The notes beneath the pieces were generated by a model. That model was not told the DNA's origin, ran no database searches, and worked only from the letters and a program-made list of their open reading frames with translations. Positions 1 to 64,000 of a stretch of DNA of 64,000 nucleotides are shown here, one piece after another. The DNA comes from Emiliania huxleyi CCMP1516 (taxonomy: Eukaryota): contig NW_005201392.1 in NCBI RefSeq assembly GCF_000372725.1, positions 661,660 through 725,659 on the forward strand, given 5' to 3'. Position 1 is the first letter of the stretch. Each line of letters starts with the position of its first letter. The position numbers were made by a program, and so were the translations under genes.

Positions 1-209
1 GCGGCGACACGGACGACGGGCGCAAGAAGTGCGAACCGCCCACACACCCATACGCGCGCACCATTCAGACACACTTTGACCAGACTTTGACCACCGACCC
101 ACTCTTCAGGTGCATCTTCAAGTTCGACCTGCCGTGCGGCGGCTTCCCCTTCGTCGTCGGCAAGCCGCCTGCGGACAACCAGCAGGCACGCAAGTACCCG
201 GGCTTCTAG
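1..209 (+). CDS. 3' end of an unknown spliced gene (partial)
   Basis: GT-AG intron at 29-109 joins ..GDTDDGRKK to CIFKFDLPCGGFPFVVGKPPADNQQARKYPGF*, with TAG at 207-209 and GC3-rich codons. Product not recognisable. Confidence 0.55.
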   Translation, partial: GDTDDGRKKCEPPTHPYARTIQTHFDQTLTTDPLFRCIFKFDLPCGGFPFVVGKPPADNQQARKYPGF

Positions 210-804
210 CGCTGCCCACTTTACGTGCCGTCGAGCCCGCGCTTTCCATGTGCTGCAGGGGGCTGGAAGCCGCTTCCGGGCTTCGATCTAGGCCGCCCTC
301 AATCGTTGTGGCTGGAGCTCCAACCCCTGCCCCTCTCTCCGAGCGTGCGGCCCGCGACCCGCACACCCACCCACATCAGCCACGTGTCGGTGCGAGGGGC
401 CCATGCCATCAGTTCATTAGGTACACTCCGTCGTGTGTCACTTCTCACGAGCGAGCAGCTGTCTTCCTCTGGCTGCTCCCCGTCGGGCTTTTGTTAATAT
501 GACACTATTCGATCATGGAGAGGCACGCCCCTCGCTCGTCGCTGGGCGCCAAACTGCAAACACTTCGCCGCATTCCACCGTCGCGCCGATCCGACATCCG
601 TGTCGGGGTGCGAACGGAGGGCCCAACCCCCAACTTGAGTACACAACCTACAACTTTGAGAATCGTGTGTGTGCGCACCCTTTCCCCCACACCTTTTTTG
701 GTACGTGCAAAAACCTGGAACTGTAACTGCCTCGTGTGGGATCGGTTACGGGTTAGCGCTCCACAGGACACCACAGCGAGATGCGGAGAACCTGTTATTT
801 TGTG

Positions 805-3286
805 TCACGCGCCGCCAAACTCACGCTCCTGCAGCCTGCGCGCATAGATGGTGGCGCCCACTGCGACCGACTCCTCCGGCCGCGCGGGCCGCAGCGGCGC
901 GCGGCCGAGCGCGCGGCCGACGCGCTCGCCGACGGCGTCGAGCCGCGCCGCGCCGCCCGCGAGCAGCAGCTGGTCCACCCCTATGGGCGTCGGATACACG
1001 TGAGGCATATCTCGGGTACACCTCTCGGGTACACCTTGGGCACACCTCGGGCATATCTCGGGCATATCTCGGGTACCAATGCGTGTGTTCGACTACATAT
1101 CGGCTCTCTCTCGGCGGTCGCTCCTTGAGGGGCGGGCGACGCGTCCGCCAGTGCGGCGGGCAGAGCGTCGATCGCTGCGGCCAGCGCCGGCTCGATAAGC
1201 CGCTCCAAGGCTGCGCGCGAGAGCGTCTGCTCGAGGTGCTTCGGGCCAGACGCGTCGGCGGTGATGAACGGGAGAGAGACCGGCACGCTCGGCGAGCTGC
1301 AGAGCGCGAGGATGGCCGCCTCTGACGCCTCGTGCAGCCGCACCAGAGCGAGGTGGTCAGCAGAAAGGTCGATCCCGTGCGCCTCCCGAAAGCCCCGCAC
1401 CAGGTGCTCCACCAGAGCGCCGTCGAGCGACTCGCCGCCGACGCCGTGCTGCCGGTGCGAGGCCGCAACCTCCCACACCCAGCCTCCTCCGCCGCCCTCC
1501 GCCCCCTCTGGCCGCTTGGCGAGCACGGTGAGGGAGGAGGAGAGCCCGCTCATCTCGAGCACGCCCAGCGTCCCTACGCGAAGAAGAGCAGCATCAACGT
1601 TGGCAATAGGCTGGACTGACGAGTCATTGGTCAGATTACGAGCAGGCAACTCTTTCTGTGTAGCTAGTTCATTACTGTGAGAGTTGGAGGCATCGCCAAC
1701 ATTCAGTCGGCTGTGCCGACTCGTGCAAATCACTCAGCGGGACGCTGCGAGTGCAGTGGGCACAACTGAAGGCAGCTGAGTGCGTGCTGCTCCAGGGCTG
1801 GTCAAGAGACGCGAGGTGTCTGTCTTCCGCATCTGCGACGCGCTCCCGCCGACGCGAGCTCGTCGGGGAACTCGTCCTCCGCCGCGAGGGCCGCCGCGAC
1901 GGCCGACGGGACCAGCTCCAACCGCTGCACCCCCGCGCGCCGCGCGACCGCCGCCATCGCCGCGCGCAGGGGCTCGTCGACCGGTGCCGGCACCTGCGAG
2001 GGTCGCGCGGCGGCGGCGGACGGGAGCAGCGGCGCTGGAGGCGCGGAGGGCGGCGCGGAGGGCGGCGCGGAGGGCGGCGGGGAGGGCGGCGGCGAGGGCG
2101 GCGGGGAGGGCGGCGGCGAGGGCGGCGCTGATGGTGGCGGCGCAAGCGGCGGCGGCGCAAGCGGCGGCGGCGTGCACGGGGGTGGGAGGGGACGTGCGGA
2201 GCGACCGCACCGCCTGCAACCGGCAGGGAGCGGCGGCGGCGGTGGGGGGCAGGGCGAGCGCACCCCCGCGACTGCGACTGTCACGCTGCGTCCCGCCACC
2301 CGCTCGGCAGACTCCTTGAGGGCGGCGAGCGTGCGCGCAGCCAGCTCCGCGGGCGGGTGCAGCACTCCGTGCACTCTAACCGCGGCGAGGCCTTGCTCGT
2401 CGGGCACCACGTCGAACGGCGTCGCCTTGGCAGAGTCAGCCGTGGCAGTGTGTGGCCCCGTGTCGGCTGGCAGTGTGTGGCCCCGTGTCGGCTCCCCGAG
2501 CCAATCGTGCGCAGCGCGTGTTTGCGCGTGTGCGTATCCCGCCGTCTGCTGTGCTAGGACGTGAGACGGACTCGCTGACCTTGGTGGCTGCGAGCAGCGC
2601 CTCCGTCTCTCGAGACTCAAACGCGCGCCCGAGCAGCAGTTGGTGGCCGTACACGGCCGTCGCGCGAGATGAGAAGAGGAGCTTCTTGGCGGTCAGGCCG
2701 ACCAGCGCCTCGCCGTCGTCCGCAAACGCGACCACCGACGGCGTCACCCGCCCGCCGTTCTCATTCTCCACCACGCGCGGCGCTCCGCCCTCAAAGACGG
2801 CCGCGCAAGCGCCCGACCAGTCCTTGGAGCCCTCGCCGAGAGAGCAGCCCATCGCCTGGGCACGCACGGTGGACGGCTGTCGCCGCGACGAAGCGCCGCA
2901 GCACGCGGGGATGGGAGGGAAGGGAAGTGGTGGGCAGAGGCACGAAGCGTCTCGGAAGTGTCCCGGACCTCCGTCGTGAAGTACGAGGGCTGCTCAGCAG
3001 TCCGCCGCGGCGCAGGCTCGCCGCTGTCGGTGCGGCCGCGCGAGGGGTCCGGCTCTCGCTCGGGATCGCCGTCGGGCGAGCCATCGCCGCCGCCTCCTCT
3101 CCGCATCGCCTCCTGAAACTTTGGGTTCTGCGCCGCCTGCAGCAGCAGCCGCGTGCCATAGAGGACGCCGGCGACGCCGAGCCCGGCGAGCAGCGGACCA
3201 ATCTGTGCCGGCGGCGTGCTTCGCAGCGCGCGCAAGCCCGCCACCGAGGGCGGCCGCAGGGTGTGCGGCCGACGTCGAGCCAGCAT
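805..3286 (-). CDS. Divergent Hsp70/DnaK-like protein, nucleotide-binding domain only, multi-exon
   Basis: Exon peptides [89 protein letters not shown] and [25 protein letters not shown] align by eye to the DnaK/mtHsp70 ATPase domain. First intron 2968-2856 (GT-AG). Stop at 805 comes right after the NBD. Confidence 0.85.
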
Positions 3287-3331
3287 CGCGGCAAGTCCAG
3301 AATCGCAAAAAAGATTTTCGAACGCATCCCT

Positions 3332-4645
3332 CCCCTAATTGACGCTATTCTGACTGGGTTGTAACAAAGTTTGAACCACACGCGCGGCGCGAGGCCTTGC
3401 GCCCCATGCGGTACGGGGCCGTGAAACCCATCGCCTGGGGGTGCTAGGACACCGAGAGACATGATCCAGAAGTGCCAGGCACACCCACAGTGGTCAACAC
3501 GAGAACGCCGAAATCGTGACCTCGGAACGCGGTCACGGCAAATCTGACTAATCTGTAACAACCGTTAATACGGATGGCTCACGCTGGCGCATGGCCTCGC
3601 CGCTGCTACCCTCCCGACCTCAGGTGAGCAGACAAGATCCCCTGAGCTGCCGGCGCTCTCTGATCGCCCGGATCGCAACTGCCGTGGCAAAACTGCGAGC
3701 TCCCGAGGACGTCTGGCGCCGAGTGCGTCTGGCACCGGGCACGGAAGCTCGCACTCGGCCGCACGCGATAGTGCTGCCGCGAGAGCGCCTGCCAGGTACG
3801 ACATGTCTCGTGTAGACTCCTCCTGGGTCATGGTCGGTCATATGCAGGACGGCCAGAGTCGCCCACATCGCCTACGCGGTCCCGAGTGTGGTCAGGCTGA
3901 TACACCGCGACTCAACGGTTGAGTGCGGCCAGCGCACACAAAAGTCGTCGACTGCGGCCTGGCGCGGTGATCATAGGTGCTGGAGACCAGGCAGTATGAG
4001 CCTGTAACTGGGCACGCATGAACTCGGTACCTACATTCGCAGAGGCCCGGCAAGGATGGGATCTAGTAGAGTGATTGCGCACTGAGACCGTGCTCCGTGG
4101 GTCGCTGGAATGACCTGAAAGGCATCCTCAATGCCGCTGCTCGACTCTCCAGTGTCACAGCCGATGCCTGTGACCTGGTCACCGCCGCACGCAGGTTGAG
4201 ATCCGCGCCTCCTCGGGTGTGCCCTCATAGACAGCCTTCGGCGGCGCGTAGCGACGCGAGAGCCGCTCCTACACAGGCGTGTACGGTGAACCACCGACGG
4301 ATAGAGCACAGATCTATGGTCACGCCGGCAGCCTCTGAGGTCGAGACGAGGCTGCCGGCGTCGCCGCTGCAGCTCTGGGCATCACCTGCACAAGCCAAGC
4401 AGACTTTGTTACAAAAGCGGAGGCGTGTCGACGCGCCGCGCGCTCACATACTTGGGCTCCCATCTCGTCGCGCGCGAGTCAAGGCCGAACCGACTAGCTG
4501 CCGCCGCGGCGGTTGTGGCTGGGCTGCAGGCAGGCCTGTGGCCGGCGCTCGGCAAGCTGCGGGCTGCGGTTGGCGCAGCGCTTGTTACAAATTCGGCGTG
4601 CCCAGTCAGATTTCTTTTGCGAGTCAGAATAGCGTCAATTAGGGG
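3332..4645. mobile_element. Non-autonomous DNA transposon (1.3 kb) with 24 bp TIRs
   Basis: CCCCTAATTGACGCTATTCTGACT at 3332-3355 has its exact reverse complement at 4622-4645. The interior (~3685-4555) recurs diverged at ~18670-19530. No clear TSD. Confidence 0.8.
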
Positions 4646-5772
4646 TAGCGGCGATCTGTAGCCAAGAGAGCCGCAAAGCCCAGAGACGGATTCGTGAGAT
4701 CGCGTGAGATCGCGTGCACACATGTTCGTTCGTGGCCGAGAGCCACCAACGTTAGTCGTTAGCCTGTGGCTCACCCTCTGGCGGACTGCAGGTGAACGGC
4801 TTTAAGGTCGAGACGGTGGCGCGGGCCAGCGGGCTGCCCGAAGACATGTACATGTGCGGCACCGACGACCCGGAAGGACCCAGCCCCCCAATGACGTTCG
4901 TTGGCACCGATGACGAGAATTACGGCGGCAAAAACGGGGTGATTTTGGTTTTTGGTCATCCGTCAAAATATCTGAAGATCTGTCTATAGGATTCTCCCCA
5001 AACCTTGCTCAGCTGATCCAGCATGGGTCGTAGGCCAGGCCTGGGCAAAGAAACCAGTACCTCATCGGGCTTCCCTGAGCGTCACAGCTCGGTGATCGCG
5101 CCGGCCGGACACCACTGTAACGTCCGTTCCGGGCATTTGAACGCGACCTTCGGGGGCAAAGACATGGGCTCTATGGCTCAGACTGGACTCCTCTTGGTCC
5201 CTTCTGATGCCCTAGGCCACACCTGGGCCTTACCTGGGGCTCTAGGGGGCGGGCGGGGTTTGCCCCCCGAAACTGGCATGGGGGACCTTAACGACGACTA
5301 CGCGGCCCAGCGGTCGATCTGCGCCTTCTCAGCGGTGGAGGGGATGTGTGCGGGGCGGTATGTGTGTTGGCGGTACGTGTGTGAACCGCGTGGGCGTGGT
5401 GCTGCAATGGTTTGACGAGTGCGACTCCCAGCGTCGACTTTGCGACCCCACGGAGCCTCTGCTGCTCCGGGGGGGGGGGGGTCTGCAGACCACCCGGCCG
5501 AACTTCAGAGTGGCGGTGCTCATCAAATACTGCTCAAACGCCCACGATGTTGTGGAGGGGTCATGTGCTGATGATCCTGGCCCGATTGGTTTGCTCAAAG
5601 GGCTTCTGGGCGGTCGCTGAGGCTCGTGCCCCGCACACCGGCCCGGAGCCTGGGTACACTAGACGAGGCTCCGGAATGGGAAGGGGCGGGGTGAGGAAGA
5701 GAGTGCATGTACTGAGAGGCTAGCATGCGCATTCTCATGCTGGGGGTGAGTACTGGTCACAATTAGTTTGTG

Positions 5773-6525
5773 CTATCGTTTGCAGCAAATTGCGCTGCAA
5801 ATGCGCTGCCAACGAGATACTTTATGGATTTGGAGTGACAGTATGGATTCCGGGTGACACAGGTTGGGTCTAAGCGGCCCCTTCTTGCTCTCTTCCCACC
5901 CCGCTGTCGTGACCGTCTCCGCCCCACACCTCCATTTTGCCTTTAGGTATGCTTCGATCATTAGTTCGTCCGAGAGCTCCCTTTCCCAGTCCCAGCTCGG
6001 CTTCCACTCCAGCGGGTTATCACTTCGGCATCCCAGCCTCCTCAAAGTGTGCGCTAGGCTGCTCTCGACGGCCACCCTCGCTGGTTCCCCTTCCACCGCG
6101 CTGAGGGCCCGGTCCACTTGATCGATCAGCGCCGCCGCTGCATTGTGCATACGTGTATGCGTGTTCCATTCCCATCCCTCCTCTCTCCTTCAAGTCGTAT
6201 ATTTGTAGTCGTGGGATTCCTACCGAGTACCCTTTTGCGTTTAGGGCACTCGCCCTCACCTGTTCGATGCTCTCTCTGGCAATCTTCCCATGTGATGACC
6301 GTGGACCGGCGCCGTAGTACCCGATAATGCCGCTCAGTGCTAGCGCCATGTTGCGTCGGATCTGCTCTCCTGTCAAGTGCGGCAGGTTGCCTATGATCCA
6401 GCTTACTCTCTTGCAGTCCGCTACGCACCGCTCCCTCATTTCTGTCTGGCCCTCGCCGTTTGCCCACCCGGGCCTTAGCTCCGTTCCGAGATATTTATTT
6501 GTAGCTCTCGTCTCCCTTTATTTTA
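5773..6525 (-). mobile_element. Degenerate non-LTR (LINE) retrotransposon fragment, RT C-terminal/thumb region
   Basis: KIKGDESYKYLGTEL (the RT YKYLG motif, broken by a 4 bp duplication near 6495) is followed by IYDLKERGGMGM (GGLGL-type motif). Several frameshifts. Confidence 0.7.
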
Positions 6526-7784
6526 TTCTTGGAGCAAGAGAACTGCGACGGATCGGTCTCACCCCACCTCGCGGGCACCCCACCTCGCGGGCCGATGTTC
6601 TGGCTCAGCGAGGTTGCTGCGGAGCACTCGCGGACCGGTCTTCTGGCCCAGCGAGGCCGCTGCGGGGCACCCGGCGGCTCGGGTCACTTCTCAGCGCAAA
6701 CTCAGTCGAGCGGGCAGGAGGTAAGCAGGAGATAAGGTGTGTGTGTGTGTGCGCGTGGAAGGCGGGCGGCGCGGTACTGTTAAAGCGAAGGAGCGGCGGC
6801 ACGGCGGCACGGCGATCGGCGATCCCTTTTCTCCCAGTACTGTACTTAGAGCTAAAAGTACGTAAAGTGCGCAGAATATAAGTTTTCGCGGACATTGGAT
6901 TCCAGGGACGACTTTGACGTACGTTCACTGCCGCGAAGCCGAGAGCCCCCTCCCCGCCACATACATCTAAAATGTACCGTTCACCATGCACTCCGACTCG
7001 CACAGGTCTGGCGCCGAGCGAGGATGATGAACGCCAAGGAAGCCCCGCGCTACAAGGGATTCTTTAAGATCTTCTTCTTCTCCCTGCTGGCGATGGTTTT
7101 CGGGTTCCTCTGCGGGCTCGGTGCCCTGAAGGCAGACGCGCTGACCTCGTCGGTGCCTCCCCCCCGCTCCGCCGTACAAGGGCCCTGGAATCCCTGCTCT
7201 GGCGTTCCCCGAGAGCAGCCCACCTCAGAAGCTGGCCATCCTGCGTGCGCATGATCGGCGTGCGCGAGCCTTGTCGCCAAGCAGACCCCCCCCCCCCCTC
7301 CAGAGACGGGTCCTGCCCCGCAGCTGACCGTGACACTCTTGCCATGTTGCAAGCCCTTGCCCAGCAGCTGACAGCGACACTTATCTTTGCGTGTGCCTGA
7401 TGCAAGGCCTTACCTGTCGAGTATACGATCGACAATGAACGGTGTGTCTGCGAGAGTTGCGAATTCTTGGCGACGCCGTAGAGCTGCTCGTCGAGGTCGG
7501 CAAGACGTCCGATGTGCTCGCGGATTACGGCGAGCGCGAGCGCTAGCTGGCTTGCTCCTGCGCGCAGACCTTTGAGACCAGAGGCGCAGCGCGATTTGGT
7601 CAACGGCTACAACTGGATGTCCTTGTGACTTGGCTGATGCTGCGCGGAGAATTGTTTTCTTTTGGGGGGCGGCGAAGGGGAGGGAGGGAGGGAGGGAGGG
7701 CAAGGGGGGGTCATATGAGAGAGCGTTTGTAAACTCTCGGGATACCAGTTTCGTGCCAGAGCCCACTGCGTACATAAAGAGAGA

Positions 7785-7972
7785 TTTGTCAAGCGCAACA
7801 ACTTCAACCTGCTGCTCCACGAGACGTTCGGCGGCGGCTTCTCGCCCACCGCCGTTCTCAAGCTGGCCGCCTCGCGCGCAAAGTCGCGCGCGGCAGCGTC
7901 GACCGCACGGCCTACTCGCCCAAGTACTCGCTCTCTTTTATGTCCCACCATGCAGAGCGCATCTCTCTCTCT
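7785..7972 (+). mobile_element. 3' fragment of an RLE-type (CRE-like) non-LTR retrotransposon
   Basis: KRNNFNLLLHETFGGGFSPTAVLKL..ARKVARGSVDRTAYSPKYSLSFMSHHAERIS is nearly the same peptide as at 46850-47235. The 'ETFGG' motif is typical of the C-terminus after the restriction-like endonuclease. Confidence 0.6.
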
Positions 7973-7985
7973 GTTGTTCGAGTGC

Positions 7986-8774
7986 ACCCCACTCACAGTT
8001 ATTGTTATGGTGTTATGGCTCTCGGGGCATAGCAGCCCCATAACACCCATAACACCCATAACATGTTATGGGCTGCTATGAGAGAGCCGTCCCGGATCCA
8101 CGGTGTTATGGCCCGAGAGGCCACACCGAACTGCTCGCCGCTGGAATTTTCGCTTCGCGCGCTGCCGCGCGCGAGGTTCGGCATCGATCGCCAACTATTT
8201 TCTCTTTTGCCCTCTCGGATCTCAGAGCACAGCGAGTTGTACGTGTGGTCGTCCTCCGTCGACACAGACAGCACATAGTTGAAGCCGGGAATCCTCTTGA
8301 AGTCGGAGACGCGCAGGTCAACTGACGAGGGCTTCTGGCTCATGAACATCTTCATCCGGTAGGCCATGGTTGACTGGTAGTAGCTACGCGGCGCGGGGCG
8401 GGCGCTCCATTTTAAGGTTACGGATTCGCGCGGCGGGGCTCCGTAAGAAACAAATCCGTGGGGGAAACAGGGGTCAAATTCGGTTTTGGCCGAGTCATAG
8501 CAGCTGTTATGAGGTTGTTTGCTGTGGCCGTCATAACAACCAGTGGGAGGTGTTATGAGTGCTATCTATGAGGTGTTATCAGGTGTTATGAGGTGTTATG
8601 AGGTGTTATGAGGTGTTATTAGGTGTTATGAGGTGTTATGGTAGGGTGGGCATAACAGCCATAACAGCGATGGAGGTGTTATGAGGTGTTATGAGGTGTT
8701 ATGGGGTGTTATGAGCTGCCAGCCATAACAGCCATAACACCTGTTATGGCCGCTCTCATAACCTTGATTGGGGT
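7986..8774. mobile_element. MITE-like element with GTTAT/ATAAC subterminal repeat arrays
   Basis: Imperfect TIRs: ACCCCACTCACAGTTAT versus reverse complement ACCCCAATCAAGGTTAT (14/17 match). Dense GTTATG/CATAAC motifs at both ends, including (GAGGTGTTAT)n at ~8570-8710. Confidence 0.6.
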
Positions 8775-8855
8775 CAATGCGAGGCGTGAGAACCGCGCCA
8801 TTCGCTCTCACCTGGCAACCCTGTCGGCACGTCTCGCGCGCGCGTGAACAGGGCA

Positions 8856-10130
8856 CCTCAACACCACGCCCGCCGCATCTCTCCATCTGCGACAGCGTCT
8901 CGATCGAGTGCCTCAAGCGTCTTCACCTACAGAGCCAGGACTTCCCCGACAGCAAGGAGTACCGTGCAAAGATCCGCGCTCAGTGCTCGAGTTCGGGATG
9001 AAGGCCTTCGGCGGCAACCCCAACGCGCCCGGCACCGAAGACGGCGCCCGAGGTGCCATCTTCGTCGTCGCCTCGACGATCCTCGTCACCTGCCGGCCGA
9101 GCGGCTCGCCGCGCTACACGACCGACCAGATGGTAGAGCGCGTCGCCACCATCGCCCACTCGCCCGACGGCTTCCTGGCCCTCTGGAAAGAACTGGCGCT
9201 CTCCGCCTCCGTCCCGCCTACCCCACTGGAGCAGGGCGACGCTGCCGACTCGCCGGGCCCCTCGCAGCCTTCCATGGAACAGATGGTCAAGAGGGCCCAC
9301 TACTACGCGAACCGGGGCGAGTTCGGCAAGGCGTGGGCGGCCTTCTCGCCCTCCGCGCCCGCCGACGGCCGCGACCCCAAGGTTGTCGCCAACTACCTCG
9401 GCAAGACGCCGCAAAAGCGCGGGCCCCGCCTGCCAGTGTCACCGCCGACGAACCGGGCGCCCCGCGGTATGAGCTGAAGAGGAAGTTCTTCAACAAGTTC
9501 GCAAAGTCTTTGCCCTCGCGCTCGCAAGGGCGGCCCGACCCTCAAGTCGACTACGAGCTCATCCGCATCATCACCGAGTCGACCGACGGGGCGGACTGCC
9601 TCTTCAACTTCTGCACCTCCGTTGGCTGGGGTGTCATGCACGAGCGTCTCAAGCGGCTTGAGGACGACCTCAACGCCGTCTGCCTCTGGAAGGACGATGG
9701 CGTCAGCTGCAGGCCCCTCGGGCTCTGCAGCATCTCTTCACGCGCTCAGCCGAACGGTGCATCGCGCTCCAGGAGCGCGACTGGGCGGAGCAGTTCTGCA
9801 CCACGCAGCGGCCTGAGGTTGCCAAGGCCAGGGCGGAGGCACTCGAGGACGCCACCGTCACCACCGCCACCGCAGAAGCCGCGTACACTTCGAGGTGCAT
9901 CACGCACGGACACGACTCTGCCGAGGCGACGGCCGCTCTCGCCGACCTCGAGGCGGCCGAGGCTGCGGAGGAGCGCGCCCGTGCGCCTGTCAACTTCCCG
10001 AAGAACTACGCGTTCTCCAAGACAACGGCACTCACCTGTACGCCCACACCGTCGCGGGGTGGCACGGCACGAAAAGCCGGAGAACGCGACCATCTCGGGC
10101 GACAAGGAGAACTTCTACAACACGATCGCC
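8856..10130 (+). mobile_element. Degenerate CRE-like non-LTR retrotransposon, pre-RT and RT N-terminal fragment
   Basis: VKRAHYYANRGEFGKAWAAFSPS (pre-RT region), AVCLWKDDGVSCRPLG (K..RP motif of RT domain 1) and ISGDKENFYNTI (D..NAFN-like motif). Frameshifted and truncated. Confidence 0.65.
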
Positions 10131-10484
10131 CAGGAGAATTATTGCCGCCGCCGCTTGTCTGACGTTCTCGAGGTTGTTAACCTTTGGCCGCAAGCCAGCT
10201 ACGGAATTTACAACGAAACTCTCTCGCACGACACTGGGCACTGGACTGGCGAGCACTGGCACTAACACCAAGTTGTGCCACAACGCACATAAGAAAAGAG
10301 AAGAGTCGGCTAGTCGGCGCGGTGAGAACAAGATTCAAGAAGGCTCTCAATGTGACGCGGCCGCGGGCGCTCTCATGACGATTTGAATAACAGGCTATAC
10401 TTTTTCGACTAGACATGTGTTTCTTCCCCGTTTCAGCCCGCCCGCCGAGGACTTTGTCCGGGCCAGGACGCCGCTGCCGGCCGC

Positions 10485-11397
10485 ATGCCTCCAAAGAAGG
10501 ACTCGGCCGCCACGAGCAATAAGTTGTTGCGCTCCGCCATCGACAAGGGTGTGGACGAGTTCCTCTGCCCAATCACGCAGGCGCTGTGGCACAGCCATCC
10601 CCGCCCGCCCCGCCCCTGGCGTCGCCCCTCCGCCCACACGCCCAAGCCTCGAACGCGGCCCTCTCCAGGAGCTTCCTGTCGACCCGGTCATGGCAGAGGA
10701 TGGCCACGTGTACGAGCGTACCGCCATCGGGCAGTGGCTCCAGCGGAGCGGCAAGAGCCCCGTCACCAACCTGGAGATGGGGCAGAAGCTCCTCGACGCA
10801 AAGCAGGTGCGCAGCATGCTGGCCACGATGGTCAAGAGTGGCGCCATCAGCGGCGATAAGGCGGACAAGTGGCAGGAGCGGCTCAAGGCGGAGGATCAGG
10901 CCAGGGAGTGGCAACGGGAGGCAGAGGGCGGCGACGCGCGGGCAATGTGCAAGCTGGGCGCGTCCCACGATGGGGCTGATGACGATTCGGAGGCTGTTGG
11001 GAAGGCCAGGATGTGGTATCAGCGCTCCGCACAACACGGATACAACCGCGGGCTGACCAACTATGCCAACAAGCTGCACAATAGCGGCGAGAAGGGGCAC
11101 GCGGCTTTGCACTGGATGGAGGCTGCCACGCGCGGAGACGCCTGGGCATGCATCCAGGTCGCCGGGCTATACAGCCGAGGCATCTCCGGCTACCTTGCGC
11201 AGGACAAGGAGCTCGCAAAGCGGTGGTGCCTGAAGGCACTGGCGTGCAAGTTGAAGGATGATGGGGACGGTGCTTTGCCGGACGAGGACGACGAGGCGAA
11301 GGCCAACGCGTGGCTGGACGCCAACGCTGACGTCGCGGCGCTGTGGTTTGACGCGCCGGACCGGCAGGCCGGGACGACAGGTAGAGTGGGCGCGTGA
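10485..11397 (+). CDS. U-box domain + Sel1-like repeat protein (putative E3 ubiquitin ligase)
   Basis: EFLCPITQ|ELPVDPVMAEDGHVYERTAIGQWLQRSGKSPVTN is a U-box, joined by a GC-AG intron at 10581-10668. AEGGDARAMCKLG, WYQRSAQHG and WMEAATRGD..GLYSRG..QDKELAKRW are Sel1 repeats. Confidence 0.88.
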
Positions 11398-11528
11398 TAG
11401 CCGAGGTACTTCGAAAAAGAATTGCGGAAGCAAAAAGAAAACTGGCTGCGCTCTCTCGCGCCGCAGCAAGCTGCCTCGCAGTCTTCCTGGCCTCTCTCAC
11501 GCCCCTCCTATTCGCCACCATCTACTTC

Positions 11529-13119
11529 ATGTCTGGCCTCCACCTGACCGGCTACCGCCCGCTCGTGACGCGACGCATCGGGCAGGAACGCCACGCAGAG
11601 CGGAACGCGCAAGCCTCGAGCCTCAAGCCAATCGACGACGCCTACGGGCAGTCCTCTGAGGAAATCTCGCAGCTGGCGCCGCGGCCGGAGCCGGAGCACG
11701 GCTTCTCCGCCTGGTCGGCGTACGAGGAGGACGAGGTGCTGCTCGACGACCTCGCGCGCCGGGCGGAGCCGCCGCACGCATTGCCGCCGCCGCGTCCTCT
11801 CACGGACTGTCTCTCCGCGGACCGTCTCTCCGCCTACCTAGTCACGATACGGGATGCGGGAGAGGACGGCGGCGGCAGCGGCGGCAGCGGTGGCAATGGC
11901 GGCGGCGGCAGCAGCGATAGCTACGGCGGAAATGGCGGCGGCGGCGGCGGCGGCGACGCTGCTCTGCCGCCGCAACCCTCGACCCTTGAGCACGGCGGCG
12001 AGACGTACGTGTACGACGGCTACCTGCTCCTCGCCCAGCTCGAGGGCGTCGCGCCGCCCGCCTCGCCGCCGCCGCCCGCACAGTTCGCCTTCGGCGTCGC
12101 GCTGCACGCCGCCTCGTTTGCGGCTGTGCGCGTGCCTCCGGCGCTGCAGCGGCCGGGTGAGACTCCGCTGAGAGCCGAGATGGCGAGAGCTGAGTGGAGC
12201 CGAGGGCCCGTTGAGAGCCGAGATGGCGAGAGCTGAGCGGAGCCGAGGCGTTGCGACGGGGCCGCATCTCTTCCGCGCCCCCTCACCGCCACCCTCACCG
12301 CCACCCTCACCGCCACCCTCACCGCCGCCCTCACCGCCACCCTCACCGCCGCCCTCACCGCCACCCTCACCGCCGCCCTCACCGCCGCCCTCATCGCCGC
12401 CCTCACCGCCGCCGTCGCCACCCTCACCAGGCGAGCTCGCGGCGCTGGCGAGGCTGCAGAGACTTCTCCTGCATGAGTGGCTTTCCCTGCCTCCGCCGCC
12501 CGCCGCGCCGTTCTGCGCGTTGATGCCGCGCTACCGCCGCGGAACCGCCGCCCAGGGGGAGGGGAGGGGGAGGGCGGGGGAGGGCGGGGAGGGCGGGGAG
12601 GGCGGGGAGAGGGATCGGAAGAGCGGGGAGAGGGGGCGGGAGGACGGGAACGAGGAGGAGGAGGCGGAGGCGGCGGTGCTGCCTCCGTCTGCCCTCGTGG
12701 CTGCCCTCGAGGCGCCGCGCCCGAACAGCGAAATCAACTTCATTCATCGCAATCCGTTCGCTAATCAATCAGTGAGTTTGAGCTCAGGCGCCGCCCCCGA
12801 CAGCGCTCGAGTGGGCGCACGAGCAGCGGCGCAGCCGCCTCGGCGGCGGTACTAGCAGAGGCGGCGGCGGAGGAGGAGAGGGCGGCAGCGGAGGCGGCGG
12901 CGGAGGCGTCGGCGGAGGAGGCGTCGGCGGAGGAGGAGAGGGCGGCGGCATCACTTGCCCCAAGCGCCGGCGGAGCGAGGCCATCGCCAGCGCGGCCGCC
13001 AAGCAGCAGCGCATCGACGCCACGGCCACCACACACCCTCGCGCCGCGCCGCCCCACGCCGCGCCGCCCCACGCAGTGCCGGTTCCGCCATGGCCGCCGT
13101 ATGCGCCACCGCAAGGCGC

Positions 13120-13158
<39 letters not shown>

Positions 13159-16100
13159 CTTGTTTGCGCCGCCGCAGCCGCCGCCGCAGCAGCAGAGGCT
13201 GAGCGCGCAGCAGCAGGCAGATTTGCAGGCGGCGGTCACGTACCGCGGCGTGAACGGCGTCTCTTCACGCCGTCGGGCTGTGAACAGGTGGACTTGCAGG
13301 CGGCGGTCGCCACCTTTGCGAAGGGGCAGCAGGAGCTGCGGAGGCGGGAGGGCGGTGTGGCGGGCGGGCCGCCACCGGTGGAGGCATGGGCGGAGCACGG
13401 CGCGCGCGCGACGCTGTCGTCGGTCATCGTTCACATCGGCGGCTTGCTAGGGAGAGGTGGGGAGATCTGGGGAGATCGTTCACACATCGGCGGCTTGCTA
13501 GGGAGAGATGGAGAGAGAGAGGCTCTCTCCCTAGCAAGTTTTGGCACGCCCGGCCACCTGGAGAGAGAGCGAGAGGGAGATATGGGGAGATATGGGGAGA
13601 TGTGGTTCCACTTGGCGGCTTGGGCACGACGCGATCTCCCCAGATCTCCCCAGATCTCCCCAGATCTCCCCAGATCTCCCGATATCTCCCCTACTAGGCG
13701 GCCTGCCCCGGGGCACGACGCGGGCGGAGCTGGCCGACCTCTTTGGCGCGTACTCGCTGCTGCCCGAGACGCTCTCTCTTGCCGGTGGCAGGCCGGAGGC
13801 ATCGAACCTGCACGAGCGGCAGCACTCCTCCCTAGAAGCCGGAACCTCTCCCCGTCTCTCCCGGTCTCTCCCCATATCTCCCCATATCTCGGGCCCGAGA
13901 AGCGGAAGGCGCGTTCTTGTATCCCAACTAGCGCTCGAGAGGACACGCACTCCGCCGTACTCGACCGCATTCGGCGGTGTTGGTCGTATCCATGTGCCCA
14001 CGCGGTGCCCTGACGACACTGTGCGAGACCGCCCTCCCGCCCTGAGGCTGGCGTACTAGCAGCACAGGCAGCACAGCCCACGCCCGTCCGTCTAATAATG
14101 AATCATGAATAATTAATACTGAATAGGCAGCACCCGCCCCCAGCCCACGCCCGCCCATCCGCGTGCGAGGGCGAGGGGTACCACTACGCCTCCGCCACCT
14201 TCGCCGACGCCGCGCTCGCCCTCGCCGCCGTCGCGACGCCGCAGTTCCTGCGCGGCGCAAAGCTGCGCGTCGGAGTCGACCACCGCGACTTGCCCACGCA
14301 GGAGGGCGAGATCGGCAGAGAGCGGCAGAGAGTGGCAGAAAGCGGCAGAGAGTGGCAGAGAGCGGCGGAGAGCGGCGGAGAGCGGCAGAGAGCGGCGGAG
14401 AGCGGCGGAGAGCGGCCCGAGAAGACGAGATGTGTCCCGAGATGGGCCGAGCAATGCTTGGCGTTGGCCGAGATCGCCCCTGGATCTGTTCTCCCTGCCC
14501 GCGCAGGAGCGGTTGCGCCGCAAGCTCGCGGGCGCGGCGGCGGTTGGGGGGGCGGCGGGGGCGGTTGGGGGGGCGGCGGGGGCGGTTGGGGGGGCGGCGG
14601 GGGCGGTTGGGGCGGCGGCCACCGAGGAGGCGGAGGCGGAGGCGGAGGCTCTTCTGGCGAGGTGACCGGGGGGCTGGAGGGCGCCGTCGTCACGTACCGC
14701 GGTGTGGACGGCGTCTCTTCACACCGTCGGGCCGTGAACAGGCGGCTGGAGGGCGCCGTCGTCACGTACCGCGGCCGCGGGTTTCGCGTGGACGGCGCGG
14801 GCGTCGGTTGGCGGCGATGTCGCGCCCTCGCCCCCCTCCCCGTCTTCACAGGCCTTCTTGCCCGCCAGGCGCGAGCTTGGTGGCGGCTAGCGCGGCGCCG
14901 CCGGCCGAGAGCCGGCTGCTTGGCGACGGCGGCGGAAGCGGCTCTGGTAGCCCCTGCGGGGGTGGGGCTGCGCCTCTGGAGGGGCGGCAAGGGATGGAGG
15001 GGCGGCAAGGGATGGAGGGGCGGCAAGGGATGGAGGGGCGGCAAGGGTGGGGCGGGCGGGTGGCGGGGCAGGGGGCTCTTCCGCATACCTCGCCTACGGC
15101 ACCGCCGCACCACCGGCGGCTGCTGCTCAAGCACCAGACGCGCCTGCGGCTGCTTCGCTCAGCCGCTCGGCCGCCGCCGCCGCCGCCGCGGGCGCGGCCG
15201 CTGGCCGGGTTCAGCGCGCACAGCCTTCGCAGCGCGAGCAAGCCGGAGGGCCGCGGCATCGGCGAGCATGACGACGATGCCGGCCCGAGGCTCCCCTCCC
15301 TCCCTTGCCTCCCATCGCCCTGCCGCCTCTCCCTCCCTACTGCCTCTCCCCCCGCCTCGATTGCCCCCGCCGCAGGCTCTCTCCTCTTAGTCGGCTGATC
15401 TCGGCTGATCTCGGCTGATCTCGGCTGATCTCGGCTGGTCTCGGCTGATCTCGGCTGATCTCGGCTGGTCTCGGCTGATCTCGGCTGGTCTCGGCTGGTC
15501 TCGGCTGATCTCGGCTGGTCTCGGCTGATCTCGGCTGGTCTCGGCTTCAGGCTCTCGCTCCTCTTCGACGGCGGCGCGGTCCTCGTCTGGTGCAGCACCC
15601 ACTCAGCCGAGCAACGAACTCTGCGTCGCCTGTGAGCATCACTCAAAGCCAATGTCTTAAGGCCGTTCAAGAGCGACGTCGTGCTGGGCGCGCTCCTCTC
15701 GAGCGCCCTGCTGCAGCCGCACCTCGAGTGGCACTGCCGCGCCGCGCTGCTGCAGCGGAGCGTCGGCATCGAGCTCGGCGACGGCGCGCTGCTGCGGCGC
15801 GCCTTTGTCCACCCCACCGCCGTCGACATCGAGCGGCGACCGCCCCCCCCCCCCCCCCCCCCTCACCACCACCACCACCACCACCCAAACACACGGCGCC
15901 CCGCATTCTCGGGGTCGGCGCGGGCGCCGCAACCTCCCGCAATCCCCCCCCCCCCCCCTCTCACTCCGCTTCCGCAGGCTCCACCCTGGCCGCGCGCCCG
16001 CCGCCGCTCTCGTGGAGCGGCTCTGCCCGGCGCAGCCCCGCCCGCTGGGGCGGCTGCGCGAGGCGCTGCGGCGCTGCGGCCTCGCAAAGGCCGTCTCGAA

Positions 16101-16545
16101 GCTGCTCCGCGAGACGCACTGCCTTAATGAATGAATGAATGAATGAATGAATTCAGGCCGTCTCGAAGCTGGACCGCGAGACGCACTGCCTCGTCGATCT
16201 GCCGCTGGCTTTTGCCGTCGAGCCGCACAACTCGCGCCTCGAGGCGCTCGGCGACGCCGTGCTGAGCGTCGTCGCCTCGCACCACGCCTTCGCAGCCTTC
16301 CCGTGGGGCGACGAGGGCGTGCTCAGCGACGCGCGTTGCGGTGTCATCGGCACCAAGCTCTTCGCGCTCTTCTCGCTTCAGCTCGGCCTCCCTGCGCTGC
16401 TGCACCACGGCGACCGACCCTCGCCCTAACCCCAACCCTAACCCGTGAGACGTGTGATTCAGACGTCCCACTGAGCTCTGCACGATGGCGCCAAAGGCGA
16501 TCGGACGCCGTCGGGCGCGCTGTACGCCGACGCGACCGACAAGCG
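11529..16545 (+). CDS. Multi-exon RNase III-domain protein with an RRM-like domain (Dicer/RNase III family), 3' part missing
   Basis: LQRSVGIELGDGALLRRAFVHPT (~15750-15820) and HNSRLEALGDAVLSVVASHHAFAAFPWGDEGVLSDARCGVIG (16226-16350) form the RNase III signature. VIVHIGGLPRGTTRAELADLFGAY..GYHYASATFADAALALAAV..LRGAKLRV resembles an RRM. Exon structure only partly resolved. Confidence 0.7.
13575..13690. repeat. Intronic 10 bp minisatellites (GGAGATATGG / CCCAGATCTC)
   Basis: Tandem 10-mers in both orientations inside an intron. The same family recurs at ~13860, 16575-16617 and 50597-50637. Confidence 0.85.
15390..15546. repeat. Intronic 10 bp minisatellite (TCGGCTGRTC)n
   Basis: About 15 tandem copies ending just before a CAG acceptor at ~15550. 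Confidence 0.9.
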
Positions 16546-16699
16546 CGCCGCCTCCCGCCCTCCCGTCCGTCCCACATCTCCCCATATCTCCCCATATCTC
16601 CCATCTCCCCATATCTCGCCACAGCCTCCCGTCCGTCCCACGGCACTCGTTCCTTCGCTCTCCCTCTCCTCCCCCTTATGGCCGAAATCCAACTAGCAT

Positions 16700-18130
16700 C
16701 CCACCTCCTCGCCGCAGGGGCTGGGACACAAAGAAAACCATCAAGCTCATTAACAACGTCCTGAAAGGAAACTATGCCGTGAACATGCCCCTTATCGAGG
16801 AGGTGGCGCTCGGAGGCAAGGCCTCTCATCCCGCGGTGGAATGCCACGACTTCGCCGCCACCGAGCCGCAGAGCCGCTCTCGGCTCCGTGCGCTATACCG
16901 CGGAGAGATGGGAGCGGAGGCGCCCTCGGCTCTGTGCACAGCACGCCAGAGGCTGTCAGTCGTCCTCCATCCCTGGGGCCAAGCGATTTACCTGGGCAAT
17001 TACACTGACGGACAGGCTCTCGCCTATTGGCGCGTATCGAAGGTAGGAGATCTCCCTGGCACTACTGAGGAGGAGATAGCTGCACCTTCGTCGGAACTGG
17101 CATTCGGGCCGCCCGTGCCGCCAGCACCAGACGGGACGCCGCTCTACAGTTACGGCGTCATCAAGGCCTGGCGCGACGACAAGGGCAGGCCCCATCCCAA
17201 GCGCTTCGTCTTTTCGCGGTGGGAGCGGCGCTCGTGGCCTTTTGACGGTGAGGTGGTGCTGGAGCCCATGCTTGAGCTTCGCGTCATCGCGTCGCCCTGG
17301 TGGTGGGGCGGGAATAGCAAGTCGGCGAAGGAGCAGCCCCTGTCAGACTTTCGAGTTCTGCGGGCAGGATCGGACGATGTCGTGGCGGCGGTGGGCGAGA
17401 CCAGGCCGTTCGCGCCTGACCATACGTGGCGCGAGTGGGGCATCCGCACTGCCAGGAAACCCCAGATTGCGCACCCACGATCCCGAACCCCCCCCCCCCC
17501 CTAAACTGACACGCCTAGGACCTGACCTAACAGCGGTGTCGACTTGCTCGGTCTTTTCGCCTTGATCCTCTCCTCAAAGTACAAGTCGGAGGACCTTGGC
17601 CGCCGATTGGGCTTTTTCGAGATGGCGGTGGTGCGCGCGTATTTGGAATGGGAAAGCGCCCGGGAGGACGGGCATCGCGAAATCTCCAAGGCCATCAAGG
17701 CGATCAAGGCGCTCGCCAACGGCGGCATTGTGCAAAACATCGCATAGCAAGAGGGGAAGAGGGCCAAGGCGACGTCAATGCCTTGCCAGTCGTGAGCGCC
17801 CGCGATGATGAGGTTGTGAGGAGAGCGCAGGCTGAGGCTTGCGCACACTCGGCGTTAACTCGTCACTCCACGACCCTCCACGACTCTCCACGACCGGCAC
17901 ACGGCTCTACTCCCAAAGTCGAACCGTGTCTCTCTTTGTACATGCATACTCTGCTACGCGAATAACAACAGGAGTTCGTTTTATATTCAATTGAATTTAA
18001 CTCTTGCGCGGTTCCGCATTAAATAAATAAATAAATAAAAACGGTCAAACTCTGAGACGAGATGGGATTTAGGGACATGTGTCCCCGACCCCGCCCTGCA
18101 CGATCTTGGTGTGAGGGATCTTCAATCCGT
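16700..18130. repeat. Inverted duplicate of 19889-21319 (1.43 kb), abutting the N gap
   Basis: ORF translations are identical to those on the opposite strand of 19889-21319. The arm runs directly into the N-run. Confidence 0.9.
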
Positions 18131-18230
18131 NNNNNNNNNNNNNNNNNNNNNNNNNNNNNNNNNNNNNNNNNNNNNNNNNNNNNNNNNNNNNNNNNNNNNN
18201 NNNNNNNNNNNNNNNNNNNNNNNNNNNNNN
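18131..18230. other. Assembly gap (100 N)
   Basis: Run of n. Confidence 1.
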
Positions 18231-18669
18231 CTTTAAGGACCTTTTTTCCCCCGGGGCGGGCCGGGGGACCCCGGAGGGGGGATTGTTGCCGGGAAGGGAT
18301 TTGCTTTTTGCGGGAGCCGGCAACCGGCCCGGGGGGGGGCGCCCGCCCAAGCGCGGTCCCGCGGCGGACCGGTGGGCGCCGTTAAACCCGAAGCACCGGC
18401 ATCGGGCGATGGCGCGGCCGGTCGGCGAAGCGCCGTTGGGCAACCCGAGAAGTGGCTGCCGCCCTCCCGAGGGCGGCGGCAGCCACTTCTCGCGACGAGC
18501 GTGCCCGGCTTCTTTAGCAGCAGCGCGTCTAGTCCTTTGTGAGCGCGTCTTTCGCGCCCTTGGCGGCGCCGCCGAGCACGGCGATGGCGCCCTGGAGCTC
18601 GGGGTCGCTCAGCCTTGCCTACGAGGGTGGGGACCAGGAGCGCCGAGCCAGTGGGAGGGCAGGCAAGTA

Positions 18670-19530
18670 TGGCAAAACTGCGAGCTCCCGAGGACGTCTG
18701 GCGCCGAGTGCGTCTGGCACCGGGCACGGAAGCTCGCACTCGGCCGCACGCGATAGTGCTGCCGCGAGAACGCCAGCCATGTACGATATGTCTCGTGTAC
18801 ACTCCTCCTGGGTCATGGTCGGTCATATGCAGGACGGCCAGAGTCGCCCACATCGCCTACGCGGTCCCGAGTGTGGTCAGACTGATACACCGCGACTCAA
18901 CGGTTGAGTGCGGCCAGCGCACACAAACGTCGTCGACTGCGGCCTGGCGCGGTGATCATAGGTGCTGGAGACCAGGCAGTATGGGCCTGCAACCTGGCCA
19001 CGCATGAACTCGGTACCTACATTCGCAGAGGCCCGGCAAGGATGGGATCTAGTAGAGTGATTGCGCGCTGAGACCGTACTCCGTGGGTCGCTGGAATGAC
19101 CTGTAGGGAAGTTCAGTGCCGCTGCTCGACTCTCCAGTGTCACAGCCGATGCCTGTGACCTGGCCACCGCCGCACGGTGCTTGAAATCGGCGCCTCCTCG
19201 GGTGTGCCCTCATAGACAGTCTTCGGCGGCGCGTAGTCGACGCGAGAGCTGCCCTACACAGACGTCTACTGTGAACCACCGACGAATAGAGCACAGGTTT
19301 TTGGCCACGAGATCCGCCTTCGAGGTCGAGCCGAGGCTGCCGGCGTCGTCTCTGCTGCTCTGGGCATCACCTGCACAAGCCAAGCAGACTTTGTTGCAAA
19401 AGCGTAGGCGGGTCGACGCGCCGTGTGTTGGGTTCCCATCTCGGCGCGCGCGAGTCCAGGCCGAACCGACTAGCTGCCGCCGCAGCGAGTGCGGCTGGGC
19501 TGCAGGCAGGCCTGTAGCAGGCGCTCGGCA
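18670..19530 (+). mobile_element. Diverged second copy of the interior of the 3332-4645 element
   Basis: Colinear with ~3685-4555 (e.g. GGCAAAACTGCGAGCTCCCGAGGACGTCTGG) with scattered substitutions. The 24 bp TIR is not seen here. Confidence 0.8.
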
Positions 19531-19639
19531 CGCTGTCCGGAGGCGCTGTGGCTCACAGGGCGAGCGCCTGTGGCTCGCGAAAAAAGTCGAGAGAGGCGTT
19601 TCACAAATCCGAATCGTTTCAGATTTCTTCCAGCCCTCC

Positions 19640-19998
19640 CTATGACGACGAGCTCTACCAGGCATGGAGGGACGGCGAGATAGGCGAAAAGGACTTGCCG
19701 GAGGAGGTGATGGCTATGACTTTGGACCTTTGCGGAGAGGTGGCGAGCGGAGCAAGCGCGGTGTAGGCGCGCCCACGCGGCGCAGCGGCTCTCCCGCGAC
19801 CATAGCCCCTCCCGCAGCCGCAGCCGTAGCCGCAGCCCCAACTCTTGCTGCTCTTCTAGTGTCGGGTAGTGACCAGGGGTGAGGGGACACGGATTGAAGA
19901 TCCCTCACACCAAGATCGTGCAGGGCGGGGTCGGGGACACATGTCCCTAAATCCCATCTCGTCTCAGAGTTTGACCGTTTTTATTTATTTATTTATTT
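19640..19998 (+). mobile_element. Possible 3' end of a LINE-like element with (TTTA)n tail
   Basis: Short coding-like tail (YDDELYQAWRDGEIGEKDLPEE..*), then a UTR-like stretch ending in TTTTTATTTATTTATTTATTT. Confidence 0.35.
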
Positions 19999-20271
19999 AA
20001 TGCGGAACCGCGCAAGAGTTAAATTCAATTGAATATAAAACGAACTCCTGTTGTTATTCGCGTAGCAGAGTATGCATGTACAAAGAGAGACACGGTTCGA
20101 CTTTGGGAGTAGAGCCGTGTGCCGGTCGTGGAGAGTCGTGGAGGGTCGTGGAGTGACGAGTTAACGCCGAGTGTGCGCAAGCCTCAGCCTGCGCTCTCCT
20201 CACAACCTCATCATCGCGGGCGCTCACGACTGGCAAGGCATTGACGTCGCCTTGGCCCTCTTCCCCTCTTG

Positions 20272-22653
20272 CTATGCGATGTTTTGCACAATGCCGCCGT
20301 TGGCGAGCGCCTTGATCGCCTTGATGGCCTTGGAGATTTCGCGATGCCCGTCCTCCCGGGCGCTTTCCCATTCCAAATACGCGCGCACCACCGCCATCTC
20401 GAAAAAGCCCAATCGGCGGCCAAGGTCCTCCGACTTGTACTTTGAGGAGAGGATCAAGGCGAAAAGACCGAGCAAGTCGACACCGCTGTTAGGTCAGGTC
20501 CTAGGCGTGTCAGTTTAGGGGGGGGGGGGGGTTCGGGATCGTGGGTGCGCAATCTGGGGTTTCCTGGCAGTGCGGATGCCCCACTCGCGCCACGTATGGT
20601 CAGGCGCGAACGGCCTGGTCTCGCCCACCGCCGCCACGACATCGTCCGATCCTGCCCGCAGAACTCGAAAGTCTGACAGGGGCTGCTCCTTCGCCGACTT
20701 GCTATTCCCGCCCCACCACCAGGGCGACGCGATGACGCGAAGCTCAAGCATGGGCTCCAGCACCACCTCACCGTCAAAAGGCCACGAGCGCCGCTCCCAC
20801 CGCGAAAAGACGAAGCGCTTGGGATGGGGCCTGCCCTTGTCGTCGCGCCAGGCCTTGATGACGCCGTAACTGTAGAGCGGCGTCCCGTCTGGTGCTGGCG
20901 GCACGGGCGGCCCGAATGCCAGTTCCGACGAAGGTGCAGCTATCTCCTCCTCAGTAGTGCCAGGGAGATCTCCTACCTTCGATACGCGCCAATAGGCGAG
21001 AGCCTGTCCGTCAGTGTAATTGCCCAGGTAAATCGCTTGGCCCCAGGGATGGAGGACGACTGACAGCCTCTGGCGTGCTGTGCACAGAGCCGAGGGCGCC
21101 TCCGCTCCCATCTCTCCGCGGTATAGCGCACGGAGCCGAGAGCGGCTCTGCGGCTCGGTGGCGGCGAAGTCGTGGCATTCCACCGCGGGATGAGAGGCCT
21201 TGCCTCCGAGCGCCACCTCCTCGATAAGGGGCATGTTCACGGCATAGTTTCCTTTCAGGACGTTGTTAATGAGCTTGATGGTTTTCTTTGTGTCCCAGCC
21301 CCTGCGGCGAGGAGGTGGGGTGCGGGTTGGCTTTGCGCGGTCGTGGCGCGGTCGCGGCGAGGAGGGGCGCGCGCACCACAGGTAGGTTCCGGCTCGCGTT
21401 GTGCCGGCCAGCGCCCCGGTCACGCCTCCATCGACAGAGGCCAAGGAGTCCGTGGCGATCATCTTAGCCCCAACCGAGTTGTCATAAGGCGATATGTCGG
21501 CGAAGCGGTCCTCGCCAAACGGCGCATCCACCCCAACCTCCGCGAGGCGTTTTTGGTCGCGCAGCGCCGCCTCGTGACGCTCTTCATAGGGCGACGAGGT
21601 GCCGATCGTTTTCAGCAGGGAGAGGATGACGGGAGAGCCGCGCAAGCGCGACTGGACCTCGCTAGCGAGCCCTTTGAACGGCTTTTTGCCGCCCATTAAA
21701 GGGGTGGACGACCTGAAAAGGGAGAGGGCGTGCGTAGGTGGTGGCCTGGCGGTGTGGCGGAGAGGGGAAGGTGGGTGGACGACCAGTCCACTTCGACCGA
21801 AGGCCCCAGGAAGCGCAGCATCGGGCTGACTCGACCCTCGCAGACCATCGAGGCGGCGTTTTCGCGCACCAACGGCTTAATGATGTTGCTGATGACGGCT
21901 TGCACCACCGCAGGCTCAGTGGTGCCTTTGAAAGCGCCTGCCATGTCAACGTGAAAGGAGTCGACGCCGAAGTCACCGTCGCAGATGTCGATGGCTTGGC
22001 CGTCGAGATAGCGCAGGTTCGCAAAGATGGTCATGCTGCCAGAGAGAGCGATTTTCGCGCGCCCCTCGCAGAGCGTCATGCCAGCAAATCCGCGGACTTG
22101 AAAGTTGGCTTCCACGACGGCGGAAATGTCGTCGATCGCGATCTGCACGCCGTCAGGCGGCTTGGAAAGGTCGCCGATCGTGCGCCAGAAGGTGCCCTGG
22201 GTCCTGTGCCACCTGAGGAGAGCAATACGTGAGGCAGTTAGGAGGAGGAGGAGAGGTGCAGCTGGCGGGAGGAGCAGCTCTCACTCGTAGTCGTCCCAGC
22301 AGAGGCCTCCGCGCACCTTGACGCCGTTGATTTGCGGGATGGTCATGTTCCAGACCCTGGTCTCTCCGGCGGAGAACGCGGGTGTGATCAAGATGTGCGG
22401 GAGGATGTCAGAGTCGCGCGTGTAGGCAGCAACAGTTGTCACCGCGTCAAGCGTCATTCTTGAGATGAAGCCCTGTATCAACGAGTTCGCTCCCTTGCAG
22501 TCGCTGCGAAGCAGAGCGGCAGGCGCAGATCTCTCGAGGAGACTGGAGGACGGCACGCACGCTTTGAGAAGAGCACATCCTGCGAGAAGGATGGCGAGCA
22601 CGCTCGAGATTTTCTTGAGGTGGGAGGTCGCAGCCCTCACGTTGGCGGTCTTC
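20272..22653 (-). CDS. Hypothetical multi-exon protein with an N-terminal hydrophobic segment
   Basis: Coding-like exons MKTANV..SVLAILLAGCALLKACV, QIAIDDISAVVEANFQVRG.., GWDTKKTIKLINNVLKGNY.. and LLGLFALILSSKY..*, separated by short intron-like gaps. No family recognised. Confidence 0.6.
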
Positions 22654-23026
22654 ATCGGCGCAAATCTGGAGGGAGACCAACGAGAGCACGACTGGGTTGA
22701 CACCGTTTTCTTCTTTTTGAGCTGCCTTCGAAGGGAGGAAACAAAGCAAGGCGGACATGGCATATCGCTCTCTGAAAGTAGAAAGACTCACAATCATCAA
22801 CGTCAAATACCGTCAATCAAAGCACCCCCAACACCCGCGCAACGCCCTAGGTAGCTTTGGTGGACCTTTCCCCCAGACCCCATCCAGTTCCAGATGAATG
22901 TGCATGTGCAGCAGTCGGACTGCAGAGCAGCAAAGGCGCTCGAAGAGGCGCGAGGGGTCCTCCCCGAGGTCTCCTCAACAGCGGTGCTGGAGGCGCAGAG
23001 TCCCCGAGCCGGGACCGCCAGCTCGC

Positions 23027-24934
23027 CTAGTTCAACTCGGCGAGCCGACGGTACGATTTGGTCGCCTCGTCCCCCCCCTCGATCGACACCGTCGCGGTGG
23101 TGTGCCCGGCGTCCGCCGCCGCCGACGCGAAGCGGCGCCCCGTCAGCGTGGCGATGTCGCGGGCTGGCGCCTCGGCCAAGCCGAGCCGCGAGAACTTGTA
23201 GGCGGTCTCGAATCGCGAGGCCATCAGGTAGTCCTCCCACGAGCCTTCGATAGCGCCCTCCGCCATCGCCGTGGTCGTGAGGTTCTGGCCGGGGAGGGGT
23301 GCCGGGTCGCGCGCGCCATCGACGGCGACGCCGCTGCCATCAAAGGACTGGCCGACGATTCCGTGCGGTGCCACGCGCAGGCTCCTCTCCGGGACGAGGA
23401 GGGAAAATTGCACGTCGAGACGGACCTGCCGGGGAGCCGGAAAAGGCTCGGCAGGGTGTGTTCGCGCGTGATGGGGTGGCACGAGAAGCCGCCGCCGCCT
23501 TTGGCCCGCTGATCCAGTCTGATCGCCGGTGGAACCAGTCCGGCACCGCCTTGGGCGCGATCGTGATGTTCCACTCGGGCAACGCAATCTTCACACTCGA
23601 GTAGTCGGACTGCAGCAGCGCCTCGCCGCACAGCTGCCGGTTCCGCGGCCCGTCCCTGCGGGGAGTGACCGCCCAGCCAATCAGCTTGAAGGGACGGCCG
23701 CCGCAAGTGCCGTTGGACCAGCCGATGAGACTGTCGGCGGAGATTTTCCACGCAAAATACGACAGCTGCAGCGGGCCCGCCGACGTGATGGCAAAAACGT
23801 GGGCCTCGGTCAGCCAGCTGCCATTCACCGTCGCGCCGTGCATCGCAAAGACGCCGTCCTAAAAGCAGGTTCCGGCAAGGCTCACGGAAGGTCTCCCCCC
23901 CCCCGAGAGGGTACGTAAAAGGGACTCCCGTCCTGAGTCATCAGGTTGACGCTCACATTGGCGGCGCTGAGGAAGTTCCAGAACTTGCCGTCCCGGCCTC
24001 GGAAATCAGCGACGCCCCCGTGCGCGAGGGTCAGGTGCGGGTCGCCGTGCACGCCAGCACCATCATCACAGTCAGCGTCGCCTTCCGAAAGCCGGCGGCG
24101 GCAGCCTCCAAAGTGCAGTGGGGCCATCACCGCAGCGCCGCCCGCATCCCTGAGGATGGGAATCGAGACCGCGATGCGCGGCTGCGACGCGCTGGCAGGG
24201 TGCTCGCTCACAGCGTGCGCGGACGCGGGCAGCCGACGACCCTCCTCGTCGACGCTGCGCCAAGTCAGCAGCGACCCCGTTCCTGGCCGCTCGGTTCGGC
24301 CGAGGGCGGGAAAGTGCACGGCGCTGGCCTCTGCCGTCAGGTAGATCATCGCGGACGCGTCCGGGACCCGGCCTGCGCCGGGCAGTGCGGCAGTCGCAGA
24401 GTCGCACAGCGGGAAGGGGATGGCGCTCTACTACAGTTACCCCCACCCACTCGCCCTCCTCCAGTTCGGACGGGCATGGCTGCCGTCCCCGCGCTACTCA
24501 TCTACCCTTGCGCCGTCGGGAAGGTGGTCGACGTGCAACGGCGTCGCCGTGGCGCCTGGGCGATAGCGGACCAGAGGTAGAGTCTCGAGGCTGGTGGAAG
24601 ACCCGGTGAGCATTGCGAGCCGCCCGAGCACTCCTGCCGCCACCGGGTCTTGGCCGACGTCGACGTGGGCGCACTCCTTGGCCAGTACAGCTGTGGCTGC
24701 CTCTGCCCTGCAAGAGCACGGGAGCCAGTCAGCCTCTGGCACGGCAGAAGCGCGCTGTTGAAGATCGAGGAGCTCTTGCGGCTGAAGAAAGTGGTGGTGC
24801 AGCTCGAGGTCCACTGCAGAGCTGGAGTCGAGCTGCGTGCCGACATCGCCACTGGCGCTGCACTGCCTGCTCCCACCGTCTGAGGACGCGGCGAGCAGCG
24901 AGCCAGTCTGCGCGAGGTTCAAGATCGGCAGCAT
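23027..24934 (-). CDS. Prolyl-4-hydroxylase-like 2OG-Fe(II) dioxygenase fused to a GDPH (VWD-like) domain
   Basis: LPLVRYRPG..PLHVD (HxD), AMIYLT..VHFPALG..PGTGSLLTW and SAHAV (distal His) give a P4H-like fold. Then RRRLS, VHGDPHLTLAHGGVADFRGRDGKFWNFLSAANVSVN, PHGIVGQSFD and AEGAIEGSWEDY. Confidence 0.7.
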
Positions 24935-25269
24935 TAGGGATCGAATGGACGACGTGGCGGTTGGGACGGCGGAGCCAGAGGGGGGCGGTGGCAACGGGTT
25001 AAGTTTTCGGGCGGCGGCGGGGTCGGAGTTACTTTTCGGCGGCACGTAAAAGTTCGACTCGGTGGACAGCCCCGTCTTCTGAAAATATCACTATCGAAGA
25101 TACAAAAGACGGAGAGCAACGAGCGCCCTGGCGTGAGCCAAACAAAGATACTCCCTCCCCGTCTGTACTGTAGACACTGATCACACACACACGGGCGGGT
25201 GGGACAGGCAGGGTGTGGGTCCTCACAGAGAGAGGGAGACAGACAGAAAGAGAGAGAGAGGAAGAGACC

Positions 25270-26074
25270 CGATGACAGTCCCGTCAGTCGTGAGGGCGAG
25301 CCATCCGTCAAAAAGGCAAACACGAGGCTCCACCATCGCCTCCAGCCGCTTCGACCCAGGCTGAAAGCTCGCAATCTGGGCAAGGACAGCGCTGGCGTAG
25401 CCGGCGCTGCCCGGCGTCTGCGCAACAGCAAGAGCGACAGGCTGCTCTTTTCCCTGCACACTCTTCAGTCTCCGACCATACGCGGTGCGCTGTGCGTTTG
25501 TTGAGAGGGCCGCAACCTCGGCTGGACTTGCATATGGCGTCATCTCCCTGACGCTCGACCCACATCTGCTGCAGGTAGTGGCCGAGTTGCGGTTGACAGC
25601 GTCTCTGCAATGCCGACATAGCCACCACTCCGCCCGCAGCTGCGGCATCGTGCGCCATTCGGCGGCCGACGGTGTCTGACCGCGCTGCACTCGCATCTGC
25701 AAAGACACCGCCGCAAATGCCGCCGGACCTGCATCCGGAAGAGCCAGGATTCCGGCTGCCGCCGATGCTCCATCCCCCGCAACGAGCGTGCGATGCTGCA
25801 TCACTGCGCCAAGAGGCGCAGCAACCTCGACCCGGGTGTTGCTCGAGCCCGCAACGCCCACGGGGCGAATGCTATTGCCTGGCCCTATCGCCAAACGGCT
25901 CTGCTCCTCCTCTTGTCTGGCAGCAAACGCAAGCTGCGGCACAGGCCGCGTTGGCGCCGAGGAGGCGGCAAGCCTCAACGCGCCTACCCGTGGCATACCG
26001 CCGGATCGGGCCAAGACTAAGGCTGCAGGCGTCGGCCCCGGGTGCTGCGAGGGCCCTCCCGTTGAGGTGTCCAT
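25270..26074 (-). CDS. ORF with a RanBP2-type zinc finger, probably transposon-associated
   Basis: WLCRHCRDAVNRNSATTCSRCG fits W-x-C-x2-C-x4-N-x6-C-x2-C. It lies just inside a CAGGGTTGCCAG-type terminus at 26229, and its 5' part is duplicated at ~27703-27985. Confidence 0.45.
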
Positions 26075-26718
26075 CTTATGTGCAGTGGGGCTAACACTGT
26101 AGCGCGTCGGCAGGATCCCCAAAACCGTCGTAAACCCCCCAAAATTGAAGTCGACCGCCCAAAACTGTCCCCCCCCGCAAACTTTAACCCTCCATAAACA
26201 TCATTTTGCAGGGGCACCTGGCAACCCTGTCTGCACGTCTCGCGCGCGCGTGAACAGGGCATAGGAACGAGTGTATCGCTTTGACGGATCGACCGTGCTT
26301 GTTATCCACATCGATGTGACGCACACAGTGACACATCAGACGACACATATTCTCCCACCCGCCGGGACGCAAAACGCTCTCGACGAGGGCCACAAGAAGG
26401 CGTCCACACAGCAAGCCGCTCGTCGGACAGGCGTGCTCGCTCGATGCCGGCGAGCGCATTGCGCACGCTTTGGACGGTGGCGAAGCCAAAAACACCGATG
26501 GTGGCCGTCCGCTGGCGTGAGCGGCGGCGGTCGAGACCTCACCCTTCGCGCCGACGACCCAACCTTACGCGGAACAACCCAACCCAGGCCCAACAACCCA
26601 ACCCAACCCAAAAAGCACGATTCTCCTGTTGGGCCCTCAGTTATGCCCGCATCAAGCGCCAGTTCAGAGTCGTCCAGAGTCGTGGCACACACGCCGTGGC
26701 AGGCCGTGTAGCCACTGA

Positions 26719-26988
26719 GATGGCCTTATGACGACCCCGTTTCGGCATCGTCCCCAAGGCCTCTGCTCATGAGCTCCACGCGGGAATGACTGGCTCAACC
26801 AACTGATCACAAATTCCCACGATATCTCACAAAGCGCCAAAATTCTTCCTCGTGACAGCATAATTCGACGACTCTGATGTTGCAGAGAGAATTTGTGATC
26901 AGTTGGTTCAGCCAATCATTCCCGCATGCGGAGCTCATGAGCAGAGGCCTTAGGGACGATGTCGAAACGGGGTCGTCATAAGGCCATC
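26719..26988. mobile_element. 270 bp foldback MITE with ~100 bp TIRs and a 3 bp TGA target-site duplication
   Basis: GATGGCCTTATGACGACCCCGTTTCG...TGATCACAAATT is mirrored at 26889-26988. TGA flanks both sides (26716-18 and 26989-91). Confidence 0.8.
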
Positions 26989-27702
26989 TGAGCAACCACG
27001 CCGTCCGCCGTCGCAGCACAATCGCCAGGGTGGCGAGCGCCGCACACAGCACTGCTCGTGCCGGTCAAGAGAGACGCGCCTTTCCTCTCGCACCCCGTCT
27101 GTTTTCCTTCCTTTTTTCTCTACAGCACCCTCTCTTTTCCTCTCTATTTTCCCGGGAAAACTCCGTGGAAATCGTCAAATTTTGGGCTCTGAGCCGAGTC
27201 TGAGCACTGAGCTCTGAGGCTGGTTTGGGCCCAAAATCAGCCAAATTTTAAGGCCAAATCGTCAAAATGCCGGGAATTTTGCGGAGAACCCGCCGTGTAG
27301 ACCTGGAAATTACCCTGCGACCGCCTGGGTATTTTGTCGATTCCTCAATTTTGCCTCAGATTTTGCCCCAGACGCCAGACCAGCTCTCAGACTCAGGGAA
27401 ACTCGCGAGTTTCCAGAATGACAAAACTCCAGAATGTAGCACCAAACAAAACCAACAACACAAACACCCTCTGTTTTCCCTGGAAATTTCCGGAAACGCA
27501 AAGACCAAAGTGCTGGGGACCCTCTGTTTTCCTTTTTGTTTGCCGGAAAACCTCGCCCCACCTGTGCCCCTCTGATCGTCCTTCCAAAATCCTGCTCGTG
27601 CAGGTGTGGACCCTGTCCTCCTCCCCCATCCCTCGTTTGGATTGTCTGTTTTCTTTCTTTCTTTCTGACAAGTCTGCACGTCTCGCGCGCGCGTGAACAG
27701 GG

Positions 27703-27985
27703 CAGCTGCGGCACAGGCCGCGTTGGCGCCGAGGAGGCGGCAAGCCTCAACGCGCCTACCCGTGGCATACCGCCGGATCGGGCCAAGACTAAGGCTGCAG
27801 GCGTCGGCCCCGGGTGCTGCGAGGGCCCTCCCGTTGAGGTGTCCATCTTATGTGCAGTGGGGCTAACACTGTAGCGCGTCGGCAGGATCCCCAAAACCGT
27901 CGTAAACCCCCCAAAATTGAAGTCGACCGCCCAAAGCTGTCCCCCCCCGCAAACTTTAACCCTCCATAAACATCATTTTGCAGGG
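27703..27985 (+). repeat. Direct repeat of 25932-26214
   Basis: Near-identical ~280 bp from AGCTGCGGCACAGGCC to CATTTTGCAGGGG. Confidence 0.9.
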
Positions 27986-29420
27986 GCCACCCGGCAGTAC
28001 AACGAGGGGTACAAGGTCGAAAGTGCATCGGTGTCGACGACCACAACGGGCATCCCAATCCAGTTGCTTTCCTTGTCAATAACTCGGAACTTGGAGACAG
28101 CAAGCACACTTTCGCGCTCAACGTCTGGCACCTTGTCCAGGGTGAGCCTCTGCGACTGTGACAAACCGTTGCCATCTTGCGACACTGACTCCACCGCTTC
28201 CGGCGGAAACCAAGCTGCCTCCGAGTCGTCAAACTGGACGCGCAAGCTATTGGTCCGACCAGAGTCTACTTTGACAATCTGCCCTCGTCGGCCTTTGTAA
28301 GGACCGGGGTAGCTCTCGAGCACACAAACTGCATCGCCGACTATCATTGCTGCTGCAGTTACTACGGGCAGCTAGAAGAAAACTACCGAATTTGGTTTCA
28401 GTATATTCGGACACGGCGAGACGTAAAAGGAAACAAGACAAGTGTCGCAAGAAGTCAACGTCATCAGGACAACAACACGACATGTACATGTACTTAGCAG
28501 GCGCTCAACGCCTTCTGCCCGATCATACGCCAGGAGCTCCAACAGCCGGAGACAAAGTTTATTGTGTTGACATACACCACAGGAGGCCCTCAGCTGTACC
28601 AATGCCCTTGTTCATCTACCTAAGGTACCAACGCAAGAGAGCGGCTTGCTCCAAGCGCCTCCCAAATTGTCGCGATAGACGAACGGCCAAAAACGGTTCA
28701 AGCAAAGCAGCGACTCACGGGCGGTGATCAGATCCCTCGCGAGAGATTATTATTGCAGTGCGGATGACTCGAAGCGCCCAGGCGGACCTGGCTAGCCAGG
28801 CTGAGCCCCTCGCAACCGACCCTCGACCACCCGCTCACGATTATGAGGCGAAAACCGGCTATCAGCGGCAACTGACAGACCGCACGCATGTTAGCTCTCC
28901 AAAACCTGTCATTGCCATCATCTGCAGATCCGCCGCGTAGTCTGGATCAAGGCATGCCCAACCCTCCTGCATCAGCTTGTCGTCTAGGGCCATAGCGCGC
29001 CTTGCGTTCTCTGAAGACAGCGTCTTGGCAACAGTCTCGCACACCGTGCGGAACAACGGACGAAGGTCCACCGCCGAGCCAGCGTGCATGCGCGCGTGGC
29101 TATGCAACTCTTGAACGAGGCCCTTGAGAGATGTCTTGACATACGGAACCTCGGCACCACTCATGTCGTACGTCATGCCCGTCACGAAGTTGCGGCCCAA
29201 GTGAGCACCTGCGTCGACCGCACGCTCTACAAGAGTGCGCAATCTGAGCAAACTCCCCTAGTCACCCGCGGCCGGACTCCATCCATCCGGCACGCGTCGC
29301 TGGGCGCTCAGAGCCGCGTCCCCTGCTCGCCACCCCGACGCCCAAGGCGCCCGAGTCGAACAACAGGCGGCACGCGAAGACTCGTACCACGCGGTATCAA
29401 GTGCTCAAGTGCTCAAGTGC

Positions 29421-30980
29421 TCAAGTGAAGGCAAGGCCGCGTTGAAAGCAGTTTACCCGAGATGTGGTTTCTCGGGCGGCGAGCCGGGAGACTAGCCCCT
29501 GAGCAGCGGGCGGGAGGTGGACTTCCTCTGGGACGACGCCGACCTGCCGGCAGCGCGTTGCGAACTCCGTCCATCGCGCTCGCGAGACGCAGTCAGCGAG
29601 GGGGTTGGCGTCCCCGTAGAGATGCGCCACGATGACGCGCGGCGCGAGCTCCTGGTACCAGGGCTGGGCGAGTAGCCACTGGTAGGCCGAGACCATCAGG
29701 GGGTTCTTCTGTGACTCCGCCGGCAGCGTGCGCGCGGTCGTGAGGGCGTCCGTGCGCAGAACCACGTACGCATTGCGGTTCGCCTTCAGCGCGCGGAGGA
29801 GCGTGGGCGCAAAGACAAGGAGGTAGGCTTCCGCCTCCAGCAGGGCCAGCTTCGGGATCAGGGCCTGCTCAGCGCGCGTGGCGGACACGTGGAAGGGGAC
29901 GCGAGCCCTGCCGGTCCCGCCCCCCGGCAGAAGGAGGGCAGTGATGTTGCTGACTCGCTCGAGCGCCTCCTCCCCCGAAGGCCGTGGGGAGAGGAAAAGC
30001 CTGAAGAGGTTCGGGGCCAGCGGGGCCGCATGGTGGTAGCGGCGCTCCTCGACGAGCCGCGCCTTCTCCCCGCCCTCGCGGTAGGCGAGCGCGTCGCGCA
30101 GAGCGTCGAGGCAAAGGCGAGGCGTAAGGGGGTCGTCGCGAAGCGCCGCCGGCAGCCCGCCGCCGAGCTCGTCCAAGTACTCTCCCAGGTGTTGCGCGAG
30201 GACAGAGTTGTCCATGCTCTGGCCCGGTTCCAACAGGGAGAAGCGCGTCGCGATAGCTGGGCGGAGGAGGCGTCCGGCAGAGCGGACATCCCCGCTGGCC
30301 AAGTTGCGCCTATCTTGCCGGTGGCACGCCCCAAGCAGGCGCAGGACCGAGACGAGGCGTTTCCACGGGAGGGTCGCGCCCGGGTCTTCCAGTAGCCCCA
30401 CGGTGGCGTGAAGGAAGAAGTCAGCCTCGGCGTGCAGAGCCGCGCGCGCCGGCACCGGCGCTCGCGCAGGGCGCGCAGGGGCGGCGCTCCGCCCGCCCCC
30501 GGGCCGGCGCGCCGGCACCGCCGCTTGGCCTGCGACGGCGGCTTGGGCGGCGGTCCCCTCCACCGGGAGAAGGTCGCCCGGGCCAATCTCAAGGGGGGAG
30601 AGATCGGCGATCTCGATCGCGGCGAGCACGTCCAGGAGGTCGTCGCTCGAGGGGAGGGGGGCGGCGAAGAGGCCCGCCTCACCGAGGGTCTCCAGCACTC
30701 GCGACCAGGCTGAGCCGGTCAGCGCGAACGTCAACGGGCAAAGAGCGAGAAACTGCGGGTGGCCCGGGTGCTGCTGGCCCGCGGCGCCCTGGCGGCAGCG
30801 CGCGAGAAGGGGGGCCGCGGCGGCGCAAGGGGCCGCCTTGCGCGGCATCCCGTCGGAGCCGGCGGTGGTCGCCGTCCACCCCAAGAACTCGGTGGCCTCA
30901 AGAAGCGGGGAGCTCTCGGGCATGATCAAAAGCATGGTGGATCCCGTCGGGTCCACCTCGGCGTCAAAAGAGTCGGCCAT
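29421..30980 (-). mobile_element. Internally deleted DIRS/Ngaro-like retrotransposon remnant (ORF1-like region fused to RNase H C-terminal half)
   Basis: VVLRTDALTTA..SQKNPLM..VIVAHLYGDANPLADCVSR matches the DIRS-type RNase H pattern (D..H.G..N..AD.SR). No RT or tyrosine recombinase is present. (TCAAGTGC)n lies at the 3' side. Confidence 0.6.
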
Positions 30981-31466
30981 CGTGGCCTTCGGAAGGGCGA
31001 AGAGGGCGACTCCGAGCGCGCTTCAACTCTTCCTCCTCGTTCCCAAGTTCGACGAGGAGAGAGGGAGCGCGCACAGACTGACGTCAGCTCTGCTCCTGAA
31101 GGACACCTCTGAAAGACACCTTCAGAGGTGTGGTGCACCTCTGAGGCACCTCAGAGGAAACGCTGCACTTCTTTTACCGATCTCGTCGCCAGACTCCGAT
31201 TTCTCTTTGTCGGGCCATGTGCCGCTCGCTCGTCCGCCCAAGTGACTCGGACGCGCGGTCGAGGGCACCCCACCGTTCCTGGGGCGCGCTGGCGCTCGCC
31301 CGCAATCGCCCCCCACCCATCCACCCTTTTGTCTTTGAGGCTGTCGCTCCGAGAAAACTTGTCTCGCAGCTGCGAGAAATTACCATCTCGAGTTCCGACT
31401 GTGGCTGCCGATGTGGGCGGCTGGTCTTTAACCTTGCCCTGCTCTGGCCTTGCAAAAAAGCAAATC

Positions 31467-34400
31467 ATGGTGTCGTCGCTGCTACTGCCGACGCTCGCTG
31501 CTGGTGGTGTTGACGTGAACGTCGCCGCTCTTTTCATGCTCTCGTACAAAGCGGTGTCGACCGCCGAGAGCTGCGCTGGCGTGGGCAACTGGCGGAATGG
31601 CACGTGCTGGGAGATTGAGCCGATGCAAGCTGTAGTCGTCAGCGCGCTACTCGGAGTGACGGACTTCAATTCGCGAAACGCAAGTGCTCTCCCCGCGCTT
31701 AGATCTTTGACGGCTTGCGACAAGCAGCTCCGATTTCGGCTGCTCGACAGCGGCGGCTCGGTCTCAAAGTCAATCCTCGCGCTGGGAGACCTTTCCGCTG
31801 GCACCGACCTCGTCATCGGACCCGGCCGCAGTTCCGTCTCAACCACCATAGCGCGCATGACCGGGGCTCACAACATCCCTCAAATCTCGTACTGGTCCAC
31901 ATCGCCCGATCTTGACAACATCGCTCGCTACCCGCGATTCATGAGGACCATTCCCTCCGACCTTAGTACTGCGTCGAGCCTCTGCAACTTGTGGAAGTAT
32001 GAGCTCGGGCTTTCAAACGTGGCCGTGCTCTTCGTAAATGATCCGTACGGCCGCGCCTACGAGGAAGCAGCGAAGGCCGCTTGCCTGACCCTCGGGTTGA
32101 CGTTTGTCAGCAGGGAGTTCTCCAACTCCAATGAGGATTCAATCCGCGAGGAGTCGATCCGTTCTGCGGCCATCAGCCTATCCAGCAGTGGCGCCAAGGC
32201 GGTGCTAGTCATCACTTTCCCAACGAGCCTTGGCCTGATTGTAGAGGCCGCGCTGGTCACCGGCCTGCTCAGACCTGGCACCTCCTTTATGTTTGCAGAC
32301 GGTGTCACCGCGGCGGAGTTGGACATGGTACACGGAGAGGGGCGGGCCGCGCTGAACGGTAGCCTGCAGATCAAGGCGTGCGGCGCGACCGACGACAATC
32401 CGCAGTGGGCGAGGTTTGACGACGAGCGATGGGCGACACTTCAGCCCGGAGACTTCAACGAGCACCTGCCTGCCGACTGGCAGCTGCGCGACAACTTTTT
32501 TCGCGATCCGCTATCGAGAGGCTGGCTGCCATCCGGCGGCTCGTTTGCTTACGACGCTGTCGTGGCGGCGGGGTTGCTATCGTGCAACGTGACCCCGACG
32601 GGCCCGCTTTCGTCGTCATTTGGCACGCGGTTCTGGGAGTCCAAGCAGACGCTGTCGTTCGAAGGCCTCTCGGGGCGCGTGGAGTTCGACGAGAAGGGCG
32701 ACAGGAGTGGTGCCAATGTGCACCTGTTCAACCTGGTCGACCAGGGTGGCTTCTCCGAGAAGTACGTGGCGCGACTCAGCAGCGGCGAGTGGGTCTGGGA
32801 GGGCGGTTCGCGCGAGAGCAGCGGCGTGATATACAACTTTGGCTTGGAGAAACCGCCTTTCGAAGCGCCGCCTCCGCCACCGCCGCTCCGTCCCCCGCCT
32901 TTTGAACCGGCACGGTACAACCACGAGGGCAGGTGCGGCCCGGGATACCCGGGTCTCGCTGGCAACGCGATCGGCGAGTGCGACCCGGAGAGCGACCTCT
33001 ACTGCTGCTCTCCCTTTGGGTACTGCGGCAGAACGGAGGAACACTGCAAGTGCGCCGACTGCATCGACTACCGCCCGTGCGAGGCGGCGTGCGCAGAGGG
33101 CGCGTGCTCGACGCCTCCGTTCGGGTACTCACGCCCGTGCCGCCCTAGTGACGAGCCTCCCAAGGCGCGCCTGCCAGCCCCTGCGCACGAGCCTCTCCTT
33201 TCCCAATCACCATATCCCGTCACTTCCGCAGGCGACCGTCGCTGTGACGGTGGACTTCGAGTGCGGTGGCGGCACCGCGGCAGCCATCGCTAATCTCACG
33301 GAGGAGCTCGAGTTCATGGTTGGGCGGAGCCAGTTACTGCCGCTAGCTCGCCCGATGATCGCCACGGTGCACGTAATGCCACGCGACGCCTTCACTCAGT
33401 GCGCTGTGCAGGCCGCGGCCGCCACCACCGCGCTCGCTCCCCTCCCTTTCCTTCGCTGCGTCTCAGCGAGCGCCGGCTGCGAGGCGATCACCCTGGGCGA
33501 GGACGCCACTGACGCATGCGAGCCCGAGATTTTCGGCATCGACGGCGACATGCTTCGCCGATGCGTCACGGAGGCGGGCGTGCGCCGACGGATGCACGAT
33601 GCGCCACCGGCTGCTGGCTTGAGCAGCACCAGCGAGTGCGCAGTCTCGGTCAACACGAGCGGCGTGCGCATCGTGCCTCCGTCGGCGCTCAAGGAGCTTG
33701 TGATCAACGACGTAGACATTCGCTACATCGGCTCGGTGGCCGTCGACTGCTGCGGCGGCGCGTGCAACGTGACGGATTGGGCGTGCGAGGCGTACACGCA
33801 CACGGAGAGGGTGGAGCGCAACTGTACATACACGAAGCTGGTGAACCAGCCCTGCTCCTCGGCCCGCGAGTGCAACTCCGAGTGTTGCGCCCGCGGCTTC
33901 TGCGCTGTGCCGCCGCCCGTCTCCAGCGGGCGCACTTGCCGCGACCCCAACGCGGTCCCCGGCGCGATCAACCTCGACGGTCCCATCCTCCGGCTGAGCG
34001 TGTTTGACGGCCCGGATGGGAGGCAGCTCCGCATTCCCTGCGGGCCCCGCTGCTTGAGTGGCGAGTGGTGCACGGAAAATGAGACGCAGGTGACGCGGTG
34101 CAATGACGGCGAGTGCTGCGGAGCCGACGGCTACTGCGGCGGAGGCAGCTCGTCGCTCGACCTCGAGACCGGCATGTACAAGAACGCGCTCGGCATCGGC
34201 AGGCACTCCGCTGTCCTCGCAGCCGCGTGCCACGAAAACAACGGCGATTGGCGCTATGTCGAGTGCCCACATGCGGACGAGCTTGAGCACGTTGAGCACG
34301 TGCACGTGAGGGTGTCCATCTTGATCCCCGCGCTCGTCGCGCCTCTGGCATGCGTGGCGCTGATGCTGAGCGTCGCCGCCATGTGCATGAGGCTGTCGCG

Positions 34401-37400
34401 CATCGCCGCGCTGCACGGCACGAGCCCGTCGATGCTGCTCCGCAGGCGGATCGCACGGAGCTGTCCCATCTGCCGCTTTCGGGCTTGCGCACGCGCGCTC
34501 TACCGTGCAGCGCGCTTTTGCCTTTCCTATGAACGTGCCGCTGAACCTCACGTCGTGTGGGCGCAGCTCTGCCGCAGGGCCAACAAGGAGCCGACATTGA
34601 GCGGCCCGCCCGACATTGAGCGGCTCCCTTTTGTGGAGCAGTGCCTGTGGAGTTCGGTGCTGGAGCGGAAGCTGTGGGGGACGGCCGCGCGCGAGGCTGC
34701 CCAGCTCCGCGAGTGGCTCCACGTGACTCGGAACACGACGCCCTTCATCGAGGCGTGTGTCGAGAAGCTGGTGTTGAGGTGCGGGACGGCGGCTTGCACG
34801 CTGCACGGCGGCGCCTGCGATGATGACGGCCACCGGACTGACCATCATCTTGCTCACGCAGACCTCGAGGCGGGGCCGAGGATGACGAGGACACTCTCGA
34901 CGGGGAACCTGCAAGACGTCTCCCAGACCCTCTCGCTGAACTTCGAAGACTTGCTTCGCTTCTGCCTCAACGAGCAGGGCGCGGGGGGGCGCAGGCTGTG
35001 GGAAGAGTGGAAGGCTGCCCTCCGCGCCCTTCGGTCAGAGGCGAAGCTCCAGCTGGAGTCGTCGAGACACCACCGCGACGCGTCATATCTCCGTGACTCT
35101 GCCTCGAGGCACGCGCCGAGAAGGGCGCTCGGTCCTCGCGTGGGGTCGTCCTCCGAGGCCGTCGAGTCTGAGCCCATCACGGTGCACGAGTTCGCCTCGC
35201 TCCTGCTCTCGCCGTGCAACAGCGCCATCGACATGGCCATCGAGCGGAGGAGCACCCCCACGGACGCAGGCGAGCCGCTGACGAGCTACTGGATCAGTAG
35301 CTCGCACAACAGCTTCCTCGAGGACGACCAGCTCACCTCCGCAGTGTCTGCCGACATGTACCGCCGCCTCCTGCTCTCGGGGACTCGCTGCCTCGAGATC
35401 GACTGCTGGGACCCCACCGCCTTTGGGCGGTGGTGGGGCCAGGGCCCGCGCGTTACTCACCGCATGCCGGGCGGGGTCCCTCTCCTCTGCGGAAGCGTAG
35501 CCTTCAGCGAGGTGGTCGCTGCGATTGCCGAGCACGCCTTCACCAGCAGCCCCCTGCCCGTGCTCCTGAGCCTGGAGATGCACTGCTCGGCGAAGCAGCA
35601 GAAGAAGATCGCCAGGGCGCTCATCGACACCCTTGGTGACCTGCTCTCCCGCAGCGACCGCGTCGCGAGCACGCCCCTCCGCGAGCTGCACCGGAAGGTC
35701 CTCGTCAAGATGCGGCTAAGGGGGTCTCGGGCACACCTTGGGGCATATCTCGGGCACATCTCGACTGTAGGTCCTCGTCAAGATGCGGCTCGACAAAGGC
35801 GGTACGCAAACGGACCCGCTCCTCCGCTCTCTCGTCACGCTGCCCTCGAGCTCCATCGGCGAACCGCTGACGCCCAAGGAGGTGGACAACGGCCTCGACG
35901 ACGGCTGCAGGCTTCGCGAAACGGTCTGCCGGAGCTGGAAGGAGCTCAGCGGCCGCACCACCGGCAGAAGCCGCTACCAGATCGGGGACGAGTGGCGGCT
36001 GGCGGGCCGGTGCGTCCGGTGCTGGCTCCGTGGCGTGCCTCTTGAGAGCCACTCCGATGCCGACGTTGCAACGCAGACGTCCGAGTCGCCCTTCGGGTCT
36101 CCGGGCTCAGCCGGCTGGCAAAGTGCTGGCTCGTGGCCAGCAGAGGAGTCGGCGAGCGAGCTCCCAGCCGCCAGGGTGCCGCGCCGCGGTGTCGTGAGCG
36201 TGTCTGAGGATCGACTGGAGTGGCTGTTGAGCGAGCAGGGAGGATGGTTTCCCCTCGCGGCATCGCAGCTCGTCAGAACCTACCCCTCTCCGACTCGGTG
36301 GTGGTCGACCAACCCGGACCCGCTCGTGCGCCCGCCCTCGCTCCCACCACCTCCTCTACCCGCCGCCTCCAACCACTTCCCCTACCCCACGCCTCCCTCC
36401 CACGTTCCCAAGCGAGGCGAACCCCCCCTCCCCACCCCTTCCCCACCACCACCACCACCCCGCCCACCCCACCCCCCGCCACAGGCGGCGTGGCGCGCGG
36501 GTGTGCAGATGGTCGCACTCAACATGCAGACAAATGATCTGCCGGTGCAGCTTCACGACGCTCTCTTTCGCGAGAGCGGTGGCTATGCCCTCAAGCCCGC
36601 GGCGCTTCGGGCGCCGCCCGGTCAGGCTTCGACCCCGCCCAAGAGAGGCCTCACGACCCCAAAGGGCCGCGGTGGCTCTGGCGGCGATCGTCTGTCGCGC
36701 GTGCAGGGCTTGGAGATGGATCAAAATGAGTCATCATCGCAACTCGGCAGCTCCTTGACTGTTCAGGGAAAGCTGCCGTGGCCGCCGCCACGAGAGGAGG
36801 TTCATCGGACGGAGCTGAAGGCGCCGCGCCCCACCGCCGCCCCGTGCGGCCCTCCCTGTGCGGCCCACCGCGTCAGCTCACCGAGTCAGTCAGCTCACCT
36901 ACCAGTCAGCTCACCGAGCGACCCACCGCGCAGGTGCTCTCCCTGCACCGGCTCCCGACGCGGGACGAGTGCCGGCCCCTCCACGTCGAGCCCCACCACG
37001 CCTTCGTTTCGCACCTCAGCGACAGCCCACGCCCGCCCAGCGGGTCGAGCGCAAGCGTTTCAAGCCCCCGCGTCGCCATCGAGCTGTACGCCATCGGAGG
37101 CTTCCACGCGGTCGGACGCGAGCCGCAGCCGCCGCCCGAGGCGCAGGGCGTGACTCGGCTCGTCACAGCAGTCGCGGAGGGCAACGGCCTTAACCCTAGC
37201 TTCGACGAGACCTTCCACTGCCTCGCGGCCGAGCCTCACCAGACCATCCTCCGCGTTGTGGTGGAGGACGAGGGGCGGCTGGTGGCGTACGAGACCGCGA
37301 TGCTCGGCTCCCTCCGCTGCGGCTACCGCTGCCTGCACCTGCGCTCACCGAGCGGCACCCAGATCGACTCGTGCTGCCTCCTGCTCCACATCTCCGTCGC

Positions 37401-38589
37401 CACCGAGCCAAACACCTTCGGCACTGTCGACGAGCTGCGCAGCAGGGTGCAGTCGCAGCGCTCGCGCATCAGCCAGCAGAGCCGCGACATCCACCACTTA
37501 AGCGCAGAGCTCTCGCGGCTCGGAGGCATGTCGTCGTCGCCGGTGCTGTCCCCCGCGCCGAGCTGTCTGAGCGCACGCTGGCCGTTGGAGCTGGTGCTGG
37601 ATGCGGGGGTCAATGGGGCTCGCGTAGGCCGGCCGTCGCCGATCGCGCTGCCTCCCAGCGCCACGCTGACAGTCGGTCGCGACGCGTCGAGCAGCATCGC
37701 CCTGTTCCCACTCAACGCGCAGCACATCTCGCGCCAGCACGCCGTGCTCCACGTCGCTGCAGACGGCCGCAGCGTCCGGCTCGAAGACGTCTCGCACAAG
37801 AACGGATGCCGTGTGCAGCAGCCGGGAGGTGGTGGCGAGCCGGTCGTCCTGCAATCTACGGCCGAGGGCGTTGCGAGCGCCCAGCTGCGTGAGGGCAGCG
37901 TGCTCACCTTTGGGCACTGTGGCGCGACGGACCGCCGACGAGACGAGCCAGCCGAGCTCGTAGAGGCCGTCGCCAGACGCCGTGCCCGTCGATTGAATCC
38001 GCCTGTTCCGGACGAGTTTCGCTACGTTGTTCGCGCCGCTGGTGCCGAGGGTTCGCCCCCAAGTAGCCCCGAGCTCTCGCGGCGTGCGACGCGGCGCACG
38101 ATCGAGCTTCCTCGTGTTGCGCCGTGCGTTCGCTCGCCGTGCATCTGGCAGTCTCCGCTGGCGTCTGCGATGGGCACATCGCACGACTCGCATGGGTTGA
38201 CAGCGGCAGCGCCGAAGCCCGCAGGGTGCCGAGGTCCATCTGGCATGTTGTCAGGCATGTGGATGCAGCGCATGTCCGCCCACAGCGAGGACCGCGAGGA
38301 CATCAGCCGTGACGGCGAAAATAATCCCGCGCCCGCTTCGCCGCCACCGTCGCTGCCGCCCTCGCTTCAGGCCTCCTCGTTATTGCCTGCCGCGATGCCT
38401 TCGAAGCTCCGGACTGGCCCGCCGCGGGCGAACTCGCACGCCTTTTACGCAGGGGTTGGCATCACACCCGCTTCGGCGCCGCAAAAGCGTCGTAGCGTGC
38501 ACACCGGGTCCCCGCCCCCAGCAAGTCACCACACACCAACACGAACGGTGGCGGCTGGCCGTGGCGCTGGCGGGGGCAGGTCGCCATGA
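31467..38589 (+). CDS. Single-pass membrane protein: Venus-flytrap ectodomain + hevein-like Cys modules + TM + PI-phospholipase C (X/Y/C2) + FHA (~2,236 aa)
   Basis: Five exons: 31467-33164, 33232-35697, 35771-36325, 36485-36820 and 36934-38589, all joined in phase 0. Motifs: VIGPGRSSVS, IPQISYWSTSPDL, YPRFMRTIPSD and FEGLSGRVEFDEKGDR (class C GPCR/ANF-receptor ligand domain); CCSPFGYCG; TM VSILIPALVAPLACVALMLSVAAMCM; PLTSYWISSSHNS, CLEIDCWD, LPVLLSLEMHCS, LVRTYP and GVQMVALNMQT (PLC); NGLNPSFDETF and GYRCLHL (C2); TVGR, ISRQHA and KNG (FHA). Confidence 0.85.
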
Positions 38590-39605
38590 ATGCATGATTT
38601 TAACTCTAACTCAGCGATATGTCGCTGGTCATGATGACATATGTGTGAGTGCCGGCCCGCCACATTATACAAAACGAAAACAAAGAAGAAGTGGCCGCTC
38701 GGCCCGGCCGACTACACGGTGAGCCATACGAGGGGCAAAATGGTAAAAGTCAGGCGCGCGAAAATTTTGGACATTCTACTCTCCGTAAAATTCTACTCTC
38801 CGTCGGCGCCCGCGGCGCTCTCCAAATACTCGCTCACTATAGCGGCGTGCAGCCGGCGGCGCAGCCACGCCTTTGTTGCCCGAGAGGGCCTCGGCACCCT
38901 CGCCCAGGAGCCAGGTCCTCCTTGAGCTCCACCACCTTCATCGCCACCAGCTCCTCTTCCCGCGAACTCGCCTCCCGCGCTAGCATTGTAGCGCGAGAGT
39001 GGATCTCCTGCATTGCACGCTCTGCACCAACCTCTCGCGCTCGGTCGCCTCGCTATAACGAGCCAGTGCTATCTGCGCAGCCAGTGGGCAGCATTGGCGT
39101 TGTTTTTTTGAGCCGATTTTGCCTCCACTGATTGCACCGCGCCGCACTGTGCTTTCGTGCAGCCGGGTTGACGCGGGGCCTCGGGTTTAGCCAAAGTGAA
39201 ATGACGACCGCCCACCGCTTGTGCAAGCGTGATCACTCGCTGCTGCACTGGCTGCTGCTGCTGCACTGGCTGCTGCTGCTGCGCACTGGCTGCTGCTGCA
39301 CCTGACCCAGCGCGTGTGAAGGCACTTGGCGAGGCTGCAGCCGGAGCGGTGTAGGTGGACAACGATGCGGCGTGACGGGCGCGGGCGGAGTGGCGGACGC
39401 GAGACGCTGCACCGTCGCGCACGTCGGACCCGACGAGAGGGGTGTTCGGTTGCGGGTATCATACGCAAGCACGAGCGGTCGGTGACGCGACGGCGTTATC
39501 ACCGTTGCCCACGCGCGAAAGTGTGTTGTGGAGGGACGCGTCCTTACAAACTTGTAGCGCTACAAGACGACCAAGTGGTAAAAGCCGCACTCTCCCCTGA
39601 CCCGA

Positions 39606-42578
39606 TCAAAAGCGTAAAAGCACCCGAAGCTCCAAAAACCTAACCCTCAGACTATGCTTGGCCCTCGCCGCGAGCCCTGCACGGCTCGCAGGCGAGAGGC
39701 TCACGCCGAGCATCAGCAGCAATGCAACGTTGGTCGCGCACACCGCGAGCACCCAGCCAAAGGACGCGTCGCCAGCGGCGTGGCAGAAGCCGGTGCTGCA
39801 CGAGGATGCCACGGGCATGTGCAAGGCGTCGCGGAACGACGTCGCCCGCGCATGTGTGAGGAAGATGCCGAGGAGCATCACCAGCCCGAGCGTGGCATCG
39901 GCACAGGGCACGAGCTTCACGAAGCGCCAACGGCAGGCGGCGCCGGAAGCGGTGCCGACGACAGCCGCCAGCCAGAGCAGCACGCGGCCTGCCAGCAGCG
40001 CGTGGTGGTAGGGGGCGCTCGCCTCATCCGGGAGCGCCGCCACCCGCGGCCACAAGTTGCGCACGGTCTCGACGGCGGAGGTGAGCATGAGGACGGTGAC
40101 GACGAGCAGAAACTGCCGACCACGCCGCAGGTCGGCGCTCGTCGGCAAGGCCGCGGCCAGCACGCACAGCCCGAGCGTGTAGAAGGCAAAGAGGGTCGCC
40201 ACCTGCGGGACCATGCCGCCACCACGGCCGCCGCCATGGCTGCCGGTCGGCATCGCGTCGGCCGCATCACGTCGCATGCCCCACTCCTCCCTCTGCTCCC
40301 GGAAGAGGAGGAGGTGGTGGGACACGACGAGGAGACAAATGCACGCGAATGCGCCCGCCAGGCAGGCTCTGGTGACGCGCTCGTTGACGCCACCGTCCTC
40401 GAAGTTGACGCTCACACAAGGCAGCATCGTCAGTGGACGCTCACCCAAGATGAACTCCTTGATGACCTTCTGGCAGAGGAGGGTGAGGGCGAGGCTGCCC
40501 AGGGTCGAGAGGTGGTAGGGGAACATCTCGTAAATGAAGGAGAGCCGCTCGTCGAGTAGGTACGTGGCCACACCGAAATTGCTGGCAGTCGACAGAAGGA
40601 AGCCGGCCACCACCATGCACTTCCAGCGAAGGGGGCGCGGCATGGTGGCGGTCACCGCCCCGATTGCCCCAACTAATACAGTCCCGGGCACACGAAAGCT
40701 GTCCATGCTCTCCTTGGCGCGCAGAAGATCGTCCGCGGGGACGAGCCACAGTAGCGCCGTCAGCGGAAGAGGGTGAAGCGGGATCACGAACGCCCACGCG
40801 CGAGCCAATTCGTCGCCGCAGAGCAGCGCGTTGGACACGGAGAAGGCGGCCAAGCTGAGGCACACCGCGCCAAAGAAGACGGGGAAGATGGACGCCATCT
40901 CGCTTTGGTGCGCGGACAATGCGGCTCCGGCGGCGCCGACCGCGCCGACCACGAGGCTGAGCGAGAGGACGGGCTCCATCCCCGGCCCCCTCGCGAGGAA
41001 GCCGACGGCCGTGCCGTACCGCGGCGCTGGCGGCTCGGGCGGCGATGGCGGGAGCGACGTCGGAAAGGGGACAGCCTCCTGCACGACCGGCAGGGATTGC
41101 AGAGGCACCTGCGGCGCCACGCTCGCGTCGATAGCCGGCATTCGGCCTGGCAAGGCTGCCGCTTGAACAAAGCCTGGCAAGGCTGCCGCTTGAACAAAGC
41201 CTGGCACGGCTGCCGCTTGAACAAAGCGCCCGCACTCGTCGCGCCTCTGCGCGGCGCGAGGCGGCGCGCGGTCCTCCAGCGAGCGCAAGAGCACGTCGAG
41301 CTCGAGCTCGATCAAGCGCTCAGCGTAGGCGTCTGACGCGTGCGGCCGAGCGTAGGCGTCGGACGCGTACGGCACACTGGACATCAGCGGCCCCTCGGGC
41401 GCCGCTGCCGCACTCCCCTGGAGCCCCGCCTGGAGCGGCGGGGCGCTCCCTGCGTGGCTCGCCTGAAGGTAGCCTTGGCTCCCGACTGCGGCCGCTGCTG
41501 CCGTCATCGGAGGCGGTACGGGCGTGCTCGCAAGCTCCGCGCCCCGCCCCGCGTCCGCGTCGCCGTGCCCGCTCTGCGCCTCGACGAAGCGTAACCACTC
41601 GATCGCCTGTTGCGGGTCAGCAAGGAGCGCTTCGGGAGAGAAGAAACGCAGGGCCGGCACCTGCGCGATGATCACGCGGCACGCGTCGAGCATCACACGT
41701 CGAGCCATGTCCTCCTCGGCCGGGAGAGAGCCACTCATCGGTCGAACATCACTCGGCGTGGTGGCAGCAAGCATCACGGGAGTAGGCTCAGAGAAGAGGC
41801 TCGCATCGCCGCGCTGCCCCGCCCACGCGGGGGCTGCAGTTGTCTCCTCCCGCGCGGCGGCAAACGCGGCGGCAGGCTCGGAGGGCGGCAGTGGCTGCCC
41901 GAGAGGCGGCAGTGGCTGCCCGAGAGGCGGCAGTGGCTGCCCGAGAGGCGGCAGTGGCTGCCCGAGAGGCGGCAGTGGCTGCCCGAGAGGCGGCAGTGGC
42001 TGCCCGAGAGGCGGCAGTGGAGGCGGCAGTGGCTGCCCGAGAGGCGGCGAGGCGGAGAGCAACGAGGATGTGGGGGAGTTCGTGCTGTCGGGGGTGGCAC
42101 CGCCTTGAAGCGGCAGGGGGATCGCGACGACGGGCTTCAGCGTCCTGCCAACCTTGAAGCCGATAGAACTGTCCTGCATCGCGACGGGGAGCGGCGAGAG
42201 CCCGGGCAGCGCGTGAGGCGTCTCGTCTTTCAGGATGGCGAGCTTCGCACCCGAACAGCACTTTGTCTGATTGACGATGCGGTGAGCCGGGAGGAGGGTA
42301 CGCCGCGAGGCCAGGCCGGAGGCGCAGCTGCGCGCGGGTACGTTCCACAGCCCTCCCGCTTGCGTGTTTGCAAGCTCATTTCCAACCTCCACAATCCGTA
42401 TCCGGGACGCGGGGACGAAGATAGTGCCCTCGCGGCAATCTGCGCAGAAATGCTCCTTAAAGGCGCCGCTCATCGGCTTGACGGGTGCGCACGTGGTGAA
42501 GCCAGCAAGCTCGCCTCCCCAACACGACCTGACGGGCGCGTCCGCCTCGTCGCAGGCCCGCTTCAATCCTCGCTGCAT
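39606..42578 (-). CDS. Hypothetical protein: N-terminal Cys-rich domain, Pro-rich linker, C-terminal multi-pass membrane region
   Basis: Uninterrupted ORF of ~990 aa from MQRGLKRAC. Contains CWGG..C..FKEHFCADC..GGLWN..RIVNQTKCCSG and roughly ten or more hydrophobic segments in the C-terminal half. Confidence 0.7.
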   Translation of the reverse strand: MQRGLKRACDEADAPVRSCWGGELAGFTTCAPVKPMSGAFKEHFCADCREGTIFVPASRIRIVEVGNELANTQAGGLWNVPARSCASGLASRRTLLPAHRIVNQTKCCSGAKLAILKDETPHALPGLSPLPVAMQDSSIGFKVGRTLKPVVAIPLPLQGGATPDSTNSPTSSLLSASPPLGQPLPPPLPPLGQPLPPLGQPLPPLGQPLPPLGQPLPPLGQPLPPLGQPLPPSEPAAAFAAAREETTAAPAWAGQRGDASLFSEPTPVMLAATTPSDVRPMSGSLPAEEDMARRVMLDACRVIIAQVPALRFFSPEALLADPQQAIEWLRFVEAQSGHGDADAGRGAELASTPVPPPMTAAAAAVGSQGYLQASHAGSAPPLQAGLQGSAAAAPEGPLMSSVPYASDAYARPHASDAYAERLIELELDVLLRSLEDRAPPRAAQRRDECGRFVQAAAVPGFVQAAALPGFVQAAALPGRMPAIDASVAPQVPLQSLPVVQEAVPFPTSLPPSPPEPPAPRYGTAVGFLARGPGMEPVLSLSLVVGAVGAAGAALSAHQSEMASIFPVFFGAVCLSLAAFSVSNALLCGDELARAWAFVIPLHPLPLTALLWLVPADDLLRAKESMDSFRVPGTVLVGAIGAVTATMPRPLRWKCMVVAGFLLSTASNFGVATYLLDERLSFIYEMFPYHLSTLGSLALTLLCQKVIKEFILGERPLTMLPCVSVNFEDGGVNERVTRACLAGAFACICLLVVSHHLLLFREQREEWGMRRDAADAMPTGSHGGGRGGGMVPQVATLFAFYTLGLCVLAAALPTSADLRRGRQFLLVVTVLMLTSAVETVRNLWPRVAALPDEASAPYHHALLAGRVLLWLAAVVGTASGAACRWRFVKLVPCADATLGLVMLLGIFLTHARATSFRDALHMPVASSCSTGFCHAAGDASFGWVLAVCATNVALLLMLGVSLSPASRAGLAARAKHSLRVRFLELRVLLRF
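41885..42047 (-). repeat. Coding 21 bp tandem repeat (LGQPLPP)x~7
   Basis: GGCGGCAGTGGCTGCCCGAGA repeated in frame. Confidence 0.9.
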
Positions 42579-42724
42579 CCTCGCCCCGAGCCCCTCGAGC
42601 CGCCGCCCGACCTGCCGCAGCTCGCGTGGGGCCTCGGAGAACAGAGTGGGTCTGCGAATTCTTTTTATTACAGTGGCCTTGCATTTTTGCCGTCGCCAGT
42701 CGCCCCCCCAAACGCTACAGCGGG

Positions 42725-42759
<35 letters not shown>

Positions 42760-44791
42760 GACGGGGTGGGTAGGGGGGTGGGGAGGCTGCTGTGTGCGCT
42801 GCGCGTGCGCGCACCGCACACCATACTCGAGTACGGCGGGAAACAGACGGCGAGGGGGCGGCGGCGGCAGCGGCGCAGCGCGCGCGCGGCGCGCGCGACG
42901 GAGGGGCGGAGCAGCGACCGCGCGCGCGGTCGCTGCTCCGTCTGTCCCGGAGCGCCGTCTGCGCGGGGTGCGCGTCAGGAGAGGGGGCAAGCGTGGCGGC
43001 GCGGGACGCGCGGCGGCGGCGGCGAGCAGCCGAGCGCTCCCTGCGCGGTGAGGCGGCCGGGCGAGGGCGCGGCGGGTGAACGGGAAAGGGAGCAGCCGGG
43101 CGACGAGAGGTAGGAGGTGCTCGCCGGCGAGCGCTCCCGCGCCTGCGGAGGGGCAAGGCCTGAGGGCGGGCGGGCGGGCGGGCCGGCCCCGGGGGGGGGG
43201 GGGGGATAAACGCTGCGCCGCCCCCGCACCAGCAACACTGGCCGCGGCTCGCCGCCGCGCGCCGGCTCGGAAGAGGGGCTGTCGACGGCACAGCAGCGGC
43301 ACGCCTCGGCGCTCGAGCCGCCGACAACCCCCCACCTCGACGTGACGGCCGTTCCCAGGGCCGGCCGGTGCGCGCCCGACCCACGCCCCCTCTCGCACCC
43401 CCCCGACCCCCCCTGCGCGGCGCAACCGCCCGCTGTGCGCCGGCTCGAGCGCCTATTGCCAAATCGCGACGTTTGAGCGCAGCGCACGCGTCCCACACGT
43501 CACGCGCGCGCAGGAGAGCTTGCGGCGGACACGTAGCGTGTACTCGCCGAGGGCATCGCGCCGAAAACCCCGCGCATTCCGCCCCAGCAGAGGCTGCAGC
43601 CACTGCATAGCTACACCACTGTAAGAAGAATGCACGGCAAAACTACGAGCATGGTAACGGGGGCTAGTTACGGGCCCTCAAGCTCGTAGGTCCGACCTCG
43701 TAGGACCTACGAGCTCGAAGCTGGTAAACTACCCTTGTAACTAGCCTGGTTACGACCCGGCGCAGCAAAATGCGGCTTTAAACAAACGCGAGAGGCTCTT
43801 CAAAACCATTCTAAAGCAACAACACACACGGACGAATCAAAAGAGTGCGCTCCTGCGCCTGCCCAACTACGAGCCGTGCTACGAGCTCCTCGTAAACCGG
43901 TGGGATGGCCAGCAGCAAAACTGCTCGGCAGGTTAGCGCACAACACATCTCGGCGCATCTCGGTTCATCTCGGTTCATCTCGACTGATCTCGGCTCATCT
44001 CGGGCCATCTCGGGCCATCTCAGCTCATCTCGGGCCGCGGCGGCGGGGAGGGCGGCGACGGCGAGGGCGGCGGCAGCCAGGGTGGCGGCAAGGCAGCGAC
44101 GGCGGAAGCAATGGCGGCGGCGGCGGCGGCGGCGGCGCGAGGGTGGCGGCGGTGGCGGCGAGGGCGTGGCGACTCGGGTCACGGGAGGAGCGACGGGGCT
44201 GGTCCTCAACTACGCCAACGTTTCCAACTGCAAGATCCTCTTCGAGCACCTGGGGAGCCAGATTGAGGACATCGTGCCCAGGCCGTACAATACACAGAAG
44301 AGGTGGGAGAAGGTTCTCCCTCTTTTCTGGGAGAACCGACGTCGCAAGAGCGCAGCGGCGCGCGGCCTCGCCAGTAGATTCTCCACCCGCACCGTCCTCC
44401 CCCCCACTCGTCCACGCCTCCCCCTCCCCCCTCCCCCACAGGCAACGTACCAGTACCTGAGGGACACTGTCTGCCTCAAAGTCGAGGACCTCCCTCAGCT
44501 GGCTGAGTGTCTTGTGAGTTTGTGTGTCTGTGTGTCGCTCACGCGAGTCGTCCTCTTCTGTCTCGCGTCCCCACCCATACCGCGTTGGTGTCCAGTCCGT
44601 GCCAGGCTGCGCATCGCCTTTGTATATCTGTTAGTGCCAGTGCGCGCCAGTCCCGTGCCTATAGTGTCGTGAGAGGGAGGGCTTGTAAAATTCTTTTGCC
44701 CGGGCCAGGGTTTCGGATAATTTTGGCTTATCCGCCGGCCACTACAAAAGAAGTATACAACCACGTGCATGACACAGCTAGTCAGCTACTC

Positions 44792-45721
44792 CTAGACGGA
44801 GGAGGGCGTTGGTCCAGTCCGGCGCTCACCGCGCGGCTGCGACGCTGGCTGCAGTGCACGTCTGGGGCGCAAAAGCTTTGCAGCGTCATTTGCGTTCGCC
44901 GGCCCCGACCCGCATCCATCAAATGATCCCGCGAGGAAGTCGCGGCGCCACCGGTCAGCGGCGAGCGGCGGGGCGAACTGGCTCAGAGTGTGTGCTGTAA
45001 GGGAAGAGAGCGGCACCTGCCACAGCCGCAGCACGCGCTGCCGGTTATCCTCGGTAGCAGCCACGCAGACGATTGTGCCGGTGAGCGCGAAGGTGACGGC
45101 AACGGAGAGCGTCGCGCCAGGCGGTAAGTAGCTGAGAGATGACCTGCATGCGTCTGGCATAGTCGCTTCCAGGCAGCATAGAAAAGCAATGCCTGCGACA
45201 CTGGCGGAGGTTGGCACCCAGAGCAGGCGGCGCATGACACGCCACAAGGTGACGCCGTCAATCTCCACGTCACACCAGGCCGTTCGATTCGTCACCAAGA
45301 TCCACGCGATAGCCGCCGCAATGGCGAATACTAGCATGGCGCTCACAAGCGCGTCGGCACCGCCCTCCTTTTGCCAGTCCATCAGCAGAATCGGGCCGTG
45401 GTGGAGCGGAGCAAAGAGTTGGGCCCAAAAGATGAATGTGCGAGGGACCACACGTGTGGAAGACGTCATCGCCTGACTTGCGACCAGAGAGGACACGGAA
45501 AAGACGAGCGCAGAGATACAACAGAAGAGCTCGTCCGAGCGTCCCAAGCCGTGGATGGCGATTGGTGGAACTGCGACAATAGCTAGCACGATGCAGAGCG
45601 GCCGAGCCACGATTTTGGCGCTCATGATCAGAGAGGACGGCACTCTGACATCCGCCCGTGGATGCTCGCTGTGGGCGCTCAAGCTCTCGAGACTGGCGAT
45701 CGAGGAGCCGGTCATTTCCAC
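44792..45721 (-). CDS. Hypothetical multi-pass membrane protein (possibly 5'-truncated)
   Basis: ORF with about six hydrophobic helices. Its ending (LWRVMR..S..VAVTFAL..AATEDNRQRV) resembles the C-terminal membrane module of 39606-42578. Confidence 0.55.
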   Translation of the reverse strand: MEMTGSSIASLESLSAHSEHPRADVRVPSSLIMSAKIVARPLCIVLAIVAVPPIAIHGLGRSDELFCCISALVFSVSSLVASQAMTSSTRVVPRTFIFWAQLFAPLHHGPILLMDWQKEGGADALVSAMLVFAIAAAIAWILVTNRTAWCDVEIDGVTLWRVMRRLLWVPTSASVAGIAFLCCLEATMPDACRSSLSYLPPGATLSVAVTFALTGTIVCVAATEDNRQRVLRLWQVPLSSLTAHTLSQFAPPLAADRWRRDFLAGSFDGCGSGPANANDAAKLLRPRRALQPASQPRGERRTGPTPSSV

Positions 45722-46503
45722 GGGACGCCACTGCGAGGAGCTGGTCGATCAGGTTTATCCGAGACACGGCATCTCCCGACCTCAAAGGCACCAAGTGCAA
45801 AAACAAACAAACTCTCTCTCTCCCAAGTGCAGACACCAAAAAGCAAGGCATAATCGCCTCGCGTCGAACGCTTATTCACCCGCCCAGCACTGTGTGGTCT
45901 TCCGCATCGATAAGCTGCGGCGCCGATTTCTGAGTTTTGTTGATTGACTTCTGTGCCGTAGAAGAGCCCATGCCGACACTAACTTCGAGCGCCGTAAAGA
46001 CGTCTAACGAGAGCTGATCCAGCAGACGTCGCTTTGTGCCAGGGCGCCGAGGGCGCCACTGTCGCTGCTGCTGCTGTCTCCAGAGACCGTTTGCCCTCAC
46101 CGCAGACGGCGCGCCGCTGCCTATGACGATCGGCTGGCGACCCGTTAGGGTCGACAGTTGAGCTAGGGAGTGTTGCGATGGCCGCCCAAATGCGAACGCA
46201 GGAGATAAAGTGCTTTGCGGCGACGTACCGTGGGAAGGTTCAAGTCGCCGCTCGGTTTCATTAGAAGCTCCTTGACACGTGAAGTTCTACGTGCGTTCCA
46301 CGGGGACAAGGCGCAGCCGAGCTGTTGGAAAGAGACAGGGGTCTCTCTCGTTGCGCGTTTCCCGTGCTCACGATGCCTCTCCCAATGCGGAATGCCTCCC
46401 AGTGCCCAATGGCTTCCAATCCTCATGGCTACCAATCACCTAAGGCTCCCATCGGGCGGGCAAGCAACCCCCCACACTGCCACACACCCACCCACCCACC
46501 CAG

Positions 46504-46597
46504 GCGCGCTCTACTCTTGGGGCGCGGGGCAGTGCGGCCGCCTCGGGCACGGGGACGAGTCCAAGCAGCTGCTGCCGAAACGCGTGGACGCCCTTGC
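46504..46597 (+). pseudogene. Isolated RCC1-repeat exon fragment
   Basis: ALYSWGAGQCGRLGHGDESKQLLPKRVDAL follows a CAG acceptor. No other RCC1 exons are visible nearby. Confidence 0.55.
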
Positions 46598-46849
46598 AGC
46601 ACGCTTACGCTTCACTGCATGATGCCAACACTGTCACTCTCGCCCCAGAGCATCTCGGTGGTGGTGCCGAGATGCGGTGGTGGAGGTGGAGGTGGTGGAG
46701 GAGGGCGCTGCGTCAGCGCTCCGTGAGGCTGAGTGTGGAGCGGGCTCTCGCCCGCGCCGCAGAAGACTGAGAACAAACAACACCGCCCGAGTGTACGCAC
46801 GTTGTACTTTTAGCTTACTGGGAGAAAGGGGAGAGGGGGTTGTGTTCTC

Positions 46850-47235
46850 TAGGCCCCTAAGGGCCCTACGCGCGCGGCGTGAGAGCTCGGAAGCGAGCTT
46901 TGCACGGCGATCGACGATGGCGCGGTTCACCCCCTTCACCGAAGCGATGGAGATGCGTTCCGCGTGGTGTGACACAAATGAGAGGCGGGAGTGGGGAGGG
47001 TACGCGGTGCGGTCAACGCCCGGGCGTTGAGCCTTGCGCGCAAGGCGGTTGATCTTTGCAACTGCAGGCGGCGAGAAGCCGCCGCCGAATGTCTCGTGAA
47101 GAAGCAGGTTGAACTTGTTTCGTTTGGTGAAGATCCCATCATGGTAGTGGCCACGCTGTGACTTGACGTAGCCTTGGCCGGTGGTGTGGTCGAACGCCCG
47201 TTGACCACAGAACCCGCGTTGCTTGCAGCCCATGT
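46850..47235 (-). mobile_element. 3' fragment of an RLE-type (CRE-like) non-LTR retrotransposon
   Basis: FDHTTGQGYV..GHYHDGIFTKRNKFNLLLHETFGGGFSPPAVAKINRLARK..DRTAY..SFVSHHAERISIASVK is paralogous to 7785-7972. Confidence 0.6.
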
Positions 47236-48221
47236 TTGCAAGGCGGGCGCGCTCTTCGGTGTTGCGGCCTGAAACCTACATGGAGAGGGCGGCCGCCCCG
47301 CTGTAGCATCAGTGCGATCGTCCGTCCATATTGGCCTCGTCCGTACGGAGGTGTCAGCCCAGCTTCTCAGCATGACCACGCTGCTCGCGACACCTCTCGC
47401 TCAGCCCAGGCAAAAAACGTGCTTTTCATCGTCTCGTGGACAACTACCGTCCAGCTAGATAATGCCGCGCATGGACCAATGGACGCGCTCGCGCAGAGCG
47501 GCACACATTCTCGCGCGCCTTCTGCCAAGATCTGTGAAATTCTTCTCTCCTCTGCCCGTGCCCTTTTGTTTCGTACCAATGTCTGAATGGCGATCGAAGC
47601 GGCCTTCCTCACTACCTCGAGAGAGAGTGTCGTGCGTTGAAATCTCGCGGTTTTTCTTTAATTCGTCGGATTACTTTCGTGTGTGGACCCCCCCCCCTCT
47701 TGACTTGGGCCCTCGGGGAGGCCTGCCACGGGCGGCGCCTTCTCTCGAGGTCTCGAGATACACAAAGCGGCCAAGCCGCCGCCCCCCCCGCCACTGCGGC
47801 GCCCACCACCTTAAAATGCGTCTTGTCCTTTCGCATGCGACCTCACACGGCGTCGAGCGCCGTAGAGACGGCCCCGAGAGCCGCCGCCAGGTGTGCCACG
47901 ACCCACGCACGAACGACCGCGAGGCTCGTGGCGGTGGACGCGCCAGACCCGCTTTGCGCCGCCGAGCTCAACGCCCGATACTCGGTCAGAGCCGGCGGAG
48001 CGACGGCGGCAGAGGTGCGGCCGCCGTCGCATTCGACGAGCGACCATTCACAGCCTTGTTATTGAGAAGAAAATACCTCCGATGGCGCTCTGCGCTGGTC
48101 TGTTCACAGCCTTGTTATGAGAAGAAAATACGTTCGAGAAAGCCAGCTGAAGGAGTGCTGCTATCGACCTTGCCCAGCCGCTCGGCCCGCTCCGGCTCAA
48201 CGAGACGCACGAGCCTTCGCG

Positions 48222-49175
48222 ATGGCCGGCGCCAACGAGACGCACGAGCTCTCGGGGCCACTGCTCAAGGAAGGAGACCGCGGGATCGCCTGGTACAAGC
48301 GTTACTTCGTGCTGAATCGCCACACCAGCGGCGTCGGCGTCCTTCACTGCTACACGAACAAATCGGCCTGGGAGGAGCCTGGCGTGATGCCAGTTGCCTC
48401 ACTTAACCTCGCGGGCGCAACCGTGTCTAGCACAAAGGGCGATCGTCCTGGCAAGGTCGTGTTCCGCATCAACCTTCCACCGCCATCCAACTCGCAGAAG
48501 CGCCGGAAGCTCGTGCTTGGCTTGCCCGAGGAGGCGAGCGAGGCCCTGGAGATGAACGCGCCTCCGCTGAGCGAGTGGGTGGAGGCGCTAGGCCGATGCG
48601 GATGCACAAGCGAGCGCGCCGATGGCGCGATGGTGCCGTCCTCTGGCCGCCTGCTCACGGCCGCGTCGTCCTTTGCCATCAAGGAGACGCCTCGAGGTGG
48701 CCCCCCGCCCAAGGAGTACACACGCCTCGCAGAGATTGGCGACGACGGTGACGACAACGAGACCGGCGGCGAGAAGGGCGGCGGAGGCGAGGAGGGTAGC
48801 GGAGCCGGCAGCGACAAGGTTCTCGACGAGGAGGCCCCTCTCAGCCGCAGCGGCCCGATGCCGACCACAGACGCCGGGCCGGCGGCACGCGGCGCCGCCG
48901 ATCCGCCCGGCCCATCGTGGCTCCGGCGGATCGTGTACACGCTGGTTGCCCTGCTGACGCTGTGGGCCGCCGCCTTTGTCGTCCTCGACGCCGCGCCGGG
49001 CGAGGTCCCGGGCGAGGCCGCCTTCATGGAGGGCACGCGCGCCGTGCCGGGCGCCGTCGGTGGCGCCGCCTCTGGCGGAGTCTCGTGGGTGGAGGCGGAG
49101 GCGCGGGAGCTCGACCGGATGCAGCGAGGGTTCGACCAGGGCTGGGCGGACGGAGAGAATGCCGGCCGGATCTGA
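48222..49175 (+). CDS. PH-domain protein with a C-terminal transmembrane helix
   Basis: LSGPLLKEG..WYKRYFVL..LHCYT..SLNLAGATV..EWVEAL is a PH fold. IVYTLVALLTLWAAAFVVL is a TM helix. Single exon. Confidence 0.8.
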   Translation: MAGANETHELSGPLLKEGDRGIAWYKRYFVLNRHTSGVGVLHCYTNKSAWEEPGVMPVASLNLAGATVSSTKGDRPGKVVFRINLPPPSNSQKRRKLVLGLPEEASEALEMNAPPLSEWVEALGRCGCTSERADGAMVPSSGRLLTAASSFAIKETPRGGPPPKEYTRLAEIGDDGDDNETGGEKGGGGEEGSGAGSDKVLDEEAPLSRSGPMPTTDAGPAARGAADPPGPSWLRRIVYTLVALLTLWAAAFVVLDAAPGEVPGEAAFMEGTRAVPGAVGGAASGGVSWVEAEARELDRMQRGFDQGWADGENAGRI

Positions 49176-49510
49176 AGGGGCCGAGCGCCGCAGGGGCCCA
49201 CACCTATATCCAAGATTATCCAACTAGAGGAGTCGAGAGCCGATTTTCGTTGCGGTGTTTGTACCGTACGGTCTCGCGCGTGAAGTGTGTGTGTGTGTCG
49301 TCGTCCACCCGCCTGTACATTACACCTGTTTCAGATACAGTGCAAAAAGGACTCAGCGCGTTGAGATGACGGGCACGGCGGAGCGCGAGATAGCGGCGCG
49401 GAGAATCGAGAAAACTGACGGAAATGTGAAAACGAAACTGACGACTGTTTTTTCGTAAATTTAAAGATTAGTCATTAGACTACAGAGAATGGATGTCAAA
49501 AAGGACTCTC

Positions 49511-51070
49511 TCAGGTGGACGCGATCCACTCACACAGGATCCGGTTGGTCACGTCGGGGACGTCGTCTTGCGGCACGTGCCCGGCGACGACCTCCTCGAA
49601 GCGCGTGGCCGGCAGCCGCGCCGACCGCTCACGGAAGTACTTCCCGACTGGGCCTGCGTATCAAAATCTCCGTGGTAACTGCTGCATTAGGCAAGCCAAC
49701 GAAACGACAAGGTTCCGGTGGCCGGGCGGGCATGCCCTCACCCGTCATCGGAGCGAGCTTGTCCTGGTCACCCCAGACGGCGAGGATCGGAAAGTCGTCC
49801 CCCAGCGCGTCGGCGGCGGGGAAGGGGAGGGGGCCGCCGTCGTTGGTGTAGATCTGCCGGAGGACCTCGACCGCGGCGGCCTTGTCCCTCGCGAGCGAGA
49901 GGTAGTCCTATGGAGAGGCTCCGGGACCGGCAAGGCTCCCAAGCGGCGGCGGCGGCGTGGTCTGTGTGTGAGTCGTGCGTGTGTGCACAGGGCGTCAGGG
50001 TGTGACCGCGGTGTGTGTGTGTGTGTGCGTGTGTGTGTGTGCGTGCGTGCGTGTGTGTGTTGTTGTGTTGTGTGCCCGCATGTGCAAGCGTGCGTTGGAG
50101 TCACTCGCCAGCGGTGTGTAGCACTCGCCTGCACAAGCTCGTCGTCCACGCGTTCTGAGTTGACGTACACGCTGCCTACGTCACTCGCAAAGAATAACCA
50201 CAAGCAGGAGCTGACAGACACGCTGCCTCGGCCATCACTCGTGGGGGGGGGAGGCCTGGAGTGTGTCTTCTAAACATACGGATCCGTACAGCTGGATCCG
50301 CACCCCGCATCTTTCACTGTGGTCGCCCCCGTGAGTACTCACGGGACTGTGAGAGCCCCGGTGTGAAGAGAGCGTAAGGGGTCGCATCTTAACAGCTGGC
50401 GCATCTAGGGCCTGCTGCCCTCCAAGGCGCCGCGCACGGTCTCGGCGGTGGCGAACCTGTCGAGGATCGCGGCGAGCAGCCACCTGCTCGCGGGTCAATC
50501 TCGTGTCCATCTCGGCGCAATCTCGGGCAATCTCGGCTCCGTCGCGGCGAGCAGCGGCCGGTCCTCTCGAGTGCTACTCGGGTCTGCACGTCTCGAGATG
50601 TGGGGAGATGTGGGGAGATGTGGGGAGATATGGGGAGACGCCTCTGGTTGAAGATCAGGTCGACGAGCGAGAGGACCGCGCCGAAGATGGCCAGCTGCCA
50701 GCCGGGCGCCGCCCGCTCCACCTCCACGCCCTTCGCCGCCTGCTCCGCGCGCCACGCCTCCACCTGGAGACAAGTCCGCCGAGTGCGCTCAGACGGCGTC
50801 GAGATCCGCCGAGGCTGCGCCGAGGTTGCGCCGAGGCTGCGCCTTGAGCGCGTTCTTGTTGTTCATTCCGACGCCGCAGTTCATCATGCCCACCGCGCGG
50901 GCAGGCGTGCCCTACCGATGGACCAGCTGAAGGATGGGCGCAGCTCAACTGATGACGACCGCGCGGGCCGGCGTGCCCTGGGGCGGAGAGGGCGGTGTGG
51001 GGTGTGGTGGAAAAAGCGGTGAGGGCGGGTGGTGGTGTGGGCGGCGGTGGCGGCGGCGGCGGCGGCGGTT

Positions 51071-51105
<35 letters not shown>

Positions 51106-51569
51106 GCGGCGGCGGCGAGATGTGTGGCGATGTCGGTGCCGAGATGCTCGAGCGCCTGGGCGGCGAGGGTACGCGCGAGCTCGAGGGCGATGAGCGAGCC
51201 GAAGGAGTGGCCGATGATGACAGGGGCCTCACCTCCCAGCCTCTCTCGCACAAAGGCGGCGCACTGCTCGCGCCAGAGGTCGATGGAGTACTCGACGACC
51301 GGCTGAGCGCTCGCGCCGAGGCCCAAGAGGTCGATTCCGTAGACAGTGTGCGTCGCTGCGAGCGCCGGGACGGTGCTCCGCCAGCAGTTGTACGCCGAGC
51401 CGGCGAAACCGTGCAGCAGCACAACGGGAGGACCGGAGCCAGCGACGTAGTAGGCGCAGTCGCTTCCACGGAAGTTGAATCGCGAGGCGGCGGGGAAGGT
51501 AGTGGTGGGAGGCGATGCGGCGGAGAGTGCGGCGGAGAGACTCAGGGAGAGCGACAGAATCGGCAACAT
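49511..51569 (-). CDS. Alpha/beta-fold hydrolase with a signal-like N-terminus, multi-exon
   Basis: PPVVLLHGF, YGIDLLGLGAS, IIGHSFGSL (GxSxG nucleophile), LAVWGDQDKLAP and AGHVPQDD (catalytic Asp/His). Stop at 49511. Confidence 0.88.
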
Positions 51570-52748
51570 ATACACACATATATATGTGAACAGCAATACT
51601 ATGCCATGTCCCAAAGTCTGTGCAGCTGTGAACAGCAGCTCCTGACCACGGCGCCGCAGGCGCCTGTTGATAGGTCCAGGTGATAGCCCTGGATGGGCAA
51701 TGCATACGCCTCACTGGGCCTCAGATCCCCCGACCGCGTCCCGGTGCTCTGTGGTCGGATTTGTGACTCCGCCGCACCGCGCCGCGGCCGGGGGCCCTCC
51801 GGAGGCCGAGGATGGCCGTGACGGACCGGGACGAGCTCTGGGAGGTTCAGTGTCAGTGTATATATTGTAGAGACTAACCATGTGCACAATATCTCTCAGT
51901 CTAGCTAAGCCTGGGAAGGCGATGCCGGGGCCGTACAGCAGCTTGATGGTGCTTCGCCGGCGTGCGTCCCGGAGCGGTGCCGGACGGGCGGTCCGGGGGA
52001 CAAAATCGGGGGACAACGCCGACGGCGCTCTGATTCGACTTTTGACTTCAAACAAAGCCTACCGCACGCGCCGCGACGCGGCGCGTGCGGTAGGCACTCG
52101 GGATTTTACCAGATCGGCGTGTACCGTGTTCACGCCGGGATCGTGTCCCCGACAAGCTGCACAGACTTTAGCCAAGTACAGTAGGAATAGCAGCTGAGGA
52201 ATGGCAGGATTCCAACTTTTTCCGGGGTATGGTATGTGCGGCGCCAAAAGGGTGGGGGGGTATGGTCCTGACCGCCCAAGGCTAGCCCTCGACAGGGGTG
52301 GTTCCTAGTACTACTATGGAAAAAAGAATTTCGCACTTACGAAACAATGACAAGACCAAGGCACGGGCAGAGGAGCGAGAGAAGAACATAGGATGGATAG
52401 GGCGCCTGTTCACGGCATGGAGGGTGAGCCACGCCGAACGAACGGAGTCCGGAAGACGAATCGATGACGACGACACACGCCACTAGCAATCCCGTCGCCA
52501 GCTGTCACGATGCACCCGAAGGGGACCCCAGCGGCCAGCGCCAACATCATCTGTGGAGGTAGAAGTGTTCGAAAAACGAGAGTGGGCCTGAGCTCAACGA
52601 CATGAACTTGGCGGCAAATGATCCGGAGTGGGTGTCAGAAGAGTCGTCCTTGTGCGAGGAGAGCTTTTGATAAAACTCGAGGGGCCAAAATACGCCGCGA
52701 GGAGGGCGGAGTTGCGCCGAGAGGCGGGAGAAGCCGCGAGAGCAAGGG

Positions 52749-53677
52749 CTGAGCCCTGGCCTCGACACCTCGACACCAAACCTCGACACCAACTCGACAC
52801 CTCGACACCCCATACCAACTCGACCAACTCGACACCCCTCGACACCCCTCGACACCCCTCGACACCATCTAGGCTGAAACCATGCTCGTCCGTGTCAAGG
52901 TGCCAAACTCGACACCTCGACACCCCTCGACACCCCTCGACACCCCTCGACACCCCTCGACACCCCCCTCGACACCCCTCGACACCGCTCGACACCGCTC
53001 GACCCACTCGACACCGCTCATATCCAGCCGGCGGCCTGCCAGCGGCTCTCTTCTTGCTCTTCTGACTGCAAAACTTTATACCCCCCCCCCTCGCCGCCGG
53101 GCCAGCAGCCGTCGAGCACGCCGAAGCGGCGCTGGCGGCGACGTCGGCGGCGTCGGCAGGGGAGGCGCCGTGGGAGGGTGCCCGCTGATGGCAGCTTTGC
53201 TGCCATGCAGATCGCTGCGAACAACAGGCTGGATGCCTAGGCCCCCACTAGGCCCCCACCAGGCCTGCGCTCTCTCGGACGCAAGCTCATGTGTTCTACT
53301 GTGGAGCAGTGTGCTGTGGGGAGAGCTAGGGGAGAGGCGAGGATGGTTTCATTGGTTACAGCAGTTCTGCTATTGAGTATAGCCCCGCGCTAGCCACACG
53401 GACGCTCGACACCGCTCGACACCTTGCGCCACCACGCAACTCGACACGCGCTCGACACGCTCGACACGCTCGACACGCTCGACACCCCTCGACACCCCTC
53501 GACACGGACAAGCATGGTTTCAGCCTCGACAGGCCTCGACAGGCCTCGACAGGCCTCGACAGGCTTCGACAGGCCTCGACAGGCCTCGACAGGCCTCGAC
53601 ACCTCTATCCCTCGTACCCTCGACAGCAGCTCGACACCCTCGACACCGGGCCTCGACACCTCGACACCAGGGCTCAG
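52749..53677. mobile_element. Non-autonomous hAT-like transposon (929 bp)
   Basis: 11 bp TIRs CTGAGCCCTGG / CCAGGGCTCAG, a perfect 8 bp TSD AGCAAGGG (52741-48 and 53678-85), and dense subterminal CTCGACA repeats at both ends. Confidence 0.9.
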
Positions 53678-54419
53678 AGCAAGGGATCGGCAGGCGGCGG
53701 AGTCGTCGCAGAACGAGGCAGAGGAGAGCGACGAGACAGAGGATGAAGCGACAAGAGAGAGAACGACGAGAGTGGGACGACCGCGAGGTGGCATGAAGGT
53801 TGCAGCGAGAATCGGCGAGGGACTGCGAAGAGATGACCCCGGGGCCCGTCGACACCCCAGGCGCACGCCCGCGCACGCCCGCACTACGCGGCACTACGCC
53901 GCGCGCGCGCACCGCGCGCGCACGCTCCGCGCGCACGCCGCACTACGCGGCACTGTGTGGCACTGTGTGGCGCTTCGCCGATCCGAGCAGGGAACCTGGG
54001 CGTTTTGAAATTCCGTGCAAGGGGATGCCGAGGTACGCCGCAGGCCGGGATGGAGTGAGATCTTGCGGGGCAGGGCGTGGGCTAGCGCGCGAGGGCGCAG
54101 GCAAGTGCCCGAGGGTATGGGGGTGGGCGCCACCCTGTGGGGCTACCCGTCCGTACGTAGCATCGATCGTCGGCTCAGTGATGGGTATCCAACCTGAGAG
54201 AGAGAGAGAGAGAGAGAGAGCAGAGAGAGAGAAGTCTACGACCAAATGTCCAGCTCTGCCGCGCCGCTCCTCTACTTCTTCTCACTTCTCGCGCGAGAAT
54301 AGCTCCGTTCATTCTCCGCGGAAAAGAGAAAAGCCGCTCGCTCATTGTGGTCGAAGGCGCAGCCAATAAGTCGCGCTTGCTCCCGTCGCATATATCCTTG
54401 CCTCGACTAGCACTCGAAG

Positions 54420-55436
54420 ATGCAGATCCACCCTTCCACCTCAAGCCTCCGGCCGCGCTCCAACTCAATGGAGATCTTCGCCGAGGCCGTGCGCCTGCCG
54501 CGCTCGGGCAAGCAGTTCGCGTCTGCCGGCGACGTGCAGGACCTCCTCTCGTTCCTTGTCGATGACGACGCTGGCGAGGAGCTCCTCCGCCCGGCTCTGA
54601 TGGAGACGAGGCCCTCCTCATCGGGCTCGGACTCGGGGGTCGAGCCAGCCACCAAGCCCACAGGGAAAAAAGCGCCGAGCAAAAGAGAAAAGAAGGAGAT
54701 TGACTCGTGGACGTCGGACGAGGACGCGCTCATCCTGCGGCTCGTGGAGCAGCACGGCAAGCGGTGGTCCAAGATCGCGGCGACGCTGCCCGGCCGGACC
54801 GACAATGGCGTGCGCAACCGCTGGAATCGCATCTCGCGCGCCGCCGTCCAGCGCGACGCCGGCGGCGAGCAGAGCGGCTACCGCTGCCGCCGGTGCGGCC
54901 AACCAAAGCGCGGGCACACCTGCTCCGCGCTGGGCGCCAAGCCTCTCAAGGCGGCCGCGCATGCGGTGATGGCGCTGGAGAGGCTCGAGAAGGGCGCCGA
55001 GGCCATCCCGCCCCAGCCGCAGCTCGACCGCCGCACGGGCATCTCCGGCATGCTTGGCACAGCCTCCTTGTCGCCTCCTCCCATGCCGCCTCCTCCCTTT
55101 GGGCCAGCCGCCGAGGAAGTCTCGCTGGCCGACGCCGCGCCGTTTCCCGCCGCGGGGTCCGCGACGCCGCCGCCGCCGCCGCCGGTCGTGCCGCCGGCGC
55201 ACGGGCCGGGCGACGCCTTCCTGAGCGAGCTGCACTTCTCGCTGCAGCCGGCTGCCAACGCCGCCGCTTCAAGGGCAGCTCCCTTCCCGGCGCCGGCGGT
55301 CGACCTCTTCCAGCAGGCGCCGCTCGGCGGCTTCGGTGGCGTACCGGTCGGCCTACTGCTCTCACAGCTCCCGCCGCGCCCGCCGGCCTCTGCCGCTCCC
55401 CTCTGGCGGCCAGCCACGCCCGAGGTGCTCGCCTGA
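54420..55436 (+). CDS. Myb-domain transcription factor with a C-x2-C-x6-H-x-C knuckle
   Basis: WTSDEDALILRLVEQHGKRWSKIAATLPGRTDNGVRNRWN is a Myb repeat, followed by YRCRRCGQPKRGHTC. The start may be the ATG at 54468. Confidence 0.9.
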   Translation: MQIHPSTSSLRPRSNSMEIFAEAVRLPRSGKQFASAGDVQDLLSFLVDDDAGEELLRPALMETRPSSSGSDSGVEPATKPTGKKAPSKREKKEIDSWTSDEDALILRLVEQHGKRWSKIAATLPGRTDNGVRNRWNRISRAAVQRDAGGEQSGYRCRRCGQPKRGHTCSALGAKPLKAAAHAVMALERLEKGAEAIPPQPQLDRRTGISGMLGTASLSPPPMPPPPFGPAAEEVSLADAAPFPAAGSATPPPPPPVVPPAHGPGDAFLSELHFSLQPAANAAASRAAPFPAPAVDLFQQAPLGGFGGVPVGLLLSQLPPRPPASAAPLWRPATPEVLA

Positions 55437-55736
55437 CGGAGCGGCACCGGTCGGAGGGCGGAGATCTCTCCGTGTCCATTGCGGCCCACGCTCGTAAAGT
55501 TCCCATGTTTATTATATACGTATTTCGGCTCTTCGTTTTTTAGCGCTTGTTACATGTCAGCCCCTCTACCCCCTTGGAGTGTGAAGGCTTCGTAGCCCTC
55601 CGGTTGCGATGCATGCGCCCGACGCCCGGTGTGTACGACACGAGGTGGAGGTCGGCTCAGACGAGGTGCACACCCACACACGTACACGTCGGCTTTACCC
55701 CCCCCCCCCCCCCCACCTCCCCTTTTCACGCCCGAG

Positions 55737-58330
55737 TCATTTGGGCGTCCACTTTAGCCCCCCCGTGAGCGGCGTCCACCCCGGCGCCGAGACAATGCGT
55801 GGGTTGCTGTTGCCGAGGGCGCACTCTGCGCCGGTCAGCGGTCCGAGCGCGGTCGTTCCCACCGAAAAGGAGAGCGGCCCCTTCTCCGCCTCGCGCAGCA
55901 GTGCGACGTCCTCGTCGCAGAAGCGCACCTCGTTGCCACCATCTCGCGCGAAGTCGAACGGCTCGGCGAACTGCGCCGGCCCCATCGCAATCGGCGCGTC
56001 GAGGTGGGCCGGCACCACCCTCTCAAAGTCCCAGCGCTGGACGGTGCTCACCCACCGCCGGAGCGAGCCGTCCGCCACGCCCCTGCGGACGTGTCGTGGA
56101 CGCGTCGCGGACGTGTCGTGGACGTGTCGTGGACGTGTCGTGGACGTGTCGTGGACGTGTCGTGGGTATGCGCGGAGCGGGAGGTGCGGTGGCGCGGTGG
56201 AACGAATGCGCTGGCGCATCCGCGGCTGCGGCCACAAGCACCGATTGAGGATGATCTGGATGATGGGCAGCAGCGTGGGCCTCCCGTTGGCGCTGTACCG
56301 CGCAAAGGACGCCTAAGGCCAGGTGAGAGTGAGAGAGAGGGAGAGAGCGAGAGGGAGAGGGAGAGAGGGAGAGGGAGAGGGAGAGAGCGAGAGCGAGAAG
56401 GAGAGAGCGAGAGGGAGAAGGAGAGAGAGGGAGAGAGAGAGGAGAGAGGGAGAGAGAGAGGAGAGAGGGAGAAAGAGAGAGGGAGAGAGAGAGGAGAGAG
56501 GGAGAGAGAGAGAGGGAGAGAGGATCTCATAAGCGTCTATTTGTGGGTGAGAACGCCTCCTCCGACGCGGCGCGCCATGTGAACGGCTGCCAGCCTCCCC
56601 ACCCGAGCTCAAACGTCGGGTCGAGCGCAAGCAGCGGCTTGAGTCCGATGTCCGCCTGCGAACGGGAGGTCCGCCTCGCACATCTGAGCATGGCCACGGG
56701 CACGCACGCACACACACACGCGAGCCGCTGAACGTACGCGGCGGTGGCGGAGGCGGCAGTGCGCGGCGGGCTGGCTGGCTTCAAGCCTCGGAACCTGGCC
56801 AACACGGTGTGGGCGCATGCGACAGCAGGCCAACACAGCCCGCTGCTCTTCGCTGAGTGCTCGCGTACGGTCGGCGACTGCGTTGGCTCCGGAGCCGAGG
56901 CACACTGTCAGGGCTGGGGAGCCAAGGGAGGACACACCTGGGTTGCCCCGGGGATGAAGAAGTTGAACAGCAGCACGATCCGCCTCCACCCTTTGCGCCG
57001 GTTGGCGGCGGTGTCGGCGACGAGCTCGAGCGGGTCGTCGCGCGCCTGGTGCGTGGGCACCGGCGCGTGGGACCAGGCAGAGTGTAGATGCTGTCTCGTG
57101 CTGTCTCGTCTCTCCCGGGAGTGCGACAAGCGACATGTACATGTACATGTTGGAGTGCAGACTCGGGCTTGCAGGTCGTGTTTGGCATCTGGCGTCGCGC
57201 GCGTGGAAGAGCAGCGCACGCACGTACTCGGGGTCGCTCGTCAGGATGGGAGGCGGCTCCTCCGTCACCGAGAGCACCGCATCGCAGAGCAGGAGCGTCT
57301 TGGACGGCCTGTGGTAGAGCGCGACGTCCTAGGGAAGACACGTCGCGGAAGGTTCGTTGTTGAGAAGCCAGGCTCGGAGGCGGGGTGGGCGGCGCGGCGT
57401 CCTGGAAGTACGAGCCGGGCCCCGGCTTGACGGTGAGCACCGCGTGCTCAAACTCTCCGCCCAGCCACGTCGCGTCGAGGCCCTCGCTGCTGCGTGGCAG
57501 CGGCTTGGTCCATGACGGCAACCCCAGGAACACGGCCGGCAGCGGCAGCGGGAAGGAGTATTGCTGGTCGACGGCGTAAAAGTCTGCGGCGGGGAAGGCG
57601 CGCGCAAACGGGCCGGCGTTCACCTGCGGCGAGGCAAGGTTCGCCACCTCGCGTCTCCACATCCCAAGACGGGCGCCCCACGGCTTTGAGAGTGGCGCAC
57701 GGCCAAACCTTGTGCTCGACGGCGACCGAAGGCAGAATGATCGTCTTGACCGGACCGTGCGCGTCGATCAGAGGCTGGAGCAGCGAGAGGCACTCCTTTG
57801 TCGGCGCGACGGGCGCATAGACCAGCAAACCTGCGAGGAGGAGGTGCGCGCGAAGTGAAGGTGGAGGCAACGGCAGCGGCGGCGAGAGCGGGGCGAGTGG
57901 ACGTGCCGCCAGACTCCATCTTCACCACCGTCATGCGAATCGGGACGTGCACGTAATAGATGCCTATCAGCTGGTCGAAGGCCCACACGCCTGGCACGAC
58001 CTCTCTCCGGATGGTCTTGCGCCGCGAGTACGGCGCCACGGGCAGCGCAAGCCACAGAGGCCATTCCGACTCTTTTGTGAGCGCCGCCGACGCCGGAGGC
58101 GCAGAGGCCGCAATCCCGAGGGTGGCGCCCGCGGCCTGCGAAAGGACCGCGCGGCGACGATCGTGCCGTCCGAGGAGGCCTCCACGTGTGCTGGCGGTGA
58201 TCGCTGTCGGGCGTGTCACGCCAGCTGTCGACGCCAGCTGTGAAGTCGAAGACGCTTGCACTCTAGAGGCGGCCGTGCTCAAAGGTAGGGTGGCTAGCAG
58301 CAGCCGCAGAGGCGGCGGCGAGCTTCGCAT
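55737..58330 (-). CDS. DUF4336-like protein, probably plastid-targeted, multi-exon
   Basis: WPLWLALPVAPYSRRKTIRREVVPGVWAFDQLIG..VPIRMTVVK, LVYAPVAPTKEC, VEHK, YSFPLPLP and WDFERVVPAH. The N-terminus is signal/transit-like with RRAVL. Confidence 0.8.
56325..56523. repeat. Intronic (GA)-rich microsatellite
   Basis: About 200 bp of near-pure purines inside an intron of the DUF4336-like gene. Confidence 0.9.
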
Positions 58331-59899
58331 GGCGTCGGTGTCGCTACCCGCCTAACCCTGCGAACGCACGGGCGCTCAGCGGAGCTGGGAAGAGGACCGC
58401 CGCAAGCGGCGTGGCGTGGAGCGGTTGTGCATCCCTCCGGGGGCCCCTCTGCGCCGGGGAGGCGTTGTTGGAGGCTAGGACGCAAGCGTCCGTCGCCCTT
58501 TTCAAACTCGGGGCCCACTCCGCTACGCTCCGACCCGAATTTGGAGGGCCTAAAAGTTTAAGGTGTTGCTGCGCAAAAGGGGTCGGACACCGGGCGCAGC
58601 TCATGCTAAGAGCTAGAAGAGGAGATAGAGAGAACAACCACCCTGTCCCGTTATTGACGTTATTGCGTACACCAACAAACACCACAAAACGCTCTCTCTC
58701 TCCTGTCCTCACTCAGGGGGGTCACAACTACCAAGTCCCTCGACTAGCTGCCACAGGGCGCAGCTGCCACAGGGCGCAGCTGGAGACGCTCCCCCTCAAT
58801 CGGCATCCACCCCCACCCGCTCCAGCCCCACTTCTGCTGCCGAGAGAGCTGAATCGAAGCAAGCGAGCCATTGCATCTTGGCGTGCTCCTGGAGCGCGGC
58901 TTTCTGCGGCTACGAGCACGGCGGAGTCGGCGCCGTAGCGCGCATCGTTCCCGCTCATCGCCCATTCCTCCCACGTGACGTGTGTCGGCCGCGATTCGAT
59001 GTCGCCACCTTCATCGCCAACGAGGACTCCCTCGACTGCAGGGGGGCTCCGGCGCGGGGAGGGACTCCGCCTGCTGCGCTGGCCGACTGCGCCCTCCTCC
59101 TCCATGGGATCGATCCGATTCCGCAGCGGCGGTGCTGCGGCCGCTGGCACGCTGGGCTCCATCAGCGGCTTTACCCTCAGGTAGCGCGAAAGCACGATTT
59201 GGCGGATCTTGGCTTCAATTTTACGAATGTCTTGGCATCAGCTGAAGGCTTGCGTCCGACATCGCCCAGTTCGTGCACGGTATTCGGATTTTGCTATTTG
59301 CTCGTGTGGGGGTATATTGCAGATTTGTCAATGGTACCGCGTCTGCGACGCGGGCGCCTTGCGAGCAGAGCCCTTAGGACACCCTTTTATCTTGCGCGGT
59401 CAAAAAGAACGATTGTCGTCTGCTCCCCGGAACCGAAAAGACCAAGGAAAACAAATCGAAAGAATTAGTGCCGCTGAAAGAATTTTCCGCCCACCTACCT
59501 ATCTGGGAGACCGCATGGCGTCGGTTTGCTTCGCCCTCCAGGTAGGGGGTCTGCTCGCGCCAAAACCCCATCCCTTTCCGAACGAATCCCCACCCCACCC
59601 CGCCCCACCCCACAAGCCCAACCCGCGAGCAACCCCCGCCCCGCCCCGCCCCGCCCCCTCCACCGGACCGCCAAAAAGAAGAATTTAGCACCAAACTATC
59701 TCTCACAACACGAGGCACAGGAATCATGACAGGACCGGCGCGGACACTTTCCATAGAGGCGCAAGAAACATCGTCGCCGTCGCTTCGGGGGCCTGGTTTA
59801 TTATCTACGTACTCCAAACCACCCCGCCCGCCCTGCCGCCAGGCTCCGCTTGCTCCTGGCTCCCACCACGGTCGCTCCGTGCCGGTCCGTGACGCAGTA

Positions 59900-61366
59900 A
59901 CGCTCGGTGAAGGTGCGCCCGAGGCGGGCGTGGAGAAAGGCCCTGAAGCTCGAGTAGTTGTAGATCCTGCTCGAGGCGCGGCTGGGGTAGCGCGTGCGGG
60001 GATCGCCGCACAGAACGCACTCGTGCCTAAATCATTTTCCCGTGGCAGGCGTGAGCGTGCCCGACGACGGCTAGAGGAGTCCGCTAGCCCTCGCCTTCCC
60101 GGCTGCGTGCAGTTTGCCGCCCGGAAGAGCGCTTCGTCGCGGTCGATCATCGACAAGAGGCGCTCCACGTCGTCAATTGAGGCATTCACGCCCCAGTGGG
60201 CCAGCAGCTTCGACCACGCCCTATTGAGCCAAGCTCCCACCCTGCCCGCTGTGTAGCTAATTACCCTTTCGCCGGCGCGCCCCTTGCGCGCCTGGCGGAC
60301 AGGCGACGCGCTCCCCACTGGAAGGCCTCAAGCTCCTCGTACCGGAAGGAGGCGCTGGCGGCGAAGCCCGCGCTGACGAGCGCCGACTGCGACGTCTGCT
60401 GCAAATCGACGCGACGAAGGAAGGATGCCACCTCGTCGGGCGCGTCGGCAGCTTTGAAGAGCACACGCGGCTGCGCCTCGGGCGCTACAGAGCGCCGCTG
60501 TGGCTGCGCCGGCGCCGCTGTCCGTGTCGGGGAGCGCCGAGCCCTCGAGCTACATGGTAGAGGGGCCCCATCCGTGTCGAGGCGTTGGCCGATGCGCTCT
60601 GTTCCCCAGAAACAGTCTCGCACCATGCACACGGCCGCATCGATCGTGTTGCGGCGGACGTGGGCGATGCGCGTGCCCGCATCGCGCAGCACGCGGGCCA
60701 GAGCGGGATTGAAGCTGGCGATGCACCTGTTCAGGCGTGCTCGATTGGGGCAAGAGCCTCGGATCACACGCCCGGGGATACAGAGGGGGATTGAGCGGCT
60801 AGAGAGGCCCACCCTTTGAAGAGGATCGTCCGATGCGACTGCACCGCCGCCTGATGCAGCTCCACAAAGCTTTGCGCCAGCGCGGAGAAACCCTCGTGCG
60901 CTGGAGATGGCTGTGTGTGGCCCTCGCCGGCGTGGGCCTCCTCGGAATCCTGCATAGTCGAGCAGAGGGGAGTGGTGACATCAGATGCTACAGGTGCAAG
61001 CTCTAGATGCTGTGTATGGAGGTGAGGCTGACACACGTAGAAGCATGGGTTTCTCTGTTGGCGGAAGAGCTCGCTAGCGGTGAAGCCGTCGTGGTCGATG
61101 ATACGCAGCGTCGGCAGCCCGAGCCGCGCCAGCAGGTCCCTTGCCACACGGTACACAAAACTCGAGCCGCTGCAGCCGCATGCCCAGAGAAGCAAGATCG
61201 TCGGCGGCGGGTGCCCCACTCCCGTGGCTCGTGCGGGTATGCCGGCACTGGCGGGAGTGGGGCACCCCGCACCACGGTCAGACCGCCGCGGAGCGACGAA
61301 GCGCGAATCGTTGATGCATGGGTGTCGAAGTAGCGCCACGGGCGCGTCGTTCGGCGCCAGGTGCAT
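59900..61366 (-). CDS. Putative P-loop sulfotransferase-like protein, multi-exon, boundaries uncertain
   Basis: LLLWACGCSGSSFV (5'-PSB-like), TILFKG, IAHVRRNTIDAAVCMVRDCF (3'-PB-like), FRYEEL and AWSKLL. Confidence 0.5.
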
Positions 61367-61584
61367 CTATGTGTGTGTCTGAGTCCGGATGCGTGCGTCC
61401 CGCTCAAGTCTTTGCTTGGAGAATTTCACGGCGCCACAGACGAGGCGCGGACGACGGCTTCCTTCGAAGCCACACAGAAGCCGTCGTCGGATTCGCAAAA
61501 AAGAAAAAAGAAAAGGCGCGTCGGGTAAATTCTCTTGTTTCGCGTCGGACAGGCTTCCAGTCTCCAGTCACTGCTCTACCTACC

Positions 61585-63180
61585 TTACAGTTTGCACTGC
61601 TGCGTGAAAACGTTGCGTCCTTCAAACACGACCGCGTAGTCCTCGGAATTGCGCACGTCCGACTTGCCTGCAAATTCAGAGCCAGATGGATCAAGAGATT
61701 CCTTTGCGCGAGATGGTGCGCGTCGTCCCACGGCGCGCCGTACTGCAGCATCGGCAGAGTCCCCCTGCTGCCTACACGGAGAAGGGGGTTGGACGATGCG
61801 CATCTGCAGGTGACGGCAATCAAATTTAAGGGGACAAAGGGGCGATCTGTTCAAATGTCTCCCACGGTATCGCATCTATGCCTCCGTTACCCCAATGTTG
61901 CAACTCCTTCATGTGTCGCGTCGGACTGCCCTGCTCACTCAAAAGGCAGCGTGAAGAGACGGCCGCCGCGACCCCGCCCTCTCCGCCAACAATCGCGCCA
62001 TCTCATATGCAAGCACAGAGTCTCCGCGGCGCAGCCTATGGTCGAGAGATCGCCGAGGTTCCACCACGACACGGGCGAAGTTTGGGGTCCAGCCAGCTGC
62101 CCGCTGAACGGCCACATCGCGTTTCGGGTGTCAATGTACGAGATGGCCACGCCGTCCTGGTGCGCCTGGGGACGAGCGGAGCGAGGGGAGTCGGAGCGTG
62201 AGCTCACGCTAGGCTTTTACTCTCCTGCTCAGCTTGCGCTTGGGTCGATGGGACTGACAGAAGGCCTAGCGCCGGACCTCGAAGCAGCGGTGGAGAAGGC
62301 CCGGCCCGGACAGCTGCAGCGCGCCGCCTTCGCCGCCGGCGACGTTTGCCGCCCGCTCGCGCACATTCACAACGATGTGGTCGATCATACACTTTGCGAG
62401 CGGTGAGTGCGGCGCGGCGGCAAGCACCTTCAGCCGCATGACTGACCTCAATGCCATCGCCAAGCTGAGCCGAGACGGCCCGAGACGGGCCGCGAGAGAG
62501 GCTTTGCTTGCTTAGCGCGAGAGAGAGAGATCTAATGTCCGAATATCTCGAACGGACCTTCATCTGCTTGCCAGGGAAGGGGTCCCTCTGGTCGAGGTCG
62601 CCACCGCTTCCGATTTGCGGCTGGTCGTGGCCGAGCGTAAAGCCGCTGCACGGCGAGTACAGTTCGGTCAACGGCAGGAGTGGGACCTAGGAACAAGAGC
62701 ATAAAATGAGCCAGTGCTGCGCACAGCAGAGTTGGGTCAGTGCAATAGCACGATGTCAGCGTCGAGGTAGACGCCACCGTCGGCGTAGAGCGCGGCGAAG
62801 CGAAAGAGGTCAGCGCGCCTGCTCAGGCAGAGCGACCGTGAAAGCTCATCCGCCGACACCAGGCCGCTCGAGAAGCCGCACCACGCTGGAGCGTTGAGGC
62901 AGCGGTACGCCTTTGCTGCGGCGATGCCCACGTTCCTCCGGACGTACTCGTGCGCCTCCGAGTCGTTGAGGTGGTGGAAGCGGAAGGAAGGGTTGGTGAG
63001 GGCGACGCTCTGCTGCACATAGCCGGACGCGCCGGCGGAGACCGAGTGCACTATCCGCGGCACCACCTGGCCGGGTGGGGCTTCGATCCGTTTGTTACCG
63101 TGCGTTGTCACACCACCGGGCATCGTGGGGCTCCCGGGTGTGCGCGGCGGAGGTGGGGGTGTGGTCTCTACTCGCACGGC
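61585..63180 (-). CDS. Glycosyltransferase family 32-like (DXD) protein, multi-exon; 5' exons probably extend toward or beyond 64000
   Basis: VPRIVH, NPSFRFHHLNDSEA, RADLFRFAALYADGGVYLDADI, LAAAPHSPL and LSGPGLL are OCH1/SUR1-type GT32 motifs. Confidence 0.78.
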
Positions 63181-64000
63181 GGCCCACCTCGCTCAGCCCC
63201 GCGCAGTCGGGCATCACAATCGGGGAGGTGATGTACTTGCGGCAAAACGCGCGGAGCTTCTCGCGCCGCTCCTACAGGACATCGAGATACCCAGTAGCTC
63301 CACACTCGACTATGCGCGCGTGCTCGCGCGGCTCCGCGCTCCTTGCTCAGCGCATACGGTAGCAGGTCGGAGCTCATCTGTTGTCTGCAGAACCACTCAG
63401 TCGCAATCAGCTTCTGCGCCTCGCCCTCCTTCTGCCGCACCACGCAGCACGGGTACTCTGCGCCCTCGCCGCACGGCGCCGGCAGCCGGCACCGCCGGCA
63501 TTTCGAGTACCGCGACTTTGTGTCGTTCCAGACCTTTGATGGGGAGCGAAAACGAGTGGGCGCCGCCGGGTGATGGACACAATCGAATGCGAAACGTGTC
63601 GTGAAGGTGCCATACCGAGACTACTCAGTCACCTGCATGCGGATGTCCTTCTCGACGGCGAGGACCTCGGCGAGCGCAGGGCAGCGGTTGGAGGCGACTC
63701 TGGCGAGGCTCGCAATCAGGGCAGAGCGCAGGAGGAGAGATGGCATCGATAGATCTAGTGGAAGGCTCGGCTTGAGAGTGAGTCGCTCCGAGCGCCGCGC
63801 ACAGCGTGCGTCCCGCGAACGATCGAATGGATTAAGCTTGAAAAAGGAGGTGAAGGGAGGCTTAGCCATGCAGCTGCTGTCGAGCCGAGGCGGCGGCAGC
63901 CGCCGCAGCTGCACCGCCTCCCGTCGCGCCGCGGTCGCCGCTCCCTCAGCGCCGTCTCCGCGTCGTCACCCGCCGTAGCTTCTCCTCCGCCGCCGCTGCC

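What the first reader, a model, noticed from the sequence alone, without database searches (positions are those of the whole stretch)
31467..38589. Candidate receptor phospholipase C: ligand-binding ectodomain wired through one TM helix to a PI-PLC
Seen: five exons splice in frame. They give a signal-like N-terminus, a Venus-flytrap domain (~31620-32840), Cys-rich modules, a single TM helix (~34312-34390) followed by basic residues, then PLC X (35272-35780), Y (~36190-36610), C2 (36934-37400), a coiled coil and an FHA domain. The catalytic His-Asn (SSHNS, 35305), the Ca-binding E/D (CLEID), the second His (RVTH) and the Y-box R/Y (LVRTYP) are all present. Established: canonical PI-PLCs are soluble enzymes activated in trans by G proteins or tyrosine kinases, and Venus-flytrap domains normally feed 7TM class C GPCRs, iGluRs or receptor guanylyl cyclases. 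Inference: this is a one-component receptor-enzyme in which extracellular ligand binding directly triggers IP3/DAG and Ca2+ signalling. I do not know of a characterised example.
Basis: partly seen in the sequence, partly recalled or inferred. Interest (0 to 1): 0.93.

Follow-up and report, generated by a model that had tools for sequence, protein, structure and literature searches.

The report
Haptophyte receptor-type phospholipase C
This gene, likely from a coccolithophore alga, is spliced into one message that joins a Venus-flytrap sensing domain, through one predicted membrane helix, to a phospholipase C that keeps its active-site residues, so it likely turns an outside chemical cue directly into a lipid signal without the G protein that animal cells need.

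Summary
Confirmed. Five exons give a 2236-aa frame: Venus-flytrap (VFT) domain, chitin-binding and Cys-rich modules, one predicted TM helix, EF-like, PLC X/Y, C2, coiled coil and FHA. Transcript contigs remove all four introns, and one spliced contig runs from the start codon into the PLC active site. All 11 PLC active-site columns are kept (one K to R); no PH domain was found. The VFT keeps the five alpha-amino-acid-binding residues of mGlu1 but not the glutamate-specific ones. The gene is not alone. Paralogs encode VFT-TM-PLC in one unbroken frame, and E. huxleyi has two related database entries. The same VFT clade also drives a PDE or a TIR-like domain, and the PLC sits in a clade with multi-TM PLCs of Prymnesium. 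The published qPCR primers for a calcium-induced, calcification-linked E. huxleyi 'PLC delta' (PMC7563939) fall in the VFT of a paralog; that paper does not mention a receptor domain. Ten literature searches found no description of a receptor PLC. Best reading: a one-component receptor-enzyme, analogous to Venus kinase receptors, likely gated by an amino acid. Ligand gating, activity and IP3/Ca2+ output are untested.

The parts
31467..33164 (+). Exon 1: short signal-like N-terminus, VFT, Pro linker, chitin-binding module
31467..31508 (+). Predicted short signal peptide (aa 1-14); first in-frame ATG; RNA of 3 runs reads Leu at codon 2
   Evidence: not tested with a signal-peptide predictor
31509..32852 (+). 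Venus-flytrap domain (aa 15-462) with S122, T145, D165, Y194, D278 aligned to mGlu1 S165, T188, D208, Y236, D318
   Evidence: Pfam PF01094 E 4e-34; best PDB hits mGlu5, mGlu1, CaSR; alignment; residue roles from PMC2680970
32922..33074 (+). Hevein-like chitin-binding module (aa 486-536)
   Evidence: 4z8i PGRP3 E 4e-12; Pfam PF00187 E 0.05
33165..33231 (+). Intron 1, GC-AG, 67 nt
   Evidence: skipped in 4 of 4 runs
33232..34269 (+). Cys-rich ectodomain stalk of unknown fold (to aa 912), with a second hevein-like motif by eye at 34096-34146; absent from paralogs P0002/3/5, shared with P0063
   Evidence: AlphaFold failed, pLDDT 35
34309..34389 (+). Single predicted transmembrane helix (aa 926-952), N-out/C-in
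   Evidence: hydropathy; positive-inside bias and 9 vs 2 N-glycosylation sequons
34390..34533 (+). Basic juxtamembrane helices conserved in the 1TM-PLC paralogs
34924..35238 (+). EF-hand-like segment; no PH domain detected upstream
   Evidence: custom HMM, iE 5e-7, matching only the last quarter of the PH-EF profile
35272..35788 (+). PI-PLC X domain (H1258, N1259, E1288, D1290, H1309, E1348, K1392, R1394), interrupted by intron 2
35698..35770 (+). Intron 2, GT-AG, 73 nt
   Evidence: skipped in X6, X8, X13 and X2 with a 22-nt side
35834..36181 (+). X-Y linker, 116 aa, Ser/Thr-rich; candidate autoinhibitory element (inferred)
36185..36601 (+). PI-PLC Y domain (S1531, R1557, Y1559), interrupted by intron 3
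36326..36484 (+). Intron 3, GT-AG, 159 nt
   Evidence: single contigs continue across it in 4 of 4 runs (table 8)
36788..37407 (+). C2 domain, interrupted by intron 4
   Evidence: Pfam E 7e-4; beta-sandwich in the model of paralog P0234
36821..36933 (+). Intron 4, GC-AG, 113 nt
   Evidence: skipped in 4 of 4 runs
37423..37524 (+). Predicted coiled-coil helix after C2
   Evidence: sequence; helix 857-882 in the paralog model
37585..37914 (+). FHA domain with GR, SRQH and NG motifs (pThr-binding motifs, roles recalled)
   Evidence: Pfam E 5e-8; GR and SRQH also in P0234
38026..38589 (+). Low-complexity Ser/Pro tail and stop; transcript contigs end about 38645-38716

Best explanation
The gene is transcribed and spliced as one message encoding a VFT ectodomain, one predicted TM helix and a PI-PLC with its active-site residues intact, and it likely works as a one-component receptor: binding of a small ligand, probably an L-amino acid other than glutamate, would close the VFT of a likely dimer, shift the TM and juxtamembrane helices, and likely switch on PIP2/PI4P hydrolysis to DAG and inositol phosphates with no G protein in between. 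Shown: one transcript, domain order, catalytic and amino-acid-binding residues, no detectable PH domain, and repeated VFT-TM-PLC fusions in paralogs. Inferred: topology, dimerisation, ligand class, gating, release of an X-Y linker brake, feedback through FHA binding to phospho-Thr, and any Ca2+ release. The TM anchor likely replaces the PH domain in holding the enzyme at its substrate. The membrane could be the plasma membrane or an endomembrane such as the coccolith vesicle.
For: One spliced contig from start codon to PLC-X His (X5). An X8 contig of 5403 nt with the same 5' offset continues across introns 2-4 to C2 (upstream part by arithmetic). P0002/3/5 carry VFT-TM-PLC-X in one unbroken frame, and P0009 (EMIHUDRAFT_102904) has the same order at 33% identity. 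11 of 11 active-site columns kept, one K to R. The paralog model matches the PLC-delta1 core, E 1.7e-41, TM-score 0.77 by target. 5 of 5 alpha-amino-acid residues kept, K409 and R78 positions not. The same VFT clade is joined by one TM to a PDE (P0008, E 3e-67) and TIR-like domains (P0001, P0004, below cut-off), as expected of a sensor reused with different outputs. VFT-1TM-enzyme gating by an amino acid is shown for Venus kinase receptors (PMC2680970, passages). All 3 RNA indels are in frame and none of 17 substitutions makes a stop.
Against: No binding, activity or localisation data. Paralog P0234 has the same cytosolic module without a VFT and P0063 has the Cys-rich stalk without a VFT, so ectodomains are exchangeable and may be anchors rather than switches. 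In this protein about 450 extra residues separate VFT from TM, which makes rigid coupling harder than in P0002/3. P0009 has Asp at one Ca-binding Glu column. The signal peptide is short and untested. No evidence was found for an IP3 receptor in this lineage. The runs are RNA by guess only; no silent stretch or DNA run was laid.
Confidence: 0.58

Rival explanations
1. Membrane-tethered PLC. The TM and ectodomain mainly place the enzyme at a membrane or adhesion site; activity is set from inside by Ca2+, G proteins or phosphorylation read by the FHA domain.
For: Ectodomains vary freely among close paralogs, and one has no VFT (P0234). EF-like, C2 and FHA modules are present. E. huxleyi has an expanded G-alpha set (PMC3971589, passage).
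Against: The five ligand-binding residues are kept across a VFT clade whose members are only 32-64% identical to this one, which a passive spacer would not need. The PH domain, described as a G-beta-gamma input in PMC7563939, is not detected.
Confidence: 0.2
2. Calcium-sensing receptor-PLC. The VFT senses extracellular or lumenal Ca2+, perhaps with an amino-acid co-agonist as in CaSR, and links Ca2+ supply to membrane traffic for calcification.
For: CaSR is among the best VFT matches (E 1e-9). The transcript of a VFT-bearing paralog rises after a 0.1 to 10 mM Ca2+ shift, and the PLC inhibitor U73122 lowers coccolith output (PMC7563939).
Against: mRNA induction does not show Ca2+ binding. The primers match the paralog, not this gene (6 mismatches). 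U73122 does not tell PLC isoforms apart. mGlu5 scores higher than CaSR. Related membrane PLCs occur in Prymnesium, which does not calcify (recalled).
Confidence: 0.12
3. Glycan or microbe pattern receptor. The hevein-like modules bind chitin or peptidoglycan-like glycans, and clustering activates the PLC in defence or prey sensing.
For: Strong match to the chitin-binding-type domain of PGRP3; sister VFT receptors carry TIR-like domains (E 0.05-0.08).
Against: The closest paralogs P0002/3/5 lack the whole Cys-rich block, so it is an add-on. The TIR matches are below cut-off.
Confidence: 0.07
4. Artefact or dead fusion: two genes joined by chance splicing or assembly, or a pseudo-enzyme.
For: No single contig spans the whole gene; C2 to FHA is joined only by short contig overlaps.
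Against: Spliced contigs cross the ectodomain-TM-PLC junction, paralogs show the fusion without splicing, the active site is intact, and GC3 is 0.71-0.85 in all five exons.
Confidence: 0.03

Closest known systems
Venus kinase receptors (VKR; PMC2680970, passages read)
   Same: VFT, one TM, cytosolic enzyme; alpha-amino-acid residues kept while Lys409 is replaced; reported to dimerise and to respond to L-Arg.
   Different: Output is a tyrosine kinase there and a PI-PLC here; VKR VFTs group with GABA-B receptors and occur in invertebrates.
Receptor guanylyl cyclases (NPR-A type) and trypanosome receptor adenylate cyclases (recalled)
   Same: VFT-type ectodomain, single TM, second-messenger enzyme inside.
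   Different: No kinase-homology or cyclase domain here; the product is lipid-derived.
GPCR-bigrams: GPCR-PIPK, -INPP, -AC, -PDE, -TKL, AP-GPCR (PMC5784254, 12 of 24 passages read)
   Same: Receptor fused to a signalling enzyme, including phosphoinositide enzymes; E. huxleyi is reported to have three GPCR-PIPKs.
   Different: 7TM rather than VFT-1TM; PLC is not among the six types listed.
Canonical PI-PLC delta/zeta
   Same: EF-like, X, Y, C2 core and all active-site columns; paralog model fits PLC-delta1.
   Different: Integral membrane anchor with a 920-aa ectodomain, no detectable PH domain, C-terminal coiled coil and FHA.
Class C GPCRs (mGlu, CaSR)
   Same: Best solved matches of the VFT; these signal to PLC through Gq (established knowledge).
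   Different: No 7tm_3 or NCD3G domain; the PLC is in the same chain.
E. huxleyi EMIHUDRAFT_102904 (P0009) and EMIHUDRAFT_99535 (P0234)
   Same: Database entries with VFT-TM-PLC (33% identity in the VFT) or TM-PLC-C2 (57-60% identity); auto-named phospholipase C.
   Different: Labelled 'hypothetical protein' by NCBI; neither is this gene; no paper found that notes the architecture.

Membership tests
Eukaryotic PI-PLC | X and Y catalytic domains | tested here: met
   paralog
Eukaryotic PI-PLC | Catalytic His pair, Ca-binding Asn/Glu/Asp/Glu, substrate Lys/Ser/Arg/Tyr (delta1 numbering recalled) | tested here: met
   11 of 11 columns, one K to R
Eukaryotic PI-PLC | C2 domain after Y | tested here: met
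   E 7e-4 here, above cut-off in P0234, beta-sandwich in model
Eukaryotic PI-PLC | N-terminal PH domain (most classes) | tested here: not met
   no Pfam hit; PH-EF profile matches only the EF end
Eukaryotic PI-PLC | Soluble or peripheral enzyme without TM segment | tested here: not met
   predicted TM at aa 926-952
Eukaryotic PI-PLC | PIP2 hydrolysis | not testable with these tools
   needs an assay
Venus kinase receptor | VFT plus single TM | tested here: met
Venus kinase receptor | Alpha-amino-acid recognition residues in the VFT | tested here: met
   5 of 5
Venus kinase receptor | Insulin-receptor-like tyrosine kinase domain | tested here: not met
   no kinase family hit in any exon
Venus kinase receptor | Dimer at the cell surface | not tested
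   no model obtained
Class C GPCR | 7tm_3 domain | tested here: not met
Class C GPCR | Glutamate side-chain residues (K409, R78) | tested here: not met
   G357 and V56 in those columns; alignment less sure there
Receptor guanylyl cyclase | Kinase-homology and cyclase domains | tested here: not met
GPCR-bigrams | 7TM receptor domain fused to the enzyme | tested here: not met
   one TM here; relatives P0121, P0229, P0136 have 5-8 hydrophobic segments

The most novel reading that the evidence does not exclude
Haptophytes have a whole undescribed class of enzyme-linked receptors, receptor phospholipases C, in single-pass (VFT, glycan-binding) and multi-pass forms. They replace the GPCR-Gq-PLC relay with one chain, and a VFT-bearing member is the calcium-induced PLC already tied to coccolith formation, so the family would be the missing link between an outside or lumenal cue and calcification.
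Probability: 0.3. Interest if true: 0.95.

Novelty: new variant of a known kind. Interest (0 to 1): 0.82.

Why it matters
Characterised eukaryotic PI-PLCs are recruited to membranes and switched on in trans (established knowledge). A PLC built into its own receptor would add a new catalytic output to the short list of enzyme-linked receptors (kinase, phosphatase, cyclase). It gives a concrete, testable sensor for a globally important phytoplankton group whose signalling inputs are poorly known. It also reinterprets a published result: the calcium-induced 'PLC delta' linked to calcification in E. huxleyi carries a VFT ectodomain. A ligand-gated single-chain PLC would be a useful synthetic-biology part.

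Tried and rejected
No whole genome was held, so paralog counts and an IP3-receptor search in this organism were not possible. No run was on record as RNA; the RNA nature rests on intron skipping. The complex predictor was not available, so no VFT dimer model exists. AlphaFold of the Cys-rich stalk with 2 sequences failed (pLDDT 35) and was not searched. The ESM Atlas gave no usable hit for exon 2 or P0009. An alignment search of VFT-PLCs returned only 3 of 7993 candidates and the C2 search 1 of 189; both are word-limited, so the taxonomic range of VFT-TM-PLC beyond E. huxleyi is open. A shared juxtamembrane motif between 1TM and multi-TM PLCs looked real by eye but scored only iE 0.06-3: inconclusive. 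My recalled labels 'HET-like' for P0006/7 and 'KCH-like' for one multi-TM group got no Pfam or NCBIfam support and are dropped. The X-only tree was the quick tree, with 19 of 146 inner branches starred. Four look-ups of earlier scan findings returned nothing. The supplement of PMC6715215 was cut when stored and lacked the c31896 rows. Rejected: split genes ending near 33293; class C GPCR; VKR or guanylyl cyclase membership; pseudo-enzyme.
Full report
Observation. Introns 1 and 4 are GC-AG. Pfam finds ANF_receptor (E 4e-34), PI-PLC-X (2e-34), PI-PLC-Y in two halves, C2 (7e-4) and FHA (5e-8) in the stated order. The first Cys module matches the chitin-binding-type domain of PGRP3 (4z8i, E 4e-12). 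Only one strong hydrophobic segment lies between ectodomain and enzyme (aa 922-960, peak 2.54). It is followed by 7 K/R and no D/E in 30 residues, and 9 of 11 N-glycosylation sequons lie on its N-terminal side. This points to N-out, C-in. The topology comes from hydropathy only. The organism is not given; the closest named proteins are from Emiliania huxleyi (89% identity over the C2 region), so a coccolithophore is inferred.

One transcript. Fourteen of 18 listed runs hold 86-88% of the sampled words; none is on record as RNA. I laid 7 of the 14. Intron 1 is skipped in 4 of 4 runs from 4 studies. X5 contig 22 (3898 nt) runs from 31415 to 35379, from before the ATG through VFT and TM to the catalytic His-Asn. 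In X10 one contig covers 33553-35231 across the TM. In one search, intron 2 is skipped in 3 of 4 runs, intron 3 in 4 of 4 (read from contiguous record positions) and intron 4 in 4 of 4. C2 to FHA is linked by short contig overlaps only, but exon 5 is one open frame and paralog P0234 has the same order. Depth is zero at 38949-39200 in 4 of 4 runs. All 3 RNA indels are multiples of three; 9 of 17 substitutions are silent and none makes a stop. No silent stretch or DNA run was laid as a control.

The enzyme. The X domain matches PLC-gamma2 and PLC-delta1 (E about 1e-25). In an alignment of 36 hand-picked PLCs (1 of 37 dropped for lacking the motif), the protein keeps all 11 active-site columns, with Arg for Lys at one (delta1 numbering recalled). 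An AlphaFold model of paralog P0234 (mean pLDDT 66.8, core mostly above 80) matches the PLC-delta1 core (E 1.7e-41, TM-score 0.77 by target). A profile of the PH-to-EF region of multi-TM relatives matches a canonical PH-EF PLC along its length, but matches the single-TM PLCs only at the last EF pair. So the PH domain appears lost and the TM anchor likely takes its place.

The sensor. The best solved matches of the VFT are mGlu5, mGlu1 and CaSR. [quoted passage not shown] The window protein has S122, T145, D165, Y194 and D278 in those columns, and Gly for K409. S, T, D and an acidic last residue are kept in all 12 related algal-type VFTs aligned, with Tyr, Phe or Trp at the fourth place. An L-amino acid other than glutamate is therefore the likeliest ligand. 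CaSR uses the same cleft (recalled), so Ca2+ is not excluded.

A family, not an accident. A search with exon 1 gave 14 hits among 7990 candidates. Four combine ANF_receptor and PI-PLC-X: P0002, P0003 and P0005 (64% identity; VFT-TM-X in one unbroken frame, without the Cys-rich block) and P0009, EMIHUDRAFT_102904 (33%). Others join the same VFT clade through one TM to a phosphodiesterase (P0008), a TIR-like domain (P0001, P0004; below cut-off) or an unassigned domain (P0006, P0007). P0234, EMIHUDRAFT_99535, has the same TM-PLC-C2 module without a VFT. Among the best 150 of 2922 hits to exon 2, 8 of 78 with enough N-terminal sequence have three or more hydrophobic segments before the X domain; named members are from Prymnesium parvum and P. 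polylepis. In an X-Y-C2 tree (36 rows, 447 columns, fast search) the window protein, P0234, P0009, the Prymnesium-type multi-TM PLCs, P0083 and P0113 fall in one clade (SH-aLRT 100, FastTree 1.0, read from the raw trees). That clade also holds four rows without clear TM evidence before X (P0071, P0074, P0088, P0096) and P0099, and two other multi-TM PLCs lie just outside it. P0009 is not sister to the window protein, so VFT-TM-PLC may have arisen twice; this is unresolved. Most rows have no taxon name.

A link to calcification. PMC7563939 (parts 1-4 of 7 read, rest searched by term, supplement rows seen) reports three PI-PLC unigenes up after a shift from 0.1 to 10 mM Ca2+ in E. huxleyi CCMP371 (values 1.49-1.60, read as log2 fold change) and fewer coccoliths with U73122. 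Its qPCR primers for c31896_g2_i3, 'phospholipase C, delta', translate in frame to two 7-residue peptides 26 residues apart in the VFT of P0002/P0003. The window gene has 6 mismatches to the forward primer, so it is not the target. The words transmembrane, receptor and venus do not occur in that paper. This shows that a VFT-bearing PLC transcript responds to Ca2+; it does not show that the VFT senses Ca2+ or that this gene acts in calcification.

Mechanism. Most likely (0.58) the chain is a one-component receptor. Ligand closes the VFT in a dimer, the TM and basic juxtamembrane helices shift, and the catalytic barrel, already held at the membrane, hydrolyses PIP2 or PI4P. The Ser/Thr-rich X-Y linker and the FHA domain are candidates for a brake and for feedback. 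Only the parts list is shown; every dynamic step is inferred from VKR, receptor cyclases and PLC biochemistry. Rivals: a tethered enzyme controlled from inside (0.2), a Ca2+ sensor (0.12), a glycan pattern receptor (0.07), artefact or dead enzyme (0.03). I could not establish an IP3 receptor in this lineage, so the output may be DAG, PIP2 loss or higher inositol phosphates rather than Ca2+ release.

Comparison and novelty. It works like a Venus kinase receptor or receptor cyclase but fails their membership tests, having no kinase or cyclase domain. It is a true PI-PLC by active site but not by being soluble. The GPCR-bigram survey lists PIPK, INPP, AC, PDE, TKL and AP fusions, not PLC (PMC5784254, 12 of 24 passages). 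Ten full-text searches and term look-ups in PMC4122161, PMC3971589, PMC3727952, PMC6715215, PMC7016017 and bioRxiv 2025.04.15.649019 (passages only) showed no description of a receptor PLC. The library lacks most subscription journals, and the architecture is visible in database entries, so a brief mention elsewhere is possible.

Verdict. Real, expressed and repeated across a family. A new catalytic output on a known receptor design: new variant of a known kind, interest 0.82. If gating is shown, it would found a new class of enzyme-linked receptor.

Noticed in passing
P0002/P0003 aa 248-280; window 32229 (homologous site): Both qPCR primers for the Ca2+-induced 'phospholipase C, delta' unigene c31896_g2_i3 (PMC7563939, Table S2) translate in frame to peptides in the VFT of P0002/P0003 and, of 233 stored proteins, only there (the forward one also in P0005).
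   Followed up: yes
P0121, P0229, P0077, P0091, P0097, P0218, P0083, P0127, P0136, P0146, P0187: Multi-TM PI-PLCs: 8 of 78 representatives with room before the His-Asn motif have 3 or more hydrophobic segments. Named ones are Prymnesium parvum and P. polylepis; some carry beta-helix and Ephrin-like ectodomains and keep a PH-like domain.
   Followed up: partly
P0008, P0001, P0004, P0006, P0007: The same VFT clade drives other outputs through one TM: cyclic-nucleotide phosphodiesterase, TIR-like domain behind two VFTs, and an unassigned domain.
   Followed up: partly
P0063, P0234: Ectodomain shuffling: P0063 has the chitin-binding and Cys-rich block (71% identity) behind a different Cys motif that also heads P0234.
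   Followed up: partly
window 35698-35770: Intron 2 begins with a copy of the first 20 nt of exon 3 (22 letters fit either side), which suggests intron gain by local duplication.
   Followed up: no
window 31177-31390, 32802, 32866: Loose ends in transcript contigs show that other loci share short stretches of the 5' region and of the VFT end.
   Followed up: no
window 16685-18130 vs 19889-21334: 1446-nt inverted repeat, 99.7% identical, next to the N gap at 18131: assembly artefact or element ends.
   Followed up: no
window 3685-4559 vs 18670-19535; 25932-26223 vs 27704-27996: Direct repeats of 877 nt (92%) and 293 nt (99%).
   Followed up: no
window 29421-31022 (-): 533-aa open frame just upstream, retroelement RNase H-like by recall; no Pfam or NCBIfam hit of note.
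   Followed up: partly
window 39606-42974 (-): 1122-aa open frame with a tandem Pro-rich repeat and a hydrophobic C-terminal half; no Pfam hit.
   Followed up: partly
window 10387-11397, 48066-49175, 50655-51710, 54411-55436, 56781-57767: Neighbouring frames hit U-box/Sel1, PH, alpha/beta hydrolase, Myb and DUF4336; no sign of a functional cluster.
   Followed up: no
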